Assembly: GCA_964016885.1 (NCBI GenBank) | Contig: OZ024743.1 | Location: forward strand, 332,630,001 to 332,694,000 | DNA: 64,000 nucleotides | Reading direction: 5' to 3' | Source of the DNA: Eledone cirrhosa | Taxonomy: Eukaryota | Part shown: piece by piece, positions 1 to 64,000 of the stretch | How positions within the stretch are numbered: the first letter of the stretch is position 1 | Layout: each line of letters starts with the position of its first letter | The notes under the pieces: generated by a model | Databases searched by the model: none | What the model saw: the letters and a program-made list of their open reading frames with translations, nothing else | What the model was told of the DNA's origin: nothing | Translations under genes and position numbers: made by a program

Positions 1-1
1 T

Positions 2-400
2 ATCTGTACGGAACCCGAAAACTCGTTCCGTAATCGTTGGGTCGAATGTGGAACCTGTCACATCTCTGTCTGCCTTCAATGCGCCACAGGCTTCCGGAAG
101 ATCCCAGGCCAAAACAAGAAACATCATATTGCTACGATGGATAGACTCTGGGAGATGGTCCAGCTAACAAACTCGTCCTTTCAGTGCCTGGACTGTATGC
201 CTGCTTCTCCCATTGCTGCGGAACAACAACAACAAAAACCGAAGATCGTGTCTTCTACCATTGTTCCCGAACAACAACAAAAACCGAGGATCGTGTCTTC
301 CTCTACCATTGTTCCTGAACAACAGCAAAAACCAACGACCGTAGCTTCTGCTACTACCCCCGTTGAAGAACCACAACCATCTCCAAACTGCTCACTTTGA
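2..400 (+). pseudogene. CR1-like LINE ORF1 fragment with PHD-like Cys finger (open at window start)
   Basis: Frame 2 reads ICTEPENSFRNRWVECGTCHISVCLQCATG...FQCLDC, then three IVPEQQQKP(R/K)IVSS-type repeats. It lies directly upstream of a CR1-like ORF2. Confidence 0.6.
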
Positions 401-404
401 CTGA

Positions 405-2478
405 AATAAAGCAGACTGGAACTGTTACTGCACCGAGTTGCAACGGCCAAACTGGCTTGAGTTCTACGACTCTGGAGATGTCAACACTGTACTCCAGAAC
501 ATCCTGAGCTCAATATGGACAGCATGTGCAGCATCGGTGCCACGTAAGCGGAAAAAACATCCCAAAAGCGCAATTTGGGAGACTGCAGCAGTCCGTCTTG
601 CCAGAAAAGAACGGCGCAATGCTGAACATGAGTACAAACTTCACAAATCAGACATTAATAGGGAGAGGCGAAATAGATCGTCCAACCACCTCAAATGGGT
701 GACAAAAAAGGCAGTGCTTCAATTTAAGCAGCGCATAGCAACCAGCCCTGACAGTAAGGTGTTCTGGAAGTATGTTCACTCCAAGCAAAGGCCTCACTCT
801 CCAGTTGGTCCTCTTCGCAATCCCCACACAAGCCAGGTTACTGACGACCCCAAGGAATGCGCAGAGCTCATTGCTGAATGCTATGCAGGCATTTTCACTA
901 TTGAAGACCAGAGTGTACCATCTCCACCACCTATGACACCGGACTCTATTACAACCATGGAATTTACACCTGCAATGCTGCGACGTCACCTTAAAAATAA
1001 ACGCAACCATGCCTCTCCTGGTCTTGATGGTGTTACGTACACTGCTTCTTAAACGTGGTGGGTACTTCCTTCTGCACCAGTTATCACGCTTCTTCCAATT
1101 CTGTCTGAACAACAGTGCTACTCCAGAACAGTGGAAAACTGCCAGTGTCATTCCTCTGTTCAAAAAGGGTGACCGCACATCACCTGTGAACTATCGTCCA
1201 GTCAGTCTTACTAGTTGCATCGCCAAACTGATGGAATCCTGTGTCAGAGAAACACTTTGGAACTTCTGGGGCTCTCACAGTCTTATCCGGCCCTCGCAAT
1301 TTGGATTTATCCCCAACTCCAGCTGCTGTGATCAACTTATAGAGTTTCTTGAGGACATCACCCGGATCACTGATGGCGGCTCATGGGTGGATGTTGTTTA
1401 CCTTGACTTTGCGAAAGCCTTCAATTCTGTGCCACACAAAAGGCTTATGGCAAAACTCTCTGCAATGGGTGTGAAGGAAGATCTTTTTAACTGGTTGAAG
1501 TCCTTCATTCTCAGTCGAAGAGAGGTAGTCACGGTTCTGGGACAGCATTCCTCACCATATGAGATGTCATCTGGTGTACCACAGGGATCTGTTCTTGGCC
1601 CCCTTTTGTTTGTGGCATATATTAATGACATAGATGCCAACTTAAAGAATGCCACAGTACTAAAGTACGCAGACGACATCAAGCTGTACCTTGAGATAAA
1701 AAGGACAGATCCTGAATACTATAGATCTTGCTTGCAGTCTGACCTGGACACAATGCAACAATGGATCTCAGACTGGCAACTCAAGCTAGCTGTGGACAAG
1801 TGCACCACCATGCATTTTGGGAGTAAAAACCCAACGTCCACATACTCCCTCCACAGCACTAATATCAAGAAGTCTTCTTGTGAAGGTGACCTGGGCATTA
1901 CGGTCAGCAGCGATTTGCGTTGGATGAGGCACGTCTCTAAAATTGTCAAGAGGGCCGAGAGTGTCTTAGCATCACTCAGCAAGACCTTTGTCAGCCGCTC
2001 TCCAGATATCTATTTAAGGCTGTACATGGCTATGGTGTGACCACACTTAGAATTTGCATCACCGGTCTGGAACCCCTATCTTGCTCAGAACATTGACCGC
2101 CTGGAAATTGTTCAGAGACGTGCAACCAAGCAAATACCCTCCATCAGGCATCTACCATACTCTGAGCGCCTTGCTTCCCTGGGCATGGATACATTGAAGC
2201 TCCGACGCCTGGCAACTGACTTGGTAAACACCCACAAAATTGTTAACCATGTTGCCAACAACAACCCTGAGTACCTTTTTGATTTCCATGTGTCTAACAC
2301 ACGTGGACATGCCCACAAAGTAAGAAAACAACACAGTTCCCATGACTTTCGGAAACATTTTTTCACGCTCAGAGTTGCTGAAGCATGGAACAAACTACCT
2401 GCATCAGTTGTTAGCTGTCGAGACACTGCATCCTTTAAGGCCTCCATGCTTCCCGAGATCCGCCAACATTACAGCTAA
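405..2478 (+). pseudogene. CR1-clade LINE ORF2 reverse transcriptase, disrupted
   Basis: Motifs NYRPVSLTS, QFGF, YLDFAKAF, GVPQGSVLGPLLF, YADD and C-terminal TRGH...FFTLRVAEAWNKLP. Frameshift near 1040 and TGA stop at 2038-2040 (likely from CGA in VRPHLE). Confidence 0.92.
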
Positions 2479-2637
2479 CACATACACACATGTACTTCCC
2501 TGACATTTGTGTATTATTCTATGTACTATACATACACCTTTGACGAGTTGTAGTGCACCTGAGCACTTTACACAATAATTTCATTATTATTTTAAATGCT
2601 AAAAGGATAAAAAGTTTTGACAGAAAATTTAGGTATA

Positions 2638-2790
2638 TTAATAATAATGAAAATTATTGTGTACAATGCTTAGGTGCACTACAACTCATCAAAAGTGCAT
2701 GCATAACACATAGAATAATGTAGAAAAATCAGGAAAGTAAACATTGTATGAGCCATGATACACACACACACATATGTTCTAACTGGCCAC
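2638..2790 (-). mobile_element. CR1-like 3'UTR fragment, inverted
   Basis: ataataatgaaaattattgtgtacaatgcttaggtgcactacaactcatca is the reverse complement of the tail at 2541-2591. Confidence 0.8.
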
Positions 2791-3022
2791 AGAATGTGAG
2801 AACAAACTTTTCTAATATTTAATAAGTTTGGGATACCAATCGAAATGGGTAATATTTGGCCAAATTTAAATCCATTTACTGTAACAATTATAACAATATT
2901 CATTCTGTCAGATTAAAGAAAAACATGTTTAAATATACACCTGTACTTTTTACCTGTAAACTTTGGCTTGTATGGAATGTTTCCCCTTTTTTAACTATAT
3001 ATATATATATGTATGTGTGTGG

Positions 3023-3062
<40 letters not shown>

Positions 3063-3063
<1 letters not shown>

Positions 3064-3425
3064 ATCATCATCATCATAATCATCATCATCATCATCATCA
3101 CCATTTAACGTCCATTTATCCATGGTAGCATGGATTAGATGTGTTGTCCTGTTTGAGGCACGTTGGGTCAGGTGACCATGTCATGCTCATACAGAACTAT
3201 TTCTAGCTAGGTTTCTATGGGTGAATCCCTTTTCTAACGCCAACCACATTTACAGTGTGGGCTAGGTGCTTTTTGTTGTGACACCTACACAACCACTTTA
3301 CAGTGTGGGCTGGATGTTTTTTGTTGTGACACCTACACAACCACTTTAAATTGTGACTCCTAGACGACCACTTTACAGTGTGGGCTGGGTCCTTTGTGTC
3401 ATCACACCTACATGACCACTTTACA
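3063..3425 (-). mobile_element. RTE 3'UTR-only copy with (CAT)n tail and ~47-bp internal tandem repeats
   Basis: Reverse complement of the RTE 3' end (ttcctaacgccaaccacatttacagtgtg-like); abuts (TA)n. Confidence 0.75.
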
Positions 3426-3431
3426 TATATA

Positions 3432-3750
3432 TCATCATCATCATCATCATCATTTTACATCCATTGTTCCACTCTTACATGGGTTCAACAGGACCATCTC
3501 AATACAGCATTTCTCCACTTATTGAGTTCTTAAATCTCCGCCATGCGATTTAGCTATCTGAGATCAGCTCTCACCACTTACATCCAGGTTTTCCTCTACT
3601 GCAGAATCCTTTCACTAGAATTACTTGGAACTTCTTCACCCAGCGATCATCATCCACGTGTATCACTTGTTCATACCAACGCAATCTCTTCTCCTGCACA
3701 ATACTTCTGATTCCTCTTATATCCAGTTCCTCCCTTATTTTATCCATACA
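3432..3750 (-). mobile_element. Old RTE 3' fragment (different subfamily)
   Basis: Minus strand reads MDKIREELDIRGIRSIVQEKRLRWYEQVIHVDDDRWVKK; (CAT)n tail at 3432. Confidence 0.75.
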
Positions 3751-4147
3751 TACACCTCTCAAAGGTGATGACACAAGACCATGACCTCTGGTGTCACGCA
3801 GTAATACAGAAGACCTGACTTCCCACGGGAACAAGCCGAAGCTGAAGCATATAGACAATATACGCCCATCCCCTCCCACTGCAAAGTGGTCATGGAGGTG
3901 CCACGGCAAAAAAGCACCCAGCCCACACTGTAAAGTGGACGTGGAGGTGCCACAGCAAAAAAGCACCCAGCACTCACTGTAAATGAGGTTGGTGTTAGGA
4001 AGGGCATCCAGCTGTAGAAATCAAGCCAAAATCAGTTCCCGTAATAGCAAGACAAGGTCACCCGACCTGACATTGCCCACAACAGGACAACCCGTCTAAC
4101 CCATGCTAGCGTGGAAGAATGGACGTAAAATGGTGATGATGATGAGG
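3751..4147 (+). mobile_element. 5'-truncated RTE 3' end (subfamily of the intact element)
   Basis: Matches 26160-26540; ends in gatgatgatga. Confidence 0.85.
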
Positions 4148-4370
4148 ATATTTATATTTATATTAGGTATAAATCGAAAGTTGTAGCTGCCGTACAACAT
4201 GTACTATTTGATTTGTTTGAGGCAATCACAAAGCACTCAATGAAGTGAGAAGTCAATACATTATCATCCAGAGTAAACACAATTAAAAAGTGTGACACCA
4301 AGAAAAACGACTGGAGGCAGTGGCCATAGATATACCACAACAACGATAAATACAAATATATATATATATG

Positions 4371-4550
4371 TGAGTCCCTGGTTCAATCAGTGGTAATCAC
4401 AGTAAGTAAGGTACTCAATACATTAGTAGAGTGTAAACATCAAATTTAATATAGAAATGACTTCTATAGGACTAGAACTGTTTCCGTATGATTTCTTTTG
4501 AATGAAACAGTTCTTGTCCTGTAGAAGCCATTTCTATATTAAACTTGATA
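4371..4550. mobile_element. TA-flanked fold-back element, probable Penelope-like pLTR remnant
   Basis: 46-bp inverted arms at 4439-4484 and 4504-4549 containing GAAACAGTTCT(A/T)GTC, a hammerhead 3' half. Shares an actctact...gtattgagtacct motif with 15311-15338. Confidence 0.5.
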
Positions 4551-4719
4551 TATATATGTATATATAAAGTTATGTCTGTATAAATACAGAGTGAGTAATT
4601 GGGCCAGCACCAATGTCAATATAAATATAATATAATATGTAGACATGTAAATGTGCTAGAACATACAAATTTCCCTGTAAATTGAAATACTGCTTTAATA
4701 ATAAGCCTTCATCTCCACC

Positions 4720-4948
4720 TACACCGCCCTCACTTCAGCACCGCCCTCACTTCCCCATCACCCTCACTTCTGCACTGCCTTCACTTCTGCAACGCCTTCA
4801 CTTCTGCACCGGCCTCACTTCCACACCGCCCTCACTTCCCCATCACCCTCACATCCGCACCGCCCTCACTTCCCCATCACCCTCACTTCTGCACCGCCCT
4901 CACTTCCCCATCACCCTCACTTCCACACCACCCTCACTTCCGCACCTT
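4720..4948. repeat. C-rich minisatellite (ccgccctcacttc core, ~17-19 bp)
   Basis: About 12 degenerate tandem copies. Confidence 0.85.
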
Positions 4949-5086
4949 TAACTTGACTGATGAATTTCTCTTTGTTGATCAGACCACCATCATCAGACAC
5001 TGTATTGATGATTGCAGCTGTGACAGTGGTCCAGCATGCTTTCAAGTGTCTATTTTACCATAAGCACTTGATGTACTGGCAGAGTG

Positions 5087-5118
<32 letters not shown>

Positions 5119-5542
5119 AACATATATATATATATTCACAATAGGGGTGTACAGGACAAAGACAATGGAATAAGCAATGGAAAGACGGACAGTCCTATCT
5201 CCTCAGTCAACCTTAGGAAATCATTATGGTTTCAGTGCATTAAGGTTGATACCAGTGCACACTGGGACATGACAAAACATGCAGAGACAAGTTATGTCTT
5301 TAGACAAATTACACAAATATAGAAAGGAGAGAAATAGTAAAACAGAAGAGAATAATAAGAAATGTAGTCCAACATGCAAACAAAGAAGGACACTGAGGTA
5401 TAAAAGAGTTAAGAAGGGAAAATAGAGGAAAACAGGCTGGGCGGTGTGATATCTATTATATGATAGTTTCCAAAGAAAGTCCAACTGACTATATGTATAT
5501 GATGATGATGATGACGATATATATATATATATATATATATAT

Positions 5543-5768
5543 AACACAGTCCACGCTATAATGTGGTCGTGTAGGTAACACGGTAAAAAGTTCCCAGTTC
5601 CCCACTGTAAATGTGGTTGGTGTTAGGAAGGGCATCCAGCCGTAGAAAACCTGCCAGATAGTCCGATATGAGCGAGACACGGTCACCCGACCAACCTTGC
5701 CTCAAGTGGGACAACTCCCGTCTAACCCATGCTAGCGTGGAAGATGGACGTTAAACGATGATGATGAT
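5543..5768 (+). mobile_element. RTE 3'UTR-only copy
   Basis: Contains gttggtgttaggaagggcatccagc...cccatgctagcgtggaag...gatgatgat; flanked by (TA)n. Confidence 0.8.
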
Positions 5769-6180
5769 ATATAATAAATGTAATCTGAGTTTTTTTAATA
5801 TTAATAATAACATTCGATTCGTTTGCAATTATGCAAACAAGCCTCATTTTTAAAGCCATGTCAGGAACCCTTCATTCTTGCTCTTGTGTTGGCATGTAAA
5901 CAGAACTGCAGACACTAATGTTTCTGGGTATCACCCTTCATCAGTACAGCTCACTATTCACCTGCCAACTGTCAGAGCTAGTGAAAATATATGCTATTTT
6001 TTTTAAATATACAGTAACTGATCGCCTGATTTGCATATTAGCAGACTGGCCGATCAGTCAGATCTGCATATTAGCAGATCCACTGATCAGCCAGATTTGC
6101 ATATCAGAAGACTGGCCAGTCAGTTTCCTGTATACAAGCGATAAATGGCCGGCCTTGCCATATTTATATATATATATATA

Positions 6181-8862
6181 GCCTCATAGACAGGACAAGA
6201 CGTATTCGACAACAGAGGAGGACTATCCTTAGGAGAAAAATATGGAAGTTAAAGGACCCCACAGCCAGTAATAAATTTAAAAGCATATTACTTGATGCTT
6301 TTGACAGTAAGTAAGATCAATTAGAGTCGTACAATATAGAGGAACAGTGGGAATTCCTGAAAGCTAACCTGCTGAAGGCGACAGATGAAACATGTGGCTG
6401 GAGCAGACCTATAGGCAGGAGGAGAGTAACATGGTGGTGGAACAGTAAGGTGGAGGAGTCGATCAAGGCCAAAAAGCAGGCTTAGAAAGTATGGCGGGAT
6501 AGGGGAAGTAGAGAAGACTATCAAGTGGCCAGGAGGGAAGCTAGGAGACAAGTGTACTTCGCAAGAAGGGAAGCAGAGGAAAGAAAGTTCAAGCATGTTC
6601 TACAACGCGAGGACCAAAAACGTGAGGTGTTCAGGATTGCTAGACAATGTGTCAAGGAAAACAGTGATATTGTCAGAGAGAAGTGTGTCCATAATGATGA
6701 TGGTGTACTTGCTATCACTGACGCTGATAAGAAGGTAGCTTGGAAGTGTCACTACAAAAGGCTACTAAATGAGGAGAATAAATGGGAGAAAGACAGCCTC
6801 CCCCACATCGATCCAATAGAGGGACCAGCAGTGCAAGTTGAAGGTAGTATAATAAGTAAGGCAATCAAAGATATGAATACGGGCAAGGCGGCTGGGCCTT
6901 CGGAAATAGTTGCTGAAATGCTGAAAGCATCTGGAACGGTGGGACACACTATGGTCACCCAGATAGTAAACCAAGTTATACAAAGGACTGGCGTAGCAGC
7001 ATCATCATTAACTGCTACAAGGGTAAAGGAGACGCCCTAGATAGGGGAAACTATAGAGGCATTAAATTAACTGACCAGGTCATGAAGATCACAGAAAAAG
7101 TAATAGCGCAACTAATCAGAGAGTGAATTGATCTAGATGAAATGCAGTTCGGGTTTGTGTCAGGTAAAAGTACCACAGACGCTCTTTTCATTGTACGACA
7201 ACTACAGGAGAAGTACCTAGCTAAAAGTAAACCCCTCTACTTAGCTTTTGTAGACCTAGAGAAAGCCTTTGACAGAGTCCCCCGCTCCATTATCTAGTGG
7301 GCTCTTAGAAAACTAGGTGTAGATAAATGGCTTGTCAGAGCTATACAAACCATGTATAAAGAAACAGTCAGCAAGGTTAGAATTAACAACGAATATAGTG
7401 AAGAGTTTAGCGTAAAAGTTGGTGTTCATCAGGGCTCCGTCCTTAGCCCCCTCCTATTTATTATCGCCCTCCAAGCTATAACGGAGGAGTTCAAGACCGG
7501 CTGCCCATGGGAACTTCTATACGCAGATGATCTAACGCTCATAGCCGAATCAATCGCTGAACTAGAGAAGAAATTCCAAACATGGAAGCATGGCCTAGAC
7601 TCAAAAGGCCTTAAAGTTAACTTGTCTAAGACTAAAGTCCTAATATCTAGGAAGGAGAATAGGGCACTGGTCCCCTCTGGGAAATGGCCATGCTCAGTGT
7701 GTAGGAAAGGAGTAGGTAGAAACTCCATTTTATGTCCCAAATGCAAAGTATGGGTACATAAAAGATGTAGTGGGATCACAGGTAAACTATCTAAGAATAT
7801 AGATTTTATATGTGGCCGGTGCTCTAGTGCAATAAGTAGCAGCAAGTACCCATACTAACTCATTCCATTGCACAGATGGTTCTATAGAAATAGTGGACAC
7901 CTTCCATTACCTGGGTGACAAAATCAGCAGTGGTGGAGGGTGCTCCGAAAGTACTGTAGCTAGAGTCCGAACAGGATGGAAAAAGTTCAGAGACCTTATA
8001 CCACTATTGGCCACTAAAGGTTTCTCTCTAAAAATAAAAGGCAGGCTGTATGATGCCTGTATTCGAACAGTGATGTTACATGGCAGTGAGACATGGGCCT
8101 TCTGTGCAGAGGATCTACGCAGACTGGAGAGGAACGAAGCTTGCATGCTCCGTTGGATGTGTAATAGTAATATACGCGAACGGCAAAGCATAAATGAACT
8201 AAGTGAGAAATTAGGAATAAGAGGGATCAGATGCTGTTTACTCGAAAGAAGACTACGTTGGTATGGTCACGTGATGCTCATGAAAGATGACAGCTGTATA
8301 AAAAAGTGCAGGGCGATCAAAATAAACGGTAGCTATGGAGTAGGCAGACCCAGAAAAACCTGGGACGACTTGATAAAATCTGACCTCACACACTTACACC
8401 TCTCCAAAACAATGTCACTGGACCGAGATCTTTGGCGCTACGTATTAATACAGAAGACCCGCCTTGCCTAAGTACAAAGCTAAACCTACAGTCAGTAGGC
8501 ACCTCTTAACCAAAATACACCCCCGTCCCACTAACCCTACCCCCACCGCCCTCTACACCACCTCTTTTGATGTAAAGCTATGTTGGTACCACAACATCCA
8601 GTCCTAAATAACTGAGGTCGTGTAGGTGTCACAACAAAAAAACACACAGTCCACGCTGTAATGTGGCCGTGTAGGTAACACGGTAAAAACCTCCCAGTCC
8701 ACACTGTAAACGTGGTTGGTGTTAGGAAGGGCATCCAGCCATAGAAAACCCGCCAGACAGTCCTGAGCAAGACAACCAATCTTGCCTCAAGTGGTACAAT
8801 TCCTGTCCAGACTCATGCTAGCGTGGAAAATGGACATTAAACGATGATGATGATGATGCTGA

Positions 8863-8864
<2 letters not shown>
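6181..8864 (+). mobile_element. 5'-truncated RTE LINE (subfamily B), RT pseudogene
   Basis: ORF pieces 6525-7040, 7352-7858 and 7893-8471 contain GVHQGSVLSPLLF, YADD and a PHD finger. Stops and a frameshifting deletion near 6980. (GAT)n tail; (TA)n on both sides. Confidence 0.95.
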
Positions 8865-8947
<83 letters not shown>

Positions 8948-9092
8948 TATTGAAAGACCATGCTGAGGGAGGCAATGCATCTTTAAGGGAAAGAAGAATC
9001 AATGGTGCGAGGATAACATACTCAACAGTGAGTCATCAGCCATCATATGTATATGTGTGTGTGTGTGTGTGTGTGTGCGTGTGTGTGTGTGC

Positions 9093-9375
9093 ATAGGTGT
9101 CACAACACAAAGTATCCAGTCCACACTGTTAAGTGGTTGTGTAGGTGTCATGACAAAAAGTCCCCTGTCCACACTGTAAATGTGGTTGGCATTAGGAAGG
9201 GGATCCATAGAAACCAAGCCAGAAACAGTTCTGTATGAGCAAGACAAGGTCACCTGACCCAACCTGCTTCAAATAGGACAACCTGTATAACCCATGCTAG
9301 TGTGGAAAATAGATGTTAAATGTTGATGATGATGATGATGATTATGATGATGATGATAATGATGATAATGATGAT
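9093..9375 (+). mobile_element. RTE 3'UTR-only copy
   Basis: Same 3'UTR motifs with a long (GAT)n tail. Confidence 0.75.
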
Positions 9376-9859
9376 CTACAGAGATAGTTAAACAATTATA
9401 TGTTGAAATAAGCACTCTGCTCATTTGCACTTGTTTTCTTTTTTCTGTTTTGCTCTTCTGTTGCTTCTTTTTGTTAGTTTTGCTTTGTGTTTTGTTTTGT
9501 TTTGTTTTGTTTGTTTTTTGTTTAATTTTTTCTGTTTTTGTGGTATATATTATATATTTCAAATGGTTTAGTTTGTCAGAAAAGAGCGATAATAGAAACA
9601 CTTGCTGCCAGTTAACAAGAATACAATGCAAAGGTCAATGGTAGGAATTAGGTCACGGATTAGGTCAATTTTGTGTTAGCCCAATGTTGTGCTTCTATGG
9701 CATATTTGGGTTGTAACTCTTAACAATTGTCTCCCACAGGAAATAATTGTAGGGTGAAGGTATTATAGCGATATGTGATTTACTGTCAACTCCCTCCTAG
9801 TTGCATACAGCCATTCTGGTTTGAATAGTAAGCACTCCTATATGTACACACATTCATGC

Positions 9860-10018
9860 ATATATACATACATACATACATACATACATACATACATACA
9901 GACAGGCAGACAGACAGACAGGCAGGGAGGCAGGCAGGGAGGCAGGCAGGCAGACATACTGAGAGACAAGCAGACATACGTACATACATACATACATACA
10001 TACATACATACATACATG
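9860..10018. repeat. Compound (TACA)n/(CAGA)n/(CAGG)n microsatellite
   Basis: Direct inspection. Confidence 0.9.
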
Positions 10019-10365
10019 GTGGCTGCCAACTCGTTTTCGAGTACGGCCACTACTTTATATCCATATAGGAGAACCCCTACCGATGCGCTGAACGAGTGAC
10101 TTTTTAGTCCAGCCAGCGACTTGAAAACTCTGGTACAAACACTATACCTGTGACAATTATTGACACATAGTGCTGGGCCCATGGTACCATGTGACGACAA
10201 GTGCAGAGAGATCTCCAGATATAAAGCAATGCCTGTGCCATGAAGCTTTTATAGTGAGCAAAGGCACTGCACAAAGCCAGTCCCACTCTCTTAACCAAGA
10301 TGATATTTACCAAAAAGAAGAACAAGTCAACATCATTGGATACCATCAGGGTTGCAGGTGTTATA
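10018..10365 (-). mobile_element. Degenerate LINE C-terminal fragment (RTE/BovB-type CCHH-like end)
   Basis: Minus strand reads ...CTRVFKSLAGLKSH, resembling the C-terminal CxxC-R-x-F-x-S-xx-GL-x-SH motif of RTE/BovB ORFs. Confidence 0.4.
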
Positions 10366-10712
10366 TCAGAGTTTTCCTTCTCCTAGAATTCTGCCATACA
10401 TACAGACAGACAGACATAATGATGATAATACATATGTCTGTATCATCATCATCATCACCATTTAACATCCATAGTGTAGAAAAATGGACATTAAACAGTG
10501 ATGATGATGGTGATACATATATATATATAGACATATAGACATACATACAGACATACATACAGACATACATATGGAGCGCACTTAGGAAAACAAAATTAAA
10601 AACAAATGAGGAGGAATATGTTGAGATAAATGGCACTAAGGAATACTGGTAGAACCTGAAAATAAAATCTGCCATCAAATTAAAGCTCAATCGGCGTGAT
10701 GTTGTTGTTTGG

Positions 10713-11014
10713 GAATACAGAAGACCTGATTTCCCACAGGTACAAACCGAAGCTGAAGCATATAGACAATATGCCCCCACGCCCTTCCCACTTTACAGTG
10801 GTCATATAGGTGTCATGGCAAAAAGAACCCTGTACTCACTGTAAATGAGGTTGGTGTTAGGAAGGGCATCCTACTGTAGAAACTGAGTCAAAATCAGTTC
10901 TGTATGAGCAAGACATGGTCACCTGACCTGGCATTGCCCACAACAGAACAACCCATCTAACCCATGCTAGCGTGGAGACATCGATGTAAAATGGTGAAGA
11001 TGATGATGATGATG
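10713..11014 (+). mobile_element. 5'-truncated RTE 3' end
   Basis: Matches 26212-26540; (GAT)n tail. Confidence 0.8.
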
Positions 11015-11015
11015 A

Positions 11016-11400
11016 CCACACATTGAAAACGTGTTCTGTTGTAGAGATCAGCTGCCCACTTAATGTCAACATTGTAAGAAAAATACAGGAGAAGGAGGAC
11101 ATCTACAGACCATTGATGAGGAGTTTGCAGATCCAAGATATACCTTCAGCTTCATACCCATCATTATTGGAGCTACAGGTTATATACCAACCCGCTTGGA
11201 CCAAAGTATGACTGAACTTGGATTTGTGGACAAAGAGCGCAGCTCCCTAATTCATAGACTACAAATGGCGGCGATAGCTGGCACCTTCAAAATTTGCAAA
11301 ACATTCTTGCGATTCAAGGATGACAATTTCTTTTCTTTTACAACCTTGCCACCAGGAAGGTGGCCGGTCAAAAATGTACTCGAAATTAAGAGAAAGAGAA
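11016..11400 (+). mobile_element. R4/Dong-like (restriction-like endonuclease) non-LTR element, 3' fragment
   Basis: KTCSVVEISCPLNVNIVRKIQEKEDIYRPL, frameshift, then FIPIIIGATGYIP...LQMAAIAGTFKICKTFL: the typical RLE C-terminus. Confidence 0.75.
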
Positions 11401-11929
11401 ACATACATAGATATAGACATGCATACATACAGAGAGACAAACAAATATTTCCAATTCATGCAAACATGGAAAAGCAACTGTAATATCATCATCATCAATT
11501 AATGTCTATTTATAATTAATGTCCTTTTAGCAAGGACTGGATAGGTCTTCACAAACATATGCAGTATTAAAGCAGGACAACTAACCACCCAAACAGGCTG
11601 GGGGTCTGCATCTTGCTTACATACGGTCTAAATGCATTTTATCTACAGAGTGCATTTTTTGTGGCACCAGCACAAGAGAGGTTGTCATGTCTTTGACAGA
11701 ACTGATGGGTCCTCCTAACCCTTTATTTGGCAAGCTTTCTACAGCTGGATGTCCTTCCTATCACCAACTACTTCATAGTGTGCACTGGGTGCATTTATCT
11801 TGTAGATCACCAACACTAGGGAGCTTAAATATCCTTGATACAACTGAAGGGTCCTCCTAACCCTTTGCTTGGTACTATGATATGACTCCGCTAGTCATTG
11901 GGTATGACATCCTGAACTACTTAATTAAC

Positions 11930-12640
11930 TAGGCATCAGGCTAGCTTATAACCAATCATACTAGATGCTTTTAGCATCTCTGCAACTATACTAAATGCTC
12001 CAGCTGCCTTCCATATTTTTATGTCTTTAATTATTTATCTATCACACTGCTGTCAACCCTTATAGCTTGTCCCTCAGTTGTGTTTACATGGGGTAAGCCC
12101 TCACTGCCCCACTTGTACTCTTCATTCATCAACCTCTTATAGTAAGTCTTCCATGCCTCCTTCTTTTCAGCATCAAATAGGGAAAGTGCTCCACTGTCAT
12201 TTTGGACACACTTTCCCCTAACCACATCATAATTTTCTCTTGTACACTGTCTCATAATTCAGAACATTTTCCACTTGTGAGCTTCTCAATGCAGAACATG
12301 AGCAAATATCTTCTTTTCTGTCTCACCCCTTGCTAGATATACATGGTGCGTGGCCTCTCTTCAAGCTATTGGTATTTCTCCCTGCTTCTCCCTTTCTTTA
12401 AGTCTCTCCAAACTTGTCTTTTGATATTTTAACAGCTCTATCTACCTTATTCCACCACCATGTCACCTTCCATCTTGCTGAGACCATGCTCCAGCCACAA
12501 ATCTGATTTGTGACTTCCAGCAGGTTTTCACAGAAATTTACAGTTTTTCTTTGTTATATGTCTCTATCTCCTCTTCCTTACTGTCATAGGCGTCAAGTAG
12601 GATTTCTCTGAATTTGTTACTTGTAGATGGTTCTTTCAAT
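11930..12640 (-). mobile_element. Old RTE fragment (EN-RT linker)
   Basis: Peptides KLKEPSTSNKFREILLDAYDSKEEEI and RQCTRENYDVVRGKCVQNDSG...KKEAWKTYYKRLMNEE; many stops. Confidence 0.85.
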
Positions 12641-13858
12641 TTATACATATATATAAATAATTTAGATTTGTACATAGACGTACACACATATATATGTAAA
12701 CAAGAAGTGTAAGTCAACAGGTTCAAACTTTGTTTATTGTTATATATATTTTGGTGATAACCATTATACAACAGCTATGACCTCATTAGACAGCAAGAAT
12801 TTGAACAGAAAAACATAAAGATGGAGTAAAACTTACTTCTGTTATCTTGATTCTTTAATATGCTCTGTGCTGAATTTTGGTGTTGCTTTCTCAAGGCACC
12901 AGTTGCATATAATTTAGAATGAACGAATTCACAACATCAGTAGAATTAACCCCTTTCATATGGGTCAGATTTATCTTCACCATTCCAACAACAAGTCTAT
13001 TAAATGTCTTAGTGGTGCCATTGTCATGGAATCAGGTCAATCAGTTGGGGTTGTTTTTAGCAGTCAACAATAATAACTGAAGATACCCTTATCTATGTAG
13101 GCGAGTTTGTTGACCTCTGTGACCTGGTAGTTGTAGTAGTAATAGTAGTGTTAATATAATACTACTACTGCTAATAAAAGAATGTGTTAAGCTTATAGGG
13201 TATTGGAATGTTAGTAAAATATAGACTGGAGTAAACGGACCCACCTACACACTTTGTGGAGTGGTCTACCCTGCCTACTGAAGTGTCGTTGATTGACCAT
13301 CACATACTCAAATTAATTATTATTATATATTTCGTTTCAGAATTTGTTTAGCAAGATTCTTTATCTGAAAACGTGTGTTGAAACCGATATTGTTATGCTT
13401 TGGGAGGGTCATGTTGCCAATAAGAAACACACGCACCAGTTGCTTTCACTCCAATTTATTATAAATTAAATTATAAATTTAAAAATTTATAAATTTCCGG
13501 TTGGTTGGTTGGTTCCACAACCGGACAGTTGTTCATATATTCATATATTGTCAAAGTTCTTTCGTCACACATTCTGTGACCCCTTATGGAGAAAATCATT
13601 TTCTCCACAGCAAGATCCACGTCAATAGATGGGTGTGGTGACACTACATCCATACTGCCTGTTGTGCAGTCTGTTGGGTCCCTAGATCGGTTATTTTCGC
13701 TGATTCTGCTGAGGTGGTCCTCCGTGCTGTCACATATGTCCGGGGACATTTCGGTGATGGGGCGTGCGATCAGGGAGAGGAAATAAACAACACACACAAA
13801 AACAAGATGGCGTAGGACAGAACAAAGGAGAGGTGCAAAACAAAGAAAAGAATCGCCA

Positions 13859-13901
13859 GTCACTGAAGAGTTCACAGAGTGTGTGACGAAAGAACTTTGA
13901 C
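13859..13901 (+). ncRNA. Minimal type I hammerhead ribozyme motif
   Basis: GTCA-CTGAAGA-G(T)TCACA gagtg TGTGAC-GAAA-GAAC-TT-TGAC: stem I GTCA/TGAC, 6-bp stem II, minimal stem III, CUU site. Confidence 0.65.
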
Positions 13902-14140
13902 AATATATGAACAACCATGTTGCCAATAAGAAACACACGCACCACATGACTTGGCAAGCTATTTAGAACACTGGTTTAACCGCTTTACTTCCCTCCGAAG
14001 AAGAGATATTATCTCGATAATTAAGGACATTTAAATAAATCTAAGGTAAAAGACTAATTGTCAACAATATCTTTTGCATTTGCATTCTTTATTCTATGTC
14101 CATACCTGCATTGTTTTGGCTTTATTATACATATACAAAC

Positions 14141-14202
<62 letters not shown>

Positions 14203-14205
<3 letters not shown>

Positions 14206-14729
14206 AACGAGTAGGACCCCGATGGCTGAGCTCAAGCCGTTTCGACGGCTAATTCTGGACTAAATGAAAATTTGTATTCTGGTATATGAATAGCCGAGCT
14301 TCTCAGGGAATAATTCCATATATGGTAAAAGTGATTGTCACAAGGATTGGTCAAAAGTCTGTTGTTGAGACACATAATTCTATCATGGCAATTTGTGGAA
14401 GGAAGGGGTAGCTGAACCTGCCAGTAGAAGAAAGAGGGAGAGGGGGTGGAGGAAACTCAGTCGTGCGTTGATAGTGCCAATTACAGCAGGGCAGGAGGTC
14501 AAGGAAGTATACTAGGGAGAGGGAGGGGGAGGAAGTCGAAACAAAAAGTAAAACAATATGGGGTAAAAATATAGAAGAATACCGAGAATGTTAAAAAAAA
14601 CAATTAAATATTAAAATAAAACAATTACTGGTTACTATTCCCCAACGACAGCCATCAAGTCTCTCACTGGTACTGCTAGACTCTATAATCTAGCAGTACC
14701 AGTGAGAGACTTGACCTCCTGCTGTAGTT

Positions 14730-14732
<3 letters not shown>
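14203..14732 (-). mobile_element. TA-flanked non-coding element with hammerhead half and 26-bp hairpin
   Basis: The left end is homologous to 15211-15272. Minus strand reads GAAACGGCTtgagctcAGCCATC-ggggtcc. Perfect inverted repeat at 14655-14680 and 14689-14714. Confidence 0.5.
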
Positions 14733-14773
<41 letters not shown>

Positions 14774-14981
14774 ATATATATAAATATAAATTATAAATAT
14801 ATATAAATATAAATTATAAATATATATAAATATATATTATTCCTGCTCTGTAAAACACCTGATGTTATTACATTGAGCTATTTCTCTTACTGGTAATAAG
14901 GTAGTAATAAATTACTGACCTTTCCTGTTTATAGTTGTTTATAGTATATACATAACTATAAATAGTATCATTATTATTATA

Positions 14982-15178
14982 GGGCGGTGAATTGGCAGTA
15001 TCGGTAGAGGGTCGGACGGCATGCTTTGCAGCACAGTTACGTCCCTTTACGGTCTGAGTTCAAATCCCGTCGAGGTTAACTTTGCCTTTCATCCTTACGG
15101 GGTCGATAAAATAAAGTACCAGTAATGCACTGGGATAATTACTGGCCTCGTGCTAAATGTAGAATCAATTATTATTAT
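14982..15178 (+). mobile_element. tRNA-derived SINE with Meta-like central domain
   Basis: B box gagttcaaatcc, then tttgcctttcatccttacggggtcgataaaataaagtaccag and an (ATT)n tail. Confidence 0.8.
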
Positions 15179-15208
15179 AAATATATATATAAATATATAT
15201 ATTTATAT

Positions 15209-15390
15209 ATAGGAAAAGAGTCAGGACCCCGACGGCTGAGCTCCGGCCATTTCAACAGCTAGATCCGAACTAAGCCCCCAGGGGTCCTGACTCTTTTCCT
15301 ATTATTACCCACTCTACTACCCTAAGTATTGAGTACCTCTGGTGTGTTATGGTCCACCTGGTATCTTACCACACCCTCTTTGTTATATTT
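15209..15390. mobile_element. TA-flanked fold-back element, probable Penelope-like pLTR remnant
   Basis: Inverted arms at 15209-15230 and 15281-15302. Minus strand reads GAAATGGCcggagctcaGCCGTC-ggggtcc. Confidence 0.5.
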
Positions 15391-15449
15391 TTATATATAT
15401 GTATATGTGCATGTATGTATGTATGTACAAATATATATATATATATATA

Positions 15450-18400
15450 TCATCATCATCATCATCATCATTTAACGTTCATATTCCACGCTCGCATGGG
15501 TTTGGACGGGAGTTTTCCCACTTGAGACAAGAGTGGTTGTCTTGCTCGCATAGGACTGTCTGGCGGGTTTTCTACGGCTGGATGCCCTTCCTAACACCAA
15601 CCACATTTACAGTGTGGACTGGGAGGTTTTTACCGTGTTGCCTACACGGCCACATTTACAGCGTGGACTGTGTTTTTTTTGTCATGACACCTACACGACC
15701 TCATTTGTTTCGGGCTGGATGTTGCGGTACCAACATAACTTTACATTGAAAGGGGTGGTGTGGATGGGGTGGGGGTAGTGGGACGGGGGTGTATTTTGTT
15801 AGAGGTGCCTACTGACTGTAGTAGGTTTCACTTTGCACTTAGGTAAGGCGGGTCTTCTCTATTACTGTGTAGCGCCAAAGATCTCGGTCCAGTGACATTG
15901 TCTTGGAGAGGTGTAAGTGTGTGAGGTCGGATTTTATCAAGTCGTCCCAGGTTTTTCTGGGTCTGCCTACTCCATGGCTACCGTCTATTTTTATTGCCCT
16001 GCACTTTTTTATACAGCTGTCGTCTTTCATGCGCATCACGTGACCATACCAACGTAGTCTTCTCTCGAGTAAACAACATCTGAACCCTCTTATTTCTAAT
16101 TTCTCCCTTAGTTCGTTTATGCTTTGCCGTTCACGTATATTACTATTACACATCCAGCGGAGCATGCAAGCTTCGTTCCTCTCCAGTCTGCGTATATCCT
16201 CTGCACACAATGCCCAGGTCTCACTGCCATGTAACATTGCTGTTCATATGCAGGCATCATACAGCCTGCCTTTCATTTTTAGAGAGAACCCTTTAGCGCC
16301 CAATAGTGGTATAAGCTCTCTGAACTTTTTCCATCCCGTTCTGACTCTAGCTACTGTACTTTCAGAGCACCCTCCTCCACTGCTGATTTTGTCACCCAGG
16401 TAACGGAAGCTGTCCCCTATTTCTATAGAACCATCTGTGCAATGGAATGAGTTAGTATTCTGTGGGCACTTGCTGCTACTTATTGCACCTGAGCACTGGC
16501 CACATATAAAACATATATTCTTAGTTAGCTTACCTGTGATCCCACTACATCTTTTATGTACCCATACTTTGCATTTGGGACATAAAATGGAGTTTCTACC
16601 TACTCCTTTCCTACACACTGAGCATGGCCATTTCCCAGATGGGACCGGTGCCCTATTTTCCTTCCTACAAACTAGAGCTTTAGTCTTAGACAAGTTAACT
16701 TTAAGGCCTTTTGATTCTAGGCCATGCTTCCATGTTTGGAATTTCTTCTCTAGTTCAGCCATTGATTCAGCTATGAGCGTTAGATCATCTGCGTATAGAA
16801 GTTCCCATGGGCAGCCGGTCTTGAACTCCTCTGTTATAGCCTGAAGGGCAATAATAAATAGTAGGGGGCTAAGGCCAGAGCCCTGATGAACACCAACTTT
16901 TACGCTAAACTCTTCACTATATTCGTTGTTAATTCTAACTTTGCTGACTGTTTCTTTATACATGGCTTGTATAGCTCTCACAAGCCATTCATCAACACCT
17001 AGTTTTCTAAGGGCCCACCAGATAATCGAGCGGGGTACTCTGTCAAAGGCTTTTTCCAAGTCAACAAAAGCTAAGTATAGGGGTTTACTTTTAGCTAGGT
17101 ACTTCTCCTGTAGTTGTCGTACAATGAAAAGAGCGTCTGTTGTACTTTTACCTGACACAAACCCGAACTGCATTTCGTCTAGATCAATTCGCTCTCTGAT
17201 TAGTTGCGCTATTACTTTTTCTGTGACCTTCATGACCTGGTCAATTAATTTAATGCCTCTATAGTTTCCCCTATCTAGGGCATCTCCTTTACCCTTGTAG
17301 CAGTTAATGATGATGCTGCTGCGCCAGTCCTTCAGAACGACCCCATTCTGTATGACTTGGTTTACTATCCGGGTGACCATAGTGTGTCCCGCCGTTCCAG
17401 ATGCTTTCAGCATTTCGGCAACTATTTCCGAAGGCCCAGCCGCCTTGCCCGTCTTCATGTCTTTGATCACCTTACTTATTATACTACCTTCAACTTGCAC
17501 TGCTGGTCCCTCTATTGGGTCGATGTGGGGGAGACTGTCTTTCTCACAATTATTCTCCTCATTTAGTAGCCTTTCGTAGTGACACTTCCAAACTACACAA
17601 TTATTCTCCTCATTTAGTAGCCTTTCGTAGTGACACTTCCAAGCTACCTTCTTATCAGCGTTAGTGATGGCAAGTACACCATCATCATTACGGACACACT
17701 TCTCCCTGACAATATCACTGTTTTCCTTGACAAATTGCCTAGCAATCCTGAACACCTCACATTTTGTTCCTCGCGTTGTAGAACATGCTTGAACTTTCTT
17801 TCCTCTGCTTCCCTTCTTGCGAAGTACACTTGTCTCCTAGCTTCCCTCCTTGCCACTTGATAGTCTTCTCTACTTCCCCCCATCCCACCATGCTTTCCAA
17901 GCCTGCTTTTTGGCCTTGATTGACCTCTCCACCTTACTGTTCCACCACCATGTTACTCTCCTGATGCCTATAGGCCTGCTCCAGCCACAGGTTTCATCTG
18001 TCGCCTTCAGCAGGTTAGCTTTCAGGAATTCCCACTGTTCCTCTCTATTGTACGACTCTAATTGCTCTTCCTTACTATCAAATGCATCAAGTAATATGCT
18101 TTTAAATTTATGACTGGCTGAGGGGTCCTTTAATTTCCATATTTTTCTCCTGAGGATAGTCCTCTTCTGTTGTCGAATACGTCTCGTCCTCACTATGAGG
18201 TCGCTAATTATGAGTCTATGTTGAGACGTGCATTCTTCATGGGGGAGGGATTTAGTGTTTACAACAGACACTCTGTCACGTCTCCTGGTAAGGATATAAT
18301 CTACCTGGCTTGTGTGTTCCCTCGATCTATAGGTGATCAAGTGATTGTCTCGTTTTTTTAAGTTAGTGTTACAGATAGTTAGGTTATTTGCATCACAGAA

Positions 18401-19080
18401 TTCCAGGATTCTGGAGCCTTCCTCATTTCTAGTACCAAACCCATAGCCTCCATGGATTCCGTCATAGCTATCACAATGTTGTCCAACGTGACCATTTAGG
18501 TCGCCAGCAATAATTATATAGCCACTGTCGGTTATTTGGGAGGTAGTGAGCATCAGTGTCTCATAGAAGCTGTCTTTTATAGTGCCGAGCAGTCCGGATT
18601 GGGGTGTGTACGCAGATATTACTGTCACCGTAGTTCTATTGAGGACAAGTCTTATTTTAATTATTCTGTCGTTCACTCTATTTACGTCTATTATCTTATC
18701 TGCCCACTTTTCTGCTACCATGATTCCTACTCCACCCAACCCATTGTCATTTCCCACCCAGAAAAGCTTATAGCATCGTTCTTTACCCACGATGAATCTA
18801 GCAGACCCACCCCTCCACCTGGTCTCTTGAATACAACAAACATCGACCTCCTTACGTTCAAGCATTTCTACAACCTCGTTAGAGCGACCCTTTAAGGTGC
18901 CTGCATTCATGGTACCAACTCTGAAATTTTGGATTGCGTTTGGAGGGTGGGAGCGGTGGGGCGCAGGGGGGGGGGGGGTTATGTTAACCATCCGCGGCCG
19001 AAACAAAGAGGAGGAGTCCTTGCATTCTCGTCCATGAGGTGAATTTGTCTTTATCTTTGGCATTGTCACTGAGCGTCCAG
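15450..19080 (-). mobile_element. Near full-length RTE LINE (subfamily B), disrupted
   Basis: APE domain (VGTMNAGT, CCIQET, GDLNGH, VDYIL) in 17870-19069, RT plus PHD in 16244-17755, C-terminus in 15839-16237. Frameshifts, a stop, and a ~51-bp internal duplication at 17546-17642. (CAT)n tail; (TA)n on both sides. Confidence 0.96.
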
Positions 19081-19114
19081 ATATAGATATATATATATAT
19101 ATATATATATATAC

Positions 19115-19762
19115 CGATAAATTAACGGAGGCATAGGCCCTCGCTATTCCCTGTAAATAATGTGCTAAAAGGAGAAGAAATCCTGAGCTCTTTAAAATAC
19201 AATATGTTGAAAAGGTAACACACCAGAGAGAGATATACAGTGCGCTATCAATAAAACACTATTATTTACAGGGAATAGCGAGGGCCTATGCCTCCGTCAA
19301 TTTATCGTGATATTTTGCTCCTAATAACAGTCTTTCCTATCTCTGTTTGGTTGAGCACACTTCTCTGAGTGGCTTTGGGCTGCCCTTTCTAGCAGTTCGT
19401 CCCTCAGAGGCCAGTGGTACACTGCCCTTAAACACGCTGACTTCTCTCTCCCACGTGTAGCTGGACAGTCACTTTTAAAATTCTCTTAGTGTTGTCTGAA
19501 ATGTATAGCCTTACACACGCTGATGAACCGAGGCTAACCCATTTCTTTCAACAAATTACTGGTGAAACATATCTTTGGATTAGTACGTGTGTTATATAGT
19601 TATAGAGGTATTTATTTACGCTTTAATTTATATTTTTAATTATCGTGTCTATAGTCTGCCTTTCATAGGTTGTAGATTCCATACACTGGTGGTTTTTTCC
19701 TTGTTTTATTGATAGCGCACTGTATATCTCTCTAGTGTGTTACCTTTTCAACATATTGTATA
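19115..19762 (+). mobile_element. Hammerhead-containing non-coding element with inverted junction fragment
   Basis: 19115-19161 is inverted to 19261-19307, and 19197-19257 is inverted to 19702-19762. Inserted in (TA)n. Confidence 0.75.
19513..19592 (+). ncRNA. Type I hammerhead ribozyme
   Basis: ACACACG-CTGATGA-ACCG...TGGT-GAAAC...GTA-CGTGTGT: perfect 7-bp stem I, intact core, GUA site (cleavage after 19585). Confidence 0.8.
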
Positions 19763-19828
<66 letters not shown>

Positions 19829-20000
19829 CAAATATATATATACATATATATATATCCAGGGAGTGTTTCGTGAAGTTACTGTAGGTTCACCCAGGTGAAC
19901 ACTCGATGTAGGTTCATGTCAATAACGAGGTGTAGAGCTAGACAGAGTGTAATATAATAAAAAGGACGATTTGTTAAGCCTTCATTACGTTTATTGATTG

Positions 20001-20083
20001 GTGACGCGTGTTTCGCTATTGATCAGCTCACGGTTCGATCTGTATTGATCTGGCCCGACTCTGGAATCAAATGCTCGTCGGAC
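20001..20083 (-). ncRNA. Degenerate hammerhead-like motif
   Basis: Minus strand reads gt-CCGACGA-GCatttgat...atcaataGC-GAAACACGCGTC-ac. Core U4C change and only a 2-bp stem I. Confidence 0.35.
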
Positions 20084-20286
20084 TTCTGCTGTTGTAATGA
20101 CAGAATGAACATATAAAGCATAGACATGTCTGTAACATTTCGTGTTGATATGAACCAGCACAACAACCTTATATGGTTATCTGAGTGTATTTTATCATGG
20201 CACCAGTACTTTGATAGATGTATTAAATCCTTATTTAAAGTTTGTCTTCTTTGTTTTTCACTAAACATATATATATTAAATATTTA

Positions 20287-20918
20287 AGAGGGAGCAGATG
20301 CTGTTTACTCGAGAGAAGACTACGTTGGTATGGTCATGTGATGCGCATGAAAGACGAAGTGCAGGGCGATCAAAATTGATGGAAGTTACGGAGTAGGTAG
20401 ACCCAGAAAAACCTAGGACAATATGATAAAATCCGCCCTTGCACACTTACACCTCTCTAAGACAATGTCACTGGATTGAGATCGTTTGGTGCCATGCAGT
20501 AATACAGAAGGCCTGCCTTCCCTACGTGTAAAGTTAACCTACAGTCAGTAGACCCCTCCTAACCAAATATACACCCAACCCACTATTCCTACGCTATCCT
20601 CCCACTCCCACCAACACAACCCTTTCTCTGTAAAGTTATGTTGGTACCACAACATCCAGTCCAAACTAAAGAAGCCGTATAGGTGTCACGAAAAAAAACA
20701 CACAGTCCACGCTGTAATGTAGTCGTGTAGGAAATACAGTAAAAAGGCTCCCAGCCTTCACTGTAAATGTGGTTGGTGTTAGGAAGGGCATCCAGCCATA
20801 GAAAACCTGCCAGATACAGTCATATACAAACGAGACATCGTTACCCAATAAATGTTGCCTCAAGTGGGACAATTCCCGTCTAACCCATGCTAGCATGGAA
20901 GATAGATGTAAAACGATG
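20287..20918 (+). mobile_element. 5'-truncated RTE 3' end (subfamily B)
   Basis: Encodes RCCLLERRLRWYGHVMRMKD...GRPRKT, followed by the 3'UTR. Confidence 0.9.
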
Positions 20919-20920
20919 GC

Positions 20921-21614
20921 AAGTTAATTTTTAATTTTTAAAATTTTTTTATTTTACGTCTTTCATATAATTGTTCTGCATCCCCCTGCATAGAACCACA
21001 AAGGTACTAAGACATAACATATATATTTGCTAGCATGGGTATACATCTGTATACATATGTTGGTAGATATACTAATTCTCTATATTTATCTCCAAATTAT
21101 TTGTTGAGCGAAACTTGCCAAAATTTACTGCTATGGTTCATGGTAGTAGTTAGGCTCTTGTCATAATACCACCCCACTCCTCACTGATTAACCTCAGTGT
21201 CACGTGATTGATTCTTTAGAATTTGCCACTGACCAAGTAGGCAGTGAATTTTTTCAGTGCCCTGGAATTTAGTCCCCGCTAGCTTTGTTCCATCCACTGA
21301 ATTATTATTTTTATATGGGTTCCTAATGTCCGCGCATTGCCTGGGAACTTAGCAGAGAATAGACTCCCTGATGACGTAAGGACTTCTCTATAGTTACATT
21401 ACGTAACTATATTTATTCCCTTACAGAAACTAATTAGTTGGAGTGAAAATTTTAGTAAGTAAGTTAATTTTTAATTTTTTAAATTTTCTTGTTTTACGTC
21501 TTTCATATAATTGTTCTGCATCCCCCTGCATAAAACCACAAAGGTACTAAGACATAACATATATATTTGCTAGCATGGGTATACATCTGTATACATATGT
21601 TGGTAGATATACTA

Positions 21615-21619
<5 letters not shown>
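20921..21619 (+). mobile_element. Terminally redundant hammerhead element (540-bp unit plus 159-bp repeat)
   Basis: 20921-21079 is nearly identical to 21461-21619. Internal hammerhead; ends at (TA)n. Confidence 0.8.
21363..21444 (+). ncRNA. Type I hammerhead ribozyme
   Basis: ACTCC-CTGATGA-cGTAAGG...[TATAGTTAC attac GTAACTATA]...CCTTACa-GAAA-CTAATTAG-TT-GGAGT. Palindromic stem III, GUU site (cleavage after 21439). Confidence 0.82.
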
Positions 21620-21660
<41 letters not shown>

Positions 21661-21665
<5 letters not shown>

Positions 21666-21902
21666 TCACATTGCTCCAGTTTACTCAGCTGTAGAAATGA
21701 GATGATAGGGACTGGGGTCCCTATCATTCCACTGCAAAATGGTTGTGGAGGTGCCACGGCAAAAAAAGCACCCTGCACTCACTGTAAATGAGGTTGGTGT
21801 TAGGAAGGGCATCCAGCTGTAGAAATCAAGCCAGCATCAGTTTCCGTCCCACCCTTGCAAGCAGGGAAAGAGCGGACGTAAAAATGAAATGATGATGATG
21901 AT
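21661..21902 (+). mobile_element. 5'-truncated SINE with RTE-derived tail
   Basis: Near identical to 51411-51646. Confidence 0.85.
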
Positions 21903-21906
21903 TCAG

Positions 21907-21970
<64 letters not shown>

Positions 21971-22006
21971 AATATACACGGGTGTGTATGATTGTGTATA
22001 GAAGAT

Positions 22007-22397
22007 TATATTAATAAGAGGAATTCCAACTTTGTCTGATTTACTCGTTTTATTTACAATCCTTTAAAATTTATAATGGTATTATAATGAAATAGTATGA
22101 TAGAATATTAAATGTTAAGTGTTAATTGAACAAGTACTTTCATGCTTTCGCAATCTTCAGGTTCATAATGTGTGGTGACAGTCAAGTTTGCAATTTTCAA
22201 CTGTTGAAAATTGCAAACTTGACTGTCACCACATATTATGAACCTGAAGATTGCGAAAGCATGAAAGTACTTGTTCAATTAACACTTAACATTTAATATT
22301 CTATCATACTATTTCATTATAATACCATTATAAATTTTAAAGGATTGTAAATAAAACGAGTAAATCAGACAAAGTTGGAATTCCTCTTATTAATATA
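22007..22397. repeat. Near-perfect 391-bp palindrome (195-bp arms, centre 22202)
   Basis: Arms are reverse-complementary with one visible mismatch and a 1-nt spacer (ttcaac-t-gttgaa). Confidence 0.95.
22239..22277 (+). ncRNA. Minimal type I hammerhead motif (mirror copy at 22127-22165, minus strand)
   Basis: TGAAC-CTGAAGA-tTGC gaaa GCAt-GAAA-GTAC-TT-GTTCA. Palindromic stem III (AGTACT); non-canonical U-U closing pair in stem II. Confidence 0.65.
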
Positions 22398-22402
22398 TAT
22401 AT

Positions 22403-22884
22403 CACTAGAGCTGATTCCAATTTTCCCAGCCAGCCATCCATCTAATCTACGAAGGTATTTTAGCCTACATATTGTCGTTAATATTATGATGTTCCCTGCT
22501 GTATTAGCGTTAAATTTTCCCTGCTGTATTAGCGATAAATTTTCGAGGGTTTCTCTTAGTAGCTTTTTTCATGACGTTATTATTGTTAATTTTACTGATG
22601 TAGTATTAACTTGGATATTTACCATGCGACCCTCAGTTCCTACCACTAGAGCTGATTCCAATTTTCCCAGCCAGCCATCCATCTAATCTACGAAGGTATT
22701 TTAGCCTACATATTGTCGTTAATATTATGATGTTCCCTGCTGTATTAGCGTTAAATTTTCCCTGCTGTATTAGCGATAAATTTTCGAGGGTTTCTCTTAG
22801 TAGCTTTTTTCATGACGTTATTATTGTTAATTTTACTGATGTAGTATTAACTTGGATATTTACCATGCGACCCTCAGTTCCTAC
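22403..22884 (+). repeat. 241-bp tandem duplication at the 5' end of the intact RTE
   Basis: 22403-22643 is repeated at 22644-22884. Confidence 0.92.
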
Positions 22885-23128
22885 CTCACAATTTCCCTCC
22901 CCCCCACCCCCACACACCACCATAGTCTATTCGACCAATCAAACCTAGCATGCCATTTCCACTGCTGCTGCTGCTACTACCTGCCTAACTAACTCTCTCC
23001 TCCTCTGGCGCATCCCAACACACCCTGCCATTACCCCACCACCACTATCCTTCTAGCCCTCAATTTTCCCACCGTTATGGATGGATGAGCTGGGAATACA
23101 CGAGCAACTCTGAATCAATAGATGAAAT

Positions 23129-26100
23129 ATGAATCTGCGAGCTACCAAGCACCCACGTGAAGCGCCAACCCAGAGACCCTCCCCTACGAGTGTCGACAAA
23201 TGCCCAAAACTCCGAGTTGGTACCATCAATGTAGGCTCAATGAAAGGAAGAGCAGGAGAAATCGTAGAAATGCTAGAGCGAAAGGAAGTTGATGTATGCT
23301 GTGTGCAAGAGACTAGATGGAGAGGAGGGTCTGCTAGAGTCCTTGTAGGAAAAAGCCAGTGCTACAAATTTTTCTGGGTGGGAAATGACGATGGGATGGG
23401 TGGTGTAGGTATACTATTAGCTGACAAGTGGGTAGATAAAGTAATCTCAGTGTACAGGGTAAATGCAAGAATCATTAAACTCAGACTAGTCCTGAATAAG
23501 ACAATTACCACAATAATATCAGCTTACGCACCCCAATCGGGGCTGCCAGACGAACTTAAGGATAGGTTTTACGAGTCCCTAATACACACTACTGCTCTAA
23601 CAGACGACAAGGACTTCCTAATCATTGCAGGAGATTTTAACGGACACGTAGGTAAACACTGCGACGGCTTCAATAGAGTACATGGAGGCCATGGAGTTGG
23701 CACAAGGAATGAGGAAGGATTCAGACTTCTAGAATTCTGCGACGCCAATGACATGTCGATATGTAACACAAACTTTAAAAAACCCGACAACCACCTGATC
23801 ACCTATAGATCAGGGGAGCACTCTAGTCAGTTAGATTTTATCCTCATCAGAGGACGTGACAGATGGACGGTCGTAAACACAAAAGCCTTCCCTAGTGAGG
23901 AATGTACATCCCAACATAGCTTAGTTGTCAGCGACCTCACGGTCAGAACTAGACGAGCCCTGAAACAGAGGCCAACCTGGAGAAGAAAGATCTGGAAGCT
24001 GAAAGTCCCCTCAACCAGTAACAGATTTAAAGATATTTTACTCAACGCCTACGACAGTAAAGAAGAACAGATACAGACATTTAACGTAGAAGAGAACTGG
24101 GAGTTCCTAAAAAATAACTTACTAGAGGCGACGGATGAGGTTTGTGGCTGGAGTAAGACCTCAAGCAGGAGGAGAGTGACTTGGTGGTGGAACAATAAGG
24201 TAGATGAAGCAGTCAAGGCCAAGAGACAGGCATGGAAAGAATGGAAGAACGGGGGGAGCAGGGTACATTACATAGAGACCAAGAGGGAAGCTAGGCGACA
24301 AGTATACTTAGCTAGGAGGGAAGCAGAGGATAGAAAATTCAAGCATGTTTTACAACGTGAGGACCAGAAACAGGAGGTATTCAAGATTGCGAGGCAGTGT
24401 GTCAGAGATAGTTGTGATGTCATTGGAGAGAAGTGTATCCGGAATGATAAAGGTGAGCTTGCCCTCACAAGTGCTGAGAAGAAAGATGCATGGAAGAGTC
24501 ATTATGATAGATTACTAAATGAGGAGAATGCATGGGAAGAAGAGACCCTACCCCACGTAGACCCTATAGAGGGACCAGCAGTACAAGTCAGCGGCAGCGT
24601 AGTAAGTAAGGCAATCAGAGATATGAAGATAGGGAAGGCAACCGGTCCATCGGGTATAGCTGCCGAGATGCTGAAGGCATCTGGGTCTGTAGGTCACACT
24701 ATAACCACACGTATCGTTAACCAGGTAATACTAGAGGGGGCCATACCAAAAGATTGGTGCAGTAGCATCATTGTCAACTGCTACAAAGGTAAAGGCGATG
24801 CACTAGATAGAGGAAACTATAGAGGTATAAAGTTGATGGACCAGGTCATGAAAGTAACAGAAAGAGTTATAGCACAGCTGATTAGGGACCGGGTGAATAT
24901 AGACGAGATGCAATTTGGGTTTGTACCAGGGAAAGGCACCACTGATGCCCTCTTCCTTGTGAGGCAATTACAGGAAAAGTACCTAGCTAAAAGTAAGCCA
25001 CTCTACTTGGCATTTGTCGACCTTGAGAAAGCCTTTGACAGAGTTCCACGTGCAGTAATCTGGTGGGCTCTTAGAAAACTAGGAGTAGATGAATGGCTTG
25101 TGAAAGCTGTACAAGCCATGTATAGGGGAGCAGTCAGCAAAGTTAGGATTAGCAATGAGTATAGCGAGGAATTTAGCGTACAGGTTGGGGTCCACCAGGG
25201 CTCTGTTCTTAGCCCTCTCCTGTTCATCATAGTCCTGCAGGCAATAACGGAGGAGTTTAAGACCGGGTGCCCATGGGAACTCCTGTATGCTGATGACCTC
25301 TCACTCATAGCTGAATCTATGGTAGAACTAGAGAATAAATTCCAAACCTGGAAGCAGGGACTAGAGAGAAAGGGCCTCAAAGTCAACATGACAAAGACTA
25401 AGGTCCTTGTAAGTAGACGAGAAAACAGAACCCAGATCCCCTCAGGGAAATGGCCTTGCTCAGTATGTAGGAAAGGTGTAGGTAGGAACTCCATTCTCTG
25501 CCCCAAATGCAAACAATGGGTACACAAGAGATGTAGCGGGATCTCAGGAAGCTTAATTAAGAATGTAGGATTCACATGCAGCAGCTGTGCTGAAACAGCA
25601 AGCAAACAGCCACAGGAAACAAGTACCACCAATCTCTGGGAGGGCCCTGTAGAAACAGTAGACAGCTTCTGCTACCTAGGTGACCGAATTAGCAACGGAG
25701 GTGGGTGCTCAGAAAGTACAATAACTAGGGTAAGAACGGGATGGAAGAAGTTTAGGGAACTACTACCACTGCTAGCTGCAAAAGGCTTCTCCCTCAGAAT
25801 GAAAGGCAGACTGTATGATGCGTGTATCCGAACAGCGATGTTGCATGGTAGTGAGACCTGGGCGCTGAAGGTGGAAGACTTACGTAGATTAGAGAGAAAC
25901 GAAGCCTGCATGCTCCGATGGATGTGTAACAGTAATATACGTGAACGACAAAGCATAAATGAATTGAGAGAGAGACTGAGCATAAGAGGAATCAAATGCT
26001 GCGTGCAGGAGAGGCGGTTACGCTGGTATGGACATGTGATGCGTATGAAGGATGACAGCTGCATAAAAAGGTGCAGAGCACTAGAAGTTGATGGAAACCG

Positions 26101-26248
26101 CGGAGTGGGGAGACCCAAGATGACTTGGGATGAGGTGATAAAAGCCGACCTTACCCAACTACACCTCTCAAAGTCAATGACACACGACCGTGACTTCTGG
26201 CGTCACGCAGTAATACAGGGTACCCGACCTCCCATGGGTACATGCTGA
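23129..26248 (+). CDS. RTE ORF: APE endonuclease + reverse transcriptase with inserted PHD-type finger (1039 aa, intact)
   Basis: Endonuclease motifs GTINVGS, VQET, YAPQ, GDFNGH, LDFIL, SQH. RT motifs NYRGIKL, QFGF, FVDLEKAFD, GVHQGSVLSPLLF, YADD, FCYLG. C-terminal RRLRWYGHV and GRPKMTW. Confidence 0.97.
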   Translation: MNLRATKHPREAPTQRPSPTSVDKCPKLRVGTINVGSMKGRAGEIVEMLERKEVDVCCVQETRWRGGSARVLVGKSQCYKFFWVGNDDGMGGVGILLADKWVDKVISVYRVNARIIKLRLVLNKTITTIISAYAPQSGLPDELKDRFYESLIHTTALTDDKDFLIIAGDFNGHVGKHCDGFNRVHGGHGVGTRNEEGFRLLEFCDANDMSICNTNFKKPDNHLITYRSGEHSSQLDFILIRGRDRWTVVNTKAFPSEECTSQHSLVVSDLTVRTRRALKQRPTWRRKIWKLKVPSTSNRFKDILLNAYDSKEEQIQTFNVEENWEFLKNNLLEATDEVCGWSKTSSRRRVTWWWNNKVDEAVKAKRQAWKEWKNGGSRVHYIETKREARRQVYLARREAEDRKFKHVLQREDQKQEVFKIARQCVRDSCDVIGEKCIRNDKGELALTSAEKKDAWKSHYDRLLNEENAWEEETLPHVDPIEGPAVQVSGSVVSKAIRDMKIGKATGPSGIAAEMLKASGSVGHTITTRIVNQVILEGAIPKDWCSSIIVNCYKGKGDALDRGNYRGIKLMDQVMKVTERVIAQLIRDRVNIDEMQFGFVPGKGTTDALFLVRQLQEKYLAKSKPLYLAFVDLEKAFDRVPRAVIWWALRKLGVDEWLVKAVQAMYRGAVSKVRISNEYSEEFSVQVGVHQGSVLSPLLFIIVLQAITEEFKTGCPWELLYADDLSLIAESMVELENKFQTWKQGLERKGLKVNMTKTKVLVSRRENRTQIPSGKWPCSVCRKGVGRNSILCPKCKQWVHKRCSGISGSLIKNVGFTCSSCAETASKQPQETSTTNLWEGPVETVDSFCYLGDRISNGGGCSESTITRVRTGWKKFRELLPLLAAKGFSLRMKGRLYDACIRTAMLHGSETWALKVEDLRRLERNEACMLRWMCNSNIRERQSINELRERLSIRGIKCCVQERRLRWYGHVMRMKDDSCIKRCRALEVDGNRGVGRPKMTWDEVIKADLTQLHLSKSMTHDRDFWRHAVIQGTRPPMGTC

Positions 26249-26684
26249 AGCATATAAACAATATGCCCCCCCCCCCCCACCGCAAGGTGGTCGTGGAGGT
26301 GCCACGGCAAAAAAGCACCCAGCCCACACTGTAAAGTGGACGTGTAGGCGCCACGAAAAAGCACCCAGCACTCACTGTAAATGAGGTTGGTGTTAGGAAG
26401 GGCATCCAGCTGTAGAAATCAAGCCAGATCAGTTCCTGTATGAGCAAGGCATGGTCAGCCGACCAGACACTGCCCACAACAGGACAACCCGTCTAACCCA
26501 TGCTAGCGTGGAAGAACGGACGTAAAACGGTGATGATGATATATATATATATATATATATATATACTGTCCCACCCTTGCAAGCAGGGAAAAGCGCCAAG
26601 CGTTAGAACTATCCTCGATACAGAGTACTCATAACCTCTACTTGGATTGCCTTAAATGATACCTCATTAACTTAAATATATATA

Positions 26685-27688
26685 TCATCATCATCATCAT
26701 CATCATCATCATCGTTTAACGTCCATCTTCCACTCTTGCATGGGTTTGGACGGGAATTTTCCCACGTGAGGCAAGATTGGTTGTCTTGCTCGTATAGGAC
26801 TGTCTGGCGGGTTTTCTACAGCTGGATGCCCTTCCTAACACCAACCACGTTTACAGTGTGGACTGGGAGGTTTTTACTGTGTTACCTACACGGCCACATT
26901 ACAGCATGGACTGTGTGTTTTTTTGTCGTGACACCTACACAACTTCATTTGTTTTGGACTGGATGTTGCGGTACCAACATAACTTTACATTGAAAGGGGT
27001 GGTGTGGATGGGTGGGGGTAGTGGGACAGGGGTGTATTTTGTTAGAGGTGCCTACTGACTGTAGGTTTCGCTTTGTACTTAGGCAAGGCGGGTCTTATAT
27101 ATTACTATGAAGCGCCAAAGATCTCGGTCCAGTGACATTGTCTTGGAGAGGTGTAAGTGTGTGAGGTCGGAATTTATCAAGTCGTCCCAGGTTTTTCTGG
27201 GTCTGCCTACTCCGTGGCTACCGTCTATTTTTATCACCCTGCACTTTTTTATACAGCTGTCGTCTTTCATGCGCATCACGTGACCGTACCAACATAGTCT
27301 TCTCTCGAGTAAACAACATCTGATCCCTCTTATTCCTAATTTCTCCCTTAGTTCATTTATGCTTTGCCGTTCACGTATATTACTACTACACATCCAGCAG
27401 AGCATGCAAGCTTCGTTCCTCTCCAGTCTGCATAGATCCTCTGCACGTAAAGCCCAAGTCTCACTGCCATGCAACATTGCTGTTCGTATGCAGGCATCAT
27501 ACAGCCTGCCTTTCATTTTTAGAGAGAACCCTTTAGCGGCCAATAGTGGTATAAGCTCTCTGAACTTTTTCCATCCCGTTCTGACTCTCGCTACTGTACT
27601 TTCAGAGCACCCTCCACCACTGCTGATTTTGTCACCCAGGTAACGGAAGGAGTCCACTATTTTTATAGAACCATCATCTGTGCAATGA
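26685..27688 (-). mobile_element. 5'-truncated RTE LINE (subfamily B)
   Basis: ORF 27079-27688 reads DSFRYLGDKISSGGGCSES...GRPRKTW. (CAT)n tail; TA repeats at both ends. Confidence 0.95.
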
Positions 27689-28102
27689 TATATATATAAT
27701 TTTTCCTTACACAATTCTATCCAACAACTAAATACAACAACCCTAAACTAGCCAAAACATGCCACACAAAACACAATTATGCAATCAAATAAAGATAAAA
27801 TTAAATCCCACCCACTATACTAACGATACTTTATCAGGCCACAAATGCTTTCATTATCTGCATTATTATGTGGATATAAGAATGTTAATGTCACATATAT
27901 CCTGAGATAAGATATTTGTCAAAAATGCAATTAGTGTTTAAATTGTAAGTGTTTATTCAATTTAGATATTTTTTAAGTGCTAATGTGTTCAAAATAAATC
28001 ATTTTATGACATTTTTGTATTCTGCATTCTTTTAATATTTTTGAGACATCAACAGAGATATCAATCTTGTTGAAAAATCATTCTTTTCTTGTTTTGGACA
28101 CA

Positions 28103-28403
28103 CTTTTTTCACACTCTGAGTTGCTGAAGCATGGAACAAACTACCTGCATCAGTTGTTAGCTGTCGGGACACTGCATCCTTCAAAACGTCCATGCTTCCT
28201 GAGATTTGCCAACACTACACCTGATATTCCCCCTCCATACACATGCACACATATGTATGTATCTGTGTGTATATCATGACTCTTACACTGTTCACCTTCC
28301 TGACATTTGTACATTATTCTATGTACTATACATGCACCTTTGATGAATTGTAGTGCACCTGAGTACCGTACACAATAATTTTTATTATTTATATTATTTA
28401 TCA
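28103..28403 (+). mobile_element. 5'-truncated CR1-like 3' end
   Basis: Matches 2358-2592 (gttgctgaagcatggaacaaactacctgcatcagttgttagctgtcg). Confidence 0.9.
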
Positions 28404-29029
28404 TTTCTGTTTATTTATATCTGAAAATTTATACTTTTATTTACAAAGGTGTTTATATATTTTATTCACAGTTGTATAAATAACTAATTGTTCACAATTC
28501 TTTCAGAATGAAAATATATACACAACTATAAACACATATAATAAATACAATTAACTATTGCTAGGAACCTTAGAAATACAATACCAAAATATACGATCAA
28601 AACGAGAGAAAGAACAAAAAAGAGGAAACAAAAACAAAAACGACCATCAATTCACCACCAAGTGTGACATTCGGCCACACATCACAAGGGTCAACGAAAA
28701 TGTTGGAGGGAAGCCAACATGCTCACAGCATTACTGTGGGTGATGGTGAGACTAAGGCACTGGAACACCCAAGCACCCACACAGGCATCACCTGACACAT
28801 CGATAAGGCAAGCCACCAACGATGACAAGAACTTCACTGTCAAAAGATAATTTATGTATAAAAAGAGTGGGAAAAGATATGGACACTCAATCAAACACCA
28901 CCACAAGAGCTGCTGGAGTTTCTCTCTAGTAAATTTTTCAGCAAGACAACATGCATATCAGATTGACATGGCTGATAGTGAGGCTGAGACACTGGAATAA
29001 TGGAACACCCTGGCAAGCTATGGACAATG

Positions 29030-29302
29030 GCTAAAGGCTAAAGTCTGTCTCAAGCCCGAAGGCTTGTTAGACCAGTGCTTATCCCTGTTTCATGGAATAC
29101 AAGACTCTCCCCTGGACAAGCCGCCAGTCCATCACAGGGTTAAACACCCAGCTATTGCTGGCACTCATTTTCATCTAAGTATATGGCAACAACATGGAAT
29201 AAAATGTTTTGTTCAAGAATACAGAACAACCCAGTCCAGGAATCGAACCCACAACATTATGATCATAAGTCCGACACACTTACCACTAGGCCACGCACTT
29301 CC
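29030..29302 (-). mobile_element. tRNA-derived SINE, degenerate
   Basis: Minus strand has tggcctagtggtaag (A box), gggttcgattcc (B box) and a V-domain-like ccctgtgatggactggcggcttgtccaggg. Confidence 0.65.
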
Positions 29303-30144
29303 ATGTGTAACCATAGATGCACTAAATCTGATGAAGTGCTTTTTGATCATAAACCTGCTGGATAATGGCTAGCATATGACTCAACAGCAACAAACTTTGG
29401 CAGTCTGCAAGTGTCATTGGCTTGCCTCAACAATTATTAGAGGGAAACTCCAGCACCCCCTTGTTGTGGCATGCAGAAGTGTAACTAGAGTGTGGTAAGT
29501 ATGGCATGTGCCATGGGCCCCACTTGGACCAGGAGCACTTTCTATTAAAGTCAGATAAGCTATCGTTGGAGAGTGAAAAGAGAAACTTCTTCAGATGTAT
29601 GATCTGTCTTTGATTATCGTGGGTGAAAATCCCTATTGTGACTGGATCATTAAACCATTTATATAAATGTTTAAAAGAAGAAGAAGAAGAAGAAGAAGAA
29701 GAGTATACAAAAACCAAAAAAAAATTCATAGTTTTTAGATAATTTTCAGTATAAATAAAGAAAGAAGTAGAGAGAAAGTGCCGTCCTAACTAGTATCCTC
29801 CAACTAACCCTCTGCTTCTGGATGACAGGATGTAGAATACATTGCACTGGAGGATGGCAAGGGAGACATGCTAGAACAGCCACTCCACCTCACAGGTCTT
29901 GCACCTGCGGGCAGCCAACTCTCTTAGTAGTGAATAGGAATGTGGTCCAGGGGCCAAGAACGCCTTAGCATCACTATCACCATTGTCATCACATGTGACA
30001 CTAAGTGTAAATATCTTCTCCCCTGTAATTTCTTGCTCTTTATTTATTCTATATAAATTGTGTTTATTGTTGTATTTATGTAGATATTCAATACTGTTTA
30101 TACAAAAACAAAACACACTATTAAAGGGAACAAAAAAGGGAAAG

Positions 30145-33100
30145 GACAGACACTAGTCTAAGGTCAGGGACAGACACTACACCCCTGTCTGAGAGAAGGG
30201 ACAAACACTACACCCCAGTCTGAGCAAGACAGACACTACACCCCTGTCTTAGATCAGAGACAGACACTATACCCCAGTCTGAACAAGACAGACACTACAC
30301 TCCAGTCTGAGCAAGACAGACACTACACTCCAGTCTGAGCAAGACATACTCTACACTCCAGTATGAGCAAGACAGACACTGCACTCCAGTCTGAGCAAGA
30401 CAGACACTACACTCCAGTCTGAGCAAGACATACACTACACTCTAGTATGAGCAAGACAGACACTGCACTCCAGTATGAGCAAGACAGACACTACACTCCA
30501 GTCTGAGCAAGACATACACTACACTCTAGTATGAGCAAGACAGACACTGCACTCCAGTATGAGCAAGACAGACACTACACCCAAGTCTGAGCAAGACAGA
30601 CACTACACTCCAGTCTGAGCAAGACATACACTACACTCTAGTATGAGCAAGACAGACACTGCACTCCAGTATGAGCCAGACAGACACTACACCCCAGTCT
30701 AAGCAAGACAGACACTACACCCCAGTCTGAGCAAGACAGACACTACACTCCAGTCTGAGCAAGACATACACTACACTCCAGTCTGAGCAAGACAGACACT
30801 ACACTCCAATCTGAGCAAGACAGACACTACACCCCAGTCTGAGCAAGACAGACACTACACTCCAGTCTGAACAAGACAGACACTACACTCCAGTCTGAGG
30901 GGAGGGACAGACACTACACTCCAGTCTGAGCAAGACAGACATGACACTCCAGTCTGAGCAAGACAGACACTACACTCCAGTCTGAGCAAGACAGACACTA
31001 CACTCCAGTCTGAGCAAGACAGATACTACACCCGAGTCTGAGCAAGACAGACACTACACTCCAGTCTGAACAAGACAGACACTACACTCCAGTCTGAGCA
31101 AGACAGACACTACACCTCGGTCTGAGGGGAGGGACAGACACTCCACTCCAGTCTGAGCAAGACAGACACTACACCCGAGTCTGAGCAAGACAGACACTAT
31201 ACTCCAGTCTGAGCAAGACAGACACTACACCCCAGTCTGAGGGGAGGGACAGACACTACACTCCAGTCTGAGCAAGACAGACACTACACCCAAGTCTGAG
31301 CAAGACAGACAGACACTACACCCCAGTCTGAGCAAGACAGACACTACACTCCAGTCTGAGCAAGACAGACACTACACCCCAGTCTGAGCAGGACAGACAC
31401 TACACTCCAGTCTGAGCAAGACAGACACTACACCCAAGTCTGAGCAAGACAGACACTACACTCCAGTCTGAGCAAGACAGACACTACACCCCAGTCTGAG
31501 CAAGACAGACACTACACCTCAGTCTGAGGGGAGGGACAGACACTCCACTCCAGTCTGAGCAAGACAGACACTACACCCGAGTCTGAGCAAGACAGACACT
31601 ACACCCCAGTCTGAGCAAGACAGACACTACACTCCAGTCTGAGCAAGACAGACACTACACCCCAGTCTGAGCAAGACAGACACTACACCCAAGTCTGAGC
31701 AAGACAGACACTACACTCCAGTCTGAGCAAGACAGACACTACACCCCAGTCTGAGCAAGACAGACACTACACCCCAGTCTGAGCAAGATTGACACTACAC
31801 TACAGTCTGAGCAAGACATACACTACACTCCAGTCTGAGCAAGACAGACACTACACTCCAGTCTGAAGTGAGGGACAGACACTACACTCCAGTCTGAGCA
31901 AGACAGACACTAGACCCCAGTCTGAGCATGACAGACACTACACTCCAGTCTGAGCAAGATAGACACTACACTCCAGTCTGAGCAAGACAGACACTACACC
32001 CCTGTCTGAGCAAGACAGACACTACACTCCAGTCTGAGCAAGACATACACTACACTCCAGTATGAGCAAGACAGACACTGGACTCCAGTCTGAGCAAGAC
32101 AGACACTACACCCAAGTCTGAGCAAGACAGACACTACACTCCAGTCTGAGCAAGACATACACTACACTCCAGTATGAGCAAACAGACACTGCACTCCAGT
32201 ATGAGCCAGACAGACACTACACCCCAGTCTGAAGTGAGGGACAGACACTACACTCCAGTCTGAGCAAGACAGACACTAGACCCCAGTCTGAGCAAGACAT
32301 ACACTACACCCCAGTCTGAGCAAGACAGACACTACACCCCAGTCTGAGCAAGACAGACACTACACCCCAGTCTGAGCAAGATTGACACTACACTCCAGTC
32401 TGAGCAAGACAGACACTACACTCCAGTCTGAAGTGAGGGACAGACACTACACTCCAGTCTGAGCAAGACAGACACTAGACCCCAGTCTGAGCAAGACATA
32501 CACTACACCCCAGTCTGAGCAAGACAGACACTACACTCCAGTCTGAACAAGACAGACACTACACTCCAGTCTGAGCAAGACAGATACTACACCCCAGTCT
32601 GAGTGGAGGGACAGACACTCAACTCCAGTCTGAGCAAGACAGACACTACACCCGAGTCTGAGCAAGACAGACACTATACTCCAGTCTGAGCAAGACAGAC
32701 ACTACACCCCAGTCTGAGAGGAGGGACAGACACTACACTCCAGTCTGAGTAAGACAGACACTATACCCCTGTCTGTGCAAGACAGACACTACACTCCAGT
32801 CTGAGCAAGACAGACACTACACCCAAGTCTGAGCAAGACAGACAGACACTACACCCCAGTCTGAGCAAGACAGACACTACACTCCAGTCTGAGCAAGACA
32901 GACACTACACCCCAGTCTGAGCAAGACAGACACTACACTCCAGTCTGAGCAAGACAGACACTACACCCCAGTCTGAGCAAGATTGACACTACACTACAGT
33001 CTGAGCAAGACATACACTACACTCCAGTCTGAGCAAGACAGACACTACACTCCAGTCTGAAGTGAGGGACAGACACTACACTCCAGTCTGAGCAAGACAG

Positions 33101-36100
33101 ACACTAGACCCCAGTCTGAGCATGACAGACACTACACTCCAGTCTGAGCAAGACATACACTACACTCCAGTATGAGCAAGACAGACACTGCACTCCAGTC
33201 TGAGCAAGACAGACACTACACCCAAGTCTGAGCAAGACAGACACTACACTCCAGTATGAGCAAACAGACACTGCACTCCAGTATGAGCCAGACAGACACT
33301 ACACCCCAGTCTGAAGTGAGGGACAGACACTACACTCCAGTCTGAGCAAGACAGACACTAGACCCCAGTCTGAGCAAGACATACACTACACCCCAGTCTG
33401 AGCAAGACAGACACTACACTCCAGTCTGAGCAAGACAGACACTACACCCCAGTCTGAGCAAGACAGACACTACACCCCAGTCTGAGCAAGATTGACACTA
33501 CACTACAGTCTGAGCAAGACATACACTACACTCCAGTCTGAGCAAGACAGACACTACACTCCAGTCTGAAGTGAGGGACAGACACTACACTCCAGTCTGA
33601 GCAAGACAGACACTAGACCCCAGTCTGAGCATGGCAGACACTACACTCCAGTCTGAGCAAGATAGACACTACACTCCAGTCTGAGCAAGACAGACACTAC
33701 ACCCCAGTCTGAGCAAGACACACACTACACTCCAGTATGAGCAAGACAGACACTGCACTCCAGTCTGAGCAAGACAGAGACTACACCCAAGTCTGAGCAA
33801 GACAGACACTACACTCCAGTCTGAGCATGACAGACACTACACTCCAGTATGAGCAAACAGACACTGCACTTCAGTATGAGCCAGACAGACACTACACCCC
33901 AGTCTGAAGTGAGGGACAGACACTACACTCCAGTCTGAGCAAGACAGACACTAGACCCCAGTCTGAGCAAGACATACACTACACCCCAGTCTGAGCAAGA
34001 CAGACACTACACTCCAGTCTGAACAAGACAGACACTACACTCCAGTCTGAGCAAGACAGACACTACACCCCAGTCTGAGTGGAGGGACAGACACTCAACT
34101 CCAGTCTGAGCAAGACAGACACTACACCCGAGTCTGAGCAAGACAGACACTATACTCCAGTCTGAGCAAGACAGACACTACACTCCAGTCTGAGCAAGAT
34201 AGACACTACACTCCAGTCTGAGTAAGACAGACACTATACCCCTGTCTGTGCAAGACAGACACTACACTCCAGTCTGAGCAAGACAGACACTACACCCAAG
34301 TCTGAGCAAGACAGACAGACACTACACCCCAGTCTGAGCAAGACAGACACTACACTCCAGTCTGAGCAAGACAGACACTACACCCCAGTCTGAGCAAGAC
34401 AGACACTACACTCCAGTCTGAGCAAGACAGACACTACACCCCAGTCTGAGCAAGATTGACACTACACTACAGTCTGAGCAAGACATACACTACACTCCAG
34501 TCTGAGCAAGACAGACACTACACTCCAGTCTGAAGTGAGGGACAGACACTACACTCCAGTCTGAGCAAGACAGACACTAGACCCCAGTCTGAGCATGACA
34601 GACACTACACTCCAGTCTGAGCAAGACATACACTACACTCCAGTATGAGCAAGACAGACACTGCACTCCAGTCTGAGCAAGACAGACACTACACCCAAGT
34701 CTGAGCAAGACAGACACTACACTCCAGTCTGAGCAAGACATACACTACACTCCAGTATGAGCAAACAGACACTGCACTCCAGTATGAGCCAGACAGACAC
34801 TACACCCCAGTCTGAAGTGAGGGACAGACACTACACTCCAGTCTGAGCAAGACAGACACTAGACCCCAGTCTGAGCAAGACATACACTACACCCCAGTCT
34901 GAGCAAGACAGACACTACACTCCAGTCTGAGCAAGACAGACACTACACCCCAGTCTGAGCAAGACAGACACTACACCCCAGTCTGAGCAAGATTGACACT
35001 ACACTACAGTCTGAGCAAGACATACACTACACTCCAGTCTGAGCAAGACAGACACTACACTCCAGTCTGAAGTGAGGGACAGACACTACACTCCAGTCTG
35101 AGCAAGACAGACACTAGACCCCAGTCTGAGCATGACAGACACTACACTCCAGTCTGAGCAAGATAGACACTACACTCCAGTCTGAGCAAGACAGACACTA
35201 CACCCCAGTCTGAGCAAGACACACACTACACTCCAGTATGAGCAAGACAGACACTGCACTCCAGTCTGAGCAAGACAGACACTACACCCAAGTCTGAGCA
35301 AGACAGACACTACACTCCAGTCTGAGCAAGACAGACACTACACTCCAGTATGAGCAAACAGACACTGCACTTCAGTATGAGCCAGACAGACACTACACCC
35401 CAGTCTGAAGTGAGGGACAGACACTACACTCCAGTCTGAGCAAGACAGACACTAGACCCCAGTCTGAGCAAGACATACACTACACCCCAGTCTGAGCAAG
35501 ACAGACACTACACTCCAGTCTGAACAAGACAGACACTACACTCCAGTCTGAGCAAGACAGACACTACACCCCAGTCTGAGTGGAGGGACAGACACTCAAC
35601 TCCAGTCTGAGCAAGACAGACACTACACCCGAGTCTGAGCAAGACAGACACTATACTCCAGTCTGAGCAAGACAGACACTACACCCCAGTCTGAGAGGAG
35701 GGACAGACACTACACTCCAGTCTGAGTAAGACAGACACTATACCCCTGTCTGTGCAAGACAGACACTACACTCCAGTCTGAGCAAGACAGACACTACACC
35801 CAAGTCTGAGCAAGACAGACAGACACTACACCCCAGTCTGAGCAAGACAGACACTACACTCCAGTCTGAGCAAGACAGACACTACACCCCAGTCTGAAGT
35901 GAGGGACAGACACTACACTCCAGTCTGAGCAAGACAGACACTAGACCCCAGTCTGAGCAAGACATACACTACACCCCAGTCTGAGCAAGACAGACACTAC
36001 ACTCCAGTCTGAACAAGACAGACACTACACTCCAGTCTGAGCAAGACAGACACTACACCCCAGTCTGAGTGGAGGGACAGACACTCAACTCCAGTCTGAG

Positions 36101-39100
36101 CAAGACAGACACTACACCCGAGTCTGAGCAAGACAGACACTATACTCCAGTCTGAGCAAGACAGACACTACACTCCAGTCTGAGCAAGATAGACACTACA
36201 CTCCAGTCTGAGTAAGACAGACACTATACCCCTGTCTGTGCAAGACAGACACTACACTCCAGTCTGAGCAAGACAGACACTACACCCAAGTCTGAGCAAG
36301 ACAGACAGACACTACACCCCAGTCTGAGCAAGACAGACACTACACTCCAGTCTGAGCAAGACAGACACTACACCCCAGTCTGAGCAAGACAGACACTACA
36401 CTCCAGTCTGAGCAAGACAGACACTACACCCCAGTCTGAGCAAGATTGACACTACACTACAGTCTGAGCAAGACATACACTACACTCCAGTCTGAGCAAG
36501 ACAGACACTACACTCCAGTCTGAAGTGAGGGACAGACACTACACTCCAGTCTGAGCAAGACAGACACTAGACCCCAGTCTGAGCATGACAGACACTACAC
36601 TCCAGTCTGAGCAAGACATACACTACACTCCAGTATGAGCAAGACAGACACTGCACTCCAGTCTGAGCAAGACAGACACTACACCCAAGTCTGAGCAAGA
36701 CAGACACTACACTCCAGTCTGAGCAAGACATACACTACACTCCAGTATGAGCAAACAGACACTGCACTCCAGTATGAGCCAGACAGACACTACACCCCAG
36801 TCTGAAGTGAGGGACAGACACTACACTCCAGTCTGAGCAAGACAGACACTAGACCCCAGTCTGAGCAAGACATACACTACACCCCAGTCTGAGCAAGACA
36901 GACACTACACTCCAGTCTGAGCAAGACAGACACTACACCCCAGTCTGAGCAAGACAGACACTACACCCCAGTCTGAGCAAGATTGACACTACACTACAGT
37001 CTGAGCAAGACATACACTACACTCCAGTCTGAGCAAGACAGACACTACACTCCAGTCTGAAGTGAGGGACAGACACTACACTCCAGTCTGAGCAAGACAG
37101 ACACTAGACCCCAGTCTGAGCATGACAGACACTACACTCCAGTCTGAGCAAGATAGACACTACACTCCAGTCTGAGCAAGACAGACACTACACCCCAGTC
37201 TGAGCAAGACACACACTACACTCCAGTATGAGCAAGACAGACACTGCACTCCAGTCTGAGCAAGACAGACACTACACCCAAGTCTGAGCAAGACAGACAC
37301 TACACTCCAGTCTGAGCAAGACAGACACTACACTCCAGTATGAGCAAACAGACACTGCACTTCAGTATGAGCCAGACAGACACTACACCCCAGTCTGAAG
37401 TGAGGGACAGACACTACACTCCAGTCTGAGCAAGACAGACACTAGACCCCAGTCTGAGCAAGACATACACTACACCCCAGTCTGAGCAAGACAGACACTA
37501 CACTCCAGTCTGAACAAGACAGACACTACACTCCAGTCTGAGCAAGACAGACACTACACCCCAGTCTGAGTGGAGGGACAGACACTCAACTCCAGTCTGA
37601 GCAAGACAGACACTACACCCGAGTCTGAGCAAGACAGACACTATACTCCAGTCTGAGCAAGACAGACACTACACCCCAGTCTGAGAGGAGGGACAGACAC
37701 TACACTCCAGTCTGAGTAAGACAGACACTATACCCCTGTCTGTGCAAGACAGACACTACACTCCAGTCTGAGCAAGACAGACACTACACCCAAGTCTGAG
37801 CAAGACAGACAGACACTACACCCCAGTCTGAGCAAGACAGACACTACACTCCAGTCTGAGCAAGACAGACACTACACCCCAGTCTGAGCAAGACAGACAC
37901 TACACTCCAGTCTGAGCAAGACAGACACTACACCCAAGTCTGAGCAAGACAGACACTACACTCCAGTCTGAGCAAGACAGACACTACACCCCAGTCTGAG
38001 CAAGATTGACACTACACTACAGTCTGAGCAAGACATACACTACACTCCAGTCTGAGCAAGACAGACACTACAGTCCAGTCTGAAGTGAGGGACAGACACT
38101 ACACTCCAGTCTGAGCAAGACAGACACTAGACCCCAGTCTGAGCATGACAGACACTACACTCCAGTCTGAGCAAGATAGACACTACACTCCAGTCTGAGC
38201 AAGACAGACACTACACCCCAGTCTGAGCAAGACAGACACTACACTCCAGTCTGAGCAAGACATACACTACACTCCAGTATGAGCAAGACAGACACTGCAC
38301 TCCAGTCTGAGCAAGACAGACACTACACCCAAGTCTGAGCAAGACAGACACTACACTCCAGTCTGAGCAAGACATACACTACACTCCAGTATGAGCAAGA
38401 CAGACACTGCACTCCAGTCTGAGCAAGACATACACTACACCCCAGTCTGAGCAAGACAGACACTACACTCCAGTCTGAGCAAGAGAGACACTACACCCAA
38501 GTCTGAGCAAGACAGACACTACACTCCAGTCTGAGCAAGACAGACACTACACCCCAGTCTGAGCAAGACAGACACTACACCCCAGTCTGAGCAAGATTGA
38601 CACTACACTACAGTCTGAGCAAGACATACACTACACTCCAGTCTGAGCAAGACAGACACTACACTCCAGTCTGAAGTGAGAGACAGACACTACACTCCAG
38701 TCTGAGCAAGACAGACACTAGACCCCAGTCTGAGCATGACAGACACTACACTCCAGTCTGAGCAAGATAGACACTACACTCCAGTCTGAGCAAGACAGAC
38801 ACTACACCCCAGTCTGAGCAAGAAATACACTACACTCCAGTATGAGCAAGACAGACACTGCACTCCAGTCTGAGCAAGACAGACACTACACCCAAGTCTG
38901 AGCAAGACAGACACTACAGTCCAGTCTGAGCAAGACAGACACTACACTCCAGTATGAGCAAACAGACACTGCACTCCAGTATGAGCCAGACAGACACTAC
39001 ACCCCAGTCTGAAGTGAGGGACAGACACTACACTCCAGTCTGAGCAAGACAGACACTACACCCCAGTCTGAGCAAGACAGACACTACACTCCAGTCTGAG

Positions 39101-39638
39101 CAAGACAGACACTACACCCCAGTCTGAGCAAGACAGACACTACACCCAAGTCTGAGCAAGACAGACACTACACTCCAGTCTGAGCAAGACAGACACTACA
39201 CCCCAGTCTGAGCAAGACAGACACTACACCCCAGTCTGAGCAAGATTGACACTACACTACAGTCTGAGCAAGACATACACTACACTCCAGTCTGAGCAAG
39301 ACAGACACTAGACCCCAGTCTGAGCATGACAGACACTACACTCCAGTCAGAGCAAGATAGACACTACACTCCAGTCTGAGCAAGACAGACACTACACCCC
39401 AGTCTGAGCAAGACAGACACTACACTCCAGTCTGAGCAAGACAGACACTACACCCAAGTCTGAGCAAGACAGACACTACACCCCAGTCTGAGCAAGACAT
39501 ACACTACACTCCAGTCTGAGCAAGACAGACACTAGACCCCAGTCTGAGCAAGACATACACTACACCCCAGTCTGAGCAAGACAGACACTACACTCCAGTC
39601 TGAGCAAGACAGACACTACACTCCAGTCTGAGCAGACA
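30145..39638. repeat. 28-bp satellite (GACAGACACTACACTCCAGTCTGAGCAA)n, ~9.5 kb
   Basis: Period 28 (tccag at 30301 and 30329). 31-bp and 32-bp variants recur in higher-order patterns. Confidence 0.98.
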
Positions 39639-39823
39639 AAATGGCATAAGTGTTACCATGGAGAATGACCAGAGTTACTTGCTGCAACAGCCACCCCACT
39701 TTAACCCATGGTAGCATGGAAAAATGGACATTAAACATATGATGATGATAATGATGATGTACAAACTAAAATATTGAAATTCTTTATTTGTATATGTTCC
39801 AACAATTTCTCTTTATCTTCCAG

Positions 39824-39862
39824 AATAACACAAAAAAGATTATCAAGGTTACTACTCTTGAG
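39824..39862 (+). CDS. Candidate 39-bp micro-exon (NNTKKIIKVTTLE)
   Basis: Acceptor tttctctttatcttccag and donor GAG|gtaagt. Length is a multiple of 3 and the frame is open. No partner exons identified. Confidence 0.33.
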
Positions 39863-40012
39863 GTAAGTTTTCTACATGTATATTTTCTGAATTCTGAAAG
39901 AATCTTCACACTTTCTACCTGATCAACTTTGCTGTGATTATTGCTTCCCAGTTATATTAATAAAATAAGTAATGTTCCAAATAGACACCTCCATCCTCTG
40001 GCCCTCAAACAT

Positions 40013-40112
<100 letters not shown>

Positions 40113-40156
40113 GTTAATCATTTCCCTGTTTACTCATCTCTTCTGCTCCCATCACC

Positions 40157-40420
40157 CGTGTTGAGTAATCTGCAACAGAGAGTCTACAATGGCTATGGGC
40201 ATGACCCTTTCTCAAACTCACTGGTCTCAGAGAGTCTACAAAGACTATAGGAATGACTCTTTCTCAAACTCACTGGTCTCAGAGAGTACAAAGGCTATGG
40301 GCATGACGCTTTCTCAATCTCACTGATCTCAGAGAGTCTACAAAGGCTATAGGCATGACCCTTTCTCAATCTCACTGGTCTCAGAGAGTCTATAAATGTC
40401 ATGGGCATGACCCTTTTCTC
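40157..40420. repeat. ~52-bp minisatellite, 5 copies
   Basis: Unit agagagtctacaaaggctatgggcatgaccctttctcaaactcactggtctc. Confidence 0.9.
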
Positions 40421-40544
40421 TATACATGACAAGTTAATAAAAATCATAATATTTTGATAACAATCATAAATCAATGATAGGTTTCTTAATTCTGTCAGAT
40501 CAGTATAATGGGAATAAGTGATCTGCTAATATTTATTATACCTC

Positions 40545-40890
40545 TTATATCTGTTTTAGTTGTTAAATCTGTTATATCTTTTAGTTCTATTATTAGTTGT
40601 TATATATGTTATATTTATTTTTAGTTCTGTTATTAGTTATATCTGATCCATCTGTTATTAGTTTTTATATCTGTTATTAGTTATTCTATCTGTTATTAGT
40701 TGTTATATCTGTCACTAGTTGTTATATCTGATATTAGTTGTTGTATCTGTTATTTGTTGTTGTACCAGTTATATCTGTTATATCTGTTATTAGTTGTTCT
40801 ATCTGTTATATCTGTTATACATTGTTATATCTGTTACCAGTTGTTATATATCTTATACCTGTTATTAGTTGTTCTATCTGTTATTAGTGT
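40545..40890. repeat. ~17-bp degenerate minisatellite (tatctgttattagttgt)
   Basis: Direct inspection. Confidence 0.85.
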
Positions 40891-41034
40891 TTGTGTTTCC
40901 TCCGACAGTTCTAGTATACCACGTCATGGATCCTTAGCTCCTTGTGGAGTCATAGGGGGAGTGCAGTAATACATTGCATATGACTATGTGAACCAAGCAG
41001 AGCCCATCACTTTCCAGTTTGGAACATAACAGAA

Positions 41035-41330
<296 letters not shown>

Positions 41331-41459
41331 ATTGAACCCAGTATTGAGCTGGTATTATGAAAGGCAAAGTTGACCTAAGATTTGAACTCAGAGAACAGAG
41401 AACCAGAATGAATGTCCAATGCATTCAAACAACTCTGCCCTCCTCACTCCCTCAGTTCT

Positions 41460-41652
41460 ACTAAAGACCCCCTTCGGTCATCAGTGACCATTCAATGCAC
41501 CTAGAATGTTTCCCTCCAAGGTACAAGTCCAGGCAAGGTTGTTTGTGGAAGATCACCAGTTGCTCATGCTTCCCAGTCTCCTCTCTCCACGTCACCAATG
41601 TTTTCCAAGTAAAAGGCATTAGCTGATACAGCTTGGCACCAGTGACATCACA
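41460..41652 (-). mobile_element. RTE-related SINE/LINE-derived segment
   Basis: Minus strand tggtgccaagctgtatc...cttggaaaacattggtgacgtggagagagg...cttccacaaacaaccttgcc resembles RTE-derived SINE tails (recognised from memory, not searched). Confidence 0.4.
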
Positions 41653-41655
41653 ACA

Positions 41656-44600
41656 TACTCTATATATACACTCTATACTCTATATATACACTCTATACTC
41701 TATATATACACTCTATACTCTATATACACACTCTATACTCTATATACACACTTTATACTCTATATACACACTCTATACTCTATATATACACTCTATACTC
41801 TATATATATACACTCTATACTCTCTATATACACTCTATACTCTATATATACACTCTATACTCTATATATACACTCTATACTCTATATACACACTCTATAC
41901 TCTATATATACACACTATACACTATATATACACTCTATACTCTATATATACATTCTATACTCTATATACACACTCTATACTCTATATACACACTCTATAC
42001 TCTATATATACACTCTATACTCTATATACACACTCTATATTCTATATATACACTCTATACTCTATATACACACTCTATACTCTATATACACACTCTATAC
42101 TCTATATATACACTCTATACTCAATATATACACTATATACTCAATATATACACTATATACTCTATATATACACTCTATACTCTATATATACACTATATAC
42201 TCTATATATACACTCTATACTCTATATATACACTCTATATTCTATATACACACTGTATACTCAATATACACGCTATATACTCTATATATACACTCTATAC
42301 TCAATATATACACTCTATATATACACTCTATTCCCAATATATACATTATATACTCAATATATACACTATATACTCTATATATACACAATATACTCAATAT
42401 ATACACTCTATTCTCAATATATACACTATATACTCTATATATACACTCTATACTCAATATATACACTATATACTCAATATATACACTATATACTCTATAT
42501 ATACAATATATACTCAATATATTCACTGTATACACTATATATACACTCTATACTCTATATATACACTATATACTCAATATATACACTCTATACTCAATAT
42601 ATACATTCTATACTCTATATATACACTCTATACTCTATATACACACTCTATACTTAATATACACTCTATACTCTTATACACTCTATACTCTATACTCTAT
42701 ATACAGACTGTATACTCTATATATACACTCTATACTCAATATATACACTCTATACTCAATATATACACTCTATACTCTAAATATACACTCTATTCCCAAT
42801 ATATACACTATATACTCAATATATACATTATATACTCTATATATACACTCTATTCCCAATATATAAACTATATACTCAATATATACACTATATACTCTAT
42901 ATATACACAATATACTCAATATATACACTCTATTCTCAATATATACACTATATACTCTATATATACACTATATACTCTATATATACACTCTATACTCAAT
43001 ATATACACTCTATTCTCAATATATACACTGTATACTCTATATATACACTCTATACTCAATATATACACTCTATACTCAATATATACACTCTATACTCTAT
43101 ATATACACTATATACTCAATATATACACTCTATACTCAATATATACACTCTATTCTCAATATATACACTGTATACTCTATATATACACTATATACTCTAT
43201 ATATACACTCTATACTCTATATATACACTATATACTCAATATATATACTCTATTTTCAATATATACACTATATACTTAATATATACACTATATACTCAAT
43301 ATATACACTCTATTCTCAATATATACACTATATACTCTATATATACACTCTATACTCTATATATACACTCTATGCTCAATATATACATTCTATACTCTAT
43401 ATATACACTCTATACTCAATATATACACTCTATACCCAATAAATACACTCTATTCTCTATATACACACTCTATACTCTATATATACACTCTATACTCTAT
43501 ATATATACACTCTATACTCTCTATATACACTCTATACTCTATATATACACTCTATACTCTATATATACACTCTATACTCTATATACACACTCTATACTCT
43601 ATATATACACACTATACACTATATATACACTCTATACTCTATATATACATTCTATACTCTATATACACACTCTATACTCTATATACACACTCTATACTCT
43701 ATATATACACTCTATACTCTATATACACACTCTATATTCTATATATACACTCTATACTCTATATACACACTCTATACTCTATATACACACTCTATACTCT
43801 ATATATACACTCTATACTCAATATATACACTATATACTCAATATATACACTATATACTCTATATATACACTCTATACTCTATATATACACTATATACTCT
43901 ATATATACACTCTATACTCTATATATACACTCTATATTCTATATACACACTGTATACTCAATATACACGCTATATACTCTATATATACACTCTATACTCA
44001 ATATATACACTCTATATATACACTCTATTCCCAATATATACATTATATACTCAATATATACACTATATACTCTATATATACACAATATACTCAATATATA
44101 CACTCTATTCTCAATATATACACTATATACTCTATATATACACTCTATACTCAATATATACACTATATACTCAATATATACACTATATACTCTATATATA
44201 CAATATATACTCAATATATTCACTGTATACACTATATATACACTCTATACTCTATATATACACTATATACTCAATATATACACTCTATACTCAATATATA
44301 CATTCTATACTCTATATATACACTCTATACTCTATATACACACTCTATACTTAATATACACTCTATACTCTTATACACTCTATACTCTATACTCTATATA
44401 CAGACTGTATACTCTATATATACACTCTATACTCAATATATACACTCTATACTCAATATATACACTCTATACTCTAAATATACACTCTATTCCCAATATA
44501 TACACTATATACTCAATATATACATTATATACTCTATATATACACTTTATTCCCAATATATAAACTATATACTCAATATATACACTATATACTCTATATA

Positions 44601-47600
44601 TACACAATATACTCAATATATACACTCTATTCTCAATATATACACTATATACTCTATATATACACTATATACTCTATATATACACTCTATACTCAATATA
44701 TACACTCTATTCTCAATATATACACTGTATACTCTATATATACACTCTATACTCAATATATACACTCTATACTCAATATATACACTCTATACTCTATATA
44801 TACACTATATACTCAATATATACACTCTATACTCAATATATACACTCTATTCTCAATATATACACTGTATACTCTATATATACACTATATACTCTATATA
44901 TACACTCTATACTCTATATATACACTATATACTCAATATATATACTCTATTTTCAATATATACACTATATACTTAATATATACACTATATACTCAATATA
45001 TACACTCTATTCTCAATATATACACTATATACTCTATATATACACTCTATACTCTATATATACACTCTATGCTCAATATATACATTCTATACTCTATATA
45101 TACACTCTATACTCAATATATACACTCTATACCCAATAAATACACTCTATTCTCAATATATACACTCTATACTCTATATATACACTCTATACTCAATATA
45201 TACACTATATACTCTATATATACACTCTATTCTCAATATATACACTATATACTCAATATATACACTATATACCCAATATATACACTCTATTCTCAATATA
45301 TACACTGTATACTCAATATATACACAATATACTCTATATATACACTCTATACTTTATATATACACTCTATACTCAATATATACACAATATACTCTATATA
45401 TACACTCTATACTCTATATATACACTCTATTCTCAATATATACACTCTATACCCAATATATACACTCTATTCTCAATATATACACTAGATACACAATATA
45501 TACACTATATACTCAATATATACACTCTATTCTCAATATATACACTATATACTCAATATATACACTATATACTCTATATATACACTCTATACTCTATATA
45601 TACACTCTATACTCAATATATACACTCTATACTCTATATATACACTCTATACTCAATATATACACTGTATACTCTATATATACACTCTATACTCAATATA
45701 TACACTATATACTCTATATATACACTATATACTCTATATATACACTCTATTCTCAATATATACACTCTATACTCTATATATACACTCTATTCTCAATATA
45801 TACACTCTATACCCAATATATACACTCTATTCTCAATATATACACTCTAAACTCTATATATACACTCTATACACTATATATACACTATATACTCATTATA
45901 TACACTATATACTCTATGTATACTCTATATACTCAATATATACACTATATACTCAATATATACACTATATACTCAATATATACACTGTATACTCTATATA
46001 TACACTAAATACTCTATATATACACTATATACTCAATATATACACTATATACTGTGAATATACACTATATACTCAATATATACACTCTATTCGAAATATA
46101 TATCCCCGGCATGTCTTTGTATTGTCCCCTTTCTTGTTGCGCCCTTGTGGCTAATAAAGAAATCAATATATACACTATATACTCTATATATACACTCTAT
46201 ACTCTATATACTCTATATATACACTATATACTCTATATATACACTATATAGTATATATATACACTATATACTCTATATATAAACTATATACTCTATATAT
46301 ACACTCTATACTCAATATATATACTCTATACTCAATATACACACTATATACTCAATATATACACGATATACTCAATATATACACTATATACTCTATATAT
46401 ACACTATATACACTATATATTCACTATATACTCTATATATACACTATATACTCTATATATACACTATATACTCTATATATACACTATATACTCAATATAT
46501 ACACAATATACTCAATATATACACTCTATACTCTATATATACACTATATACTCTATATATACACTCTATTCTCAATATTTACACTCTATTCGCAATATAT
46601 ACACTATATACTCTATATATACACTCTATACTCAATATATACAGTCTATTCTCAATATATACACTCTATTCTCAATATATACACTATATACTCTATATAT
46701 ACACTCTATACTCAATATATACACTCTATACTCTATATATACACTATATACTCTATATATATACACTCTATACTCAATATATACACTCTAATCTCAATAT
46801 ATACAATCTATACTCAATATATACACTCTATACTCAATATATACACACTATACTCAATATATACACTCTATACTCAATATATACACTGTATACTCTATAT
46901 ATACACTCTATACTCAATATATACACTGTATAGTCTATATATACACTATATACTCAATATATACACTCTATACTCAATATATACACAATATACTCTATGT
47001 ATACACTCTATACTCAATATATACACTATATACTCTATATATACACAATATACTCAATATATACACTATATACTTTATATATACACTCTATACGCTATAT
47101 ATACACTCTATACTCTATATATACACTCTATACACTATATACACACTCTATTCTCTATATACACACTCTATACTCTATATACACACTGTATACTCAATAT
47201 ACACATTATATACTCTATATATACACTCTATACTCAATATATACACTATATACTCTATATATACACTATATACTCAATATATACACTATATACTCTATAT
47301 ATACACTCTATATTCTATATATACACTATAATCTCTATATATACACTCTATACTCTATATATACACTCTATACTCTATATACACACTGTATACTGAATAT
47401 ACACGCTATATACTCTATATATACACTCTATACTCAATATATACACTCTATACTCTATATACACACTCTATACTCAATATACACTTTATACTCTATATAC
47501 ACTCTATACTCTATACACTATATACACACGGTTTACTTATATATACACTCTATACTCAATATATACACGGTATTCTCAATATATACACTGTATACTCTAT

Positions 47601-49697
47601 ATATACACTCTATACACTATATACACACTCTATACTCTATATATACACTCTAAACTCTATATACATACTCTATACTTTATATACACACTCTATACTCTAT
47701 ATATACACTCTATACTCTATATACACACTCCATACTCTATATAAACACTCTATACTCTATATACACACTCTACACTCTATATATACACTTTATACTCTAT
47801 ATACACACTGTATACTCAATATACACACTATATACTCTATATATACACTCTATTCTCAATATATACACTATATACACTATATATACACTATATACTCAAT
47901 ATACACTCTATACTCTATATACACACTCCATACTCTATATAAACACTCTATACTCTATATACACACTCTACACTCTATATATACACTTTATACTCTATAT
48001 ACACACTGTATACACTATATATACACTCTATACTCAATATATACACTCTATTTTCAATATATACACTCTATACACTATATACACTCTATACTCAATATAT
48101 GCACTCTATACTCTACATATACACTCTATTCCCAATATATACACTATATATTCAATATATACACTATATACTCTATATATACACAATATTCTCAATATAA
48201 ACACTCTATTCTCAATATATACACTATATACTCTATATATACGTTCTATACTCAATATATACACTCTATTCTCAATATATACACTCTATACTCGATATAT
48301 ACATTCTATACTCAATATATACACTCTATACTCAATATATACACTATATACACTATATATACACTATATACTCAATATATTCACTGTATACTCTATATAT
48401 ACACTCTATACTCTATATATACACTATATACTCAATATATACACTCTACACTCAATATATTCACTCTATTCTCAATATATACACTGTATACTCTATATAT
48501 ACACTCTATACTCTATATATACACTCTATACTCTATATATACACTCTATACTCAATATATACACTCTATACCCAATATATACACTCTATTCTCAATATAT
48601 ACACTCTATACTCTATATATACACTCTATACTCAATATATACACTCTATACTCTCTATCTAACACTATATAATCTATATATACTCTATATACTCTATATA
48701 TACATTATATACTCTATGTATACACTCTATACTCTATATATACACTCTATTCTCAATATATACACTCTATACACTATATATACACTCTAAACTCTATATA
48801 TACACTATATAGTCTATATATAAAATATATACTCTATATATACACTATATACTCAATATATACACTCTATACTCTATATATACACTATATACTCTATATA
48901 TACACTCTATTCTCAATATGTACACTCTATTCTCAATATATACACTATATACTCTATATATACACTCTATACTCAATATATACACTCTATTCTCAATATA
49001 TACACTCTATACTCTATATATACACTCTATACTCAATATATACACTACATACTCTATATATACACTCTATACTCTATATATACACTCTATTTTCAATATA
49101 TACACTCTATACCCAATATATACACTCTATTCTTAATATATACACTATATACCCAATATATACACTATATACCCAATATATACACTCTATTCTAAATGTA
49201 TACACTATATACTCAATATATACACTATATACTCTATATATACACTATATACTCTATATATACACTATATACTCTATATATACACTCTATACTCTATATA
49301 TACACTCTATTCTCAATATATACACTCTATACTCTATATATACACTCTAAACTCTATATATACAATCTATACTCTATATATACACTAAATACTCAAATAT
49401 ACACTATATACTCTATGTATACTCTATATAATCAATATATACCCTATATACTCAATATATACATTAATATATAAACAATATACTCTATATATACACTATA
49501 TACTCAATATATACACTATATACTCTATATATACACTCTATACTTTATATTTACACTATATACTCAATATATACACTCTATACTCAATATACACACTATA
49601 TACTCAATATATACACTATATACTCAATATATACACTATATACTCTATATATACACTCTATACTCAATATATTCACTCTATTCTCAATATATACAGT
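41656..49697. repeat. 20-bp AT-rich satellite (TACACTCTATACTC[T/A]ATATA)n, ~8 kb, running into an assembly gap
   Basis: Period 20. Internal 1697-bp duplication (identical ORFs at 42242 and 43939). Followed by 200 N at 49699-49898. Confidence 0.98.
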
Positions 49698-50224
49698 CNN
49701 NNNNNNNNNNNNNNNNNNNNNNNNNNNNNNNNNNNNNNNNNNNNNNNNNNNNNNNNNNNNNNNNNNNNNNNNNNNNNNNNNNNNNNNNNNNNNNNNNNNN
49801 NNNNNNNNNNNNNNNNNNNNNNNNNNNNNNNNNNNNNNNNNNNNNNNNNNNNNNNNNNNNNNNNNNNNNNNNNNNNNNNNNNNNNNNNNNNNNNNNNNTC
49901 TTGTCACAATAATATAGTTTAAAATAAGCTTGATAACAATTACTTACATTCAACAAATTACTCTCAGGTCTCAAATAATCATCCCCCAATCCCCTGCTTA
50001 TCATTTTTCAGATTTTTTTTCAACCCCACCCTCTTGGCTTATTAAATTTTGCTAATCTATCTCAGTGAAATTTAAGTGGTAGCATTCCTGCGACAATTTT
50101 CTTTATACATTAAAAAACATACATCTAAAATAAATAGGATGGTTCGAGATTTCAACATGTAAACTAAACTAGTTCTGGTTATTTTAAAAATCAAGTCAAC
50201 CCAGAAAAAGTACTGATTTTGTGA

Positions 50225-50510
50225 GACAAGTCAGGTCGGATGACTTTCTCATAGAGAACCAATTTTGGCTTGGCTTCTATGGCTGGATATCCTTCCTAAT
50301 GCCAACCACATTTACCGTGCTTTTTGTCGTAACACCATGATCACTTCACTGTGTGGGCTCGGCACTTTTTGTCATGACACCTCCATGACCACTTTACAGT
50401 GTGATCTGGGTGCTTTTTGTCATGACACCTACATGACTACTTCCCAGTGTGGACTGGGCACTTTTTGTCATGCCGCCATCACGACTATTTTACAGTGTGG
50501 CCTGGACTTT
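50225..50510 (-). mobile_element. RTE 3'UTR-derived copy with 4-5 tandem ~47-bp subrepeats
   Basis: ggctggatatccttcctaatgccaacc followed by repeated ctttttgtcatgacacc...tttacagtgtg. Confidence 0.7.
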
Positions 50511-50554
50511 GGTGGGGGAGGTGGGTATAGGGACGTGTGTGAGGGATGGAGTGC

Positions 50555-50785
50555 CATATATCTAAGAATTGGCGGTGGCGGTGTGAGATATATATTATTG
50601 AATTTATATCTAAGAGTTGGTGTTGGTGTGTGAGATATATTACAGTATGTCAGATATCTATTAGTTGGCGTTGGTTTGTGAGATATTCAATATTATAGGA
50701 TACCGTATATCTACGAGGTGGTGGTGGTGTGTGATATGTAAGATATGATACAGTATGTCAGATATCTAAGAGTATGGTGATATAT
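50555..50785. repeat. ~50-bp minisatellite, 4-5 copies
   Basis: Unit atatctaagagttggtgttggtgtgtgagatatattacagtatgtcag. Confidence 0.8.
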
Positions 50786-50939
50786 TACTCTACCCAATAG
50801 AATTTCTGCAATATGGGTTATCTTTCTAGTTAAGTCAGCATGACACAGTAAATTTCATGAAGATGATCTATAGAACTGAGGGGGGGAGTACTGTTTGATT
50901 ACCTTCTAATATAACAATGTCAACAAGCTGTAAAACTAT

Positions 50940-51195
50940 TTTATCACCACATCCTGCCCAAACTAATGAGGTCAAGTAGTTGTCACAAAAAAACACAGTC
51001 CACGCTGTAATGTGGCCATGTAGGTAACACGGTAAAAACCTTCCAGTCCACAATGTAAATGTGGTTGGTGTTAGGAAGGGCATCCAGCCGTAGAAAACCT
51101 GCCAGATAGTCACCTGACCAATCTTGCCTCAAGTGGGACAATTCCCGTCTAACCCATGCTAGCGTGGAAGATAGACGTTAAACGATGATGATGAT
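50940..51195 (+). mobile_element. RTE 3'UTR-only copy (subfamily B)
   Basis: Matches 8575-8850. Confidence 0.8.
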
Positions 51196-51308
51196 ATATA
51201 CTCTTTTACTCTTTTACCTGTTTCAGCCATCCGGCTGAGGCCATGCTGGGGCACCGCCCTTGTATATATATATATATAAAATAAATAATAAATAAATAAA
51301 TATAATAA

Positions 51309-51646
51309 GGAGGCACATGGCTTAGTGGTTAGAGCATTGGCCTTGCAATCGAAAGGTTGTGAGTTCAATTCTCAGACCGGGTGATGTGTTGTTTCCTTGA
51401 GCAAGACACTTTATTTCACATTGCTTCAGTTTACTCAGCTGTAGAAATGAGATGCTAGGGACTGAGGTCCCTATCATTCCACTGCAAAGTGGTTGTGGAG
51501 GTGCCACGGCCAAAAAGCACCCAGTACTCACTGTAAATGAGGTTGGTGTTGGGAAGGGCATCCAGCTGTAGAAATCAAGCCAGTATCAGTTCCTGTCCCA
51601 CCCTTGCAAGCAGGGAAAAAGCGGACGTAAAATGAAATGATGATGA
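51309..51646 (+). mobile_element. Full-length tRNA-derived SINE with CORE-like centre and RTE-derived 3' tail
   Basis: A box tggcttagtgg, B box gagttcaattc, CORE-like ccttgagcaagacacttt. The 3' half matches the RTE 3'UTR at 26279-26435; (GAT)n end. Confidence 0.88.
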
Positions 51647-51689
51647 ACCATACATATGTGTGTGTGTGTATGTTGGTTCCACAAATCTT

Positions 51690-51896
51690 CAACTGTAAAG
51701 TGGTTGTGTAGGGGTCACGACAAAAAGCACCCAGCACACACTGTAAATGTGATTGGCGCTAGGAAAGGCATCCAGCTGTAGAAAACCAGCCAGAAATAGT
51801 CGTATATGAGCGAGACACGGTCATCCAACCCAACTTGTCTCTAAATGGAACAAACCCGTCTAACCCATGCTAGCATTAAATGATGATGATGATGAT
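51690..51896 (+). mobile_element. RTE 3'UTR-only copy
   Basis: Same 3'UTR motifs and (GAT)n tail. Confidence 0.75.
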
Positions 51897-52009
51897 AAGA
51901 ACCCTTTAAAATAGGTAGCTTTATTTCCTATCAAAGTTGGTTTGGGCCATATTGGTAGCAAAAGGGGTAAATGATTTCTAGCAAACTATTGAGGATAGAG
52001 GTTAGTTGA

Positions 52010-52238
52010 TTAACCCTTTCATGGCCACATTTCTAATGAAATACACTTATCTTAATTATTTAATGAAGAATTTTGTGGATTTACTAAGATTATTTCATTA
52101 CTAAGATAGTAACTTAATGTAAGGTTCTTATATAAAATTGTTGGAAGATTTTGATTTAAATTGGAAACCTTTAAAATGTGTTGTTTTATTTCATAGAAGC
52201 AGAGCTGGTTTTGGTCAGGTTGGTAACTAAAGGGTTAA
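52010..52238. mobile_element. piggyBac-like MITE, degenerate
   Basis: TTAA-CCCTTT...AAAGGG-TTAA termini. Confidence 0.45.
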
Positions 52239-52759
52239 TTGGTAGATCTCATTAGCTAACAAATGAATGTAGAAGTTTAAATTTGATGAACCTCCTTTGG
52301 TTTCTTTCCAGTTTGATCAACGGAACTCCCTGCTCATCCAAGTGGTTGAGCATTCCAGACATGTGCGCCCTTAATGTAATTCTCAGCGAGAGTCAGCATA
52401 ACACAGTGTATGACATAGCTGCCCCATTGACTGATGTGTACAGTCCATGTGATGGACTTCCTCACAGTTTCCATCTACCAAAGTTCAGTGACAAGGCACA
52501 GTGGGATTGAACCCAGGACCTAATGATTGTGAAGTGAACCTCTTAACCAGTCAGCTAAACTGTCTCTCTTAAAGGTTTACATTAGTATTTAGTTCTCAAA
52601 GCAACCCTGTTGTGATTTTGGCATTAAGGCTGTGTTTTCATCCTTTTGAGGTCAATAAATAAAAAAAAACTAGCAGTCCAGTACTGGGATTGATTCGTCC
52701 TCTATATCTCTTTCATTTTCTTTCTCTTCCTTTCTGTATTGTTCTCTGGAAGAAATTTG

Positions 52760-53168
52760 CTCTTTCTCTCTCTCTCTCTCGCTCTCTCTCTTGCTCTCTC
52801 TCTCTTTCTCTCTCTCTCGCTCTCTCTCTTGCTCTCTCTCTTTCTCTCTCTCTCGCTCTCTCTCTTTCTCTCTTTCTCGTTCTCTCTCTCTCTCTTGCTC
52901 TCTCTCTCTTTCTCTCTCTTTCTCTCTCTTTCTCTCTTTCTCTCTTTCTCTTTCTCTCTCTTTCTCTCTTGCTCGCTCGCTCGCTCGCTCTCCTCGCTCG
53001 CTCTCTCTCTTTCTCTCTCTCTTTCTCTTCTCTCTCTTCTCTCTTTCTCTCCTCTCTTTCTCTCTCTCTCTATCTCTCTTTCTCTCTCTCTTTCTCTCTT
53101 TCTCTCTCGCTTTCTCGCTTTCTCTTTCTCTCTCGCTCTCTCTCTTTCTCTTCTCTCTCTCTCTTTCC

Positions 53169-53224
<56 letters not shown>

Positions 53225-53225
53225 G
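52760..53225. repeat. (CT)n-rich pyrimidine tract
   Basis: Direct inspection. Confidence 0.95.
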
Positions 53226-54959
53226 AAACATTTAGTTTTATGGAACTCTGTAACCTTGTGCGTTTGTTTCTGGTGGGCTTGGTAGTGCCAGGTAAAATAC
53301 CTTGCAGTGCTTACTTCCGTCCCATTACATTTTGTGTACAAACACTGCTGTGGAGGATTTTTCTATTTCATCATTTAAAGAAAATGTCTGAGAATTTTAC
53401 TGAAAGTTAGATGGTGTGCTTTGAATAGACATGTATGTGACTTAGTGGTTAGCCTGTTGAACTCGCGTTCATAAGATCTTGGGTTCAATTCCAGGACCTG
53501 GCAGCACATTGTGTTCATGAACAAAACGCATTCACATTGCTTTTCATTATTGTCCAACCCATGCTAGCAGGGAAAAGAGACATTAAATGGTGACATGCTG
53601 TTACATGTGATAAGAAACAAGGGTTGGCACCAAGGAGAGCCTCCAGCCATAAGACACTCCCTCAAAAGGAATTCATGTAGGGGATACTGTGGTAGAGGTC
53701 TACTGTGGTATGTTCTAGATGTGGTGATAGGGTTTCAATCCCTGCTAGAAGACAGATCTTTTATAAGACTGGAGCCCTATCATTAAAGTTCTTGAAAGAA
53801 ACCTATGAAATACAACACCCTAACCACTAGGACATCATTTCTAGGATGTTTGTATGTCTATAGCAGCAACACAACCCTGGATAGAGAAATATACATTATT
53901 GTCGCAGTCATGGTCATCGTCACTGCCGCTGTTATGCTATATAGTGTTTGTGCAGTAGCTATATATCCTTACATGTACATGCATGAAGAAACATTCATTC
54001 ATTCATACATGATGATGATGAATCATTGAAAATTGTGATTTACCCATTAGATGGTGTGTGTGAAGGGAGGGGGTGCTTTAATTAAATTGCCAGTTTCATC
54101 TCAGCTGTTTCAACTATTTACATATAAATTTCAATGCAAACAACTTTGTGTGTATGTGTATAGACTCATTGTCGTCTTTTTTTCCAGCTTGCATGAGCTG
54201 GATGAAATCTTTTGAGGCAGGGTTTCTACAGCTGGATGTCCTTCCTGATGCCAACCCATACCTTATTCAGCATGTGGTGTTAATGTTTGTCAAACTGCTA
54301 CACTGTTTGACATACTGTTTGAGATAATCATCGTTTTGGGGTCCTTCTCAGAACGACATCTCTCCACACATTGTGATCCTTTGTCATCTCCTCTGTGAGT
54401 CTGTCATTTGAGGTCAGCTCTCACAACCTCTACCCAGTTTTTTCTTGATCTTTATCTATCAGTCTGTCTGTTTACGTCAGTGTATGTCGATGTATCTGTG
54501 ATAGTATGTATCTATCAGTGTGTGTATACTTATGTCAATATGTGTGCATGATAAAGTTGTAGATTACAATCATGTTGGCCACCCCTCCCTCCCTCCCTCC
54601 CTCCCTCCCTCCCTCCCTCCCTCCAGTCATAGTTGTAAAAATATTACATTCCTCTATCCTGATTGATATTAATTCATTAACATAAAATTGGAAGGCCTGA
54701 TGAAGATAGACATAATTAATTACAGCATGGTTTTTAGTCTGGTACGCTACAACTTCTTTCTCATCTCTCACCTTAATCATTTCATTGTTGGCTATAGTTG
54801 GTTAAAGAGTGTGTGTGTGTGTTGATACCTGTGTGTGTGTATGTATTTGCCAGGGTGTCTGTGTCGGTGTGTGTGTCTCAGCCTCACCATAATCATTTCT
54901 AACATGAACACAAAGCTACACATTTCCATCGTTAGGCACAGTTGACTACAGCAGCCTCC

Positions 54960-55435
54960 TCAGTTGTACTTCACTACTTTTTATCAATCCTGTAAGGATG
55001 AAAGGCAAAGTTCACTTTGGAGGGATTTCAACCCAGAAAGTAAAGGGACATAATTATGTGCTGTAAAGCATGTTGTCCAGTGCTCTACCAATTATACTGA
55101 CAATCTAATAATTGTTTCTACTTTTGGCACAAGGCCAGCAATTACCCAGTGTATTACTGGTACTTTATTTTATCAACCATGTAAGGATGAAAGGCAAAGT
55201 TAACCTCGATGGGATTTGAACTCAGAATGGCAAGGGCCATAACTCTCTGCGTCAAAGCATGGCGTCCGACCCTCTACCGATACTGCCAATCCACCGCCCT
55301 ATAATAATGGATGAAAATCAAAGTTAACCTCGGCGGGATTTGAACTCATAACGTAAAGGGCCATAACTCTATGTTGCAAAGAATGGTGTCTGATGCTCTA
55401 CTGATACTGCCAAACCACTGCCCTTAATAATAATA
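54960..55435 (-). mobile_element. Three adjacent Meta-like tRNA SINE copies
   Basis: ggatgaaaggcaaagtt...gggatttgaactcag occurs three times; reverse complement of the 14982 family. Confidence 0.8.
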
Positions 55436-55959
55436 AGAAAGCTTGCCAAACAGTTTGGAGGAATCTTCCATTGTCAGACATGACACCTCTAATGTTGGTA
55501 ATATACGCAAAAAATTTACTCGGTACACTTTGTAAAGTTGTTGGTGATAGGAAAGGGGCGTCCAGCCGTAGAAAACCCCTGTGAAACATGAAGTGGGAGG
55601 ACTCTTGTGCTGTGTGAAAGATATGACAACTTCCCTATTGCTGGTGCTGTGATAAAATGCACTCTGCAGAGTGTGAGATCCTATGTAAGCAAGAAGCAGC
55701 CCCACCTCATATCCAGCCAGTCTCAGAGGCCAGTAGCTCCGCTTCAGTACCGACTTGGTCTGTGAAAATCCATCCAGTCCTTAGCCGAGAAAAGTGATAT
55801 TAAATGATGATCGTAGTGGTGGCTCTTGAAACATTGCTGGAAAAGACTGCTTTATTGTGAACTATAGACACACCCAGGTATGTCTAAGGTGTCCTTGTTG
55901 AAACTTGACAGACAATAGAAGATTCAGTAGTGATCATATGTATTGTGAAAACTAGTAGT

Positions 55960-56158
55960 AATGGTTTCCAATTTAGGCAGAAGGCCAACAATTTTAGGGG
56001 AGGGGAATTTAAATCGACCTCAGTACATGACTGGTGCTTTATTTTATTGATCCCTATAAAGATGAAAGGCAAGGCTAACATTGGTATGATTTGAACTCAG
56101 AATGTAAAGGGCCATAACTATATGCTGCAAAACATATCTGATGCTCTACCATATTGCA
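55960..56158 (-). mobile_element. Meta-like tRNA SINE
   Basis: Same family motifs. Further fragments at 41335-41440 (minus) and 57512-57630 (plus). Confidence 0.75.
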
Positions 56159-56328
56159 GGTTAAAAGGATTACAATAAAAAAAATAAGGGGGCAGTCTGT
56201 TATATGTATATATATATTATTATTACTTTCAAAGTAAAGGGTGTCATGAATGATACAAAATCAAACATGTCTTGTCTCTAAAAACAGCTCAAGAGAGAAT
56301 TCAGAGAATAAAATCGAGCCTTAATCAT

Positions 56329-56482
56329 AAGAAAGTGATTGGAATATATTCGTACAAGTTAAGTGTGCACTAAGACATATATCAAAAAATAGAATTAGAG
56401 ACAATCTGTGTAGATTGTCTCTAGTTCTATTTGTTGATGTCTTAGTGCACTCTTATGTGTACGAATATATTTCAATCACTTT

Positions 56483-56485
<3 letters not shown>
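56329..56485. repeat. Imperfect fold-back (~75-80-bp arms) abutting (TA)n
   Basis: aagaaagtgattggaatatattcgtaca...gagacaatct gtgt agattgtctc...tgtacgaatatatttcaatcactttctt. Confidence 0.85.
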
Positions 56486-56534
<49 letters not shown>

Positions 56535-56992
56535 TTAGGGTTATGCCCATTTGATTTCTTACGTATATTTTATTTTAGTGAAATGGTTCCCCAGGGGCTC
56601 AAACCCTCGCCGAAAATTTTTTCCCTTCGATTTATATGAAATTTAAACCATAGACAAGATATGATGCCTATTCACAAAATTTCAGCAAATTTCAATAATA
56701 TTAAAACACCCTAATGGGGGTTCTATTTTTTCCTTATAGCAACACTCAACTTTTCTGACAAACATTGTTTCGCCTGACCAATGTAATCAACGATATTTGT
56801 TTGTATTGTTTCGTAAATGAATTTGAATCCGCTTTTCATTATCTGTCCTATATTTTGATTTCATTTTTGGTCTGAGAGGCATTGGGCATTTTAATAGGAA
56901 TTGGGAATACCCCCAGGTACCTCAGCTAGTGTGTATATGTGTGTGAGTATATATGTGTGTGAGTATATATATATATATATGTGTGTGTGTGA

Positions 56993-57042
<50 letters not shown>

Positions 57043-58079
57043 ATATGTATATATTGATAGGAATGGTTTTGAGTCAAGACAAGATGAAAAGAGAAATTGT
57101 GAGATAGTGTAAAAAGATGGAAACTGCCTGTCTGTGAGAGGGGGGGGGGGTGACCGGCTGTGGCTCTATTTGAACTGATGTCATTGATAGTCATGTGATA
57201 TCTTAGTCACCAAAAAGTATGCTGTGTAGAGATTTTTTATTGATCTGTTTAACTGTCTTTGTGTTGGTGGTGGAATGGTGGGTGGGATGGTTATGGTAGT
57301 GTGGATGTTGGTGTGGTGGTTGTAATAGTAGCAGTGATGGTTGTAGTAGTATTGCTGGTCATGGCACAGTGATAATGGTGGTGTTTAGGCAGTTTGACAA
57401 TGGTTAGGTGCTGTTAACTCTGACGCCACTCTCCCATTCAATAGGTGTTGTACAGTGGAAGATTCTGGATGCCAAACTATTAAAATAAAAAATTAAAGCT
57501 ATTATTATTATGGGGGTCAATAAAATAAAATACCAGTAATGCACTGGGGTTGATTTAATCGACTTTCCCCATCCCCAAAATTGCTGGCCTTGTGCCTAAA
57601 TAGGAAGCCATTATTATTATTATTATTATTAAAGCTATTATTGTATTATAGGAATAACTGTTACTATGACAAAATGTGTGGGAGTGAAGTCTTTTTATAA
57701 CTTAGCTATTTGTCAGGTGATATTTTTCTCTTTTTATTTTATTTACTTAATCCTGTTAGACAATAGAATTAGAGCTGGGTCAAGCTGCAGGGATTGGCTG
57801 AGGAATTACACACAAATGCATGCAGACACACACACACACACAGATGGAGGTGACACACACACATGCAGACATGCACACAGTTTTTATAGGCAAATGTTTG
57901 AGGTGTCTAAGTGATAGTGACTTAATATAAGGCAATAAAGATATCGCTAACAAATTTAGTAAAGCCACCAGATTTGATTCTGGTTCCAAACGGTGTGTGT
58001 GTGTGTGGGGGGGGGGGGGGCAGTATCTTGATCTTTTGAACTCAAACATTAGTTGAAGTGAGTAAATAAAACAATTCGT

Positions 58080-61000
58080 TGCTGCAAAAGGAAGCTGTAC
58101 CTCAATATATTGTAACACTGCCATAGGAAGCTGTACCTCAATATATTGTAACACTGCCATAGGAAGCTGTACCTCAATATATTGTAACACTGCTGTAGGA
58201 AGCTGTACCTCAATATATTGTAACACTGCCATAGAAAGCTGTACCTCAATATATTGAAACCCTGCTGTAGGAAGCTGTACCTCAATATATTGTAACACTG
58301 CCATAGAAAGCTGTACCTCAATATATTGTAACACTGCCATAGAAAGCTGTACCTCAATATATTGTAACACTGCCATAGAAAGCTGTACCTCAATATATTG
58401 TAACACTGCTGTAGGAAGCTGTACCTCAATATATTGTAACACTACTGTAGGAAGCTGTACCTCAATATATTGTAACACTGCCATAGAAAGCTGTACCTCA
58501 TTATATTGTAACACTGCCATAGAAAGCTGTACCTCAATATATTGTAACTCTGCCATAGAAAGCTGTACCTCAATATATTGTAACACTGCCATAGAAAGCT
58601 GTACCTCAATATATTGTAACACTGCAGTAGGAAGCTGTACCTCAATATATTGTAACACTGCCATAGAAAGCTGTACCTCAATATATTGTAACACTGCTGT
58701 AGGAAGCTGTACCTCAATATATTGTAACACTGCTGTAGGAAGCTGTACCTCAATATATTGAAACACTGCTGTAGGAAGCTGTACCTCAATATATTGTAAC
58801 ACTGCTGTAGGAAGCTGTACCTCAATATATTGTAACACTGCTGTAGGAAGCTGTACCTCAATATATTGAAACACTGCTGTAGGAAGCTGTATCTCAATAT
58901 ATTGTAACACTGCTGTAGGAAGCTGTACCTCAATATATTGTAACACTGCCATAGAAAGCTGTACCTCATTATATTGTAACACTGCTGTAGGAAGCTGTAC
59001 CTCATTATATTGTAACACTGCCATAGAAAGCTGTACCTCAATATATTGTAACACTGCTGTAGGAAGCTGTACCTCAATATATTGTAACACTGCTGTAGGA
59101 AGCTGTACCTCAATATATTGTAACACTGCCATAGAAAGCTGTACCTCATTATATTGTAACACTGCCATAGAAAGCTGGACCTCAATATATTGTAACACTG
59201 CTGTAGGCAGCTGTACCTCAATATATTGTAACACTGCCATAGAAAGCTGTACCTCATTATATTGTAACACTGCCATAGAAAGCTGTACCTCAATATATTG
59301 TAACTCTGCCATAGAAAGCTGTACCTCAATATATTGTAACACTGCCATAGAAAGCTGTACCTCAATATATTGTAACACTGCTGTAGGAAGCTGTACCTCA
59401 ATATATTGTAACACTGCAGTAGGAAGCTGTACCTCAATATATTGTAACACTGCCATAGAAAGCTGTACCTCAATATATTGTAACACTGCTGTAGGAAGCT
59501 GTACCTCAATATATTGTAACACTGCTGTAGGAAGCTGTACCTCAATATATTGTAACACTGCTGTAGGAAGCTGTACCTCAATATATTTAAACACTGCTGT
59601 AGGAAGCTGTACCTCAATATATTGTAACACTGCTGTAGGAAGCTGTACCTCAATATATTGTAACACTGCCATAGAAAGCTGTACCTCAATATATTGTAAC
59701 ACTGCTGTAGGAAGCTGTACCTCAATATATTGTAACACTGCTGTAGGAAGCTGTACCTCAATATATTGTAACACTGCTGTAGGAAGCTGTACCTCAATAT
59801 ATTGAAACACTGCTGTAGGAAGCTGTACCTCAATATATTGTAACACTGCCATAGAAAGCTGTACCTCAATATATTGTAACACTGCTGTAGGAAGCTGTAC
59901 CTCAATATATTGTAACACTGCCATAGAAAGCTGTACCTCAATATATTGTAACACTGCTGTAGGAAGCTGTACCTCAATATATTGTAACACTGCCATAGAA
60001 AGCTGTACCTCAATATATTGTAACACTGCTGTAGGAAGCTGTACCTCAATATATTGTAACACTGCTGTAGGAAGCTGTACCTCAATATATTGTAACACTG
60101 CTGTAGGAAGCTGTACCTCAATATATTGTAACACTGCTGTAGGAAGCTGTACCTCAATATATTGAAACACTGCTGTAGGAAGCTGTACCTCAATATATTG
60201 TAACACTGCCATAGGAAGCTGTACCTCAATATATTGTAACACTGCTGTAGGAAGCTGTACGTCAATATATTGTAACACTGCTGTAGGAAGCTGTACCTCA
60301 ATATATTGTAACACTGCTGTAGGAAGGTGTACCTCAATATATTGTAACACTGCTGTAGGAAGCTGTACCTCAATATATTGTAACACTGCTGTAGGAAGCT
60401 GTACCTCAATATATTGTAACACTGCCATAGAAAGCTGTACCTCAATATATTGTAACACTGCCATAGGAAGCTGTACTTCAATATATTGTAACACTGCCAT
60501 AGGAAGATGTACCTCAATATATTGTAACACTACTGTAGGAAGCTGTACCTCAATATATTGTAACACTACTGTAGGAAGCTGTACCTCAATATATTGTAAC
60601 ACTGCCATAGGAAGCTGTACCTCGATATATCGTAACACTGCTGTAGGAAGCTATACCTCAATATATTGTAACACTGCCGTAGGAAGCTCTACCTCAATAT
60701 ATTGTAACACTGCCGTAGAAAGCTGTACCTCAATATATAGTAACACTGCCATAGGAAGCTGTACCTCAATATATTGTAACACTGCCATAGAAAGCTGTAC
60801 CTCAATATATTGTAACACTGCAGTAGGAAGCTGTACCTCAATATATTGTAACACTGCTGTAGGAAGCTGTACCTCAATATATTGAAACACTGCTGTAGGA
60901 AGCTGTACCTCAATATATTGTAACACTGCTGTAGGAAGCTGTACCTCAATATATTGAAACACTGCTGTAGGAAGCTGTACCTCAATATATTGTAACACTG

Positions 61001-64000
61001 CTGTAGGAAGCTGTACCTCAATATATCGTAACACTGCCATAGAAAGCTGTACCTCAATATATTGTAACACTGCTGTAGGAAGCTGTACCTCAATATATTG
61101 TAACACTGCTGTAGGAAGCTGTACCTCAATATATTGTAACACTGCCATAGAAAGCTGTACCTCATTATATTGTAACACTGCTGTAGGAAGCTGTACCTCA
61201 TTATATTGTAACACTGCCATAGAAAGCTGTACCTCAATATATTGTAACACTGCTGTAGGAAGCTGTACCTCAATATATTGTAACACTGCTGTAGGAAGCT
61301 GTACCTCAATATATTGTAACACTGCCATAGAAAGCTGTACCTCATTATATTGTAACACTGCCATAGAAAGCTGGACCTCAATATATTGTAACACTGCTGT
61401 AGGCAGCTGTACCTCAATATATTGTAACACTGCCATAGAAAGCTGTACCTCATTATATTGTAACACTGCCATAGAAAGCTGTACCTCAATATATTGTAAC
61501 TCTGCCATAGAAAGCTGTACCTCAATATATTGTAACACTGCCATAGAAAGCTGTACCTCAATATATTGTAACACTGCAGTAGGAAGCTGTACCTCAATAT
61601 ATTGTAACACTGCCATAGAAAGCTGTACCTCAATATATTGTAACACTGCTGTAGGAAGCTGTACCTCAATATATTGTAACACTGCAGTAGGAAGCTGTAC
61701 CTCAATATATTGTAACACTGCCATAGAAAGCTGTACCTCAATATATTGTAACACTGCTGTAGGAAGCTGTACCTCAATATATTGTAACACTGCTGTAGGA
61801 AGCTGTACCTCAATATATTGAAACACTGTTGTAGGAAGCTGTACCTCAATATATTGTAACACTGCTGTAGGAAGCTGTACCTCAATATATTGTAACACTG
61901 CTGTAGGAAGCTGTACCTCAATATATTTAAACACTGCTGTAGGAAGCTGTACCTCAATATATTGTAACACTGCTGTAGGAAGCTGTACCTCAATATATTG
62001 TAACACTGCCATAGAAAGCTGTACCTCAATATATTGTAACACTGCTGTAGGAAGCTGTACCTCAATATATTGTAACACTGCTGTAGGAAGCTGTACCTCA
62101 ATATATTGTAACACTGCTGTAGGAAGCTGTACCTCAATATATTGAAACACTGCTGTAGGAAGCTGTACCTCAATATATTGTAACACTGCCATAGAAAGCT
62201 GTACCTCAATATATTGTAACACTGCTGTAGGAAGCTGTACCTCAATATATTGTAACACTGCCATAGAAAGCTGTACCTCAATATATTGTAACACTGCTGT
62301 AGGAAGCTGTACCTCAATATATTGTAACACTGCCATAGAAAGCTGTACCTCAATATATTGTAACACTGCTGCAGGAAGCTGTACCTCAATATATTGTAAC
62401 ACTGCTGTAGGAAGCTGTACCTCAATATATTGTAACACTGCTGTAGGAAGCCGTACCTCAATATATTGTAACACTGCTGTAGGAAGCTGTACCTCAATAT
62501 ATTGAAACACTGCTGTAGGAAGCTGTACCTCAATATATTGTAACACTGCCGTAGGAAGCTGTACCTCAATATATTGTAACACTGCTGTAGGAAGCTGTAC
62601 CTCAATATATTGTAACACTGCTGTAGGAAGCTGTACCTCAATATATTGTAACACTGCTGTAGGAAGCTGTACCTCAATATATTGTAACACTGCTGTAGGA
62701 AGCTGTACCTCAATATATTGTAACACTGCTGTAGGAAGCTGTACCTCAATATATTGTAACACTGCTGTAGGAAGCTGTACCTCAATATATTGTAACACTG
62801 CCATAGAAAGCTGTACCTCAATATATTGTAATACTGCCATAGGAAGCTGTACCTCAATATATTGTAACACTGCCATAGGAAGATGTACCTCAATATATTG
62901 TAACACTACTGTAGGAAGCTGTACCTCAATATATTGTAACACTACTGTAGGAAGCTGTACCTCAATATATTGTAACACTGCCATAGGAAGCTGTACCTCA
63001 ATATATCGTAACACTGCCGTAGGAAGCTCTACCTCAATATATTGTAACACTGCTGTAGAAAGCTGTACCTCAATATATAGTAACACTGCCATAGGAAGCT
63101 GTACCTCAATATATTGTAACACTGCCATAGAAAGCTGTACCTCAATATATTGTAACACTGCAGTAGGAAGCTGTACCTCAATATATTGTAACACTGCCAT
63201 AGAAAGCTGTACCTCAATATATTGTAACACTGCTGTAGGAAGCTGTACCTCAATATATTGAAACACTGCTGTAGGAAGCTGTACCTCAATATATTGTAAC
63301 ACTGCTGTAGGAAGCTGTACCTCAATATATTGTAACACTGCCATAGAAAGCTGTACCTCAATATATTGTAACACTGCTGTAGGAAGCTGTACCTCAATAT
63401 ATTGTAACACTGCTGTAGGAAGCTGTACCTCAATATATTGTAACACTGCCATAGAAAGCTGTACCTCAATATATTGTAACACTGCCATAGAAAGCTGTAC
63501 CTCAATATATTGTAACACTGCTGTAGGAAGCTGTACCTCAATATATTGTAACACTGCCATAGAAAGCTGTACCTCATTATATTGTAACACTGCCATAGAA
63601 AGCTGTACCTCAATATATTGTAACACTGCTGTAGGAAGCTGTACCTCAATATATTGTAACACTGCTGTAGGAAGCTGTACCTCAATATATTGTAACACTG
63701 CCATGGAAAGCTGTACCTCATTATATTGTAACACTGCCATAGAAAGCTGGACCTCAATATATTGTAACACTGCTGTAGGCAGCTGTACCTCAATATATTG
63801 TAACACTGCCATAGAAAGCTGTACCTCATTATATTGTAACACTGCCATAGAAAGCTGTACCTCAATATATTGTAACTCTGCCATAGAAAGCTTTACCTCA
63901 ATATATTGTAACACTGCCATAGAAAGCTGTACCTCAATATATTGTAACACTGCAGTAGGAAGCTGTACCTCAATATATTGTAACACTGCCATAGAAAGCT
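58080..64000. repeat. 36-bp satellite (GCTGTACCTCAATATATTGTAACACTGCTGTAGGAA)n, continues past window end
   Basis: Strict 36-bp period with no spacers. Two main variants: ctgtagg and cataga. Confidence 0.98.

What the first reader, a model, noticed from the sequence alone, without database searches (positions are those of the whole stretch)
19115..19762. Hammerhead element whose inverted 5' piece spans the unit's own end-to-start junction
Seen: the plus strand reads A(19261-19307)...hammerhead(19513-19592)...B(19702-19762). The upstream inverted segment, read on the minus strand, is B-x-A (19257 to 19115). So B is followed by A in the template, implying a tandem or circular monomer of roughly 535-540 nt. 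That is almost the same size as the sequence-unrelated unit at 20921. Inverted partial pLTRs are a known Penelope insertion signature; the size convergence is my inference.
Basis: partly seen in the sequence, partly recalled or inferred. Interest (0 to 1): 0.75.

Follow-up and report, generated by a model that had tools for sequence, protein, structure and literature searches.

The report
Two-armed Penelope-type hammerhead retrozyme insertion
This is one truncated copy of an abundant 540-base non-coding repeat that carries a predicted self-cutting RNA motif; its copies sit in TA repeats as back-to-back arms that end at two fixed points, one per arm, likely because a Penelope-type transposon enzyme copied one RNA, possibly a circle, from both sides of a DNA break.

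Summary
The element is a head-to-head pair of arms from a 540-nt tandem unit with a type I hammerhead motif; natural arrays show the B-x-A order. But B-x-A is not the RNA's end-to-start joint (that would be the hammerhead cut). It is the Penelope 'tail', about 88 nt between two fixed 3' ends that run into (TA)n (450 and 575 exact ends genome-wide). In a sample picked by one end only, 38 of 42 two-armed loci used one site per arm and 1 used the same site twice. The arms of a locus share subfamily alleles (34 mismatches of 627; 242 expected). Best reading: a non-autonomous Penelope-mobilised retrozyme, inserted by reverse transcription from both break ends on one template. A circular template is plausible (about 0.5), not shown. 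No RNA data, no cleavage test, no helper identified. This copy has one, weakened, ribozyme and cannot release a unit RNA. The equal size of the 20921 unit looks coincidental. The class and the one-sided tail are published, and the scan already noted this pattern in other families of this genome.

The parts
19081..19114 (.). Left (TA)n target run
   Evidence: Sequence; family ends run into (TA)n
19115..19258 (-). Short arm, 144 nt: unit positions 444-540 then 1-47; its 3' end is site 1 (the tailed end)
19162..19196 (-). x segment (unit 506-540), present only in the short arm, so that arm is not a fold-back copy of the long arm
19257..19261 (.). Head-to-head junction of the two 5'-truncated arms (up to 3 nt shared, 1 extra base)
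   Evidence: 28 of 40 junctions scored in the end-anchored sample overlap by 1-12 nt, 2 are blunt, 10 have 2-6 extra nt
19261..19761 (+). Long arm, unit positions 1-505; its 3' end is site 2 (the untailed end)
19513..19592 (+). Predicted type I hammerhead ribozyme; predicted cut after 19585; rare T-to-A at 19582 breaks a stem III pair
19697..19761 (+). 5' half of the predicted start-site structure: strand 439-447 that pairs with 7-15 of the next unit, hairpin at about 19710-19743, then site 2
   Evidence: folds; predicted only, no compensatory pair found
19762..19857 (.). Right (TA)n target run

Best explanation
This is a truncated two-armed copy of a non-coding 540-nt tandem repeat with a predicted type I hammerhead, likely a non-LTR retrozyme inserted by a Penelope-like element (PLE) enzyme acting in trans. 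Shown: arms lie head to head, their 3' ends fall at two fixed sites about 88 nt apart and abut (TA)n, a locus nearly always uses one site per arm, and both arms carry the same haplotype. Inferred: a GIY-YIG/RT protein, probably a dimer, cuts both strands of (TA)n. One DNA end primes at site 1 and the other at site 2 of the same RNA (or of sister RNAs from one source). Both cDNAs stop at variable lengths and are joined through short microhomology. The template runs through the hammerhead cut site, so it was a re-ligated circle (about 0.5), an uncleaved multimer (about 0.35) or monomers joined by template jumps (about 0.15). This copy has one ribozyme and cannot release a unit-length RNA.
For: Fixed ends: 450 exact site-1 and 575 exact site-2 junctions with (TA)n genome-wide, reversed-pattern controls 0. 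One site per arm: of 54 distinct loci picked by one end only, 42 are two-armed: 38 use both sites, 1 the same site, 2 have a non-canonical partner end, 1 was unreadable (binomial p 1.5e-10 on 39); the unreadable one later proved to use both sites (L207). The same holds in 17 clear loci of the first sample of 29 and in 10 of 12 two-armed loci among 17 new ones picked by the hammerhead. Same template: 34 mismatches in 627 diagnostic-site comparisons between arms, 242 expected; 60 of 62 loci below their expectation. Locus-private variants are shared by both arms in 4 cases and sit in one arm only in 87, which argues against wholesale later homogenisation. 920 units read through the cut site; 41 of 93 arms cross it. 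One private variant is in all four full units of L201. The genome holds RT+GIY-YIG ORFs in (TA)n. PMC11167929 shows two internal RT start sites that define the tail, cutting and extension of both strands, and a predicted dimer.
Against: No autonomous PLE with a homologous terminal repeat was found among 50 GIY-YIG loci; the only link is one chimeric locus, L089. The tail (about 88 nt) is longer than the published 30-40 bp. In vitro, PMC11167929 saw no difference in start site between the two strands and found hammerhead cleavage unnecessary. One locus uses site 2 twice (L145), and 12 of 54 are single-armed. Five loci carry an extra tail-to-tail site-2 piece that the model does not explain. Units 2 and 3 of L201 share three variants that units 1 and 4 lack, so DNA-level duplication also builds arrays. 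Hammerhead covariation does not exceed shuffles, and the hammerhead fold is not the minimum-energy fold. No sense-strand A-to-G excess was found. The end table was curated by hand.
Confidence: 0.8

Rival explanations
1. Same PLE two-ended insertion, but the template is always a linear, uncleaved multimeric transcript of a genomic array. The hammerhead is a passenger and no circle is needed.
For: Hammerhead mutants did not affect insertion by the anole PLE in vitro (PMC11167929). Only 1 of 9 Xenopus elements cleaved (preprint 10.64898/2026.07.22.740005). Arrays of 3-4 units exist as sources (L027, L201, L202). No arm in the end-anchored sample exceeds 790 nt.
Against: Only 2 of 93 arms hold two cut sites, and internal priming with 5' truncation shortens every daughter, so some step must rebuild multimers. 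A multimer offers several copies of each start site, yet same-site pairs are 1 of 39. The catalytic core is nearly invariant (part of that sample was picked by likeness in this region).
Confidence: 0.35
2. The inverted arm is a fold-back or self-primed copy (for example on an antisense template, as proposed in PMC3846280) or a later local inversion, not a second priming from the other break end.
For: Some junctions are near-palindromic (L114, L116, L145). A fold-back would also explain the shared haplotype.
Against: In this copy the short arm holds x, which the long arm lacks. Most junctions join unrelated unit positions. Each arm's outer end falls on its own fixed site at (TA)n, which a DNA fold-back would not produce.
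Confidence: 0.1
3. Two independent insertions into the same (TA)n run.
For: Nested insertions in TA runs are common here, and the tail-to-tail extra pieces may be of this kind.
Against: There is no TA between the heads, site use is 38 to 1 in favour of one of each, and the arms share haplotypes.
Confidence: 0.03
4. A satellite spread by DNA-level recombination, or a LINE-mobilised SINE-like repeat.
For: Local unit duplication is seen in L201; pieces of the unit ride inside a larger repeat of about 2.3 kb (L203-L206, L213).
Against: Copies are dispersed, short, 5'-truncated and have two internal fixed 3' ends, with no poly(A) or simple-repeat tail in the unit itself. The pattern matches an ORF-bearing PLE family in the same genome (L105; window 22007-22397).
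Confidence: 0.05

Closest known systems
Metazoan non-LTR retrozymes (Cervera and de la Pena 2020, PMC7229834, passages read; Li, Clavereau and Pollet 2026, bioRxiv 10.64898/2026.07.22.740005, parts 1-3 of 5 read)
   Same: Non-coding, low-GC tandem unit with one type I hammerhead per unit; dispersed monomers to multimers; PLEs present in the genome and proposed as mobilisers.
   Different: The unit (540 nt) is longer than the 220-350 nt units tested in coral and axolotl, though inside the 51-972 nt range of the preprint. Most copies here are truncated two-armed insertions. The passages read do not describe fixed ends, one site per arm or shared arm haplotypes. Circular RNA and cleavage are shown for those species, not here.
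Penelope-like elements with inverted pLTR and tail (Craig et al. 2021, PMC8557442, passages; Arkhipova et al. 2013, PMC3846280, passages; Frangieh et al. 2024, PMC11167929, parts 1-2 of 4)
   Same: Inverted 5'-truncated copy at the 5' end, tail often at one end only, two internal RT start sites, (TA)n targeting, hammerhead upstream of the start sites.
   Different: No ORF; tail about 88 nt rather than 30-40; no homologous autonomous pLTR found; arms can exceed one unit.
L1 twin priming (recalled; one search found no paper applying it to Penelope in its three listings)
   Same: Both target strands prime on one RNA and the cDNAs join by microhomology.
   Different: Here the second priming is at a fixed site, and the arms overlap on the template by up to hundreds of bases.

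Membership tests
Non-LTR retrozyme | Tandem non-coding units, each with a type I hammerhead motif | tested here: met
   Arrays of 3-4 units, period 539-540; motif conserved in 50 aligned copies
Non-LTR retrozyme | Low GC and no LTR, PBS or PPT layout | tested here: met
   The unit is about 40% GC (205 G+C of 507 unmasked positions); ends are internal sites running into (TA)n; PBS and PPT were not searched for by a tool
Non-LTR retrozyme | [quoted passage not shown] | tested here: not met
   Not met by this copy (one motif); met by other family loci such as L027 and L201
Non-LTR retrozyme | Self-cleavage of the RNA | not testable with these tools
   Needs in vitro transcription
Non-LTR retrozyme | Unit-length linear and circular RNAs in tissue | not testable with these tools
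   Needs northern blot or raw RNA reads of this organism
Type I hammerhead ribozyme | CUGANGA, GAAA and NUH core with three stems, stem I open | tested here: met
   93.6% of cells paired in 44 distinct copies; slid controls 20-49%; the structure was drawn from these sequences, which favours it
Type I hammerhead ribozyme | Covariation or an Rfam match | tested here: inconclusive
   Covariation not above shuffles in copies about 95% alike; no Rfam hit
Non-autonomous Penelope-like element | Inverted 5'-truncated copy plus a tail at one end | tested here: met
   38 of 42 two-armed loci
Non-autonomous Penelope-like element | Microsatellite target bias | tested here: met
   only 2 GC-containing continuations after site 1 under a restrictive pattern, both after a short TA run
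Non-autonomous Penelope-like element | Sequence shared with the pLTR of an autonomous PLE | tested here: inconclusive
   None in 50 GIY-YIG loci out of 10,597 first-look candidates; one chimera with the 3' region of the L093/L106 family
Autonomous Penelope-like element | RT plus GIY-YIG ORF | tested here: not met
   The 540-nt unit has no room for one; tblastn hits to PLE proteins were found in only 3 family loci, all in flanks

The most novel reading that the evidence does not exclude
A dimeric Penelope-type enzyme grips one 540-nt RNA circle at a structured element, primes one end of the DNA break at each of two fixed sites, and both reverse transcriptases run round the circle. That would explain the one-sided Penelope tail, the inverted repeat and retrozyme multimers by one mechanism, and it shows in at least two unrelated families inside this window.
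Probability: 0.4. Interest if true: 0.72.

Novelty: new member of a known kind. Interest (0 to 1): 0.47.

Why it matters
Which enzyme moves animal retrozymes, and whether through circles, is proposed but not demonstrated in the papers read. How PLE inverted repeats and tails form is called unresolved in PMC8557442. This family gives exact start sites, a target and a counted pairing rule, which a purified-PLE assay like that of PMC11167929 could test directly. The locus itself is a dead copy with no sign of host function, and the scan has noted the same pattern in many other families of this genome.

Tried and rejected
Rfam at gathering and E<=10 thresholds: no hammerhead hit; the weak miRNA-family matches are TA runs and a palindrome. 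Sequencing runs: no RNA holder listed. Laying four contig sets of unrecorded kind gave family variation only; no listed piece spans the locus. A-to-G editing scars, a lead from note e1-8803865: no sense-strand excess in 100 loci (67 A>G vs 91 T>C, p 0.14). A pile-up of 5' ends at the cut site: 9 observed vs 4.05 expected at unit 326-345 in the sample (p 0.02, window chosen after looking). Genome-wide, 93 non-read-through hits included about 30 small indels, and by eye about 13 true junctions fell at 326-328 against about 12 at 335, a TATATA microhomology; 920 read through. So no sharp peak. My idea that the A in one site-2 end form came from primer wobble was dropped: it is a subfamily allele present inside units. 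Helper search: BLAST of the unit against 50 GIY-YIG loci gave one family insertion (L035) and no pLTR homology. Likeness to the L092 hammerhead repeat did not beat shuffles (46 vs maximum 55). The L089 chimera had no second example among 40 scored candidates of 2181. Target-site duplications cannot be read in (TA)n. Scan search by sequence found nothing. Paper searches that found no description of one-site-per-arm pairing or of this repeat. Supplements were not read; Fig. S2 of PMC11167929 on genomic ends may bear on this.

Full report
1. Observation. The minus-strand arm 19258-19115 reads B (62 nt, 95% to 19702-19761), a 35-nt x that the plus arm lacks, then A (94% to 19261-19313). The plus arm 19261-19761 holds a type I hammerhead motif at 19513-19592 with GUA at 19583-19585. 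Both outer ends run into (TA)n. Rfam does not recognise the motif.

2. The family. A search of the window's own 3-Gb genome gave 2737 first-look candidates, of which 40 were scored; best hits are 89-96% identical. L027 is a natural array with period 540, and I used one of its units as the coordinate system (position 1 = window 19261; cut site 327/328). B-x-A is the template order, contiguous in 67 loci. The host looks like a cephalopod; that label is recalled and appears in scan notes, and comes from no call of mine.

3. Two fixed 3' ends. Nearly all arms have variable 5' ends and one of two 3' ends, at about 47-53 (site 1) or 500-505 (site 2), followed by (TA)n. Exact patterns count 450 and 575 such ends, with reversed controls at 0. 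The sites are about 88 nt apart across B-x-A. Longer TA-like words elsewhere in the unit are rarely used as 3' ends (L025, L117), so microhomology alone does not choose the site (inference). The region is predicted to fold (z -2.17); the alignment fold shows one-sided but no two-sided changes. This matches the Penelope tail, which PMC11167929 ties to two internal RT start sites and PMC8557442 describes as 30-40 bp and often at one end only. So B-x-A is the tail region, not the RNA's joint.

4. One site per arm. To avoid selecting for the window's layout I took the first 30 hits of each end pattern (60 hits, 54 distinct loci after dropping 6 duplicates) and tabulated them by hand. 42 are two-armed and 12 single-armed. 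Of the 42, 38 use site 1 on one arm and site 2 on the other, 1 uses site 2 twice (L145, read through a small deletion), 2 have a non-canonical partner end (L117, L141) and 1 ran off the locus; p = 1.5e-10 on 39 against an even split. The last one proved to use both sites when refetched (L207). L152 was scored as site 2 through an inferred deletion. Extra tail-to-tail site-2 pieces in five loci were not counted as arms. The unrelated family at 20921 obeys the same rule: 17 of 19 two-armed loci among 26 distinct use both of its sites, none uses one twice, 2 are non-canonical. So do the palindrome at 22007-22397 and ORF-bearing L105 of an autonomous PLE family, each tailed on one arm only.

5. 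One template. At subfamily-diagnostic positions the arms of a locus disagree 34 times in 627 comparisons against 242 expected from other loci; 39 of 62 loci show no mismatch and 60 of 62 lie below expectation (pairwise versions). Variants private to a locus are shared by both arms 4 times and lie in one arm 87 times, as expected for a common template followed by separate decay rather than continual gene conversion. This cannot separate one RNA molecule from two sister RNAs of one source. Junctions overlap by 1-12 nt in 28 of 40 cases, are blunt in 2 and carry 2-6 extra bases in 10.

6. What the template was. 41 of 93 arms cross the predicted cut site and 2 cross it twice. Genome-wide 920 units read through it, with no sharp pile-up of 5' ends there (tallied by eye). 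Cleaved linear monomers were therefore at most a minor template. For a circle: sources with two ribozymes are rare, truncation shortens daughters, same-site pairs are almost absent, and one private variant runs through all four full units of L201. Against: no arm in the sample exceeds 790 nt, L201 also shows a DNA-level duplication, and the anole enzyme used uncleaved RNA. I put the circle at about 0.5. No A-to-G signature was found.

7. The ribozyme. The named structure pairs in 93.6% of cells across 44 distinct copies, but covariation does not beat shuffles. Core positions are nearly invariant. In the L027 unit the hammerhead fold is within 0.7 kcal/mol of the best fold; in this copy it is 7.5 kcal/mol worse, in part because of a rare T-to-A at 19582. 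Activity is untested. With one ribozyme this copy cannot release a unit RNA.

8. The helper. The genome has many GIY-YIG matches (10,597 candidates, 150 scored), including RT+GIY-YIG ORFs in (TA)n. None of 50 loci fetched shares a terminal repeat with the unit. In L089 the site-1 end joins directly, without TA, to about 300 nt of the 3' region of the L093/L106 family. It is a single case and only a lead.

9. Size convergence. The 20921 unit is 540 nt, unrelated in sequence, and has its own hammerhead motif. Other hammerhead pairs lie 459 and 511 nt apart, and scan notes list 310-615 nt units. A coincidence is the simpler reading.

10. Novelty. The class, the PLE link as a proposal, the inverted copy and the one-sided tail are in print. 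I found no account of counted one-site-per-arm pairing or shared arm haplotypes in seven searches; most subscription papers and all supplements were unseen. My reading was written before I opened the scan's notes. Those notes report the same pattern for other families of this genome; they are unchecked and not independent support. They prompted the editing test and the search for a shared start signal, both negative or inconclusive. Verdict: a new member of a known kind with clear mechanistic footprints; interest 0.47.

Noticed in passing
window 20921-21629: Second, unrelated 540-nt hammerhead repeat family (motif at 21368, self-complementary short stem III; 3365 first-look candidates). It has two fixed ends about 110-120 nt apart, and 17 of 19 two-armed loci use one of each.
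   Followed up: partly
window 21965-22397: Near-perfect palindrome made of two terminal repeats of an autonomous PLE family (L094, L095, L100, L104, L105, L109), each with a minimal hammerhead; a roughly 40-nt AC-rich tail is on the left arm only.
   Followed up: partly
L089:1277 (G000:C4:93382831-93382951): Chimera: site-1 end joined directly to the 3' region of the L093/L106 PLE family; a possible helper.
   Followed up: partly
L093:1988-5062: Uninterrupted 1025-aa RT+GIY-YIG ORF in (TA)n with a tail of about 37 nt; my motif scan found no hammerhead in its terminal repeat.
   Followed up: partly
L112, L135, L139, L152, L169: An extra truncated piece ending at site 2 sits tail-to-tail with a site-2 end across a short TA run; no clear site-1 equivalent was seen. 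Unexplained.
   Followed up: no
L203-L206, L213: Pieces of an older subfamily of the unit are embedded in a larger repeat of about 2.3 kb with shared boundaries at several loci.
   Followed up: partly
L092:6500-7420; L101:8068-8579: Further hammerhead pairs, 459 and 511 nt apart.
   Followed up: no
window 13863 (+) and 5944 (-): Two more hammerhead-like motifs.
   Followed up: no
window 15877-18932 and 23203-25998: Two diverged copies (70-80% alike) of a long repeat in opposite orientation around the finding, probably LINE-like (class is a guess).
   Followed up: no
window 22400-22881: Exact 241-nt tandem duplication right after the palindrome, without a hammerhead motif.
   Followed up: no
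window about 30000-40000 and 42000-50000: Two long blocks of strongly skewed composition (GC skew -0.25 with AT skew +0.42; GC skew about -0.9), probably satellites.
   Followed up: no
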